A DNA stretch of 53,824 bases, counting the filler, from Jimgerdemannia flammicorona (Eukaryota), in NCBI GenBank assembly GCA_003990765.1. It is 2 parts of 2 records of this genome, joined end to end, with 100 filler letters (N's around TTAATTAATTAA, not from the genome) between each part and the next. Parts side by side here need not be neighbours in the genome. Positions count along the whole stretch, not along the records: positions 1 to 26,863 come from RBNJ01000688.1; 1 more part is not named here. One strand, 5' to 3'. Made by a program: the position numbers and the translations under genes. Under the pieces are notes generated by a model. The model searched no databases, was not told the DNA's origin, and worked only from the letters and a program-made list of their open reading frames with translations. This document shows, in pieces, positions 1-53,824 of this stretch. Positions within the stretch are counted from its first letter, which is position 1; the number at the start of each line of letters is the position of its first letter.

Positions 1-40
<40 letters not shown>

Positions 41-644
41 ATATAAAGTTGAACAAATTCTCAACAAATGTGACCACAAGAACTATCTAGAATACCTTGT
101 CAAATAGAAAGATTATCCAATCCATAATACAACTTGGGAACCCAAAACCAACCTCCAGAATATCACCAACTTAGTTCAAGAATATGATTCTTTGAATAAC
201 TGAAATCTGAATACTCTAACACTGATCAGTTCTATATTATATATTACTTCTCCTGAACTAAGTACTCTCATAATTATCATGAACAAAATCAAGAACTCAG
301 CAAAACAAGACAAGAAGAATACTAACCCCTAGAAAAATAGTAAAACTGAAAGCTAGCCTATTCTCTCTATACTACTGATATAAAACAAGGTATAGATATT
401 TAAGAAGATTTCTTAAGAGGAAATTCTCCAGCAGTGAATGATGTCAGAATCATTTCTGGCATATGGCATTGAATACACAACCCTTTAACATATAAATTCA
501 ACATGTTGGCAACTATACTATAAGTATGCTACTTTCTGAGAAAAATAGACATTATCAGACTTTTGACCATTCAAACAGTATAACAACACTAGACCAAAAT
601 TAGAAGACCTCAATGAGAATGTTGAAAGCTAAGAAGGAGAGAGT

Positions 645-2734
645 TATAAGCATATAACCTTTAAGTCATCAAAATTACATATCACCCTTAGAACAAGCTA
701 CCAAAATCATATACAACCTCAGATCAAATCTGAAAATCATATGTAAGATCATGAAGCTGAGTCAAACTGAAGTCACAGCACACAAAGTTGAGTTAACTCA
801 AAGTTATGGAATACAAATTTACATAAATAGAATCTTATCAATCAGGACCAAATATATATATATCGAGTATTTAGAGACATTGAAATAGAGAACTATAATA
901 AACTAAACAAATAATTCCAACTCTTGAACATATATATAAATATGACCACTGAGATCTATAACCACATCTATGCTGATATTTAGAATGTCATTATCAACTA
1001 AGCCACACCCCCTCTACCCCTCATGAATATTCATAGCCTCACATCTCTCTACTTTGTAGAAGCCTGATGGAATGCCCTGAATATGCTCAATAAAGCTCAC
1101 TGAATTGGACAAATCTCAAGCTACTACCAGATCAGCCACCTTCTAGAAGATATGGTTGAACACCACCATGACATAGGTATTACCCAGATGTCCTAACACC
1201 AGAAACTCATTACCCAAAAGTACCAGGAACTCTTCTATAAGTACAGCACCTTATTTTCTGTCTCCAAGTCACTACTGCTGAAATGATTACCACTCTGTCC
1301 TATGGCCAAATTGATGATATAATATAAGAACTCAATTACAAGTATATCAAGTACATCCAGACCACAGATAGAACCTTTCCATACCCTGATGACCATATCC
1401 TTCAAATGCCTTAAGTTGGATATATCATGAAGGATATCTATGATATAATCTGATTTGATGATGATGAAATAGAAGACAATGATTCCTCTGATACTGACAT
1501 GACCTTCAGCCAAAGATTCATGCCAATACTGATCACCCTGCCAACCTTGCTGAAGAACTTACAATAGTTTATAATAATCTATAAGACCTATTGAGATAAT
1601 GACCACTAGCATGAGTACTAATCTGTATTCACTTCTGATTACTTCAACTATAATGAAGAGACCAGAGAATACAACCTGTATCTCCAGACAACTCTTGAGA
1701 TTGAATTAACAACTCTATCACCTAAATATGAGTAATATGAAGAACAACCCCCAGCATACTACAACTCTGAAACTCATAGTACTATAACTTATAGAAGATA
1801 TGCAGACAGCAAATCCAATGAAAGCAAAGATAATATACCCTTTCTTTGCCCACCAACTTCATATCCAGTATATGAGGTAGATGATGTTATCCTGTAGGAT
1901 AGTGAAGAGGTCCTGATGTATTATTACTTAAGTAAATAAGAAGAAATAATCCACAAACAACTCTTCCTAGATGACTACTTTATCAGAGATGATGTCATTA
2001 ATAGTGATATCATTGAAGACTACTCAGACAGCATCTAAATCTATAGATAGCCTAACAGTCATTAGTATAGTTAGATTAGTCTTATATAATATGACTGTGA
2101 ACTAACTCAGCAGTCAGATAATCTCTTGATATATCAGTTCACACTTATACTATGTGACTACATTCTAACTTAGCAAGACACTAAGTGCTACATCTATATT
2201 TAGCATAGTCCAGATAGCCTCCTATTAGTATAAATACTCCCTTCCTTAGACCTTAGAATCTCAGACTTAAACAGACTTGAACATACAGAACAATCTGAAT
2301 ACAACTCCTGAAAACTTCCCCAATATTCCTTTACACAACTACTCCTAGTATATCAATATCATGAATAGCAAATAAACCTATTTAATAATCCACAAACTAC
2401 TCTTAAGTAAATCTACTCTCCATTAGGTTCTACTTCTAACTTTATTACAAAATTTCCTAATCAGGTATTGTCTGCAGTGATACACTAATTCAACTAAGCT
2501 TGTTTTAGTTTCTTGAACTTCCTGAAATATAGAAAATCCTGAATCTCCAGAACTAGTCCAAATAAGGACTTTGGTTGAGAAATCAACCCAATCTTGAAAT
2601 CAATAAGTATAGAGAATATACTCTATATAAAATTGATCTTAACTTAAAGAAAACAGTCTTCCAGAATATCCAGAACTTCCACAAAACTCTTCCAGAACTA
2701 CATAATAGTTACCCTAATAAGTAACCCTCTTACA
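645..2734 (+). repeat. Family A LTR (~2.09 kb)
   Basis: Starts TATAAG (TGTAAG in the other copy) directly after the PPT and ends CTTACA. TATAAATA at 2229-2236, AATAAA near 2371. Homologous along its length to 21516-23579. Confidence 0.88.
942..2038 (+). pseudogene. Decayed ORF inside family A LTR (unknown acidic protein)
   Basis: ATG at 942 (MTTEIY) to TAA 2036-2038 (..EDYSDSI*). Several stops are sense codons in the second copy; one 1-nt deletion near 1251. Confidence 0.7.
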
Positions 2735-5700
2735 TACTATCACTTTAGTGATCAACTTCCTGTCTATATCCAGAAGCATGATGGACTACCAGTTCTTCCA
2801 GTTCTTCTACCTACTCTTGTCCTTAAAAAGCAGAGCTACCAGCTCCAGATCCTGCTCACCCATCTATCTTCCTGACTGTAGTACTAAGTTACAAAGTGCC
2901 CTCAACTCTCTCAGCACTTTAGAGACATCTACCATCTTCTTCCAGAAATCCCAGGGCAGACCATCCTCTCCTAATACTATGCCCAGTATAGTTGCAGTAA
3001 GAATCTGGTGAATTTTCTCCTCCTGTATCAGCATTACTAAGTTACCTATTTCATCTACTAGTGGTAGGTGCTATTCCTCTAAAATATATTCTATGGTAGT
3101 AGTACTAGTTCCACCCTCCTTCTCACTCTACAGACCACTCCACCTCTCCTTTAATAAACCCAGAATATCCTATGAACTATGCACCAGCAGACCTTCAGAA
3201 TTAAGAATCTTCTCTCATCTCTGCCTTACTCTCTTTGCTCAGAGGGATCTCAAAAGGAACTTTAAGGGCCTCTCTCCCTTCTCCAGCCCCTGCCAGTATA
3301 GCTGAGCAGCTAAGCTCTATACTCTCATCTCCTCCTCCTCTTTTAATATTTATTATAACTTTGCAACCTCCAGATTTGCCTGCATCATCTGCTATTCCTC
3401 CACCCTCTCTAGGGCCAAGAGCTCTGCCCAATCTTCCAAAAGTCCAGCCAATCTAGCAGAAGCCCAGGTCACTCTCTTTCTCCTCTGCCTTCTAATCATC
3501 TTGCTAGCCTCACTCTAGTAAACTCTAGCAATCTCCTTCAACTTCACCCATCAGATATCAACTGAAGCTCTCTCCTCTACCTAATCCTCTATTCTCTGCT
3601 AAATATCCTCTGTCTATTTGTCCCACAATACCTTCTCAGCCAACAAAGAGGAATTGAGGTACCAATGTCCAGGCCCATCCACACTTCTCCCAAAATGTCT
3701 CTGCCCCAATAGCCCCCAGTGATCAGATCACAGACACCATTCAGTCTTTAGTGACTTCTAAACATCCAAACTCCAGTAGTCTGCTATCAGCATCCAGTCA
3801 ATTATTATCTCCAGCCCATTCACTCAGTACATGTATATCTTTCTATCTCTTCAAAACCTCCTACCAGCATTCACCAGAGAGCTCACTGTTTTTATCTCTT
3901 CTCATATCTCCAGACCTCCACTCCTACCTCTAGCTCCCTGCTCTCTGTCAGTCCTATCCACTAATGTATTCCTGACCATATTAAAGTTCTCTCTAAGAAT
4001 ATCCACTCTAGTCTCAGTGAGAGTCCTACTCTCCTGAAGTCCCTTCACCCAATCTATTCTCTCACTACATACAGCAGAGCAGTAGCAGAAGCCCACTGTA
4101 ACTGGCTCCCAATCTGGTCAAATCCACTCTCCCCAGACCAGTCTATCTCCTCAGCTCCTTGTATCTCATATCTCCCCCCTGTCTCTCCAGACCAGGATCC
4201 CAATCTTGCCCCTCCAAACTGTCCCATCTCTCCATTCTATCATCTATTATAGTTTGTCTAAGTCATCTTTACATCTAACATCTTGTAAAAGAAATAGATC
4301 AGCATCCATACTCTTCAGTTAAGTAAAAATATTCCAACATCTGACTTATTCCCTCAGCCCATTCATATTTAAAGAAAAAATATTTGTTATACTATTTATA
4401 AGAAATAATATTAAGAGTTATGTGTATCCTCTATAACTCCATATTCATCTTCTCTTATGCCAAGTTCAAGTTATATTCCATAGCTACCTCCTCTTCTTCA
4501 ATTCTCTTTGCCTCTAATCTAACTAGCAGTTCAGCTAGCTCTCCATCTTCTTTTTCCTCAAAGTCCTCATAATACTCCAGGCAGACCTTCTGCCAGAGCT
4601 GTAATCCATGTTACTCTGCATACTAGAGAGTAGCCCACTTGCCAGCAGCAACTGCCAGTTCTGCCTTCCTTGCCTTGTTGACCTTATATCCTTCTTTCTT
4701 CAAGAAGACTACAAGCACCTCTACCTTTAGTGTCTCCACTACTCCATCTTTATATAGGATCTGTACCCAATGATCATCACTAAGTACCCTCAAGTCTACT
4801 TCTCCCAACTCCTCAGTCACTAATTTATTTATTATTCTGTATATCTATTGCAGGTTTCCCACCTCCTTTCCACCTAGAGTCACTGGTCTCTCTTCTCTCA
4901 ACATTGAGATATCTATCTCTATACTTGCAGTCTCATCTCACTCCTCCTCTGGAACATCCACCAGTTCATTCTTACCAGCTACTACTACCAGATCCTCTTT
5001 TGCTACCTCAGGAACTCCAAAGTGCACATGCTATATACCATATATAGGTATATCCTCTACTATCTGACCTCTTGTGGCTGGACCCTACTGGATAAGAGGA
5101 GGAGGGGTATTCTTTCAGACTTCAAATATTCTATCCTCATATGGGTCCTTACTCAGTACCTTCCTGGCCTCCTCCAGACCCACCTCTATATTTCCTCTAC
5201 TATCACTAGCCCAGATACTTGCTTTAGCTCCCCCAGTATCCTCAATACTGCTATCAACCTACTTTGCCTTTCCCTCCAGATTTGCCAGCAACTCCCTCTA
5301 TCTCTTATATTCTTGGGACCTCTTCCATAGCCCCCTATCAATATGAATGCACCTCATATCAACAATCTCCAAATGCATCAACTCTACATATATCTTCCAA
5401 GCTCTTGCTCTCTACTCTATTACATTACTCATCTCCTTCAGTACCTCTAACAAGTTCTCTTTCTCCTTCTTACTCCTCTTTACTCTTGTCACCTTATATA
5501 TAAAGACTCTCCATATCATCACTAAAGGCCAATCACAAGCCTTCTCAGTAGCCTCTCTCTCTATAAACTGAATCTGGATATTAATATCCCCAGTCCAGAA
5601 GGAGGTCTCTTCCCAGACCCTGAACCTGACATTGACCACTACTCTATACTCAGCTATGACTTCCTCAAATCTCCTCTTTATTTCTACAGTAGTTACCATA

Positions 5701-6420
5701 GAAACTTCTTTTACCAGAAGTTATACTACTCTGAGATTCTATCTCAAGTAGTACACCATTAGGATACATATCTCTCCAATAGTCAATCCAGCCTTCAGTA
5801 CATCCTCTAAAGACCCAGTCTCCTCAAAGTTTACCTCTATTTCTTCTAGACCCCCCAGAAACTTAATGGATTCTGTACCATTCATCTGCTTTACAATCAG
5901 CCCCAAGACTATTTTTGCCATCATTGCTAAGCCCCAGAAGTATAAAGTAACTACAAACTCTGAGATTGACTTCTTGAGTAATGGAGCTACTATCAGACCC
6001 ATTATACTATCTATAAGGTCACTCAGCCTTATACTCTTCCCATAGCTCAGTCTACCATCAGCAGTCCTATCTAGATTTTTTCCAGATTGTCTGTCATACT
6101 CCTATCAGCAGTCACTCTTTCAGCCACTACACTGCTAGCTCCCCTATGCTGATCCCCTAGAAGAGCTCTCTCTTTCCCAGCATCTATCTTCCCCTTCTCT
6201 AGCTCCAGCCATCTATCCAGTTCTGTCATCTAAGCTTCCATCTTAACCTTGTTAGTAAAGGTCAACTGCTTCTCTCCTAACTATACTGAGCTTCCTCCTC
6301 CTGTACTGCCACCCCTCCTTCCTCCTGATAAAGTGCTTGGCATCTCTAAATCTGCTCTCTAATCTCTCCTCACATATTATCAGCCAAATATACTAGGGCC
6401 ACCCTGATCAGTACACTCTG
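2735..6420 (-). mobile_element. L1/Tx1-like non-LTR retrotransposon copy A (ORF1, APE endonuclease, start of RT), interrupted by the family A LTR element
   Basis: APE motifs SLNMNG..DLFLLQD (~4290-4375), ENFN, SDH and GPGHWYLN. RT start EDGLPWDFW and NW*SIMLLDIDRKLITKV runs up to the LTR end at 2734. ORF1 is homologous to 35974..36921. Confidence 0.85.
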
Positions 6421-9400
6421 TAGAACTCTGATTCAAGGATATATTCTTAAGATATTTCTCTAAAGAATAGTAAAAAAGTAGGTGATATGTATTTGTATAA
6501 TATGAGGTATATCAAAAAGAGATGATGATGCTACAATTTTGACTTATCTCTAATTTCCTCTTTTAAAGATACTTCTTTTTTATTATTCTATTCTATACTA
6601 ATTTCAGTAAAAAAGATAAAGTAAGTTTTGGCATCTACTTTTCATTTCTCAATAATTCTTATAATAATCTCATTGAGTTTATCTAATTTACTATTTTTGA
6701 TTTTCTCTAATAATTTTTATAGTTCTCCTTTTAACCAATAAATTCTTTCATTTTCTATATTCTCTTCTGTTAATTCAGAATAATCTAATAAAAGTTTCTT
6801 AATAGTTTTCTTGAAACTTTCATGTTTATTTTTAACTTTTATAGTTTATTTAGTAATACCTTTTATTATATTTTTAAGAAAAACACTATAAAGATCCCTT
6901 TTTTATCTTATTCTCTTCTAATCATTTTTCAATAATTTTCTTACTTTTCTCTAAATCTAAATCTTATAGAGTAGAGAAAATATCTTTTTTAGCATTATTT
7001 ATTTCATTATAATGTTTAAATCAATCATTGTAATAGATAAAGCAAGTAAATATATCCTTGCTGAGAACTTTCAGTAGGATAATTCTTGCAAAACCTTGGT
7101 CAATATTCTTCATTATTAATTTGAGCAATTTTATCAACTACTGCTAGATCAGGATTATGAGTAATATGTCTATTCCCTAAATATTTAATTATCTCTTATT
7201 TAATTTCTTCATTATTCAACTGCTTAACTTATAATAGTACTTTTAATTATTTGATTTGGTTTAATAATTCTTTGTTTCTCTTTTAGTATTCATTGGTTAT
7301 ATTTTTTATTATAAATTTATATTTATTTTTCTTTATATACTTATATATTTCTTTTTATAAAGTTATATTAAATATATAAATTATTTTAGTCAAAATAAAA
7401 AACAATGGTTATTTTTCTTTAAGGTAGTTCTGAATGAAAGAAATATACTAGATTTTTATATTTTACTAATGATAATCTAGTTATAGTATAAAAATGAAGA
7501 AATGTTCTCTGAAAAAAATATGTTCTGCCTAATTATAATACATCAAAGTTCTATCAATATTGGTGAAGACTTTAAAAGAAGCATAAAAACAGAGAATATT
7601 AGATTGTACTTTCAGTTTTCTTACTCTAATTAAATTATATAGTGAATATTGAATAATTAAAAAGTTATAAGCAAAGCAATAGCAAAAATAAATAATTGAG
7701 TGATGTCAAATATTCACTTTATCTAGTTTTGTTACAGCATACCCCAAGTAATATATCTAAAGATCTATTATTAGAATATATATTTATTTTTATTTTTATT
7801 TTATTTTATTTAACTATTTTAATTTATGATTTATATATTTACTTATAATTTAAAGATTATTTATATAAGTTTTAATATTATATAATAATTAAATATATGA
7901 TAAATTTATATTATATATTAAAATAATATAAATTAATATTATTATTATTTAATAATAATATTATTATTATTTAATCAAATTATTTATTTATTTATTAACT
8001 TTACATATATAATTATTATATATTATAATTTAATATAAATAAAATTAAAGCTTAACTAATTATATTTTTTTATTTTAAATTAATCTTATTTAATATTAAT
8101 AAGTAATTTGCTATATATTAATAATAATTACAAATATTAAATTACTATTTATTATCAAATTTTTGTATAATTACTTCAATAACTTTATCTTTAATATTCT
8201 CTTTATAGCTGAAAATTTCAGCCAATATTAGATACAAGTAAGTAAAATTGATAAAGAATCTTATATTTCTTAATTAGTTCTGACTTAAATCTATCTTTAT
8301 TAAAATATTACCAATAGGCCTATCTGAGCACTTATCTAGATATATGTTATTTTCTATGGTTATCTGGTTGCAATATTTGTATATACTACTATTTATTATC
8401 CTACTATTAAATTCCCTTCATTGGACTTGAATGATCCATATTATAACTGAATTGAAGGTGTCCATTTTTAATCCTCAAACCAACTGTTGCACCAGGCGCC
8501 GCATCAACCGCATCAGCCACACAAGCCCCATTCAGCCGCAAAAGCCGTGCGCAGTATATTTATAGGGGGTGTACATTAGATATTTATTGTTTAAGTATTC
8601 AACGTCTCGCCGATCTTCCACTAATTGTATGTAAAAGATGTAAAAGGAATAGTCAAACAGAACGCGGATGCCGTTATATGGTATCAAATCTCAATTCGGA
8701 ATTTGCAGGCTTAGTATAGTTACTCACATTGTAATTATGCGTGTGTGTCGTGATTGCATATGATTAGTTTTATTGAAATATTTCCTTTTTTTTTCAGCGG
8801 TTGATGAAAGAGACTGTATATTTCTTCATGATAAATGAATTCGGCCTTTTGACATTCTGAGATAAAACAACAGGCTCGCTTGGGAATTGTTTATGGCTAT
8901 TTCTATTGTGTTGCATAGTATATATTCTTTGACATGGGTTGGAACATGAGCATGTCACATACCTGTAGAGCATCTGACACATGAAAGACCAATGGGGTCC
9001 AAGCTCCATGGTAAACAATGAGGCGGTGCGAGCGACAATATTTCTGGCTTAAAGCGTCAAAAGATGGTTGTACTCAGAAAACCGACCAAACAAATGAAAC
9101 CCTTGAGAAAAAAGTCGCATTTGGTTATCAAAGCCTCAAATGTCGCAATATCCCCTCCTCAAGAAGACAAAGAAAATAATAGTCCGCGGTTACGCAGAGC
9201 ATGATGCGCCTTCCATGAAGGCCATTTCGTGAGCTAGTATGGTGTGGCCCCGCGGATCTCGATGCACGCACAAACAAAACATCCATGCACACGCGCACAC
9301 GCGCTCACGCGCAGCCCATGATGCCCCACAGTAAGCTTAAATAATTAAAGATGCCACATGAATTCTTTGTTCCACTTTCACATCAACATTGATGGCCGTG

Positions 9401-9615
9401 TCACCTTACACCCGTTTGGAATGCTCATGAATAAAGCTCTCGGATTTGAGGGTGCTTTGCCACCTGACTCCGAGAAAATATTAAAGATATATAATATGTC
9501 TGTCTTTGATCCCCATTTTCTTATCTTATTCCACAAATCCCCTCTACGCCGCACCAATCTTCTAACGACCATTGCTACGGTTCCCTCCCTTCGCTATCAA
9601 ATAAACGACATTATC

Positions 9616-10412
9616 ATGACTCTGAAGCAAGACGCCGTCGCTGCAGGTTAGACGCTTAACTTTTTCGTTATCTCACATAATTCGTAAAGATCGACTCATA
9701 AAAGTGCCATTATCCAAACCGTCGTTTTTGCTTCAGTCGGCGAGTTCTTTGGCACATTGCTTTTCATCTTTCTAGCTCTTGGAGGTGTTCAAGCAACATT
9801 ATCCTCTGATTCAAATTCAATAAATGGACCGACCCCACCGTAAGTTCAAATGACATACTTATGAATTGGCGAATTGAAAGTCTTGTGATATCACTAGAAC
9901 TCTATTTCCAATCCTATTCAATGCCAGCCAAATCCTGGGTGTCGCGTTCAGCGTTGGTTTTTCGCTTTTGATCTCCGTGTGGATCTTCGCCCCCATATCC
10001 GGTGGCGTTCTGAACCCCGCTGTCTTGCTGGCATTGATATTGACAAGAAACATCTCCCTTGTCAAAGGTGGATTGTACCTCTTCGCAGAATTGGCAGGCG
10101 CAACTGTTGGAGCTGGTCTCCTAGACGCCGTCACCCCTGGTCCATTATTGGGTGTAAACGCTCTGGTGAGGAAAAATTTGCATGGCCACCTTTTTATCAG
10201 CAGTTCCAGATATTCATTCTTTTGATGATTATATAGGGTCGCGAAATCACTCCCTTCCAGGCTACAGTCTTGGAAGCTATATGCACTTCGATACTGGTTT
10301 TGTCTGTGCTCTTCCTGGCCGTTGAGAAATCCAAGACAAATGTCCTTGCTCCCATCGGCATTGGTATGTATTCTGTTATGTATGGACCGACATGGGCCTT
10401 GAATACTAATGG

Positions 10413-10447
<35 letters not shown>

Positions 10448-10821
10448 GTCATCTCAGGATTCGCCGTCTTCGTTGCTAATCTCATTGGTGAGAATTCATC
10501 CAGATGTTTTTAGACTTTTGCGGATTTTGTAAACAGGTTTCCTGACAACATTTACGTTTATGTTCTGTTTTCACCCAAAACAAACAAAAATTGTAGCAAC
10601 ACCATGGACTGGTACTGGGTATGCATTCATATATTTTTCCGTCACCCTCCTTTTCATTGCTCATCTTGTCGGTATTCATTGCTCATCTCTCCCGTATTCA
10701 ACAGCATCAATCCCGCTCGTTCCTTTGGCGCTGCCGCCGTCACTGGTAACTTTACTCCGGATCACTGGGTGTTTTGGGTAGGCAACTAATGACAACAATT
10801 TCAGTGCAGCACATGTCAAAA

Positions 10822-10861
<40 letters not shown>

Positions 10862-10973
10862 ACTTACACATTTCACATCCTTTAACTTGCATGACTTCAG
10901 ATAGGCCCGATTTTTGGGTCCCTTATATCAACGGCTCTTTACAACTTTTTCAAGTGGGCTAAATATGAGCTGG

Positions 10974-11005
<32 letters not shown>

Positions 11006-11013
11006 CTTTCACT

Positions 11014-11044
<31 letters not shown>

Positions 11045-11208
11045 CTCATTCATCACGACCCTTTTTTCCTTTTTCTATACTTATTATTTGAATCACAAAT
11101 GCGTCATAGATCGCACCTGATGACTTAGCTCCGGAACCTATCTCACCTCCAGTTTCCAAGGGTGGTATCACGCCTACTCCACTCGAAACAGTGGAAATTG
11201 GGAAATAG
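9616..11208 (+). CDS. Aquaporin (MIP family), 9 exons, 274 aa
   Basis: Exons 9616-9646, 9737-9839, 9898-10165, 10237-10363, 10458-10487, 10597-10618, 10705-10777, 10901-10972, 11110-11208; all introns GT-AG; 825 nt in frame. Motifs [45 protein letters not shown]. Confidence 0.93.
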
Positions 11209-11536
11209 TTTACTATTCCCTCAACATTCCAGTATTTGGGTATATGTGTATTTACCGCGTCAATTTATAGCAATAAAGTTCTTCCCTTTTAATGGCAGCC
11301 GTCGCACAAATGGGAGAGAGGAACATCGGTATTGGCAATACAGAAAAATGGTTACATTGATGATAGATAATTACAAATTGGATTTCAAAGTTAACCTTCA
11401 AAACAAAAACTACATACTGATTGCGATATTATCTTCGTGATTTCAAGCATGTACATGAAAAAAATATATGATCGAGACTCTGTACATAATCCAAAAAAAA
11501 AAAACTGACACCACTTTCAAGTATTTTGCTTGCCCA

Positions 11537-14500
11537 TTATCCCCATTCCTGTCTGGCCACATTGCTCCCCCTTCTTCCTGTCGCCGCACATGGCCTCGTC
11601 CCGCTCGGATCCCTCTCCCCACTCTGCCGCCATCCAGGCTCCCATTGTTGCGGTGGCGGTGGCGACGGGGAGCTGGCGGGCGTAATGTTCGACGCTGCCA
11701 CGGCTTGCTCATACGATGACTTGCGCCCTGCGACGCTACCGAAAGCTGCTTTCTGAAATAAGGGACGTTGTCGGTGATGGAATCGAGGGCTACTAGATTG
11801 CTCTGATGAGGGAGGGGTGGAGCTGGAATTTGGGGGACGAATAGATGTGTAGGAGGAGGAAGACAAAAGAGGGGTAGAGTTGGGGGTCGAGCGGTTGGAT
11901 GTGGAAATGGACGGAGGGGGATTCGATATACGATTGTTGGATTGATGGGAAGAGAGGGCAATGTTCGGTGTGATTTGGGGTGATGAGGGCTGAGGAGATG
12001 AGAAGGAGGACTGGCGGGACTGTATGATATACGAGAATGTGTCAGATTTGCAAGTGCGAAATGAAATATATGAAATTGCTGAATCAAAGGAGTGGCAAAT
12101 CATACTGACCCTCACATAGTCCATATCGCTCTCTTTTCTTGCTGAACTCTCCAAGCGACCATTACCATTAGCCTTGCTCTTCCTCTGAATTTCTCCCCCC
12201 TCCCTGTAAATGTCATCCACCAAAAACCCTTTCAATCTCTCCACCAATCGCCCTTCCAGATCATCTAACTCCTGCATCGCCTGCCTCACTCTGCCCTCAC
12301 CCATCCGCCAAGCTTCCCTTTCAATCATCCTGCACTCATCCTTGACACTTTCCAACTCCTCTCTTCGCTCTCGCACCTCTTCTTCCAATTCTTTTAAATC
12401 TTCCTTCTTGTCCTTCAGCGTATCCTCCAACTTTTCTACTTCCTCTCTCAATCTCTCGGCTTCAGCCTCCAATGTGTCCCTCCTGGTACCCAACGCCGCC
12501 TGTACGTTGATGAAATATGTCGTTTCCTCCTGCACAGCCCTCAACCTTGCCTCTGCTTCCACAATCTGCTGTTTCAACTGGTCTAATTCTTCCTTCATGG
12601 AACCGGCATCATTGCCGTTGCCAACCCGAACACCAGCTTGCAACTCATCTATCAATTCCCTCACCGACTTTTCCACCAGTTGCTCAATCAAATCGTACAA
12701 CGCTCCATGATGTTCCGTCATGTACGCCCGCATCCCCTCGAGCGCCTGTTCCATGTACTCCTTTGCGTGGCCCTCATACTGGCGCAATCGGGTGTCGAAC
12801 TCCTGCGTCATTCCCGCGTCCGTAGTGTAATCGTTAGACCGGTTGGCGGTGGCCGGGCTCGACGCAAAGCTATCAGCCACGGCTCGACGGATTGTATCCT
12901 CGAGTCCGACATTGCTTCCGCCGAACTTGTCAAGGACACGAAGGACGCGTTCGATGAGCGTTCGGGTCTCCTTTACCATATCCTTGGTGGCACTGGGAGG
13001 CCCCGTTGCGGTGCCATGGGAAGGGAGGTTAGAGTAACTCGTCACCAGTCTTGGCGACGTGGGTGGTTGGCGTGGGGAAGCGTAGTGATATTCATTTTCG
13101 CCTGAAGCGTTGGAGAGCGGAGTCATGGGTCCCGTGGCGGCAGCGACTTGTGAGAGCCTGTATTCCGTCTCTGACATACGGCTGAGTAGGTCTTGCAATT
13201 GGGCGTTAAATGTCGCAAGATCCGGAATCCCACACCCTTCTACGTTTTGCGTGAGCCTCTCTAAGGCCTCCAGCGCGCGCGCCTGATCATGCGCCACCCG
13301 TTCGCTTTGCTCTTGCGCATGCTGCAATCCCGTCTGCACGGTTTCCGCGAAAGTCGCCTGATTCGAGACCAGATCTACTAACGATCTTTCGATCCGATCG
13401 CCAACTACGCGCGCACCGCTATCTGCCTTAATCTGGTTCTCCACCTTTCCCCAAGCCGCGACGGATTCGACGCGGATAGCCTCCAGAAGATTGCTTGTTT
13501 CCTCGGCGCTGCGCGTAAGTTTATCGTTTAGGACAGCCATTAAATCTTGGATGACGCCAGCGTCAGTATCGTGCTTGCGCGCGCTCTCGTTGAGATCTTC
13601 CATGAATTTCTGGACAGCGAACATGCGTGCATCGTCGATGTTAGCACGCGCGGTGCTAGGGCCGGCGGTGTCCTCAAGCCAGAAGGATACGAGGCGGGCT
13701 TGCGAAACCTGGATGAACTGGACCAATTCAAGGAGAGCATCGAATTTGCGCCGAAGAGTCGTGGCCGGGCGAGCTGCATACGCGTCTTCGCCCTTCGTCT
13801 GTTCCACAGAATCCACCATCTCATCTCTCACTACCGAAACATCATCTTTCACTACCGAAACCTCATCCTTCACTACCAACAGCTCTCTCTTCACATCCTT
13901 CAACGCCTCTACCCACGCCTCTTCCTTTTCTTCTTGACGTGCCTGCTCATTATCCAGGAAGCGCACGATGTCCCCCTGCGTCCGACTCCATCCATCCTGC
14001 GTGGAGCGCACGGACTCCGCAAGCCCAAGGATTCCAGCTTTCACCTCAACAACATGATTTTCAATCCGTCGGCTCGCGTCTGTGTCTTCCGGGCTTGACG
14101 AGGAAACCATGTGCCTAATCTCCTCGACTGTTTCTCGAATCGCCGCCTGTTCCCGAGCTATCATCGTATCGAAGGCCGACGGCACCGCTGTAATGTTATT
14201 GTTGCTAGGCAGATTATGCATCATCTGCATCGTCCCGTTGCTGCTGCCGCTTCCGCCGCCACCACCACCACCGCCACCACCACCACCACCGCCATCACCA
14301 TGCTTGCTCTGCTGCCTTAACCCTTCGTTCATCCTCTCAAGATCGGCACACCGCCCCTGCAATCGCCGCACCTCCGCCTCAAGCTGATCCATCTTCCCCG
14401 CCTCGCCCCTCTGCCTCGTCTGTACGGATACGAGCCCCTCGCATCGCCGTTCGGCCTCCTGCGCCTTCCCCCGCCAGATGGACACCTCACGCTCCAGCAG

Positions 14501-15701
14501 TTCCGCGCGGGTCGCGTGAGAGCGCTGCGCGTCCTCCAGGTCCCGGATGAGGCGTTTCTCTCGCCCGGCAAAGTCGCGCTGCGCCGCCTCGAGTCTCCGC
14601 GCGGCTTCCTCCTGTCCGCGCGCCAGTCCCTCCTCGGCCTCAACAACCCGGCGCCGCAGGCTCACGCACTCGGCCTCCAGCTCCGACCGCCCACGCTCAA
14701 GATTACGGTTTCGCGCTTGTGTCTGCGCGGCGCGACTCTGGAGTTCAGCGTGCGACGCAGCGGAAACCTTCCCCATGATGGAGGCCAGAGCATCGATCCA
14801 GGCTTTTCGATCGACGGCGTCATCTGTGGCCAGGACGACATCCTCGCGTTTGACGAGCATTCGGAACTCCCAACGGGAGTTAGGTTTGTAATCTTGTTGC
14901 TTGGGCTCAATTTCGACGCAGGAGGACATGTCGATGGTGCGGCGGTGTGAGGTTAACTGGGAGAGGATAGTGGTTGTGGTAAAAGGGTGCGATTTAAATA
15001 GGGATGAATAAACGAGAGGGGCTCCACCGGCTTGTACTTTTTGAGGTGCAAAAGCAGTTCAGGACGTGTGTTCTCCTCACCTTATCGTCTTTGTACAAGT
15101 ATAATCCTCCCGGTTTGACTGCGTTCCCATGTTTTGCGATGGCATAGCACCGCTTCCATTGCTGAAGACGACGAGGGGTTGAGTGAGCGGTCGTGTAACC
15201 CAGACCCTGAAGTCTACAATCGAAATGCATTGTAGATAACTCACCATAAGGTTGGAGCGTCGCCAGAGCCATCCTGCCTTTGCCACCTGTTTAGGAACAA
15301 GTTGTTGTATTACTGATCAGAAGAGAAATACAGCAAGGTACAGGCGAAAAGATGAAGGTGGATCCACTGACCTTGTACTCGTTGGACGATCTGCTGAAGG
15401 TGGATTCTGCTGCGGCGCTCTCGTCTTCGTCGCCCGAATAGGTTGTCGACACAGTATCATTGTCCCAGTCCTCGCGGTACTCTGGCTCGGGGCGGCGTGG
15501 CGATGGCGGAACGGTATCGGCGCGCCTATCCCCGAAATAGCTGGACATGGAATGTGTAGGCAATGGCGGTGGCGAGACCGAGCGACGAATGGCAGGGTCG
15601 CGCGGGGGGGGATGGAGCGATTTGGTTGCGCTGGGGGGGTCTTGATGGTAGGAGAGCTGCTTGCGGGGTGGAGCGACACCGTTTGGGCGTGCTGAGGACA
15701 T
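11537..15701 (-). CDS. PH-domain, long coiled-coil protein (~1260 aa), function unknown
   Basis: Exons 15701-15372, 15286-15245 (VAKAGWLWRRS), 15161-15081 (QWKRCY..LYLYKDDK) and 14956-11537, with a probable in-frame 90-nt intron 12109-12020 (GTCAGT..CTGAC..CAG). PH C-terminal helix DRKAWIDAL, E/R/K heptad-rich segments, S/P-rich termini. Confidence 0.85.
14253..14298 (-). repeat. Poly-glycine (GGY)n trinucleotide repeat in the PH/coiled-coil gene
   Basis: (CCA/CCG)n on the plus strand encodes the long poly-Gly run after HGD in ORF 11537..14929. Confidence 0.9.
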
Positions 15702-16385
15702 GATGAAGAGAGAGAGACAAAGAAACACCTTGTCTCGTATTCGCTCCTCCTACGTCCTGGTCTAGTGCCTGTGACATCATTCTCGCGTATTATGCCCCTT
15801 TGGGCATGAGACGTGACTACCATAACACCCAACGCGTGACCCGACCACACCCACCTCGCACAAGCTCATCATGACGAAAAATCCTACTTGCCCCATCATA
15901 GGTCGCGATGGCCAAGCCTGGCTGTTCGGAACGACTAAATGGAGGAGGTCTCCGGGACCACTTGAAATTCCCCAAACTCAGATACCTTCTCTATTAAGAG
16001 TCGAACTAGAGGGGGTGAGATAATATGCTAGACAAGTTCTGTGTTATATCGCACCCAGTATTGAAATGAAGGCCCATGTCCATTGTGTACGTCATCAAAT
16101 AATGAAAACGTCATTATATGTCACGTGCGATATATCTCCAAAATTATCAACAGGCAGAACTATCCATTAATCTTATGATTCGACTTTGCCATTTTGAGAC
16201 AATTCGAATAACCAGAGTTTTATTGCAAGGGATGCAATATTTTGTTTTAATCTCAAAAGTAAAAGTGAACGATAGGACAAACTTCGATCAAGTGTCCAGG
16301 GACCTAGTATAGTGTATACGGTCGTGTTCAAAAAAAATAAAAAAATAAAAAAAAAAAAGGACGTGAACATGCCATGACAAACCAA

Positions 16386-17843
16386 TTACCATCCTAGCGT
16401 CTTCTTTATGATAGGCCCCAGGAGGTTTGCGAAATGGAGCTGCCCTGCATCGTTCGGATGTACCCCGCCCGCCGGGGGAAAGTCGCTCGGCCCGAGCCAG
16501 CCCGTGGTATCGACAAAACTGACCGCGCCGTCACCGGCGGTAATCCGCGCCTTAACAGCGGCGAGTGTCTCACGGGCGAAGTGTTTGGAGTTGTTTTCCA
16601 AGGCGAATATATGTGCTCGGGGATACTTGGCGCGAATTTTGGTAAGGAAGGTGGTGTACTTCGAAGTGAAGATGGCGCTCGGAACCTTGCCGCTGACGAG
16701 ATCGTTTTCGCCTAGGGTAGTGGATGAGAACGGAATAACGAGTGTTAATGTCGTTGAGTAGCGGGGAGGATTTGCATTTGCACAATTCTTGTAACCATCG
16801 TCCTCTTACCAAGCATTATCGTCACTGCGTCGGGCGTGTAGGCTTTGAAGTCCCACGCCGTGAAGTTGTAACTACCCTGCCGAGTGCTGTAGTAGAATTT
16901 TTCCATTGGGCTACGATTGATACAGTTGCCGTAGGTCGTGAGACACGCACCAGCGGTGGCGATCTGCACGTGCTCGGCGCCGAGTTGCTCGCCTGTGATC
17001 CAGGAGTAGTCACTCCACGATATATAAGTATCGTTGTACTGGATGTGTCAGTGAATACGAAATTCAATGGTCAGTTGTGAAGCCCGCCTGCAGAGCTTAT
17101 ACACGTTCACCACGCTTACCCCTCACCCCAAGCTTTACCGACACGGAACCTACCCCGACTGTGATCGAATCGCCAATGAACTCAATCAGCTTCTTCGAGA
17201 AATTCTGCGAAACCGTTTTCCCGCCGGCATCAAGCTGCAACCCGCGGAACTGCACTATAGTCTCCCAATTAAGCCCGCCTATCTGCAACGAGTACACTGT
17301 GGAGAGATTGAACCCCCCGATGGGCTTGATCTCGTACACGCCGGCTGTGGAGATCGGCAACAACGTGGGGCTGCCGGAGTCAATCTTCCAGAGAACCGCG
17401 TAGGGGTGAAAATAAGCGCGGTTTACGTCGAACTTGACCTTCAAAGTGGCGGTGTTGGTGAAGCGGACGCGGAGGTAGGCGCCGCTCCTGTGTGCAGATA
17501 GGTAAATTTGGGGTACGCTCAATGAGGAGGGGGGTTCGATGCCATAAAACCTCATAAACCACGGAAGCAACATAGTGAAATGTACCAGCCACTGTCCACA
17601 TTTTTGTCCCAGCGACCGACGTATCTGCATAACGGATTGCAGGGTTAAACATCACGGACTTCGATTCACATTCCCAGATACACACAGTTCAGTTAAGAAA
17701 AAGTTCCAATTGAATAATTACTTGATGTTTGGGTCTGAGGATGAAATAGTCCCCGTCGTCACAACTCGAGCAACCGGCGAGGCCGACACAATAGCAGCGA
17801 GAGATACTACCGCGGCAGCGAGGTTACGGATAGTAATAAGCAT
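16386..17843 (-). CDS. Secreted SGNH/GDSL hydrolase, CE2 (acetylxylan esterase / endoglucanase E-like) type, 349 aa, 5 exons
   Basis: Exons 17843-17722, 17624-17586, 17487-17154, 17038-16810, 16711-16386 (1050 nt, GT-AG). Signal peptide MLITIRNLAAAVVSLAAIVSA, N-terminal DPNIKYVGRW..WSGAY, block I IEFIGDSITVGY, block III MLGEND, block V GGVHP. Confidence 0.88.
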
Positions 17844-18187
17844 TACAGAATGTATCGTGAGGAAAGGAGAATCGGAGTGCACCCAAAGTGTACTGTTAGC
17901 ATGAACAATCGGTCAGGGTTTTATAGAGTGAGAGACATGTCACAGACAAATGTCGCTCATTAAAACAAACGAATCTGAATGGTGCTCGCCGACGGCCTTG
18001 TAGCGAAATACCGCCAGCTTATCCTAGAACGATCAAGTCATCCAAAGTGATTTCATGGTACATTTCCGCCATTCTACTTGCCACTATTCCTGTTTTGGCA
18101 TGCCATACGGATTCACGTAACACTCGCAGTGAATTTCACAGGTACACAGTACGACATTATCGCAGGGTTTTTACTAAACATGTACTA

Positions 18188-18226
<39 letters not shown>

Positions 18227-18562
18227 GTCACTAAACATGTACTACTACGAGTGAGCAAAACTGAGTTCCTATTGCCTCTCTAAGTGACCTGGATTTGGCA
18301 GAGTGGCACTATTCACTATCTAAACGAAGTCAGAGAATATTGCCACAGTCATTGTCTTATGGAGCCGCTATGTGGTGATATCGCGTATTAAATTCTCCAA
18401 CCTAGAACGTGGTTTCGCATACTCAACCTAGGATTTCGTGCGTTCCGTAATTAATACAGTGTAACACCAATATTTGCGTAACTTCATTTTCACCCAAGCC
18501 ACAATTTGTCGCCCATCCTATCTCCATCGTCCATTCAATCATCCATCTCATTCTGCCTCTAT

Positions 18563-18622
18563 ACTAAAGCTACTAAAAGCTACTAAAAGCTACTAAAAGC
18601 TACTAAAGCTATTAAAGTTATT
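18563..18622 (+). repeat. Tandem repeat (CTACTAAAAG)n at the gene-island/repeat boundary
   Basis: Three exact 10-bp units plus degenerate 9-bp units. Confidence 0.85.
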
Positions 18623-18949
18623 AAAAATATTATTTTAATTATTTATCTCATTCTATTTATCTATTATATTCTATTTGTTTATCTTATTTTACCTTATTTT
18701 AATTATCTGTTCTATCTTTTTTTGTCTTTTGTTTTATTTTATTTTAATTATTTATTTTATTATTTATTCTATTCTATTTATTATAATATATAGTAGATAC
18801 TTAATTTAAAAAGTATAGTAAATTTTATTATCTTTTTTGTTTTTTGTTTTTTAACTTTTTAAAGTTCTCAATAAGAGTATAGAGTGAGTTTGAAAAGTAA
18901 TACTCCTTTCTCTACTATCTTATCAGTCATAAGGTTTGGTAGACAACCT

Positions 18950-21515
18950 TCTAAGTCCCCTTCCCCCTATTATTACTCCCTTTACCTCAGGTTAGTTTGC
19001 TGTGCCTGCAAGAGCATAGTAGAAGAGAGACAATAGTACTGAATTATCTCTTTATTTATATCAAATTAATGACTTCTTTACTTTTTTACAGTTTCTAATA
19101 TCTTTAGCTACATCTGGAGTATATCTGTTTTGGTGTAATACTTTCTTTCTTTTGCTATCATCAATAAGGTATCATCTAGAGTATTATGGGCTATATATAG
19201 AGTTGGCTAACCTTGGGTATCAAGTATCAGTATAGATTACCTATAGATCTCCAGTATCTGTGGTGGGGCTCTCTGAGCTTTGGTAAGCTTCCTGGTGAGA
19301 TCTGCGATTTCTATTGGAAAAGCCTCAGGCCACTTGGTCAGATGTTCTATAAATATAAGAATGTATTTACTTCTTCTTAGTATAACTAGTAGAGATCCAA
19401 TTATGTCTACTTCCCATCTCTGAAAGATATTGCTTAGTGGTATGATTGGTTGCAGTGGTGCTTGATAGTTCTTCTTTCCTTGGTATTTCTGGCAGGTATC
19501 ACATTTCTTGAATATGTTCCAGACTTGTATTCTGAGGTTGGGCCAATGTTGGTATATTGTTTGCAGCTTCTCTTCTATATTTGCCTGTCCCTGGTGGGCT
19601 TTCTGATGTTCTTTTTAGATGAGATCTTCTTGTACCTTGATGGTCTGAGAAGCTTCCTTTAGGGTATAGTTCCTTAGGATACCTTCTTCTGGTTCATTGG
19701 GGCTGGCAGGAAAGTACATCAACATTGTTGTGAGCTTTCCCTGCTTTGTAGATGATGGTGATTTTGTAATCCTAAAGGATAAGAATCCAGCAGGCCAGGA
19801 TTCTGGTGGGTTCCTTGTAATTAAATAACCATTTGAGGGCTGCATAGTCTGTGATCAGAGTGAACCTTTTTCCAATAAGGTAATGCTTGAACAGAGTGAC
19901 CACACATATGACTGCAAAGCATTCCAGTTTGGTGCTACCATAGTTCATCTGCTGCTGATTGGTAGCTCTACTTGCATAAGCTATCACATGGTGCTGTTGA
20001 TCAGGTCCTTCTTGGGCCAGAACTGCTCCAAGGTCAACTTTAGAGGCATCTGTATATAAGATGAATAGCTTCTATAGGTTGGGGTATATAATGATTGGTG
20101 CTGTAGTCATGTAGTTTTTGAGTTCTTTGAAGGCTTTTTCTTATAATTCTGTCCATTTGAATGGTACTTCTTTCTTGAGAAGGATCCAGATTGGAGCAGT
20201 GATTTGAGCAAAGTCTTTGATAAACCTTCTGTAGTAAGATACTAGTATCAGAAATGATAGTATCTCCTTTGGGGTTTTGGGTACTAGCCAATTATTAATC
20301 TTCTTGGTTTTCTTTAGGTCTATATGGATTCCTTCTTTTGAAACTATGAATCCCAGGAATTCAAGTTTCTGTTTCCCAAAGTAGCATTTCTTTGCATTCA
20401 ATCTCAAGTGATTCTTATAGATGAACTTGAAGAATTCTTCTAGGTGGTACAGGTGTTCTTTGAAATTTGCTGAATAGATGTTGGAATCATCTATATATAC
20501 AATTAGGCAGTGGTGGATCAGAGGAGCATAGACTGAATTCATCATCCTCTGGAAGGTGGGGGGTGCATTGTAAAGTCCAAATGGCATTTGGAGATATTCA
20601 AACAGTTTTTCTAGAGTAAGAAAAACTGTTTTTTGAATATCTTTTGGGTCCATGGAGATCTCATGGAACCCTGCAAAGAGGTCCATACTGCTGAAGTATC
20701 TGGTATCTTGTAATTGGTCCAAAAGGTCATCAATCCTGGGCAAAGGATAAGCATCCTTCTCAGTGACTAAATTGAGTTTTCTGTAATCCACACAAAGTCT
20801 CCATCCTCCTTTCTTTGGTACAATAAGTATAGGGCTGGCCCAGGGGCTAGTGGAGGGTCGGATGACTCCATTGTCTAAGAGTTCTTGAATGTGCTCTTTT
20901 TTGAATATTTTCAAGTAATGGGGTATTCTATAAAGTTTCTGCTGGATGGGTGTTACACTTTCTGTATTTATACTATAGTGATATAATGGGTTGTATGGCA
21001 GGTTACCATAATCAGTGGTGAAGATATCTTGATATTTGTTGAGAAGTTCTACTAATTTTTGCTGTTGTTGAGGTGTCAATTCTTCTCCAATGTTGGTGGA
21101 AGGCTTCACTGTCTTCTGGGTCGCAGAGGGGCCTTTCCTTTTTTCTGGGATCTTTTGCCATTTCCCGATAGGTTTAGTTTATTAACTTCCCTATAAGTTC
21201 GGTTGAGAAAAGACACCAGATGTCCTATGATAGTTCCTTTTGGCAGGATGATGGTCTCCCAACTTTGGTTGATTGCTCAGAAGTGTACTGGGTTCATCTT
21301 GTCAGAGAATGTATATTCCTCTATATCTAGGTGTGGGATATCTTCCTTAGGTTCAAAGAAAAGGTTTCTGGGGTCGGGTGGTACAAAGATTTTGAAGGTA
21401 GTTTGTTCTCCAGGCTCTAGGATGAGATTCTTATACAGTCTAACTGGTTGCCGGTATACTTGCTGGGGAACATTCCTCTTGAGATAGTTGACTTAAAGGA
21501 GATATACCTCCTTCC
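18950..21515 (-). mobile_element. Ty3/Gypsy element, degenerate pol (RT, RNase H, partial integrase); host of the family A insertion
   Basis: ORF 20141..21109 has SPWASP, LCVDYRKLN, MPFGL and YIDD. RNase H YASRA..NYGSTKLEC..LITDYAALKWL. Integrase CDTC and WEVDIIG..HLTKWPEAFP, then coding similarity is lost. Left boundary approximate. Confidence 0.88.
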
Positions 21516-23579
21516 TGTAAGAGGGTTACTTTTTAGGGTAACCATTACGTAGTTCTGGAAGGGTTTTCTGGATATTCTGGATGTTCTGGAAGACCGTTTT
21601 CTTATGGTCAAGATTAATTGCGTATAGAGTATGTCCTCTATGCTTATTGATTTCAAGATCGGGTTGATGTCTCAACCAAAGTCCTTTCTCGGACTAGTTC
21701 TGGATGTTCAGGATTTTCCATATTTCAGGAAGTTCAAGAAACTAAGACCAGCTTAGTTGAATTGGCGTATTGCTGCAGACAATACCCAATTAGGAAATTT
21801 CGTGACAGAGTTAGGAGTAGGACCTAACAGGGAGCGGATTTACTTAAGAGTAGTTTGTGGGTTATAGAATAGGTTTATTTGCTATTCATGATATTACTAT
21901 ACTAGGAGTATTTGTGTGAAGGGATATTGTGGGGAAGTGCTCAGGAGTTGTGTTCGAATTGTTCAAGTCTGAGATTCTGAGGTCTGGGGGAGGGGGTATT
22001 TATACTAGTGAGGGGCTATCTGGACTATGCTAGATATAGATGTAGCACTAAGTGCCTTGCTGAGTCGGAATGCAGTCACGTAGTACAAGTGTGATCTGAC
22101 ATGTCAAGAGATCATCTGACTGCTGAGTCAGTTCACAGTTATATCGTACAAGGCTAATCTATCTATACTATGACTGCTAGACTATTTATAGGTTTAGGCA
22201 CTATCTGGGTAGTCTTCGATGACATCACCATCGATTGCATCATCTCTGATGAAGTAGTCATCTAGGAAGAGTGGTTCGCGGATTACTTCTCTTTGTTGGC
22301 TGAGGTAGTAATACATTGGGACTTCATCTCCATCCCACAGGATAGCATTGTCTGTCTCGTAGGCTAGATAAGGTGTTGGTGGGCAGATGATGGGTGTATT
22401 GTCTTCGCTTTCATCAGATTCACTGTCTGCATACCTTCTATAGGTTACAGCACTATGAGTCGCAGGGTTGTAGTAAGCTAGTGGCTGTGGTTCATGTTGC
22501 TCGTACTCAGGTGGTGGCGTTGTTGGTTCAATCTCGAGGGTTGTCTGGAGGTACAGGTTGTGTTCTCCGGTCTCTTCATTGTAGTTGAAGTAGTCGGGGG
22601 TGAATGCAGGTTGGTATTCGTGCCAGTGGTCATTGTCTCAATAAGTTTCGTATGTGGTTATGAACTATTGTAAGTTCATCGGCAAGGTTGGCGGAGTGAT
22701 CAGGGTTGGCAGAGATCCTTGGCTAGAGGTCATATCAGCATCAGAGGGATCATTGTCTTCTGCTTCATCTTCATCGAAGTGGATTATATCGTAGACATCC
22801 TTCATGGTGTATCCAACTTGGGGCATTTGTAGGATATGGTCATCAGGGTGCAGGAAGGTTCTGTCTGTGGTCTGGACGTATTCGAGGTACTTGTGGTTGA
22901 GTTCTTGTATCATGTCATCGATTTGGCCGTAGGACAGGGTAGCAATCATTTTGCTGGTAGTAACTCAGAGGCGGGGAATAAAGGTGTTGTATTCGTAGAA
23001 GAGTTCTTGATGTTTGCGGGCGATGAGCTTCTGGTGTTGAGACATCTGGGTAATATCTGTATCATGGTGGTGTTCGACCATATCTTCCAGGAGGCAGCCG
23101 ATCTGGTAGTAGCTTGAGATTTATCCGATTCGGTGGACCTCGCTAAGCATGTTCAGGGCGTTTCATCGGGCTTCCACAAAGTAGAGGGGTGCCAGGCTAT
23201 GGATATTCATGAGGGGCAGAGGGGGTGTAGCTCGGTTGACAATGGTATTCCAAATGTCAGCACAGATATAATTGTAGATCTTGGTGGTCATGTTTGTGTG
23301 TTGGGAAGTTGTGGTTGTTGTTTGTTTTGGTTCTCTGATTCGATGCATCTCAGTGCTCAGTATATATGCATTTGGTCCTGATTGGTAAGGTTCTGTTTAT
23401 GTAGATCTTGTGTTCTGTGACTTCATATTGACTCAGCTTTGTGCACTGTGACTTCAGTTTGACTCAGCTTCATGATCAAGCAGGTGATTTCCAGATTTGT
23501 TCAGAGGTCACGTATGATTTCAGTAGCTTGTTCAGAGGGTGACGTGTAATTTCGGTGGCTTGGAGGTTGTGCGCTTACA
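21516..23579 (-). repeat. Family A LTR (2064 bp), termini TGTAAG...CTTACA
   Basis: 6-bp terminal inverted repeats, directly after the PPT. TATAAATA at 22004-21997. Full-length homology to 645-2734. Confidence 0.92.
22194..23291 (-). pseudogene. ORF inside family A LTR (~365 codons, acidic, PPEY motif), interrupted only by point stops
   Basis: ORFs 23163..23348 and 22665..22949 and the tail to TAA 22194 share one frame with no indels. Five in-frame stops. Confidence 0.75.
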
Positions 23580-26500
23580 ACTCTCCCCTTCTTAGCTTTC
23601 GATGTCCTCGTCGGGGCCTTCTAATTTGTTCTAGTGTTGTTATACCATTTAGGAGGTCAAAAGTCTGGTAAGGTCTATTTTTTCAGAAAGTGGCATGCTC
23701 GTAGTACAGTTGCCTAACATGTTGGATTCACACGTTAAAGGGTCGTGTGTTCAATGCTGTGCGCCAGAAGTGATTCTGACATCATTCACTGCTGGAGAAT
23801 TTCCTCTAAAGAATCTTCTTAAATGTCTATGCCTTGTTTCCCACCAGTGGTACAGGGAGAATAGGCTTGCTTTCAGTTTTGCTATTTTCCAGAGGGTCGG
23901 TATTCTTGTCTTGTTTTGCAGAGTTCTTGACTTAGTTCGTGATAGTTATAATGTTCAGAAGGGTAATATATAGTATGTATGGATAGGTGCAGAGTTTTTT
24001 GGTTCTAGTTGTTCAAGGAATCATATTCCTGAACTAGGTTGGTAGCATTCTGGAGATTGGTCTTGGGTTCCCAGGTTACATCATGGATTGGGTAACCTTT
24101 CCATTTGACAAGGTACTCAGGGTGGTTCTTGTTACCACATTTATTGAGGATTTGTTCAACTTCGTATTCTTCTTGGTCATTTATGATGATAGGTGCAGGT
24201 GGTTTGGTGGTTCGGTTTGGAAATAGTTCGTCATCATTGTCATTGTATCGCTTGAGATGTTGAACATTAAAGACTGGGTGAATCTTAATGGTGTCTGGTA
24301 GTGCCAGTTTGTAGGAGGTTGGAGAGACTTGTGTAATGACTTCAAATGGTCCGATGAACTTGCTGTTCAGCTTTGTAGATGGTCTGTGCTTGAGGTTGTC
24401 AACTCGGTATCCTCTGATGTCCAGTAGAACTTTTTCTCCAATATCAAAGGTTTCTTCTCGGCAGTGTTGGTTAACATACTGTAATTGTTGTTCTTGAGCT
24501 CGCGATAAATTCTCGATGGCAATTTGGCTTAAATTGCGCATTCGGAGTAAGAATTCTTCAACAGCTTCGACTGTGGAGGGTTCTTCAGTGGTTTGGATAA
24601 GTGTCAACAGTGTGTTTGGATTTTGTCCAGTGTTGGCAAAGAATGGGGTCATTCCAAGAGAGGCTTGCTTGCTGTTATTGTAGGCAAACTCGACTGCGGT
24701 GAGATGTTCATGCCAATCATCTTGTCTGTAAGAGACATAGTTCCTTAGCATTTGTTCTAGGGTTCAGTTCATTCTTTCGGTTTGGCCATCAGTTTCAGGG
24801 TAAAAGGCTGTGGATAGTGCAAGTTTTGTTCCAAGGCATGCATGGAGGGCTTTCCAAAAGTGGCTGGTGAATTTTGGATCTCGGTCACTAACAATGATCT
24901 TGGGAAGACTATGATAGTGGAAGATGTTGTCAAACAAGAGTGTGGCTATGTCTGGTGCTGTTGCAGTAGTGATAGTGGGCACAAAGTGGGCTTGTTTGCT
25001 GAGATAGTCCACAAAGACAACGATTGCATCTTTTCCATTCTTAGTCCAGGGTAGTTGTACAATGAAGTCCATAGAGATTTGTTCCCAATTTGCGGATGGT
25101 ACTGGGATAGGGTGAAGTAAACCGGGTTTTGCTAGTGTTGAGGACTTGTTTCGTTGGCAGGCATCACAGGAAGTGATGTAGGTTTTGAGCTGATCTGCCA
25201 TGCGGGGCCAGTAGAAGTTTCAGGAGATAACTTCATAGCATTTATCAAATCCTAAATGTCCAGCTGTAGGGGCATCATGACATTCGAATAGGATAGTCCT
25301 TCGGAGGTCTTGGTTGTTTGGGACATACAGTCTGTCCTTATAGTAGATAGCATTATCCTTGAGTTGGTATTGATTGTACTGGATATGCTTGTCAGCATTA
25401 TCATTGTTCAGGATTTCTCGGAGTGCTTGAGCTTCTTTATCATCAACACATGCTGTAATGATTTGTTCCATGATAGTATTGGTAACCAAGGTTAGAGTTT
25501 GGATAATCTCTTCGATTGGTGGTCTGGAGATTGCATCGGCAATAATATTTTCCTTGCCAGGGCAGTACTGAATTTCATAGTCAAAGTTGGTGAGGACTTT
25601 CATCCAGCTAGCTTGCTTTCAGGAAAGAGTAGCCTGTGTCTTGATGTTGAGTAATGACTTGTGGTCAGTCAATACAGTGAAGTGTGCTTCTTCTAGGTAT
25701 GGTCGCCATTTGATCAGAGTGTCTACGATGGCTAGCATTTCCTTCTCATGAGTTGTGTAGTTGATTTCGGCATCATTGAACTTGCGGGAGTGATAGGCCA
25801 CAGGGTGTCCTTCTTGCATGAGCACTTAGGTCAGAGGCATCAGTAGTGACTTCGTATAGTAGGGCAGGGTTTGCCGCTTGAAGTACTGGTGTGGTTATCA
25901 GGGCATCTTTCAGTGCTTGAAAGGTGGTATCTTGTTCGGGTCCCCAATTTACAAGATTGTTGAAGTCTTTCTCTTGTTTCATGGTCCAAGGTTGTTCTTG
26001 TTTCTTGCTGTGCTTGGTCATTTGGGTGAGGGTGGTAGCGATTTTGGCAAAGTTGGCAACAAATCACCTGTAATAGTTTGCTAATCCCAGGAATGACTGG
26101 AGGTCTTTCAGCTTCTTCGGTGTAGGCCAATCTTTGATTACAGAGATTTTGCTGGGGTCCACTTTGATTCCATTTGGGGTGACAATGTGTCCAAGGAATT
26201 GAATTTCTTTCAGAAGAAATTTGCACTTGCTGAGTTTTGCAAAGAGTCGGTTTTCTCAGAGTTTCAGTAGTACTAGTTCAAGGTGTTCAAGATGTTCTTC
26301 CAGGGTTTTGCTGAAGACTAGGATGTCATCAATGTAGACAACAATGAATTTGTCCAGGTATGGATGCAGAATGGTATTCATCAGTGTCTGGAAGGTTGCT
26401 GGAGCATTAGTTAAACCGAAGGGCATAACCAGGAACTCAAAGTGTCCATAGCGAGTTTGGAAAGCTGTCTTGTAGATGTCTTCTTCTTTCATGGCAATTT

Positions 26501-26862
26501 GCCAGTAACCATTTTGCAGGTCAAAAGAGCTCATGAATTGTGGGTTGGTAAGTCTATTGAATATTTCATCGATCCTTGGTAGTGGGCAACAGTTCTTGAT
26601 GGTCTGTTCATTGAGATCACAGTAGTCAATGCACATTCGCAGGTCTCCTCCTTTCTTGACAACAAAGAGGACTGGTGTACCATAGGGTGATACACTGGGT
26701 CTGATGAATCCTTGTTCTAGGAGTTCATTAATTTCTTTCTTGAGTGCATCAATTTCTCTCGGAGACATGTGGTAGATTGACTTGAAGGCTGGTTTGGCAT
26801 CTGGGATAGTCTTGATTGCATGGTCTACTGCTCGTTTGGGAGGTAGGCCTTTCAGGAGCTTC

Positions 26863-26963
26863 TNNNNNNNNNNNNNNNNNNNNNNNNNNNNNNNNNNNNN
26901 NNNNNNNTTAATTAATTAANNNNNNNNNNNNNNNNNNNNNNNNNNNNNNNNNNNNNNNNNNNN
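26863..26963. other. Assembly gap with artificial six-frame-stop linker
   Basis: N run containing TTAATTAATTAA at 26908-26919. Confidence 0.97.
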
Positions 26964-29900
26964 TTTTTTTAAAGTCACTTAGACTTCCCTTTATTATTGT
27001 CTTCTATAATAATAATGATACAATATCACCCCATCTCTTCAACCAATACCCCTCTGATCTACTCTACCCTCCTCTACTCTCCCCTGCCAGAGGACAACCC
27101 AGTTACCCACTATCTGAATCCTTCTGCCACTTTTCTGAGAGATACACTGTACTAACCCCCTGTGACTCCCTACACCTATCTCCCACCCTCACCACCAGCC
27201 ATTCAAAATATCCAGTAATAACTACTCTCAATATACCACCCTATCCTCAACTCCCACCCACTGGCCCTCCTCAAATATATATACCCAATGCTCAGCTATC
27301 TCCACCCATATGGCCAGAGCCCAACTGAGGGTCAGCCATTCATCCTTGACCCATTCAACCAGCCTTTGGCAGAGCTCTCCCCATCTCTCCCCTTTCTCTC
27401 CCTCCAGGGCTTGTAGCCCTAACTAGTCTGCAATATACCACCAAAACACCCCCAAAATTTCACACTTACCAAGCCAATATTCAGGTATTTGTATCACTCC
27501 CCCTTCCTGTCTAACATCAAAGCACTCCTCACACTCAAATGTGCCACCGGCCATCAAGTGCCCAGACCGATAGTTCAACATCACATTCTACCATAGGACT
27601 CACCACCATATCACTCAGAATTTGGAGGGCAACCACTGTATCACCTGCTTGCTCCAATGCCAGAGACCATTCCAGTCTCACTCCTCACTAATACTAACTC
27701 TCTGCCAGACTTCAGGCCAAAGATCACCACCCAAACCCCACAAACACTCTATACCATCACTAAGCTAGAAGTCCTCCACCAAAGCTCTGCCCAGCAGTAG
27801 CCTGTCCCATCACCACATCTACAGTCCCCAATCCTCCTCTCCTTCATCACCCTATCACCAAAGACCAATTCTTCTAGCCCCATCTATCACCCTCCATCAA
27901 AAGCCCTTATACTGCATCCTCCTGCTCCCATCCATAGCCACTATCACAAGTAGGTCACCAGAGACTCCATGAGGGGAATACTGGGTCTCCCACACCCTCT
28001 GTATGAGCAGTACCCACTCCTGGCCCCTCAGCTCACTTGCCCTCCTCAGCCACCAGGTCCTCAAATAGTGAAGCTGTTTGGTAAAGTCCACTAAACCCAG
28101 CCCACCTCTTTCCACTGGTAGGGTAAGAACCTCCCAGCCTATCTGACTCTACCACTCTCCCCAGATCCACAATCTCACCATCTTCAATAGCCCCTTAACC
28201 ACCCAAGCCAGAAAGTCCAGATGATATTCTACATACCACAGCTTTGGTATCCAATATACATTCAGCACCATCACCCTTCCTACCAAGGATATATGCTGAC
28301 CACCCCAATGCAGAAGCATATTTCCCCACTCTAGAAGTCATTGGTTCCACCATGCATAGAGGAGGAATGACCCAAATACTGAGAAGTAGATCCCCAAGTA
28401 ATGTACTGACTCTCCTGCTAGCACCACTGTCCCAATCACATCGCCATCAATGATTCCACCACCTAGCACCAGAGTCTCACATTTGTGCTAATTGAGTTTA
28501 GCACCTGATCCCCTCTCATATCATTCAACAGACCTTTGTAGTTCCCCTACATCTACCAATGAGCCCAGTCCAATCACCATATTATCCACAAAGGCTCCCA
28601 CCTTCCAATTTATCCCTAGAATGTCCAATCCCCCAATTCGATGCCAGATCCTATCCAGTAGGGGCTCCAGGGAGAGGGCATACAAGATGGGTGACAGAGG
28701 GTCCCCTTGTGGCACACTATGACCAAGAGGAAAGGCTACCTCCCTGTGGCCATTGACTATCAAGGCTGCCTGACTGTTTTTCAAAAGATCAATCAATGAT
28801 CCATAAAAACCTGGGGGAACACTAATCTGTTTCAACACTCCCTCTAACCAGATCCTCCTCACTCTATCATATACCTTCTCTTGATCCAAAAAGACCAATT
28901 GGCCATCCACCCCTGCAGCCTAAGCTCCTTCAATCATACTATATATCTAAGCCATCTCATCATGGATCAACTGACCCCCGACAAATCCTCACTACTCCAC
29001 ACCAAGCATCTGCTGAGTGATTCTCTATAGTCTCAACACCAATATCTTGATCACCAATTTGCAGTCCATGTCAAGTAGCATGATTGGCCACCAGTTCTTT
29101 CAATCTTCCCATCTCCTCTTATCCTTGTAGAGCAAGGAGACCAACCCTAGGTGCTGGCCCCCAATCTATGTTCCAGACCAAAGAACCTCACCATACATAT
29201 CTGTTATTTCCTCCAATACCTCACCCACTCCAGCCATCTTCTTCCAAAAGTCCCAGAGAAGTCCATCCTTCCCCAGAGCCATCTTCTTATTTGTCATAGC
29301 CAAAACCTTACAAATTTCCTCTCCACTCACCAGGTCCCCCAAAGACCCCAGACTCATAGCAGAGTCTAGATGCCAATCCCCCAGCTGCCTCTCAATGGTC
29401 AAAGCATCCTCCCCCCCTTCCTCCTCACTCCACAGATCCTGTCAATGGGTCCTTAATAATTCCAGAATTGCCAGGGTCCCCACCACCATCTCCCCATCCA
29501 CACCCAGTACTCTATCCCACTGCTATTTCACTCATTGTATATATAACATCTGTGATAAAAACCTAGTAGGCTGCTCTCCCTCCTCAAGTCCCTGCCATTA
29601 CAGCCACACCACTATCCCCTTCAGCCTAACCTCCTTCTCCCTTCATAATATTTCCTTAAGCTCCATGACTTCCTTCTGGATCCTCACAATATGCCAGTCA
29701 GTCACCTCCCAATCCTCTAGCACCCCTGTCCATCTCCCCATGAGTGCCACCAATCACTGTGAGACCCATAGTACTCTCCACTATCACTGAACATATCTTT
29801 CTTTCTCTGCTTCCCTCCAGTACTCCTGAGTACTTGCCTTTAGCCTCCTCCAGTAGTTCCCAATCACCAGGTCCTGGTCCCACTACCTTCCAATATACCC

Positions 29901-32630
29901 AATAACCTCCTTTTCCCAGTCCACCCACAAAACCCCATCCTCTAACAAAGAAGAATTGAGTCACCAATGTCCAGGCCCATCCCCACTTCCCCCAAACCTC
30001 CCCCCTCCCAATAGACCTCAGTGATCTGACCATGGACACCAAACCACCTCTAGCAACATCCAGACATCTGCTTCCCAGCAATCTACCATCAATATCCAGT
30101 TAATTCTTGAGCCCAGCCCTGCCACTCAGTGAGTATAAATGTGATGATCATCCCAAAACTGTCTCTCTGAATCAACTAAAGAACTCAGTCTCTCTACCTC
30201 CAACCAGTCATCCAACCCACCACTCTTGCTCCTCATTTCTCTCCCTTCATCTGTCCTATCTTTCTTCTTATCTCACACTATGTTGAAGTCACCCCCCAGG
30301 CAGTCCAACCCAACCTTGTCTAAGATACCTGCCTTTTCAAACTGCAAATCCAATCCACTCATTCCCCTCTCTCTACTGGACAGTAATATGACCCCACTGT
30401 CAATAGGCTCCATCTAGACCTCTTCTACACTCTCCACACCAACTGAGACCCCCAATATTCAATATCCCCAATGTCCCCCATCCCTTTTTGAACAAGGATA
30501 TCCACCCTCCCCATCTATACTACAGCTCCCCCCCATTCCTTAGTCCAATCCTGTAAGTCCACATCTACCTCATAATGAATATCCTACAGCAAGAAGAGAT
30601 CCACATCTAGTCCCTTTAGCCATCCAAATATGAACCTCCTCCTAGCCACCTCCTATAACCCATTTACATTCAAAGAGAATATTCTAGTTATACTATTCAT
30701 ATTGAAAAAATGTTTGAATTCAAGATCCCAGCCTAGTATTCCATACTCATCTCATCTCTAGCCAGATCAAAGTACCACTCAGCTTTCAAGTTACCCTCTA
30801 CAATAGCTTGAGCATCTAATATCTCCAAAATTTCCTGACATTCCACCCCATCCACCACCTCCATCTCAGACTGATAGTCTATACATACTATTCTCCACTT
30901 CTCTAATCTCTTTCTCGAGCTCTACAAGTATACTGTCTGATCATTTACAATCTCCCTAAGTTCCTCCTCCCTCTGGTTATCCACTTGGTATTCAACAGAC
31001 CCCAAAAGAACTGCTAGGATCTCATTCCTCACCTTTCTTGGGATCTCTTCACTATGAAGAATTTCCTCTCAATGCCTCTCTTTCATAATCTGGAAGTCCT
31101 CTCCCCCCAGCTCCTCTACTGCCACCCCTTCCAGAGTCTTCCACAGCTACTTCTCCTCATCCACCACCTCTACCACACTCTGTACAACCTGACCACCCCC
31201 CACCTCTGGGTCCACCAAAGTGCTCCTCCTCACTGACTCATCCCACTCCTCATCCAGTATATCCAACAGCTCCTCCTCCCCCCCTGCCCCACTCAGGACA
31301 CTATACTGAGAGTACACTCCTTCACTCATTTCTGCATCTGTCTCTACACCACTGACCCTCTCCTCCCTCAATCCATCCTATGCCCCACCTTGGGCCACTC
31401 TGTTTTCCCCTGCCCAGGCACTCTCCTGTAATTCTGCTTTTCCATCCCCTGTGCTACTGCCTGCCCCACTACTGCCCAACTTCACCAGCAGCTCCTTCTG
31501 GATTTTCCTCCCCTGCATCTTCTCCCAGGTCATCTGATCCATTCTGACTCTCTTCCCATTGACTACTTCCACCACCATCCTTGCCTTGTACTCCTTCCAA
31601 GCCAATCTCCTCCTCTTGACCACTTCTTCCAGGTCCTCCAGAGCCTCAAGCAAGTCTTCCTCCTCTTCCAGAGTCCCCTTCACCCTTGTGACCTTGCACT
31701 CTACCAGTCCCCACTTCAGAGTCACCAGCCAGTCCCTCATCTTCCCCATGTTCTCCTTCCAGCTGGCCTCACCCAGATATCAACATCACTAGTCTGAAGC
31801 TCTGTACCCTCCCAGACCTTGAACCTGACATCTACAATCTCCCCATACTCCTTAACTACCTCTATAATCAACTCTCTAGCCCTCTCTCTTAACACCATAG
31901 GAAGATCCAACACTGTCAACTACATCACTCAGGGGTCCCAGTGCATGCACCTGGCCATCAGGACCACAACTCCACCCACTGTTACCTCTTTCTCCATAGC
32001 TGCCAGCAATGCTTCTTCTTTCTCAAACCCCATCTTGACCTCTTCTTTCCCTTTCAAAAACTTCACCAATACTGCCCCTTTTGCCTCCTGTGCCACCAGC
32101 CCAAGATCATCCTCACAGTTACTGCCAAGCCTCTGAAATACATAGTGATGGTAAATTCTGATCTTGATTTCTTAAGTAACAGTACTGACACTATGCCTGT
32201 CACTCCATTCACCAGATCCCTGGTCCTTGTGCCCACTCTCTGTCTCAAACCAGCAACCACTGTCACATCTGGATTTTTTGCCAAATTCCCAGTTATAGCC
32301 CCATCAACAGTCATATCTCCAGCCCTTACTCCCCCCCCTCCCCTACCACCGGACACTCCTCTGAGCACTTCTCCCTGACCCCCAGCAGTAGCTATCAACG
32401 CCTTCCTCAGGCCTAGCCAACTATCTAGACCAGAGGCCATTCTCCCCATCTTGACTATGCTAGTAAAGGTTGACCTCTCTCCTCCTCTCTGCCTCAGGCC
32501 ACCCCTCCCTCTACCACCAGAGCCTTGGCCAGCCATCGAGGCCCCTGGTATCCCCAAACTATCTCCCCTCCTCCCCACTTGCTGCCAGCCAAAGGCACCA
32601 CTGCCCCCCTGGCCAGTATGCTCACTAGAT
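26964..32630 (-). mobile_element. L1/Tx1-like LINE copy B, near full length (ORF1, APE, RT, C-terminal Cys motif, probable poly(A) end)
   Basis: RT motifs FLDQEKVYDRV, VPQGDPLSPILYALSLEPL, AFVDN and ERGGLGL. APE GDFN and GPGHW. T-run at 26964 beside the gap. ORF1 GNLAKNPDV. Confidence 0.9.
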
Positions 32631-32699
32631 CAATCATTACCATCTATGTTAATAGTTGTCTATTATCAAAAATGTTGTGAAAAGTATTGTCTGAGTCTT

Positions 32700-34260
32700 G
32701 TATCATCTGAATGTTACCAGTGAAAGGTATATATTTTCATTAAATATGAATGGCTTAAGAAGTGCTCAGAGATAATATAATATTTTTACTTAGCTAAAGA
32801 AATTAGAAGCTGATCTTTTTCTTTTGCAGAATGTACAATATAAGGAGAATCTGAATTGACAGGAGTAGATGAGAAAATAGAGAGGGGTAGCAGTATAGAT
32901 GGGTAAGGTTGGGATACTGGTACAGAAAGAGTAAGGTAAAATATATAATAACAGAAATTGAGAGGATCATCTGATTTGAGGGGAATGATATTGGCTAGAG
33001 TAAGAGCTAATTGTAGTTGGATCTTATTACTGCTCTGCTGTTAGAGATGAGCATGTAGAGTAGATTGCTGGTCTTTTGGATAGTAGAGCACTTGCAGAGA
33101 CTAGAGTGTGCCAATATTGGTATTTATACTTATTTTTATTCTTCTTCTTATTCTTATAATAGTAGTCATTTTGTATATATCTATACTTACTATAGTAATA
33201 GTAGTTTCTATCAAATTTTTTACATTTTTGATCTTATTGATACTTCTTATCTCATCTTTATAACCTATAGAATGTTTTCTCATTATTATCATTATTACTA
33301 TTTTCTTGATACATCTCTTTATTGATGAGACTTATTGTTATATGGATATAGTTTATGAGTTTTCTGCTCTTATATATAGCTGTTACTATAATATTATATA
33401 CCTTAAAGAGGTCTTATACATATAAGAGTCAGAATCTTATCTTTATTACTAATATACTCTACTGGTATACATACTTAGAGAATTCATCTGATTTACTAAA
33501 TTATCAATATGATTGATATATTTATAGATACTCTTCTTAGGTTTCATTTATAAATAAAATAGCTAAGATTTTAGATAGAATTAATTTAATAAGAATACTT
33601 ATATATGATGATTGCATAGAGTCTCTCATATATTGTAGGCTATTATAGTATATATTATAAGCTTTATTTGCTAGTTTGATAATATGAAGATAATCTCTTA
33701 TAATACTTAGTAATTATTTGTAATATCATAATCTTGAATCTGTATCTATAGTTTTATATACTCTACTAAGCTACACTCCTTTAAGAGATTACTTATATAG
33801 AATACTCAAATAGTATAATTTTTACTATTAAAGATAGAAATCAACCTCTTGACTATATTTATATTTACTATAGAAACTGTGATCATCATATCCATTCTAG
33901 AGATACTTATGTCTATTGTATTTAGTATACTTATACTTGTACTAATTTCTTGGTTTATCTATACTGATATTTTGACATAGAGTCTTAGAGAGATATTTCT
34001 TATTAACTACTCAGCAGGGCTTATAACTTTTGTTATAACTTAGTAAAGTAGGGAGAAGAGGAGAGAGTGGAGTATTTTTTATTATTCTAGATAGTATATA
34101 TTTATATATTGAGTAATATAACTCAAAGATGATATAGTTATATATATAAGTCATATTATTAAGATATCAAAATAAAATTTCAATATTTATATAGAGTGAG
34201 GGCTAAAGACTTAGTAGTTGGAGATTTAAACTACTTAGGAGAAAACTCTTATTATCTTGA
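32700..34260 (-). mobile_element. Heavily mutated AT-rich Gypsy gag/protease relic
   Basis: Residual VSIDI (PMDID-like gag end) near 33180 and general composition; no intact motifs. Confidence 0.35.
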
Positions 34261-34288
34261 GTAAGCTTACTAGTAATAACTATACCTA

Positions 34289-34390
34289 TCTCTTCATTAG
34301 TATTGAAATGTAGCCAAATTTGGCTGCAAAAAAAAAAAAAAAAAACTGGGGTAATTAAGTCAATAAAAAAAAAAAAAAAAAAAAATAGTA
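34289..34390 (+). mobile_element. Partial copy (5' end) of the palindrome-bearing mini-element at 38529
   Basis: A|TCTCTTCATTAGTATTGAAATGTAGCCAAATTTGGCTGCAAAA matches 38529-38570 with transitions only. Confidence 0.6.
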
Positions 34391-34699
34391 AGTTTGTCTA
34401 TTGATGATAGCTCTTCTACTGATAGCTCTCTCTTCCTCTTTCTGCTGAAGTAAATGTGGGACAGGAGGGATCCCTCAGTATATTCATCCAGACTTTGGCT
34501 GGAACCTTGTAGTGGTGCATAGTTTTTCCAGTACACTTTGATTATAGTCTACTTGGTTCTCTCAATGAAGTACTACTTTCAGCCCTGATCTTTATGGTAT
34601 TGTAGCTTTAAGTATAGGTCCAACACTGTTCAGAGAAAAGAAGAGTAAGTTTTTGTGGGGGTTTTCTCTGTTTTGGAAGAGGCAATGGCCACATGCTGA

Positions 34700-34830
34700 C
34701 ATATCTATACTGATTGAGTATACAGTAGTATCTGTTTTAGAGTAGTATTTTCTGAGCTTGTCCTCTAGTCAGTCAATCAGAAGGTTGTATACTGGTATTG
34801 CAGAGCTTATTGTCAGGGTCATTTGTTTGA
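34700..34830 (-). mobile_element. hAT transposase fragment
   Basis: Minus strand reads TLTISSAIPVYNLLID*LEDKLRKYYSKTDTTVYSI, resembling the conserved YPT.S...P.YN.L.D / KL.KYY segments of Ac-like transposases. Confidence 0.6.
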
Positions 34831-34959
34831 CTATATCCTTCATACAATTATCAAAACACTGGCAGTTATATATGGTGAGGTATTGCATTATGTGGAGGCA
34901 GACAAAATAAGTGTAGAGTTAGAGCAATCACTACTTACTTCCAAAACCCTGACAATATT

Positions 34960-36990
34960 CCTAAGTATGTCTCACTCACTTTCACCTAGAGTCTTGTCTC
35001 ATATTTCCTTATCAGTAGCCACCATTGTAAGTCCAAGTCATGTTTAGCAGCCAGTACCTTCTCTTCCACTACCCATGCCTCCAGTCTGACCAGAAGTTTA
35101 GCCATCTTCCCATCCTCTTTTTTCTTGAAATCCTCATGATATTTCAGGCATGCCTCCTGCCAGAGTTGCAAATCATGATGCTCTGCCTAACAGTAGGCAG
35201 CTCACTCACCAGCAATGACCACTAGCTCAGCCTCTCTTTCCTTATCAACCTCATATCCCTCCTTCTTCAGAAAAATCACAAGTATCTCTGCCTTTAGTGC
35301 CTTCACTACCCCATCTCCATGCAGAATCTATGCCCAATGATCCTTACTTATCACTCGCAGGTCCACTTCTCCCAACTCTTCAGCTATGAAGTTATCTATC
35401 ATCTTGCTTATCTATCTCCTTCCCTCCAGACATCTCTGGTCTCCCTGTATCCAGCATCATGGTATCTGTCCCTACACTGGCAGTCTCATCCCACCCCTCC
35501 TCTGAGATATCCACCAGCTCATCCTCACCAACTGCCACTACCTGTCCTCCTTTCATCACATCTAAAACCCCAAAGTATATCCACTAATTGCCCCTTATCA
35601 GCTCATCCTCTGCCACCTGACCCCTCACAGCTGGACTCTGCCTGACCAATAGGGGGGTGTCATCAATGACTGGTTTCCAGACTTCAAATATACCATTAGC
35701 AAAAGAGTCTTTGTGAGGTACCTTCCCAGCTCCTTCCAGGCCCTCCTCTATATCTCCTCCTCTCTTACTAGCCCAGACACTTGCCTCTACATTCTCAGAC
35801 TTCTCAGTACCCCCAGCCTTTATCTTTATCCCTCCTTCTATGCTTACCAGCAGCTCCCTCTACCTCTGGCACCCTTGAGCCCTCTCCCACTGCCTCCTAT
35901 CAGTATGAATATGCTTCTCGTCAACAATCTCTAGATGTATCAACTCTATATACAACTTCCAGGCCTTTGCCCTCTACTCAACAGTACTACTCAACTCCTC
36001 TAGAGCCTTCAACAAGACCTCCTCCTCCTCTTCACTCCTTTTTATCCTTGATACCTTGCAGACAAAAGTTCTCCACATTAATACTGAAGGCCAGTTACTC
36101 ATCTTCTCTGTGGCCTCTCTCTCAGCCAGTCTAATCCTGACATCTACATCACCCATCCTGAAGGTGGTCTCCTCCCATATCTGAAAACTGATATCAACCA
36201 CATTGCCATACTCCGCCATCACCTCCTCCACCCTCCTCCTAGTCTTATCCTTTGTCACTGTGGGCACTCTCTTTACTAGTAACTGCACCACCCTGGGGTC
36301 CCATCTCAAGCACTTCACTATAGAGATCACTACCTCCCCTATAGCTACTCTAGACTTCAAAGCCTCCTCCAATAGATCTGCCTTCTCAAAGCCCACCTCC
36401 ACCCCCTCCAACCCCTTCAGAAACTTCACTGAGACCACTCTAGCCATCTGCTCTAATATAAGCCCCAGAACCATCCTCACCATCACAGCCAAGCCCCTGA
36501 AACACAAGGTCACCATGAACTCCAAAATTGACTTCTTGAGCAATAGTGCCACCACTAGCCCCATCACACTATCAGTCAGGTCTCCCTTCTGCTTCAGGTC
36601 CATCTGCCTAGCCCTTCCATCAATAGTCACATCTGGATTTTTTTTCAGATTCCCAGTCATGCTACCATCAGCAGTCCTGCTACTACTCTCAGTAGCTACT
36701 CCACTAGCCCCACCTCTCACCAGCTGAGGTCCAGCACCTCCAGCTTTCCCAACCTTCTGCTTTCCCTTCCCTCCTGCCTGCCCACCCTGAGTTCCCACCA
36801 GCCAACCTCCAGCCCATAGTATATCTGCAAAGCTTCTCTCCTTCTGCCCTCCAGTTCCACTAGTAGTGCCACTTCTACTACCCAAGCTGTCCTGCCCACT
36901 CTGACCACTGAAAGACCCCATTCCTAATCTATACCCTTGCCTGACATGTTGTCAGTTAAAGGCCCCAGGTCTACCCAATCTAGTATACAT
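34960..36990 (-). mobile_element. L1/Tx1-like LINE copy C (5' UTR and ORF1 only)
   Basis: ORF 35974..36921 with GNLKKNPDV and an RRM-like VVQLLVKRVP..EYGNVVDI..GDVDVRI segment. 5' leader motif shared with copies A, B and D. Confidence 0.85.
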
Positions 36991-37119
36991 ATCTGCTTGC
37001 TTACTGGTTGCTATTGCCTTAGTACCTTTCTCCAATAAATAACTTGAAAGTATGTTATAAAAGTGTGTGTAATATGAATTATAGTAGAGAGAGGTGAGTG
37101 TAGACTATCTGTAGGTCCT

Positions 37120-37175
37120 CAGTACCTGTGGTGGGGCCCTCTGATATTGGTAAGCTTCCCAGTGAGCACAGTTCT
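37120..37175 (-). repeat. Segment shared with the Gypsy element at 19252-19310; likely part of a related Gypsy relic (~37060-37930)
   Basis: CAGTACCTGTGGTGGGGCCCTCTGATATTGGTAAGCTTCCCAGTGAG versus CAGTATCTGTGGTGGGGCTCTCTGAGCTTTGGTAAGCTTCCTGGTGAG. Confidence 0.6.
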
Positions 37176-37961
37176 GCTATAGATGACTGCTTTTCAGATA
37201 ATGTCAGGATGGGAGGGGAGATGGCTGTTATAGATAGATGGAAGGATGATAATGGTGAACCAGTAGGGTGTCAGGCTGGGGGCAGTCATCAGAACTAGAG
37301 TGAGTGCTGCTTTGGTGGGGCCTTTTGATTGGTACAGAGCAGTTAGGTAGTAGGTATCACTCTCAGCTTCTTTTGGCAATTTGGCAGATTGGGTTCTAAT
37401 TGTTGAGGGGGTCAGAGGGCCTGAGACTACTCATTTTAGGTATCTTGGCTATACTTAACTAGAATCAGAAGCTGATATGGTAATGTGATTGAGACCCATA
37501 GGCTTGAGTAGTGGGGTATTGGGGGTCTCCTTCTACCTCATATGTAAGTTCTCTACTTACCTCATCTGGAAGAACTAGGTCCTATCTACCATAATGTACT
37601 TTGATGAGGGTTTTTTCTTTACTTGTTATTCTCTTTGGAGTGGCAGGGGCTTTTCTATTTGACTCAGACATGGCCTTGTACATATATTGGGGTTTTGGAC
37701 ATATGCTTTCAGTTATTAGTATATAGCTGAGTTCCCCCTGATGGTAGAGAGAGCATGGTATATAGAATGAGGTGCAGACCAATATAGGCCCTACTATATC
37801 TAGTATAGTTGAGCTGCTGGACAATAGTTAGCCTAGGTTAATAGAGGAGTAGTGCATAATGGGTGGTGGGAGAGAGTTTTGGCCTATATAGTCTAGGTTC
37901 TCCTCTAATAAAAATTTGTGGAATATTGAGTCTATTAAAAAAAAAAAAAAAAAAAAAAAAA

Positions 37962-38528
37962 AGATGATACTCTATAAATATATAGACTACTATATACTCA
38001 ACAAGCTTACAGTCAAGAACCAATATCTACTACTCTTAATTAATCAAATCTTTGATACTCTCAAGAATGCCAAGTACTTTACTAAGTTAGATCTTATGTT
38101 AGATTACTATTAAATTTGAATCAAGTCAGAAGACATTCTCAAGACTGTATTCATAACTCTCTTTGAACTCTATAAATTTCTAGTTCTAATATTTAGTCTT
38201 ATCAATGTACCTATTATATTCCAGACTCTTATGAATAAGATATTCAAAGATTAACTATTTATCTTCTTATTAGTATATCTTGACAATATTCTAATCTTTA
38301 GTATAACTAAAGAAGAATACCTCAAGTACATCTAAGTAGTTCTGGAGATCTTGCAAAAATATAAACTATATATAAAGCTCAAGAAATATAAATTCTTCAA
38401 AGAATAAGTTAAATATCTTGACTACATTATCTCTGTATAAGAAATTCAAGTAGATCTGTACAATATAGAGATAATTCAAAAATGGTCTATTCCATCAAAC
38501 CTCATAGAACTCTAATTCTTTCTTAGTA
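37962..38528 (+). mobile_element. Gypsy RT fragment, same family as the minus-strand RT at ~49950-50540
   Basis: IDYYILNKLTVKNQYLLLLINQIFDTLKNAKYFTKLDL and YLDN (YLDD); inverted homology to ~50430-50540. Confidence 0.8.
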
Positions 38529-38776
38529 TCTCTTTGTTGATATTGAAATACAGCTAAATTTGGCTGCAAAAAAAAAAAAAAAATTTAAAAATTTTTTTAA
38601 CTTAATATTTGATATAAAATTATAAAAAAAAAAATTTGAAGAAAATCTATAAAAGCTAGTAAAAAAATTTTTTTTTTTTTTTTAGTAAAATAAATTTTTA
38701 TGATTTCTTTTTATTTTTATAAAATTTTAGATATAGTTGTTTTTTGCAGCTGAATTTGGCTGCAATACCATCTAAG
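38529..38776 (+). mobile_element. Probable non-autonomous Helitron-like mini-element (~250 bp)
   Basis: A|TC start. Degenerate 20-bp palindrome near both ends. The 3' palindrome TGCAGCTGAATTTGGCTGCA is followed 7 nt later by CTAAG|T. No TSD. Confidence 0.5.
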
Positions 38777-40287
38777 TGATATATAAAAGTATATTAAGTT
38801 AGTAAGTAGAGATAGAGATATATATTTTGCCTTAAAGTCTTTAATGAGATTTTGTATATTCTTGAAATTGACTAGTAGTTCTCAGATATATAGTATTATA
38901 TTCAGAGTAGCTCATCTATTTGACCAAATATCTAGATTAGTAGTAGTAGATTCTTTTGTTTAAGATTTTCTGAACCTCATACTTGATATAATCTTTAATA
39001 ATTATAGAGATAGATAGCTTAAAAATTTAATCAGAATAGAGTAATAACTGGTTTCAGATCTTGAGGTAAGATATATAGAAAATAGAATATACTTATATAG
39101 TTTTAGATAACTTAAGATAGTAAGAGAATATAAAGGCTTATTCTATAATATTGAAAAATTTAATAAACTTAAGTTAAAATATATTTAATAGATAGTTAAC
39201 TTGAGATTATATCTTTAGATTATCAGTAGATAATATAACTTTATTACTAATAGTATAGATAATATTATAATATTTCTTATTAGTATACTTTGCTTGATAT
39301 TGTTAAGTTTTCTAAAGATTTATAGTAGTAATCTTTAGTTATTTATTTATTTTATCTATATATAAGATTCTTAGTAGTAAGAACTTATATTTAACTGTTT
39401 TTCTAAAAGGAGACTAGACTTGTAGATATCTTGAAATCTTGACTATAAAGTAGTCAAAAAGGAGAAAGATTAGTAAATAATTAGACTATATTATTATATA
39501 TAAATTCTATATAGGTCAGATAGTAGTTCTAATTATCTTATTTATAAAAAATATAGTTTCTAAATATCTATTCAAAAGTTCTATTTATGTGTTTTATTTA
39601 TTTATTAGTTTAAGGATAAAAAATAGTAGATATGATAATTTGAGTTCTCAGAGAAGAGAACTTACCAAAAGTGACTAATAAACTTAGAATCTTAATTACT
39701 AACTATGACTTATAGTAAACTATAATAATAGAAGATTGACTTAAAGAAGATTCTTATATATAATCTTGAGAATAATAATATTAGTTATAGTAGATTTGGT
39801 AACCATGATCTTAGTTAAGTGATTAATAAATATAACTATAGTATTAGTACCAGACTTAGTTTAAAATAGTTATATAATAAAGTCTATTATAACTTACTTA
39901 AACTTCTTAATAGAAATTAGCAAAGGTTAGAGTAAATTAGCTAGTACTTAGTTGCTAGACTTATTATACTAATAAAGATCATAACTAGTAATATAGTTCT
40001 TGATTTTCTTAGTTATGTTTAGATTAATAGTAATAATATTGAAGATTCTTAATAGATTTCTCAATTTCAAAATAACTAGCAAGTAGAGAGTTATAATATT
40101 CTTATAATATCTAGTACTCCTAAACAAATTGAATTAATTTGAATCAAATTAAATTAAAGATCATTCAAATTAAATCAAATTAAATTTGAATTAAATTGAG
40201 AGTCTGATTTAAACTTTATTTTTTTAAATATAATAACTCAATAAAAATATATCCAAATTTTAATAAGCTAAAGATTATTAAATATAG

Positions 40288-41890
40288 TATAACAGTGATC
40301 TCAGAATAGTGACATCATCACAAGAGATAGCCTTTTTTTACAAGTCACCAGATCAGAGTACAAGAAGATCATATGGTATAACTCACCTAAGTTATAAGAT
40401 GAGTAATGATGACTAACCATGAGTCATTATAACTATAAGATAGACATCTCAAGGAATATAAAAGAAGGACTAAGGAACTATAGCAGCAGTAACTCAAACA
40501 AGATTTATAAAATCCCAAAATAGCTCAAAGACTCACTATAAACAAAATGTCTGCCACTTGCCAAACCTCAAGATCAAGAAACTACCAAGGCTTCTCAGAA
40601 TATTCTAAGACATCAGAAGAGTAATGGTGACTCATATCAGAAGAACTCCTAGCCTCAATCTGGGTACTAGTAACTCTTATCACTTTATTCTCTACTACTA
40701 TAAAATGGAAACAAGGATCACTATTGCTACCAAATACCTCTGAATATGATAGAAATATGAAATAAGAAACCTCCTTTATCAGGAATTCCCTTAGACCAGT
40801 CTCCAGGAGATACAAGATGCTACCCCTATAGATATATGAATTGAGGATAGCTAAAAAGATCTATTAGGTCTTTAGATATATATCTTAGTCAATCCCCAAC
40901 TTGGAGTATATCAGATTCTCAGACTTCAAGAAATTATCAGCCTACTGTACAGATGTACTAGAGGCTATGGTGGTTACAGAAGTCTAATTCACCATCACTC
41001 TTAGAAGTAATAAGATAGGAGAGTTCTGGAATTCCATCCTTGAGGACAATCCTGATCAATTCCTATAAGAATTAATCTCAGTATTCTAAGGCCCCAGTAT
41101 CCAGGTTAGGCCCTCTCAAGATTCTACCTTTATCTCTTACTTTGTAGAAAAAAACCTCATAGATTAGAGAGCCCCTGATCTTCTTGCTCCCACTGCCTCC
41201 AAACATGATGATATTATTAGTGATGATATTATTATATATATATATAAAATGCATAATATATATGAAACATATGAAATAGATGAAATGTTTGCTAATCTTA
41301 TTTCTTTTGAAGACATTCTGTCCCCAACCTCTAGCCTTGATAATAGTGATAAAGATGAAGTCTCCAGAATTCTGAACATTCTGCTCTGAGTTCTTTGTAT
41401 AACTGTTGAAATTCTTTTAGCATTCTAATTTTATATAACTGAAATTATTCTAGTATTCTGATCTTATATAACTAATTATACAGATACTTGAATTTGTACT
41501 TATAACTAAAGTTTTCTGTATTCAAGTATCTTATTTATTTAGTTATTGAAATTTATATTTAGTTTTATAACTTAGCAACTATTGAATTATATTTTGTATA
41601 AATACCCCTCTCATTTCTTTTGAAATAAAGTCAGTAGTCAAGTATTCAAATACTTGAATATTTAAGTCCCCAACTACTCAGAAGTACAGAAGTTCTAGTT
41701 CTCTATTCAATTCCAAGCAAGTGAATCTAAGAGACAACAGAATAGTTTAAAGATAAGAAGTTTGAAGACTATAAGATCTTGGAAAGACACTCTAATAGAA
41801 CTTGCTTATAAGAAACTTATAGTTGGTTTAAGAGATATATCTTGAAGAGAATCTGATATACTTGGAGAACTTAGCATCTACTATATGACA
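40288..41890 (+). repeat. Family B 5' LTR (1603 bp)
   Basis: TATAACA...TATGACA. TATAAAAG at 40457, TATAAATA at 41597, AATAAA near 41624. Direct repeat of 47567-49134. Confidence 0.92.
40547..41389 (+). pseudogene. Decayed ORF inside family B 5' LTR (~280 codons)
   Basis: ATG 40547 to TGA 41387-41389. Two compensating deletions (10 and 2 nt) relative to the 3' LTR. Several stops are sense codons in the 3' LTR. Confidence 0.65.
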
Positions 41891-44075
41891 ACTTAGTACT
41901 CATTGGCTAGTGATATCATTAGGATTCCTTACTTTTAAGCTGAAAAATAAACAACTACTATAACAACTACTCTGACTACAAGAGTTATCTCCTATAAGAA
42001 TCAAGATAAGATAGAAATATATCCCCCCACATTCTATGGATTTACTACTGAAGAGTTAATCCTGATCTTCATTGAAGACTTTAAACAATTTGCTACTATA
42101 TAAGCTCTCACTGTAAAAGTACAATTGGTCCTTCTACTAGTCAGCCTTAGAGGACCTGCCAGAGATAAGTTCAATATAGTCACTATTGCTGATACTAATG
42201 CAGCCAAACTCACTAATATAAAGAACTTCCTCAGAACTATATACTATACTGAAGAGATCAAGCAAGCTCTCAAAGATCAACTCAATACTATCTATCAAGA
42301 ACTCAATGAAGACTCCAACTTATTCTATACTTGAATCTGCTACCAGATTGTTTTGGCTAGCTATGATGATACTCTTAAGGAATAGATAGCTGATTCAACC
42401 TTCCTAAAAAGAGTCTACTATGAAATTATACTAGCAATCTAGTCTATTTCAGCTATTCTGATCCTTGACCAGAAAGTGGTCTTTATATAGAGATATTGAA
42501 CTACTAGATACTCTGCCAAATACTCAATGGAAAGAATAACTTATATTAAGATAGAGCCATTAAAGCCAACCAGTATCATACCCACTATAGCTATCAATAG
42601 ACAAATATTTCCACCTATCTCCAAGATGACCAAAACTGACCCAGTGGAGGAACTTATCTAGCAGTTTGCCAAGATGATGACTGCACATCTTGGTGATATT
42701 ATTAGAGAAGTACAAAGTGCCAACAGGAGACTAGTGCAGAAGTTTGCAGTTACTATAGAGGAGTACACTATTATATACTTCAAATATTGAGAAGAAGGCC
42801 ACTATACAAAGAATTGTATAACTGAAACAAGATACAGAGCCCAACCAAATAATGTTACTAGAATCAGAGAACAAACCAATACTATAGTCATCAAGAAGAT
42901 TGGTGATACTGATGATGAAGAATACTATGAGAAGTTTAAATTCTATCCTGTTACTAAAGGTATCAGAACTCAGTCTAAGCCCTATAATAAGAAAAGTAAT
43001 AGCAAGCTAGCTGAAAGACAAAAAAAGACCTCAACCATCACTATTTAAAGCAAGACCCAATCTGAGGAGATTGATTAAGACATGGAATTAGATAAAGCTA
43101 CCTGCCAAATTATTGAAGACACTACTCTAGTCTCAGGAGAAAGTGAAAGTAAGAAAGAACAGAAGCTATATAAGACCAAGATCCACTAGTATGATATCTA
43201 TAAGAACCTCAAGGAACAGAAGGTCAATGCTACTTTTGGACAACTAGCAGAAGTCTCTGCCTTCAGATAATAGTTGAGAGTAGGACTTGCAACCACTGTC
43301 AAGAACTAAGAGTACAAGATCATAGAAGCTCACAATGTATAAGAAGACTCAGGTGAAGAATCTATAGATTAGTACAAGATCTCTACCTATACTTAGTATT
43401 AGATTGAAGATTGTATCTTTGATACTATTATTGATACCAATACTGAAGGATGTCTTATAAACAAGAAGACAATTGACTACCTAGGCTGAGATATTGAAGA
43501 ATCTATCAAAATAGTCTATATTATAGCAGATAATATATGAGCTACCCTCTTAAGTAAGATTTGAGAAGTTCTCATTAAGATTAGAGGAGCTACTATCCTA
43601 GTAAATATAATTGTTATAAGTACCACTAACTATAATATCCTCATTGACAACTAATGGCTTCACAAGACTAAGACTATTATTGACCTCTGTCCAGAAGATA
43701 CAGATCAACCATAGAGAAAAAAAGATATAAGTCTCTATCAATATCTACAAATAAGTATATAGAGGAAGGAGATGAAGAGAATATAGAAGTCTTCATATAC
43801 TCAGTGTATAAGAACAAGAGTAAGATGACCAAGCTCACAGATAAGCAGTGGTACAACAAGATCATTAATGGCTATACTCCTTAAGAAAGATACCCCCATA
43901 GTACTGCTCTGAATATCTAAATAACTACTGGTCCTATATCAGTTAAGTTAGAAAAATCTGTCAACAAAGATATGAGTAAGAAGCTGCTGAAGCAAAAAAG
44001 AAAGCCAAAGAAGATGACCAGCCCCCAGAGCTTCAAGCTGATAGTGATGATGAGGAAGAACAAGAACCAGACATC

Positions 44076-44489
44076 ACCCTCAAGATTAAGAAGTTTCACC
44101 CCAAAATCAAGATCCTAGAATATAAGGCTAAAGAAGCTATAGGAATAGACCTTGCCAGCATCCAAGATGCCATTCTCAAACTACAGACCACTACTCTACT
44201 TAGTACTGAAATTGGAGTCATGTTATCAGAGAACCATGTTGAAATTATCAAAACTGAGAGCAGTCTGGCCAAGAGCAAAATCTCAGTTGATGGAGGAGTC
44301 ATTGATCCTAACTATACTGATGAGATCTTTCTTATAGTTAGGAATTACAACTCCACCACTCTATTCAAAGTCAAAAAGTATGACAGAATTGACCAGATAC
44401 TAATCCATGAAGTTAAGAAGCCTAAGATCACTGAAGCTATCAAACTCATCAAAACTAAGAGAGAAGAATAAGGCTTTGGATCTACTGAA
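44076..44489 (+). pseudogene. dut: dUTPase domain in the family B pol, between protease and RT
   Basis: All five trimeric dUTPase motifs in one frame: AIGIDL, ESSLA, GGVIDPNYTDEI, DRIDQ, REE*GFGST. Confidence 0.9.
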
Positions 44490-47400
44490 AGAGGAACCTA
44501 TGCTGCTACCAAGATTACTGAACTCAAGTATAAGAAAAACAAGAACCAGAATAAGTACACATATACCATTAGAGAAAACTTTCCCCTAAAAGAACAACTT
44601 CTCAAGATCTTACACCAAAATAAAGAAGTACTCACCACAGACTTCAGGGATATCCACAATCAAGAATCCAAGTACTACCATGAAGTTGACACTAATGATA
44701 CTAAGCCCATCTACCAGAAAGCCAGACCTATACTATCTGTCAACAGAGAATGGCTGCAAGCAGAACTCAAGGAAATAGAAGAAGCTGATATCATCAAGTA
44801 AGCTATCAGCTCTTGGGCTTTACTCATTATCCTTGCCCCAAAGAAAGGAAGCAAGCCTGGAGAGTTTGTCCTAAGACTCTATATTGATTATAGAAAGCTC
44901 AATACAATCACCAAGAAGGATAAGCAGCCCTTGCTAAATATTCAAAAAATTCTTACCACTCTTGGAAGTAAAGCCAAATACTACACCACCTTGGATTTAT
45001 TCTCAGACTTCTATCAGATTGGTCTCACTCAAGATACTAGTAAAAAATCAGCCTTCATCATATCTGATACCACCTATGTCTATCTGCAAATGTTAATTGA
45101 AATATACAATGCCCCAGAAAGTTTTCAGCAAATGATAAATAGAGTCTTCAGCAATAAAATTAGAAAATAGCTCTTTATCTATATTGATGATATGATCATC
45201 TTCAGTAATACTGTATGGAAATATATCAACTATATATAACTAGCTCTCAAGAAGCCCAAGGAGTATGGCCTCTACATCAAGCCCAAGAAGTGTAAGTTTA
45301 TAGCTCAAGAAATTGTCTACCTAGAACACATTATCAATCAGACTGGAATTCATATAGATCTTATGAAGATTGAGACTATTGCAGCCTACCCAATATCCAG
45401 AACAACTACAGAAGTTCATGCCTTTCTTAGACTGGCCTCCTACTACAGAAGATTTATCAAAAAAATACTTTAATATTGCAGTACCTATCTATAAGCTACT
45501 GAAGAAGGAGATTAAATTCAAATAAACCAAGAAATATCAAGAAACTTTTAATAAAACTCAAGACCAGATTGACTCAAGTACTTATTCTCAGAAGACTAGA
45601 TTAGAACCTAGAGTTCATTCTGCAGATAGATGTAAGTATTATAGAACTTGGAGCAGTGCTAGCTCAGAAGAAAGATGGACATAAATATGCCATCTCCTAT
45701 ATAAGCTAAGGTATCTATAAAGCAGAACAGAACTATGAGTCATACAAGCTTGAATGCTTAGCAGTAGTCTAAGCAGTAGACAAGTTCCACTACTATTTAG
45801 CTAGAAAACACTCCACTATTCAAACAGACTATTCTGCTCTTGCCTGGCTATTCCATACTCTGAACTCTAAAGGAATATATATCAGATAGATCTACAGACT
45901 GTAAGAGTGTAACTGTACTGTCAAATACTACTCAGGATGAACTAATATCAATGCTGATATACTCTCAAGAATACTCCAAAACACCCTCATTAAGACTATT
46001 CAATATGAATAAGGAGCTATACTATAGATCAATCAGCTACCTTAAGTAGTAGAAGATGTCCAACTACCTCAAACCCTGGACTATTACTATTATCAACTGG
46101 ACTTGGAAACAATTTGAACTAGACAATACTATACTCAGAAAAGGTGGAAAACTCATTATACCCAAATATAAGAAGTATCAAGTAATAAAGGAAGTATATA
46201 AACAAGGATACTTAGGAGGAACCAATATATATGACAAGATAAAAAGAACTATATGGTGATCTAAGATAGAAGAAGACCTATACTAATTTGTCAAAGAGTG
46301 TGATAAGTATCAAAAACAGAAATAAGATCAGTAAGACCAGGTATCCAGATTATTAAAAATTAAACCTATCTCCTTCCACCACATCACAATGGATATTATT
46401 GAACTACTACCAGTAACTCTATCAGAAAACTGCTATATTATAGTTATTGTAAATCTCTTTACCAAATGGATAGAAGCAGGAGTATTACAAGAAGTCAATA
46501 CTCTCTCTATTGCTGACTTCCTATACTAAGAAATTATCTTCTACTACAAGATACTAAGGCAAATTACTATAGACCATAGCACAGAATTTGTCAACAGATT
46601 CTATGAGATAATATATCAGAAATACAAGATTCAGTATATCAAGACTACTGTATATTACTCTCAAGAAAATGAACAGACTGAAAGAACCAACAAGACCCTT
46701 AAGAATATTTTGGTCAAGATCTTAGATATATATGAGAATTGGGATAACTACCTCCCAACTGCTCTCTCCATCCTATAAGACATATAGTCATGGAGTACAC
46801 ACTTTACCCCAAGAGAACTGCTCTTCAGAGAAGAAGATTCTGCTAGAACCTCAGCTATAAATCTAGATCTAACTTAATAATATATTGACTCAGAAATCCA
46901 GAGACTATACCAAATCAAGAAGAAGGCAGAAGATTATATTAGCAAGTCATAAGTACTAATAAAGAAGAATACAGAAAAGAATTATAAGACTCTAGAACTC
47001 ATTCAAATTGGAGAAAAGGTTCTACTATATCAAAATATAATAGAAGTCTCATAGTCACAAAAACTGAAGTTCAAATGAGAAAGACTCTTCTATATGTAAA
47101 ATATCAAGAGAACTACCTTCTGGCTTAGAAAACTCTCAGAGACTATACTGTCTATCATGATATATAGAAACAGACTCAAGAAGTACTATGAACCTATATA
47201 AGAGAAGAAAAACATAATGATCACCTATAAGGTTCTAGTCTATGAATCATAACAGCATGTCCTGTAACCAGTAGGCAATCTGTCTGGACTATTCTCTAAG
47301 AGATATGATACCAGTAACTACTTATCTATAAGACTTTTAAAGCTAGAGAAGTTTGAACCATCAACTGATTGATCAAGATCAGAATCAGGCTCTTGCTCTA

Positions 47401-47566
47401 TATAAAGGAAGTGACTCTTCACTATTATACCAAAATATATAAGGAAGATACTAGCCTATAAATACTACTTTTTGACCCTCTGTTAGAGGTTATAAGATCA
47501 GCAAATTTTTCAGACTAGACCAATGAATAAGAATACTTAAGAGAAGATCCTTATTCAGAAAGAAGA

Positions 47567-49134
47567 TGTAACAGTAATCTCAGAATAGTAATATTATCAT
47601 AGAAGACAGCCTTTTCTTACAAACTATCAGATTGGAGTATAAAAAGATTATACAGTATAACTCACCTAGGCTATAAGTTGAGCAATGATAACCAATCATG
47701 AGTTATCATATATAACTATAAGATAGATATCTCAAGGAATATAAAAGAAGAACTAAGGAACTGCAGTAGCAGCAACTTAAATAAGACTTACAAAATCTCA
47801 AAATAGCTCAAAGACTTACTATAAACAAAATATCTACCACCTACCAAACCTTAAGGTCAAGGAACCACCAAGGCTTCTTAGTTCAAGAAAGGATATTCCA
47901 AGACATCAGAAGAGCAATAAGGACCTATACCAGAAGAACTCCTAGCCTCAACCTGGGTACTGGTGACCCTTACCACTTTATTTTCTACTACTGTGAAATG
48001 GAAACAAGGATCACTATTGCTACCAAATACCTCTAGATATAGCAGGAATATGAAATAAGAAATCTTCTCTACTGGAAATTTCCTTAGGCCAGTCTCTAGG
48101 AGATATAAGATATCACCTCTATGGATACATATGAATTAAGAGTAGCTAAAAAGATCTATCAGATCTTCAGGTGTACACCTTAGTCAATTCTCAACTTGGA
48201 GTATATCAGAGTCTCAGACTTTAAGAAATTGTTAGCCCACTATACAGATGTACTGGAGGCTATGGTGGCTATAGAAGTCCAATCCACTATTACTCTCAGA
48301 AGTGATAAGATAAGAGAGTTCTGGAATTCTATCCTTGAGAACAATTCTGATCAATTTTTGTAAGAATTAATCTCAGTATTCCAAGGCCCCAGTATCTAGA
48401 TTAGGTCTTCTCAAGATCTCATCTTTATCTCCTATTTTGTAGAGAAGAACCTCATAGATTGGAGAGCTCTTGATCTCCTTGCTTCTACTGCCCCTAAATG
48501 TAATAATGTCATTATAATGATGTCATCCTGTATATATACAAAATGTGCAATATATGCAAAATACATATATGAAATAGATAAAATATTCACTGACCTCATT
48601 TTCTTTAAAGATATCCTGTCCCTAACCTCTAGTCTTAATAATAGTGATGAAGATGAAGCCCCCAGAATTCTTGAAATTCTTCTGACATTTTGATTTTGTG
48701 CAACTGAAATTATTCCAATATTCTGATCTTATATGTACAACCAATTGTACAGATACTCAAATTTGTACTTACAACTGAAGTTGTCTATATTCAAGTATCT
48801 CATTTATTTGATTATTAGAATTTATATTTAGTTTTATAACTTAGCAACCATTGAATTATATTTTATATAAATATCTCTCTTTCAAATACTTGAACATTCA
48901 AGTTCCCAACTACTTAGAAGTACAGAAGTTCCAGTTCTCTATTCAATTCCAAGCAAGTGAATCCAAGAGATAATATTACAGTTTAAAGATAAGAAGTTTG
49001 AGGACTATAAGACCTTGAGAAGATACTCTAATAGAACTTGCTTATATATAAGAAACTTATAGTTAGTCTAAGAGATATATATATCTTAAAGAAAATCTGA
49101 TATACTTAGAGAACTTAGTATCTACTATATGATA
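47567..49134 (+). repeat. Family B 3' LTR (1568 bp), containing the second copy of the LTR ORF (~47830-48693)
   Basis: TGTAACA start after the PPT; ends TATGATA before the ATAG TSD. Confidence 0.92.
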
Positions 49135-51289
49135 ATAGATATATTTTCATGAGTTATTATATTTTTAAAAATAGAGTTTAAATTGAATTTCAAATTAAAT
49201 TAGCCTTTAATTCAATTTGTTGAGAGTACTAATAATATGTTATATATAGTAAAGTTCTATATTACTTAGTAGATAGACTTTATCTTAATAGTAGATTAAG
49301 GTTTTTTTAATAATAATAATAATATATATATTCTTGAACTTATTTGAGAAAACTTTAGTAGTAATAGTATCTTCTTTGTAAACTTGTCTGATTTGATCTA
49401 GAAATTCTGATACTAACTTATATTATTGAAGATCTGAATATCTTAATAAGATATCTAATACTATAAGTATCTTATCAGACTTATAGATAATCATCAGATT
49501 GAAAGTTGGCTCTACTTGGCTTATTGATATAATAAAATAGATTAGATATTAATATACTTGAAAGATTGATAGTCAATAATAATATCAAACTCAATACCTT
49601 CTAGATAGTATCTCTAGTAGTTGATAATATATATAATTATTAGTAAATCTTTTTTATAGATATATAATTAACTTCTGTTTAGCTGGTAATAATTTTTCTA
49701 ACTCAAAAGTGATAGAGTAGTATTCTTTTCTATCATTTTGTAATAGAACTACTCTAATAGTAAAATTTGAAGTATTAATATTAATAGTGAATTTCAAGTT
49801 TAAATTAGAATTTTGTAGAACTAAGATATTGATCAAATAGTTCTTAAGTTTTTAAAATACTTGTTAATAAAAGAGATTTTAGGCATAAGGTATATAATGT
49901 TCTATATATAGTATCTTCTTTATTAGGTTTATAAGTAGCTTAATAATCTTAGAGAGTTTCTGATAAAGTAGTAATAGTAGCTAGCTAAGTTAAGAAAGGA
50001 TCTAAGTTTTATAAGATTTGCTAGTTCAGATCATTCTTAGATTATCTCTATCTTATATAAATCTACTTGAATTTCTTATATAGAGATAATATGATCAAGA
50101 TATTTAACTTACTTTTTGAAAACTTTATATTTTTTGAGTTTAGTATATAACTTATATTTTTGTAGAATTTTCAAAATAAAGCAAATATGCTTGAGATATT
50201 CTTCTTTAGTTATACTAAAGATCAGAATATTATCAAAATATACTAATAGAAAAATAAAGAGTTAATTTTTAAATATCTTGTTTATGAGAGTCTAAAATAT
50301 TATAGGTATATTAGTAAGACTAAATACTAAGACTAAGAATTTATATAGTTCAAAGAAGTCATAAAAGTAGTCTTGGGGATATTTTCTGACTTAATTTAAA
50401 TTTGATAATATTCAAATATATATAAGATCTAGCTTAGTAAAGTACTTAGCATTCTTGAGGATATTAAAGATTTGATCAATAAAAAATAGTAGATATCAGT
50501 TTTTTATTATAAGCTTATTAAGTACTTAGTAGTATAATATATCAGCTTAATGGAGATAAATTATAAGATTGGGGAATTTATGTAGTTTGGCTTGAGCCTC
50601 TAGTTACTTTGTTAAAAAGTAATAAAATATTCTATAATTCTAGATGTCCTTAGTATTTAGTAGTATAATTATCAAATCTAGATATAGTAGTCAATTTTTT
50701 TATTGAGATAGTTCTTAAATATAGTAGTAATTTTATATAATAGTTCCTGTAAGTGTATTTTCTTCTTGGGTAACAGATTATCTCTATATAATAACAGTTT
50801 ACATATAGTATAAGTGGTTCTTTTCTAGGATAGTAATTTGACAGTTTCCTTATATAATTTCTGTATAATAATCTTGATAATATTTCATATTAGGTAGAGA
50901 CTTGGCAGATAACTTAGATGACAGATAATTTAGTTTGATTTGTCTAAGGGCTTAGTAGTTGAAGTAGACTATCAAGGTATAAGATAGTAGATAAGTACTA
51001 CTAATGCAGAAAGTCTGAGAGAAGAGGTTTTCTCTCAGAGACTCTTCAGGTAATTTATTGTCATTAGTTGAACTAGATAATAGTAGATACTTATAGTATA
51101 AGAGCTTCTAATAGAGGGTGGCTGATGGTATGTATCATATTGAGCTATACTGATAGAGGGCTGAGGGAGAGATGGACTAAGCAACCTTTTTCTGATAATA
51201 TTCAGATTATATAAACTTTGGGCAATACTCAAAATATTGTTTTTGGATAATAAACACTAGCAATATAGCAACTAATGAGTATTCTAAGA

Positions 51290-53507
51290 TATATGCTAGG
51301 CCGAGTAGCTCTAGTACATTTGACTGGCAGTATATGGGGAGGTGTTATAGCTTGGGGGGAAGCATGTGAGGCTTGCTAGCTAGAAGATATAGAAGGAGAG
51401 GAGGTAGTACTGGGAAATAGGAGACTGGGAGGATGAGCTTTATAAACAAAGTGAAGGAGGGTTATCTGATGACTAGACTAGAGGACTGACTGAAGAAGAG
51501 CAAGAAAATGGTGAGAGCTACAGAGTCTGGTGGAGTGGCCTATGGCAGTAAGAGCAGTAGAGCTGGGGGAGTAGTAGCTGGGGGGAGTAGGACTGCTGAT
51601 GGTAAGGAGACTACTAATCTAAAAAAAAATCCAGATGTAATAGTTGATGGTAGATCTGGACAAAGGGTGGGCATGAGGTCTGGAGATCTGATAGATAGTA
51701 TGATAGACCTGGTGGCAGTACTATTACTCAAGAAATTGAGGTCAGAATTCAATATTATATTGTGTTTCTGAGGCTTAGTAGTAATAGTAAGAATAATTCT
51801 AGGACTGCTGGCCCAGGAGGTGAAGGGGGCAGCATTGGTGAAGTTTTTGAAGAGTCTGAAAGGAGTAGAGGTTGGTTTCAAGAAGAAGGATATACTATTG
51901 GAAGTAATAGAGAAGAGAGTGATAGTGAGGGGAATAGCAATCTCCATGGCCTAGTGTTTACACTGAGATCCCCAAGTGGTGCAGCTTATAGTGCTGGATA
52001 TTCCTATAGTGTTGAAGGAAATGGTCAGGGGGTTGATTGTTGAGGCCATCAAGGAGTATGGAAATATCATAAATATCAGGTTTTGGATCTAAGAAGGCAC
52101 AGAATTCAGGATAGAAGATGTAGATATCAGGGTGTGGCTAGTAGATAAGGAGAATATAGAGAAGGCAAGAGACTGGCCAGTAGTTCTCAAGTGAGGACCT
52201 ATAGAGTATAAGGTCTTGAGAGTAAAAGAGATGCTAGAGAAAGAAGAGAACTTGCTGAAGACATTAAAGGATTTGACTGTGGCCATAGAGAGGAGAAGAT
52301 TAGTCTGAAAAGAGTTTAAGGCTAAGACAGTTGTAGAGATTGTAAATGGCAAGAAGGTGCAGCTGGATTGGGCAGCCTGGAAGAGAATACAGGGGAGGCA
52401 TATTCAGAAGAATCTGTTAGCTAAGTTGGGGGGGGGGGGCAGCTAGAGAAACCACCACTGAAGAAGCTGAATTGAGAACAAGTGCCTGGATAGAAGAGAA
52501 GAGAGTGGTATCAGAGAGGACCCCAGAAGAGAGAGAGAGCACAGGGCTGAGTGTTGTTGTAGAGGATACAGAGATGGCAGAAGGGGAGTACCCTCAGTAT
52601 GGGGTACCAGATAGGGCTGAAGGAGATGACAAATTGCAGAATATATTGAAGAAGGATTGAGATGAGTCAGTGAGGAGAAATGCAGAGAGTGGGCAGGTGG
52701 AGAGGAGAAAGAGAGTGGCCCAGAGAGTAGTAGAGGCCAAGGTCAAGGAGAAATAACTATGGAAAATACTTGAGAATATGGTGGCTGAGGAGCTAGAGAG
52801 AGAGAATTTCCAGATACTGAGTGAAAGGCACTGGGGTGAAATCCTGTATAGTGAGGAGGTGCTGTGAAAACTCTAGAATGAGATAATAGTGGTATTTCTG
52901 GAGACTGAGATATATTAGATAGATAATGACAAAGAGGTGGTACTGCTGGTAATTGCAAATAACAGGGCTACATATATGTGGGACTTGAGGAAAGGGCTGA
53001 TAAAGTAGTAGGTAGTATGCAAGAAGTACCAAATAAAGATGGAGGCTATAGATGGTGTGGATTGTCAGGAGATCTTAGAAGTATTAGAGGCTCAACAGAG
53101 AGAGACAGATGAACTAGAGGCAGAGAAGAACCTAGATATTGCTGGTGATGTGACAAGTATGAAATTGTAGAGTAGATAGCTTTTCTTTAAATAATATTAT
53201 TCAATATAAATAGTATAACTAGAATCTTATCTTTGAATTTCAATAGGCTATGAGGAGCAGTAAGGCATCAAAATATCTTTAGATTGCTGAAGGGAACAGA
53301 AGCAGATTTATTCTTATTATAAGATATTGGGTATAATAGAGATCTGGATATTCTGGACTAGACAAAGAAATAGAGTAGTGTAGCTGTTTGGTAAGGATGT
53401 GTGGGTATTCTGGTTAGGAAAGTAAGGGGAACATTGGAGATATTGGACATTAGGAGAGCAGAGTAGTGTGGGGGGTTTGGAAGAGACCAGGCTGAAGGCC
53501 CTTGATA
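51290..53507 (+). mobile_element. L1/Tx1-like LINE copy D (5' UTR, ORF1, start of APE)
   Basis: TNLKKNPDV and EYGNIINIRFWI. APE start RILSLNFNRL..ADLFLL at ~53220-53320. Confidence 0.85.
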
Positions 53508-53513
53508 CAGTAT

Positions 53514-53718
53514 GTTCCAAAACTGAACCAATGTTTTATTAAATTTTATATTTTAATTATTTAAATAAAAATACTCTAAATAAATATATTTTATATTATC
53601 ATATATTATAGTTTTATATTAGAGATATTTAAAAATATTAAATTTATTGTTTTTAAATTTTTATTTTATCTTTAAAAAAAAATCTAAAAAAAAAAAATTA
53701 TTGGTTCAGTTTTGGAAC
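53514..53718. mobile_element. MITE-like element with a perfect 19-bp inverted repeat
   Basis: GTTCCAAAACTGAACCAAT (53514-53532) and ATTGGTTCAGTTTTGGAAC (53700-53718) flank an AT-rich core; the element truncates LINE copy D. Confidence 0.65.
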
Positions 53719-53824
53719 CAAATTATTTATAAATATTCTTTATTTAATAGATAGACAATAAATTGAGATATATATTTAAAACTTATTATAATTATTCTTT
53801 TAATATTTCTCTATAATCCTATAT

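Follow-up and report, generated by a model that had tools for sequence, protein, structure and literature searches.

The window analysed here, a stretch of 53,824 nucleotides of Jimgerdemannia flammicorona DNA (GCA_003990765.1, filler included), contains parts of two retrotransposons, elements A and B, and each of them ends in a long terminal repeat (LTR) that bears a copy of the same reading frame. The features are as follows.

41..644, plus strand: 3' part of element A, with the end of pol (chromodomain, stop 201-203), a spacer and a polypurine tract at 631-643
645..2734, plus strand: LTR of copy A, 2090 bp, with heavy C-to-T and G-to-A mutation
942..2038, plus strand: LTR-borne open reading frame (ORF), copy A, with 15 in-register stops and a frame-shifting 1-bp deletion near 1250
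21516..23579, minus strand: LTR of copy B (3' LTR), 2064 bp, with the ends TGTAAG...CTTACA
21516..22193, minus strand: 3' part of the LTR, 678 bp; putative main promoter, R and U5
22130-22124, 22004-21997 and 21879-21874, minus strand: motifs of this 3' part, namely TGACTCA, TATAAATA and AATAAA
22194..23291, minus strand: LTR-borne ORF, copy B, 365 codons and a stop
23292..23579, minus strand: 5' part of the LTR, 288 bp; repeated units, with TGAGTCA at 23466-23460 and 23435-23429
23366-23361, minus strand: TATATA of this 5' part, followed by a CA-rich leader and the ATG; putative ORF promoter, judged from motifs
23581..23593, minus strand: polypurine tract AAGAAGGGGAGAG, one base upstream of the start of the copy B LTR
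24005..26863, minus strand: pol of element B, with reverse transcriptase (RT), RNase H, integrase, SH3 and chromodomain; stop 24007-24005

Both elements are incomplete: the N linker at 26864-26963 interrupts element B within RT, and the start of the window truncates element A. The pol of element B nevertheless supports the assignment to the chromoviruses made in the preliminary description of this DNA. Specifically, Pfam detects RVT_1 (3.9e-34), RT_RNaseH_2 (4.8e-07), Integrase_H2C2 (3.3e-21) and SH3_Tf2-1 (8e-18), together with a Chromo domain (5.3e-16) at residues 479-527 of the frame ending at the pol stop, which is the integrase C-terminus; the rve match (3.7e-06) has 27.6 bits and lies under its curated cut-off of 32.6. 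The order RT, RNase H, integrase with a C-terminal chromodomain is that of a chromovirus.

The two LTR copies are 80% identical over 2699 alignment columns, lie inverted to each other about 19 kb apart and are the 3' LTRs of two separate insertions, not the paired LTRs of one element. RIP-like mutation and cytosine methylation, the main defences in fungi, have visibly destroyed both copies. The LTR itself holds up as a real unit, as had been proposed. The likeness between the copies stops exactly at 21516, which is the CA end, and the sequences past this point differ; the ends of copy B form a 6-bp inverted repeat; and AAGAAGGGGAGAG, next to the other end at 23579, is the sole purine run of at least 10 on the sense strand of the 2652-bp stretch that the copies share. 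Summed contig depth from runs X1, X2 and X3 rises at about 21508 and falls at about 23588. For X1, it goes from about 145 to 1255-3008, then to 680-1376 and to 47-473, with boundaries at 21508, about 22235 and 23588, and X2 and X3 behave alike. Three X3 contigs have loose ends at 21516/21518 and run on into TTGGTAGCAGCAG or TTTGTAGCAGCAG, and a shared primer-binding-site-like TGGTAGCAGCAG after the CA end is seen only in three contigs of this run.

Within these bounds, the ORF begins 288 bp into the LTR, at 23291, rather than in the interval that separates the pol stop from the polypurine tract. Because no 5' LTR of element A or B, and no pair of LTRs, was found within the window, the placement of the gene inside the LTR is founded on the termini, on the polypurine tract and on other copies known only as metagenome contigs. 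The missing 5' LTR also leaves room for a different arrangement, in which the true LTR comprises only the last ~680 bp and the ORF belongs to the interior of the element, as an extra gene after pol and ahead of the 3' LTR, as in plant gypsy elements. Extra ORFs at that place are well described in plants, at least in the available portion of PMC7264820, and a second, about two-fold step in depth lies near the ORF stop, between 22028 and 22339. However, the sole polypurine run adjoins a TGTAAG that mirrors the CTTACA of the other end, whereas neither a purine run nor a matching LTR terminus follows the ORF. In X1 and X2, position 23588 marks a three- to four-fold fall in depth that coincides exactly with the proposed start, and one X3 contig (depth 2) joins this start to another, unrelated piece of LTR. 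A comparison of the first 300 bp of the LTR with its last 685 bp found no duplication. We consider an ORF outside the LTR to be quite improbable and retain the 2064-bp unit.

Translation of 22194-23291 on the minus strand gives MTTKIYNY...EDYPDSA*, just as the preliminary description had it. The frame of copy B contains five internal stops, at codons 43 (TGA), 57 (TAA), 109 (TGA), 209 (TAG) and 218 (TGA), each a single C-to-T or G-to-A step away from a sense codon. In agreement with the earlier reading, copy A has the sense codons TGG, CAA and CAA at positions 43, 57 and 109, and shares the stops at 209 and 218. The frame had been called free of indels, which is true of copy B and fails for copy A with its deletion near 1250. 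The frame is thus marred neither by non-transition stops in copy B (0 of 5) nor by random indels, with one 1-bp event across both copies; while the ORF makes up 41% of the alignment columns, only 1 of the 14 indel events between A and B falls inside it (P = 0.007). Both copies of the ORF are dead, and the shared stops could mean that their progenitor was already truncated.

An open frame of this kind might also arise by chance, as a by-product of A/C-rich composition or of a signal on the other strand. Counting its terminal stop, the copy B frame contains 6 stops. The other two sense frames contain 16 and 28, and four of the five other frames 16 to 28; the fifth, the in-phase antisense frame, also has just 6, as a non-coding origin would allow. 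Yet 5000 shuffles give a mean of 16.5 stops (SD 3.8), and five or fewer occur in 0.1% of them. The substitutions separate the two strands more clearly. Among the 29 transversions between copies A and B in the ORF, 15 are synonymous, compared with 14.3% expected (P = 2e-6), and 18 fall at codon position 3 (P = 0.0014). In the other five frames, 0 to 8 of the 29 are synonymous, none of these counts being significant, and the in-phase antisense frame has 0/29. The dN/dS from transversions only is about 0.16 rather than the value near 1 that would have spoken against a gene. This pattern, which comprises 29 substitutions in a single pair of copies, demonstrates at the level of sequence that purifying selection has acted on the ORF frame alone, on the lines leading to A and B. 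It extends past codon 218, where 9 of 17 transversions are synonymous (P = 2e-4), which counts against a truncated progenitor.

Two relatives of the protein were found, P0001 and P0002, both from independent other samples and each on a short contig. P0002 is open over residues 1-128, shares the MTT start, is identical at 111 of 128 positions (87%) and reads W, Q and R at the stops 43, 57 and 109. P0001 covers residues 115-364 with 166 of 250 residues identical (66%) and 208 positives. It differs by two in-frame gaps of two residues, is open from a Met (aligned residue 115) to the same end and has Q in place of stop 209 and W in place of stop 218. As such, two gene calls from independent samples use the same frame, ATG and stop, which also speaks against chance. 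Further searches added no other relative. An exhaustive profile search against 1.84 billion representatives returned P0001 alone, with a profile of 247 C-terminal positions that left the N-terminal 114 residues outside, and 0 of 641 candidates in the "longer" length class were related. At the DNA level, searches for related loci gave 339 pattern matches in metagenome contigs, 20 in viral contigs and 12 in genome contigs, and none was confirmed; a transition-tolerant pattern of 32 letters had no match in metagenome contigs. Pfam gave no family for the ORF protein, P0001 or P0002, and the best PDB sequence match has E = 0.56. Family, profile and sequence searches found no host or pol relative either, so the ORF does not look like a captured fragment of such a gene. 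By these sequence-based measures, the protein is shown to belong to no known family.

The fold predictions are of low confidence. AlphaFold2 gives a pLDDT of 31 for the whole protein, and for the N-terminal 128 residues a five-helix bundle with a pLDDT of 52.7 and a pTM of 0.43. A Foldseek comparison with the PDB reached at best E = 0.85, with TM values of 0.18-0.32, which are meaningless for a model of this low quality, and the ESM Atlas model of P0001 (pLDDT 0.39) had no usable feature match (TM 0.30 or less). A protein without a confident fold is what a chance frame would predict; given the strand-specific substitutions and the shared gene calls, we regard a non-coding origin as largely refuted and highly improbable. 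The protein is acidic. Its first 140 or so residues form a helical part, and its conserved tail, rich in Tyr, Pro, Asp and Glu, is predicted to have no fold. Its top 19-residue Kyte-Doolittle window reaches only 0.86 (0.57 to 0.97 across the three proteins), so it has no membrane segment. Two functional labels were considered and rejected: budding-type motifs, namely a PPxY (PPPEY, copy B) and the YPDS end, are not kept by P0001, and the N-terminal part, with a pI of 5.9, is not basic as a DNA binder would be.

Depth across the LTR bears on whether the gene belongs to the element or merely travels in it. In X1, X2 and X3, the last third of the LTR has about twice the depth of the ORF part, from which we infer that ORF-less LTR variants or related families exist, and the LTR gene may be dispensable. 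The gene could be a passenger that entered U3 in a single chromovirus lineage from an unknown source and is perhaps expressed, host-directed or selfish, yet useless to the element. Such an origin would be in keeping with ORF-less LTRs being common, with a protein that has two relatives only and no family, and with the stops 209 and 218 common to A and B; in the available part of the description of crapaud, an element of Podospora, it is the 5' halves of the LTRs that vary. Against it stand the purifying selection on the lines to A and B, past codon 218 included, and the 66%-identical lineage of P0001, which is still open from the Met to the same stop. In addition, base use per codon position is nearly equal to that of the element's pol, and codon choice correlates at 0.79 with pol compared with 0.55 with a host gene; a codon make-up equal to that of pol argues for long residence in the element. 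Since the gene travels only with the element, selection is most simply understood as selection for the element's own spread. A useless passenger is therefore unlikely in our judgement. Instead, the ORF is probably the decayed copy of a genuine protein gene inside the 2.06-kb LTR of a fungal Ty3/gypsy chromovirus, in the same orientation as gag-pol.

The control motifs suggest how such a gene might be arranged. In LTR positions, the ORF ends at 1386, TATAAATA lies at 1576 and AATAAA at 1701; as the TATA box and AATAAA of the putative main promoter and R are downstream of the ORF stop, the ORF would lie in U3. Contigs of run X20, whose RNA label is a guess, have high depth only over 21612-21923, from LTR position ~1657, which is a weak hint at a transcription start downstream of TATAAATA; low X20 cover elsewhere in the stretch is uninformative. 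The gene would be driven by a promoter of its own, located in the 288 bp at the start of the LTR and composed of the two TGAGTCA repeats and the TATATA 75 bp before the ATG, and its transcript would use the poly(A) signal that the LTR provides. In that case every LTR, solo LTRs included, would amount to a self-contained copy of the gene. If this is true, a gene that is complete within the LTR is added twice by each insertion, and solo LTRs formed by recombination keep supplying the factor in trans to the whole family. The product would be an accessory factor, dispensable for the chemistry of retrotransposition, whose conserved acidic, aromatic-rich tail might act as an adaptor. Our best guess as to its role, a tentative one, is that it raises transcription of the element or counters host silencing, the latter being the role that the preliminary description had considered. 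Equally tentative is the broader proposal that this is the first LTR-embedded accessory gene outside retroviruses, a self-promoted U3 gene for a new family of acidic adaptors that activate the element or block silencing by methylation, RIP-like mutation or RNAi.

LTRs usually carry only control signals, and an LTR with an ORF is thus unusual. Retrotransposon LTRs are treated as non-coding, and annotation pipelines mask them, so that no genes are sought there. If a selected protein gene does lie inside a fungal LTR, the habit of keeping an accessory gene in U3, known from sag of mouse mammary tumour virus (MMTV), arose in a simple retrotransposon as well, a solo LTR can be a locus that encodes a protein, and the elements of fungi may bring along factors directed at their host. 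The LTR gene is also a concrete candidate for transposon counter-defence in fungi.

Among elements described so far, the additional ORFs (aORFs) of plants and rotifers are extra genes beside gag-pol, often without a family and in some cases downstream of pol (available portions of PMC7264820 and PMC5408684). In those portions they are found in the internal region, whereas the fungal ORF is situated past the polypurine tract and within the LTR; neither paper contains the phrases "within the LTR" or "inside the LTR", and the one "in the LTR", in PMC5408684, refers to something other than an ORF. The fungal chromoviruses of the Tcn1, MAGGY and PosPlaTy3 type share RT, RNase H, integrase, chromodomain, TG...CA LTRs and a polypurine tract with the present elements, and the legend to Figure 3 of Novikova et al. 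2010 gives the elements depicted an "add. ORF" whose function is unknown, while the available part of that paper (PMC2864245) does not describe a 2-kb LTR with an ORF.

The literature found on ORFs in or within an LTR is nearly all on MMTV sag, with nothing on fungal or plant retrotransposons. As is proposed for the fungal ORF, sag is a sense ORF of a few hundred codons that lies wholly inside the LTR, upstream of the promoter TATA box, and is therefore present in both LTRs; like it, sag is an accessory gene and not gag, pol or env. The Sag protein is anchored in the membrane (type II), and the RNAs that express it are either spliced or driven by an upstream promoter. The fungal protein, in contrast, lacks the membrane anchor, its gene has a putative promoter inside the LTR, and its host is a fungus and its element a chromovirus without env. 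The preliminary description had set an element-borne U3 gene of no known family beside Sag and Nef. The gene, its apparent place in U3 and its lack of a family stand, while what it has in common with Sag and Nef is the position of the gene only: Pfam (E up to 0.01) finds no relation in sequence, the PDB and Foldseek searches (the latter with a low-confidence model) found no homology, and the hydrophobic segment of Sag has no counterpart.

The tas/bet genes of foamy viruses and lentiviral nef are likewise 3' accessory or regulatory genes that reach into U3. Unlike the fungal ORF, they start in the internal region and merely overlap U3, and they show no relation to it in sequence or fold. In foamy viruses, tas/bet are driven from a separate internal promoter, which resembles the separate promoter proposed for the fungal ORF. 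One might guess, from its acidic, aromatic-rich tail, that the product of the LTR gene is a transactivator as well.

The new comparison indicates that the window holds two insertions of one retroelement, copy A and copy B, which are inverted relative to each other and 80% identical over 2699 aligned columns; no third copy or direct partner of this repeat was found in the window. Both consist of a terminal piece of pol, a ~425-bp spacer and a long terminal block ending in ...CTTACA, past which the flanks of the two copies are unlike. The main features are as follows.

41-2734, plus strand: repeat copy A, from sequence comparison
645-2734, plus strand: LTR of copy A, 2090 bp
24167-21516, minus strand: repeat copy B, from sequence comparison
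24007-24005, minus strand: pol stop of copy B, from the frame end
23291-22194, minus strand: LTR-borne ORF of copy B, 365 codons with five internal stops
26864-26963: linker N44-TTAATTAATTAA-N44, which cuts element B inside RT

The copy B frame that precedes this block matches Integrase_H2C2 (3.3e-21), SH3_Tf2-1 (8e-18) and Chromo (5.3e-16), together with an rve match (3.7e-06) under the rve cut-off. RVT_1 (3.9e-34) and RT_RNaseH_2 (4.8e-07) follow further upstream. As matches to RT, RNase H, integrase and chromodomain were found, the element is assigned to the chromoviruses. The linker identifies the window as joined contigs and thereby accounts for the missing 5' half of element B. The sequences on either side of 26864-26963 need not be genome neighbours, and GC skew flips there.

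The terminal block is well supported as an LTR, of 2064 bp in copy B, by its termini, a purine run, depth and contig junctions; no 5' LTR of either element lies in the window. Specifically, AAGAAGGGGAGAG at 23593-23581 is the sole purine run of at least 10 in the 2652 bases that the copies share, read on the sense strand. It sits one base before TGTAAG at 23579, whose inverted repeat, CTTACA, closes the block at 21516. Over 21300-24400, contigs from three DNA sequencing runs (X1, X2 and X3: two soil metagenomes and an 'organism A' run) were aligned, and their depth, a sum over contigs and organisms used for step positions only, steps at both proposed ends. In X1 it is ~145 before 21508, 1255-3008 to ~22235, 680-1376 to 23587 and 47-473 beyond, and X2 and X3 follow a like pattern. 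Three X3 contigs match the LTR to 21516/21518 and then run, on the sense strand, into TTGGTAGCAGCAG or TTTGTAGCAGCAG, a common sequence that differs from the flanks of A and B and resembles a primer-binding site, putatively of the tRNA-iMet type; other copies would thus be 5' LTRs. One further X3 contig (depth 2) reaches the TG end and then enters another LTR part, which marks 23579 as an element terminus. The runs that carry the LTR are mostly soil metagenomes.

The preliminary description had proposed a ~365-residue frame inside this LTR, and the frame is confirmed on the minus strand at 23291-22194. As had also been claimed, the second copy supplies sense codons at three of the stops, and two stops are common to both copies. 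Every internal stop of copy B lies one C-to-T or G-to-A step from sense, and two open relatives from other samples, P0002 (residues 1-128) and P0001 (residues 115-364), carry sense residues at all five positions:

Stop 43: TGA in copy B, TGG in copy A, W in P0002
Stop 57: TAA in copy B, CAA in copy A, Q in P0002
Stop 109: TGA in copy B, CAA in copy A, R in P0002
Stop 209: TAG in both copies, Q in P0001
Stop 218: TGA in both copies, W in P0001

P0002, a JGI record of 128 aa cut at a contig end, shares the MTT start, with 87% identity. The ENA record P0001 (247 aa) shows 66% identity and 83% similarity with two in-frame 2-residue gaps, and its end matches that of the ORF. Copy A is much more decayed, with 15 in-register stops and a 1-bp deletion; copy B is sense at 13 of these 15 stops, a single transition away in 11 of the 13. 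Both copies in the window are dead.

Their decay follows a methylation-deamination or RIP-like pattern: transitions make up 420 of 498 substitutions between the copies, no CpG site is intact in both copies, and changes are frequent at CpA and CpC too, copy A having taken roughly four times as many hits as copy B. Between 41-2734 and 21516-24167 the pattern differs from classical CpA-only RIP. Since transition decay hides selection, the selection test was limited to the 29 ORF transversions between the copies. Codon position 3 holds 18 of them (P = 0.0014) and 15 are synonymous, as against 14.3% by chance (P = 2e-6), which gives a transversion-only dN/dS of ~0.16, against the value of about 1 that the preliminary description had named as speaking against the gene. 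In the other five frames 6, 2, 0, 8 and 4 of 29 are synonymous, none significantly; the in-phase antisense frame also has only 6 stops, yet 0/29 synonymous transversions. The ORF further holds a single one of 14 indel events while making up 41% of columns (P = 0.007). In base composition by codon position it is nearly the same as the integrase-chromodomain frame, and the correlation of its codon choice is 0.79 with that of pol and 0.55 with that of a neighbouring host gene. Past codon 218, 9 of 17 transversions remain synonymous (P = 2e-4), and the common stops at 209 and 218 are therefore more likely parallel changes than the legacy of a truncated progenitor. Taken together, these results support well, with quite high probability, a genuine gene located within the LTR.

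The layout of the LTR suggests how such a gene could work. Counted in the sense direction, its elements are:

LTR 25-160: repeated units, with TGAGTCA at 114 and 145
LTR 214: TATATA
LTR up to 288: CA-rich leader
LTR 289: ATG
LTR 1386: ORF stop
LTR 1450: TGACTCA
LTR 1576: TATAAATA
LTR 1701: AATAAA
LTR 2064: LTR end

With a second TATA box, TATAAATA, and the poly(A) signal both placed after its stop, the ORF is predicted to fall in U3. Contig depth in run X20, whose RNA label is a guess, is high only from ~LTR position 1657 on, a weak fit to a start after TATAAATA. The first LTR module could drive the ORF and the LTR's own poly(A) signal would end its message; with its own promoter module and poly(A) signal, each LTR, solo LTRs included, would constitute a complete gene.

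A less likely alternative is that the ORF is a passenger, carried by the element without serving it. In its favour, the last third of the LTR (21516-22235) has about twice the summed depth of the ORF part (22236-23587) in X1, X2 and X3, a hint that some related LTRs lack the gene, or that other families share that end. The deeper last third recalls the variable 5' LTR halves described for the Podospora element crapaud. Separately, an X20 contig (RNA label again a guess) of 9601 bases and depth 369 covers 22392-22594, with 81% likeness to codons ~232-300 of the ORF. A contig of this length would be expected if an element were transcribed from the middle of one LTR into the far one, and it may stem from a related family that is expressed in a different organism.

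The surroundings are rich in other insertions. A piece of a different gypsy-type element (19237-21178, minus strand; RVT_1 1.4e-31, Integrase_H2C2 8.4e-06) sits directly downstream of LTR B, which makes this a transposon nest. A second LTR retrotransposon (40597-48428, plus strand) has direct repeats at 40597-41133 and 47890-48428, 83-86% identical, and a dUTPase (43980-44471, 9.1e-17) upstream of its RT (44802-45170); a fungal survey describes dUTPase in gypsy elements of a basidiomycete (PMC2864245). The blocks 2735-7000, 27000-32000 and 35000-37000 are markedly strand-asymmetric (plus-strand GC skew ~-0.45), their long frames have no Pfam match, and 4462-4761 is 70% like 35029-35328; they probably belong to a further family of decayed repeats. 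Between insertions A and B, host genes lie at 9000-15058: one is a frame that resembles aquaporins and has an NPA motif, the other a 1173-residue frame with a weak PH-domain match that resembles Mcp5_PH clusters. One of these clusters bears the label Basidiomycota, which at a score of 0.82 is no more than a lead on the host.

The protein itself is acidic (pI 4.27), and its second half combines 45 Asp+Glu against 5 Lys+Arg with 19 Tyr and 21 Pro. Neither the ORF nor P0001 or P0002 matches a Pfam family, the ORF protein has no match among PDB sequences (best E = 0.56) and no membrane-like segment was found in it. None of 641 candidates was a longer or fused form, and an exhaustive search of 1.84 billion representatives with the C-terminal 247 positions, its scope beginning after the N-terminal 114 residues, returned no relative beyond P0001. 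AlphaFold2 gives helices at residues 3-141 and little else, at low confidence throughout (pLDDT 31 over the full length and 52.7 when the N-terminal 128 residues are modelled); for P0001 the Atlas model reaches a pLDDT of 0.39, and Foldseek found no match. The tail is nevertheless well conserved across 66%-identical lineages, in blocks such as FITTYETYW, YQPAFTPDYFNYNE, QPLAYYNPAT and EPLF.D.YFIRDD, for which a set of short binding motifs would account better than a folded domain. The acidic, aromatic-rich tail, the selection on an element-only gene and the cytosine-directed mutation pressure on the copies are the three points behind the best guess at a role, one of low probability: the product might be an adaptor that raises element transcription or counters host silencing.

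Among known systems, MMTV sag comes closest in the placement of the gene, and literature searches for an ORF in an LTR gave almost only papers on it; MMTV Sag shows no likeness to the ORF protein in sequence, fold or membrane anchor. The additional ORFs described for plant and rotifer LTR retrotransposons lie in the internal region (PMC7264820, PMC5408684), and neither paper uses the wording 'within the LTR' or 'inside the LTR'. For fungal chromoviruses, a figure legend of the survey includes an 'add. ORF', its function given as unknown (PMC2864245). No LTR-borne gene of this kind was found in the literature searched, most subscription journals falling outside its coverage. Set against these systems, the ORF is best classed as an LTR-retroelement accessory gene that encodes a new protein family and lies within a fungal chromovirus LTR.

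What the first reader, a model, noticed from the sequence alone, without database searches (positions are those of the whole stretch)
40547..41389. A second, unrelated Gypsy family also has a protein-coding LTR (~280 aa)
Seen: the 3' LTR gives one frame from 47830 to ~48510 (STTYQTLRSRNHQGFLVQERIFQDIRRAI...EFWNSILE..DQFL..YFVEKNLIDWRA), and the 5' LTR supplies the ATG and an acidic tail (DEMFANLISFEDILSP..DKDEVSRIL). Complementary 5'/3' LTR codons include TAA/CAA twice, CAG/TAG twice, CAA/TAA, TAG/TGG and TAG/CAG. Some stops are shared by both LTRs. There is no clear similarity to the family A ORF. Inference: an independently acquired U3 cargo gene.
Basis: partly seen in the sequence, partly recalled or inferred. 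Interest (0 to 1): 0.72.

Follow-up and report, generated by a model that had tools for sequence, protein, structure and literature searches.

The report
Accessory gene inside fungal retrotransposon LTR
A high-copy Gypsy-type jumping gene carries a real, formerly selected gene of unknown family, with its own promoter, wholly inside its terminal repeat, and related jumping genes in the same genome carry the same gene family, so it was not picked up independently.

Summary
The ORF is real. The window's two LTR copies are decayed, but 25 of 138 scored genome copies are stop-free. Across 78 copies this frame has 0 fixed stops against 3-11 in the others, subfamily differences favour codon position 3 (30/48), and shared indels are in-frame (15/15 against 4/20 outside). 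It lies in U3, between its own TATA box and the main TATA/polyA, in 5', 3' and solo-like LTRs.

'Independently acquired' is not supported. Families C and D in this genome encode clear homologues (31-40%). In D the gene sits just outside the LTR, its stop abutting the PPT. Family A aligns colinearly over about 120 residues (1/2000 shuffles): probably homologous, not proven. Exchange between lineages is likely, but the trees do not prove it.

No Pfam, PDB or fold match. Best guess (about 40%): a Tas-like transactivator. The layout resembles MMTV sag. I found no paper describing it. This scan reported the same family earlier on other DNA of this genome.

The parts
40288..41890 (+). 5' LTR of family B Gypsy element (1.6 kb), preceded by ATAG, compatible with a 4-bp target-site duplication
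40457..40463 (+). TATA box about 90 nt before the ORF start (putative promoter of the ORF)
   Evidence: TATAAAA in the 240 nt before the ATG in 63 of 78 copies, at 87 nt in 54
40547..41389 (+). U3 ORF, 5' copy (about 280 codons; decayed by stops and two small deletions)
41407..41473 (+). 33-bp tandem repeat between ORF stop and main TATA (35-bp x 5.8 in a less mutated copy); candidate enhancer or binding sites
41597..41629 (+). Main TATA box (41597) and AATAAA (41624), which place the ORF in U3
   Evidence: TATAAATA in 69 of 78 and AAATAAAG in 64 of 78 copies; same motif pair in the family D LTR
41892..41910 (+). Primer-binding-site position
   Evidence: conserved TGG-starting tract after the LTR in 5' copies; primer not identified
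41900..43750 (+). gag and protease, decayed
   Evidence: weak RVP_2, E 0.044; intact-looking gag in related copies
44106..44486 (+). dUTPase between protease and RT
   Evidence: PF00692 E 2.6e-18
44871..46637 (+). RT, RNase H, integrase (Gypsy order, no chromodomain hit)
   Evidence: RVT_1, RT_RNaseH, Integrase_H2C2, rve
47557..47566 (+). Polypurine tract
47567..49134 (+). 3' LTR; TATA boxes at 47740 and 48866; AATAAA lost in a 33-nt deletion
47830..48693 (+). U3 ORF, 3' copy (8 internal stops; start decayed; reads on to a later stop)
22191..23291 (-). Family A LTR ORF (about 365 codons, in LTR about 21516-23579); probable distant homologue; coordinates approximate

Best explanation
Family B is a dUTPase-bearing, non-chromoviral Ty3/Gypsy element. 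Its U3 holds a complete accessory transcription unit: TATA box, about 280-codon ORF, tandem repeats, then the main TATA and polyA signal. SHOWN: the gene is real, was under purifying selection, sits in 5', 3' and solo-like LTRs, and belongs to one protein family with families C and D (probably A). In D it lies just outside the LTR. INFERRED: it is transcribed from its own TATA as a short mRNA ending at the LTR polyA signal. Moving the plus-strand priming site (PPT) from one side of the gene to the other explains the inside/outside difference, direction unknown. The 3' cassette has been exchanged between lineages by recombination. GUESSED: the protein (helical N-terminal domain with a basic start, acidic low-confidence tail) is a trans-acting transcriptional activator of the element's own LTR, working like foamy-virus Tas and possibly binding the repeats that follow the ORF. 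The copies in the window are dead.
For: Coding: 25 of 138 scored copies stop-free; 20 of 20 fetched have a 282-328-codon open frame, 17 with ATG; fixed stops 0 against 6, 3, 4, 11, 4; 30 of 48 subfamily-diagnostic sites at position 3 against 10 of 35 downstream, p=0.004; diagnostic transversions 8 of 24 synonymous (expected 16%, p=0.025) and transitions 14 of 20 (expected 32%, p=0.0006), 4 unclassifiable sites dropped; shared against private transversions in B1 16/37 against 20/113 synonymous, p=0.003; shared indels in-frame 15/15 against 4/20, p=2e-6. Anatomy; TATA-like boxes 62-87 nt before the ATG in A, B, C and D (read). Copies: 31 3', 19 5', 20 solo-like, 8 undetermined of 78. Family. D: stop abuts PPT and LTR start in 14 of 16 loci; its 5' LTR lacks the ORF. 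Exchange: B-D ORF 40% but RT 34-37%, A-D RT 53-55%; C and D share a 254-nt, 82%-identical non-coding block after integrase. Protein: net charge +5 in the first 40 aa and -10/-12 in the last blocks, no transmembrane stretch; helices over residues 18-149. Tas has an N-terminal DNA-binding and a C-terminal activation domain and its own internal promoter (PMC4929722, passages).
Against: Nothing tests the function: no Pfam family, no known DNA-binding motif, models only pLDDT 55 and 64. An acidic tail is not specific to activators, and only the first 40 residues are clearly basic. The upstream control also had 6 of 10 diagnostic sites at position 3 (small n; the frame is often open upstream of the ATG). 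The ORF tree does not contradict vertical descent: its best four-family tree puts A with D, as the RT tree does, at 57/39 support, so exchange rests on distances and the shared block. Kinship with A has hhalign probability of only 11-15%. Promoter activity and transcripts are not shown.
Confidence: 0.42

Rival explanations
1. The protein is an anti-silencing factor that protects the element's DNA or chromatin from host methylation, working like VANC of plant VANDAL transposons (recalled).
For: Strong cytosine-targeted decay of these elements: CpG o/e 0.0; C>T/G>A 0.59-0.70 at CpG-type columns, 0.31-0.50 at CpA/CpC, 0.18-0.20 at CpT. Several lineages keep the gene, and B and C also carry dUTPase.
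Against: No similarity to a known anti-silencing or chromatin domain. All carrying families are still mutated. Not separable from transactivation without experiments.
Confidence: 0.2
2. The protein acts on RNA or particles (Rev/Rem/CERV-like export of genomic RNA, or a particle-associated factor), with the conserved block after integrase as its response element.
For: A 254-nt non-coding block after integrase is 82% identical between C and D. The N-terminus is Arg-rich. CERV of Cer1 is a precedent in an LTR retrotransposon (PMC10309623, search listing only).
Against: BLASTN did not detect that block in B or A. The acidic tail and own TATA fit a transcriptional role as well.
Confidence: 0.2
3. 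One reading: the family A and family B LTR ORFs are unrelated, separately acquired genes (B, C and D still form one family).
For: BLASTP E=0.044 over 43 aa; first hhalign probability 0.6%, later 11-15%; C-terminal parts do not align; end lengths differ (365 against 278 aa).
Against: A B/C/D profile built without A scores A at 12.7 bits: 1 of 2000 shuffles reach it, the reversed sequence gets -1.0, and unrelated natural frames get at most 3.3 once 3 B/C fragments missed by the motif classifier are set aside from the 258. The match is colinear over about 120 columns from the N-terminus. Position in the LTR and charge profile are alike.
Confidence: 0.25
4. The product limits the element's own copy number or acts on the host or symbiotic partner, rather than helping transposition.
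For: Every solo LTR keeps a whole cassette (20 of 78 copies solo-like), so dosage would scale with copy number.
Against: Thousands of candidate copies (6840) do not suggest strong self-limitation. No signal or transmembrane stretch. Private mutations are neutral, so selection acted in replicating lineages, not on inserted copies.
Confidence: 0.1
5. A chance or non-functional open frame hitch-hiking in the LTR.
For: Most B1 copies carry 4-13 stops; no database family.
Against: Selection tests and in-frame indels; protein-level conservation across families at 31-40%.
Confidence: 0.02

Closest known systems
MMTV sag (whole ORF in U3); HIV nef (partly in U3). PMC12789967, passages
   Same: Entire sense ORF inside U3, duplicated in both LTRs, with additional promoters able to express it.
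   Different: Sag is a type II transmembrane superantigen of a vertebrate retrovirus. This protein has no transmembrane stretch and no detected homology, and it sits in a Gypsy element without env. Its promoter appears to be inside the LTR itself.
Foamy-virus Tas/Bel1 with internal promoter. PMC4929722, passages
   Same: 3' accessory gene with its own promoter; similar size; folded N-terminal part plus a C-terminal tail.
   Different: No detected homology; DNA binding and activation untested; Tas lies between env and the 3' LTR (like family D), not wholly inside U3.
Sense additional ORFs (aORF-3S, env-like) of plant LTR retrotransposons; antisense aORFs of Grande, RIRE2, Retand, Boty. PMC7264820, main text read
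   Same: Family-wide extra ORF at the 3' end, origin unknown; Grande gene23 has its own promoter and a nuclear product; family D matches the pol-to-3'LTR position.
   Different: The review describes none inside the LTR. Its sense aORFs are env-like, some with transmembrane domains. Here one family occurs both inside (A probably, B, C) and outside (D) the LTR.

Membership tests
Ty3/Gypsy LTR retrotransposon | PR-RT-RH-INT order between two LTRs with PBS and PPT | tested here: met
   (protease hit weak, E 0.044)
Chromovirus | Chromodomain at integrase C-terminus | tested here: not met
   No Chromo hit in B or C; present in A and D
env-like sense aORF | Transmembrane segment | tested here: not met
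   Highest 19-residue Kyte-Doolittle mean 0.86 in B, 0.75-1.06 in A, C, D
env-like sense aORF | Position between pol and the 3' LTR | tested here: not met
   Inside the LTR in B; met only by family D
MMTV sag-type U3 ORF | Whole ORF inside U3 | tested here: met
   ORF precedes main TATA and AATAAA; U3/R border inferred from motifs, not mapped
MMTV sag-type U3 ORF | Type II membrane superantigen | tested here: not met
   No transmembrane stretch
MMTV sag / foamy Tas | Sequence or fold homology | tested here: inconclusive
   No Pfam, PDB-sequence or fold hit, but models are of low confidence
Foamy Tas-like transactivator | Own promoter separate from the main LTR promoter | tested here: inconclusive
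   Conserved TATA in 63 of 78 copies; activity not measured
Foamy Tas-like transactivator | Binds LTR DNA and activates transcription | not testable with these tools
   Needs binding and reporter assays
Transduced host gene (cargo) | Present in one or few copies of the element (PMC7264820) | tested here: not met
   78 distinct B copies examined; thousands of candidates; four families
Transduced host gene (cargo) | Cellular homologue outside elements | tested here: inconclusive
   None found; eukaryote coverage of these libraries is limited

The most novel reading that the evidence does not exclude
A fungal Gypsy radiation evolved a complex-retrovirus-like regulator of new fold as a mobile promoter-plus-gene cassette. 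It moved between chromoviral and non-chromoviral lineages and in or out of U3 by PPT shifts, so that thousands of solo LTRs each hold a self-contained transactivator or anti-silencing gene acting in trans across families.
Probability: 0.3. Interest if true: 0.8.

Novelty: new variant of a known kind. Interest (0 to 1): 0.57.

Why it matters
LTRs of retrotransposons are treated as non-coding, and whole U3 genes are known mainly from MMTV. Here an unannotated protein family sits in the LTRs of very high-copy Gypsy families, with natural stop-free copies that make its function directly testable. Family D shows the same gene just outside the LTR, which gives a concrete route (PPT relocation) between an internal 3' accessory ORF and a U3 gene. 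If it is a transactivator or anti-silencer, it would help explain how these elements expanded despite heavy cytosine mutation, and it bears on the open question of what additional ORFs of LTR retrotransposons do.

Tried and rejected
Pfam on the ORFs: only E>0.03 noise, none on stop-free copies. PDB sequences with the family profile: one hit at E=1.4. AlphaFold models pLDDT 55 and 64; best structural matches Z 4.0 and 4.2, no Foldseek hit at E<=0.001 in viral or PDB libraries; several winged-helix regulators at Z 3.0-3.7 are not significant and did not recur. ESM Atlas: top hit 0.90 unnamed, blank for family C. Homodimer prediction: no verdict. Metagenome contig scan: 1 of 310 stretches passed (L111); inspection showed a phage-like region seeded by one peptide with no LTR or pol, rejected. 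Viral contigs: 0 of 88. Sequencing runs: no RNA holder listed; two runs guessed to be RNA have contigs across the ORF, but contigs cannot show strand, start or level, so they were not used. No further family was found in the loci held. No remnant purine tract was seen right after the B or A stop (sequences). Tree test for exchange: unresolved. Raw column-variation counts by codon position in the first 30 copies were only weakly informative. No tRNA in the window. Paper searches listed no report of an LTR-encoded ORF in a fungal Gypsy element; subscription papers, Repbase and supplements were not seen.

Full report
Element. Window 40288-49134 is a Ty3/Gypsy element with 1.6-kb LTRs (40288-41890, 47567-49134), a PPT, a PBS-position tract and ATAG on both flanks. 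Pfam finds dUTPase, RT, RNase H and integrase in Gypsy order, a weak protease hit, and no chromodomain. The LTRs differ by 225 transitions and 7 transversions in 1535 columns, and CpG is absent. The divergence is therefore cytosine hypermutation, strongest at CpG but also at CpA and CpC. The host is a 231-Mb repeat-rich eukaryote. I did not test the taxon.

Observation. The 3' copy has 8 stops against 11-34 in other frames; 9 stop positions are complementary between the LTRs and 5 are shared. The 5' copy is off-frame for about 80 codons, and the 3' copy lost its terminal stop.

Is it a gene? A protein search of the genome scored 138 of 6840 candidates; 25 had no stop. I fetched 20 of these 25, and all have a 282-328-codon open frame, 17 with ATG. 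From 85 matches, 78 distinct copies remained after 7 duplicates were dropped. They split into an old, mutated subfamily (52, including the window's) and a less mutated one (26). Over codons 1-217 the frame has 0 fixed stops against 6, 3, 4, 11 and 4 in the other frames. Subfamily-diagnostic sites fall at position 3 in 30 of 48 cases (downstream control 10 of 35, p=0.004). They are synonymous in 8 of 24 transversions (expected 16%, p=0.025) and 14 of 20 transitions (expected 32%, p=0.0006); 4 sites could not be classed. Private transversions are neutral (20 of 113 synonymous) and shared ones are not (16 of 37). In 30 copies, shared indels are in-frame in 15 of 15 cases inside the ORF and 4 of 20 outside. 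Against: the upstream control had 6 of 10 sites at position 3.

Anatomy. The ATG lies about 240-260 nt inside the LTR. TATAAAA precedes it in 63 of 78 copies (87 nt ahead in 54). After the stop come 33-35-bp tandem repeats, then TATAAATA (69 of 78) and AAATAAAG (64 of 78). By motif the ORF is in U3, upstream of the genomic-RNA promoter, so a 5' or solo copy could be expressed only from the upstream TATA (inference). Copies class as 31 3', 19 5', 20 solo-like and 8 undetermined.

Relatives. Database searches gave only unnamed or hypothetical metagenome proteins: 5 hits with a single query, 5 among 1.84 billion representatives, 11 with the wider profile. Two distant hits led back to two more high-copy families in this genome. 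Family C (150 scored of 4647 candidates) has its ORF inside a 2350-nt LTR pair. Family D (118 of 6095) is a chromovirus whose ORF follows integrase; its stop codon abuts the PPT and LTR start in 14 of 16 loci, and its 790-nt 5' LTR lacks the ORF. ORF identities are B-D 40%, C-D 36% and B-C 31%. RT identities are A-D 53-55%, B-C 37-45% and B-D 34-37% for the less mutated copies. C and D share a 254-nt block at 82% after integrase. An accessory gene as conserved as RT, and this block, point to exchange of 3' ends. However, the ORF tree is unresolved and its best topology groups A with D like the RT tree (57/39), while the RT data reject the other groupings (p-AU 0.003). Exchange is thus likely but not proven.

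Family A. Its 365-codon LTR ORF (150 scored of 4493) is marginal pairwise. The profile match improved as B-side diversity grew: E 0.1, 0.0029, 0.0019, colinear over about 120 columns, but with probability of at most 15%. A profile without A scored it at 12.7 bits; 1 of 2000 shuffles reached this, and unrelated natural frames scored at most 3.3 after 3 misclassified B/C fragments of 258 were set aside. I put homology at about 75%.

Function. The protein has a basic start, a helical core (residues 18-149), a small beta part near 200-212, an acidic low-confidence tail and no transmembrane stretch. No family or fold was identified. With its own TATA and its place beside the enhancer repeats, the most likely reading is a Tas-like transactivator (about 0.4). 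Anti-silencing and RNA export follow (about 0.2 each). These are inferences; nothing here measures function or expression.

Comparison and novelty. MMTV carries the whole sag ORF in U3 and HIV nef overlaps U3 (PMC12789967, passages). Foamy Tas has an internal promoter and N-terminal DNA-binding and C-terminal activation domains (PMC4929722, passages). The review of additional ORFs describes them between pol and the 3' LTR, with unknown origin (PMC7264820, parts 1-2 of 3). A survey of fungal LTR elements does not mention dUTPase, and no passage I saw mentions an LTR ORF (PMC3248453, passages). Other papers were seen as search listings only. Eight searches listed no fungal LTR-encoded gene; subscription literature and repeat libraries were not searched. 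The layout is a known kind, and the protein family and its inside/outside placements appear undescribed. The scan's own notes report this family many times on other pieces of this genome and found no look-alike in other genomes; these are unchecked notes, not independent support. Two of them doubt the A-B kinship, which my test supports only moderately.

Verdict. Observation confirmed; U3 gene supported; independent acquisition not supported. New variant of a known kind; interest 0.57.

Noticed in passing
window 44106-44486; L136; L138:3986-4996: dUTPase in three Gypsy families: between protease and RT in B and C, between gag and protease in chromoviral D.
   Followed up: partly
L136 (C) and L129/L147 (D), after integrase: 254-nt non-coding block, 82% identical, shared by families whose RTs are 35-39% identical; possible cis element or recombination scar.
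   Followed up: partly
window 48880: The 3' LTR has lost its AATAAA in a 33-nt deletion.
   Followed up: yes
window 19237-21178 (-): RT and integrase of another Gypsy element, 54% to family C RT, abutting the family A LTR at 21516; probably a nested insertion.
   Followed up: partly
window 46-2734 and 21516-24162: Two family A 3' ends in opposite orientation, each with chromodomain end and LTR.
   Followed up: partly
window 28500-36950 and 51500-53500: Several decayed LINE-like copies (RT-like frame at 28521-28919 and repeated ORF1-like frames).
   Followed up: no
window 9859-17650: Host genes with normal CpG content: an aquaporin-like frame (9878-10225), a PH-domain coiled-coil gene (11537-15058) and a GDSL-like hydrolase; the aquaporin and GDSL labels are recalled from motifs.
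   Followed up: no
family B copies, L001-L080: Mutation is broader than CpG: also strong at CpA and CpC, weak at CpT.
   Followed up: partly
L063, L067, L069, L074, L080 flanks: 5' flanks of family B insertions are often TA-dinucleotide runs, suggesting a target preference.
   Followed up: no
L069:2898-3099: The 35-bp U3 repeat contains a near-perfect dyad, a candidate site for a dimeric binder.
   Followed up: no
window 26864-26963: Assembly gap of N; the two halves of the window are different contigs.
   Followed up: no
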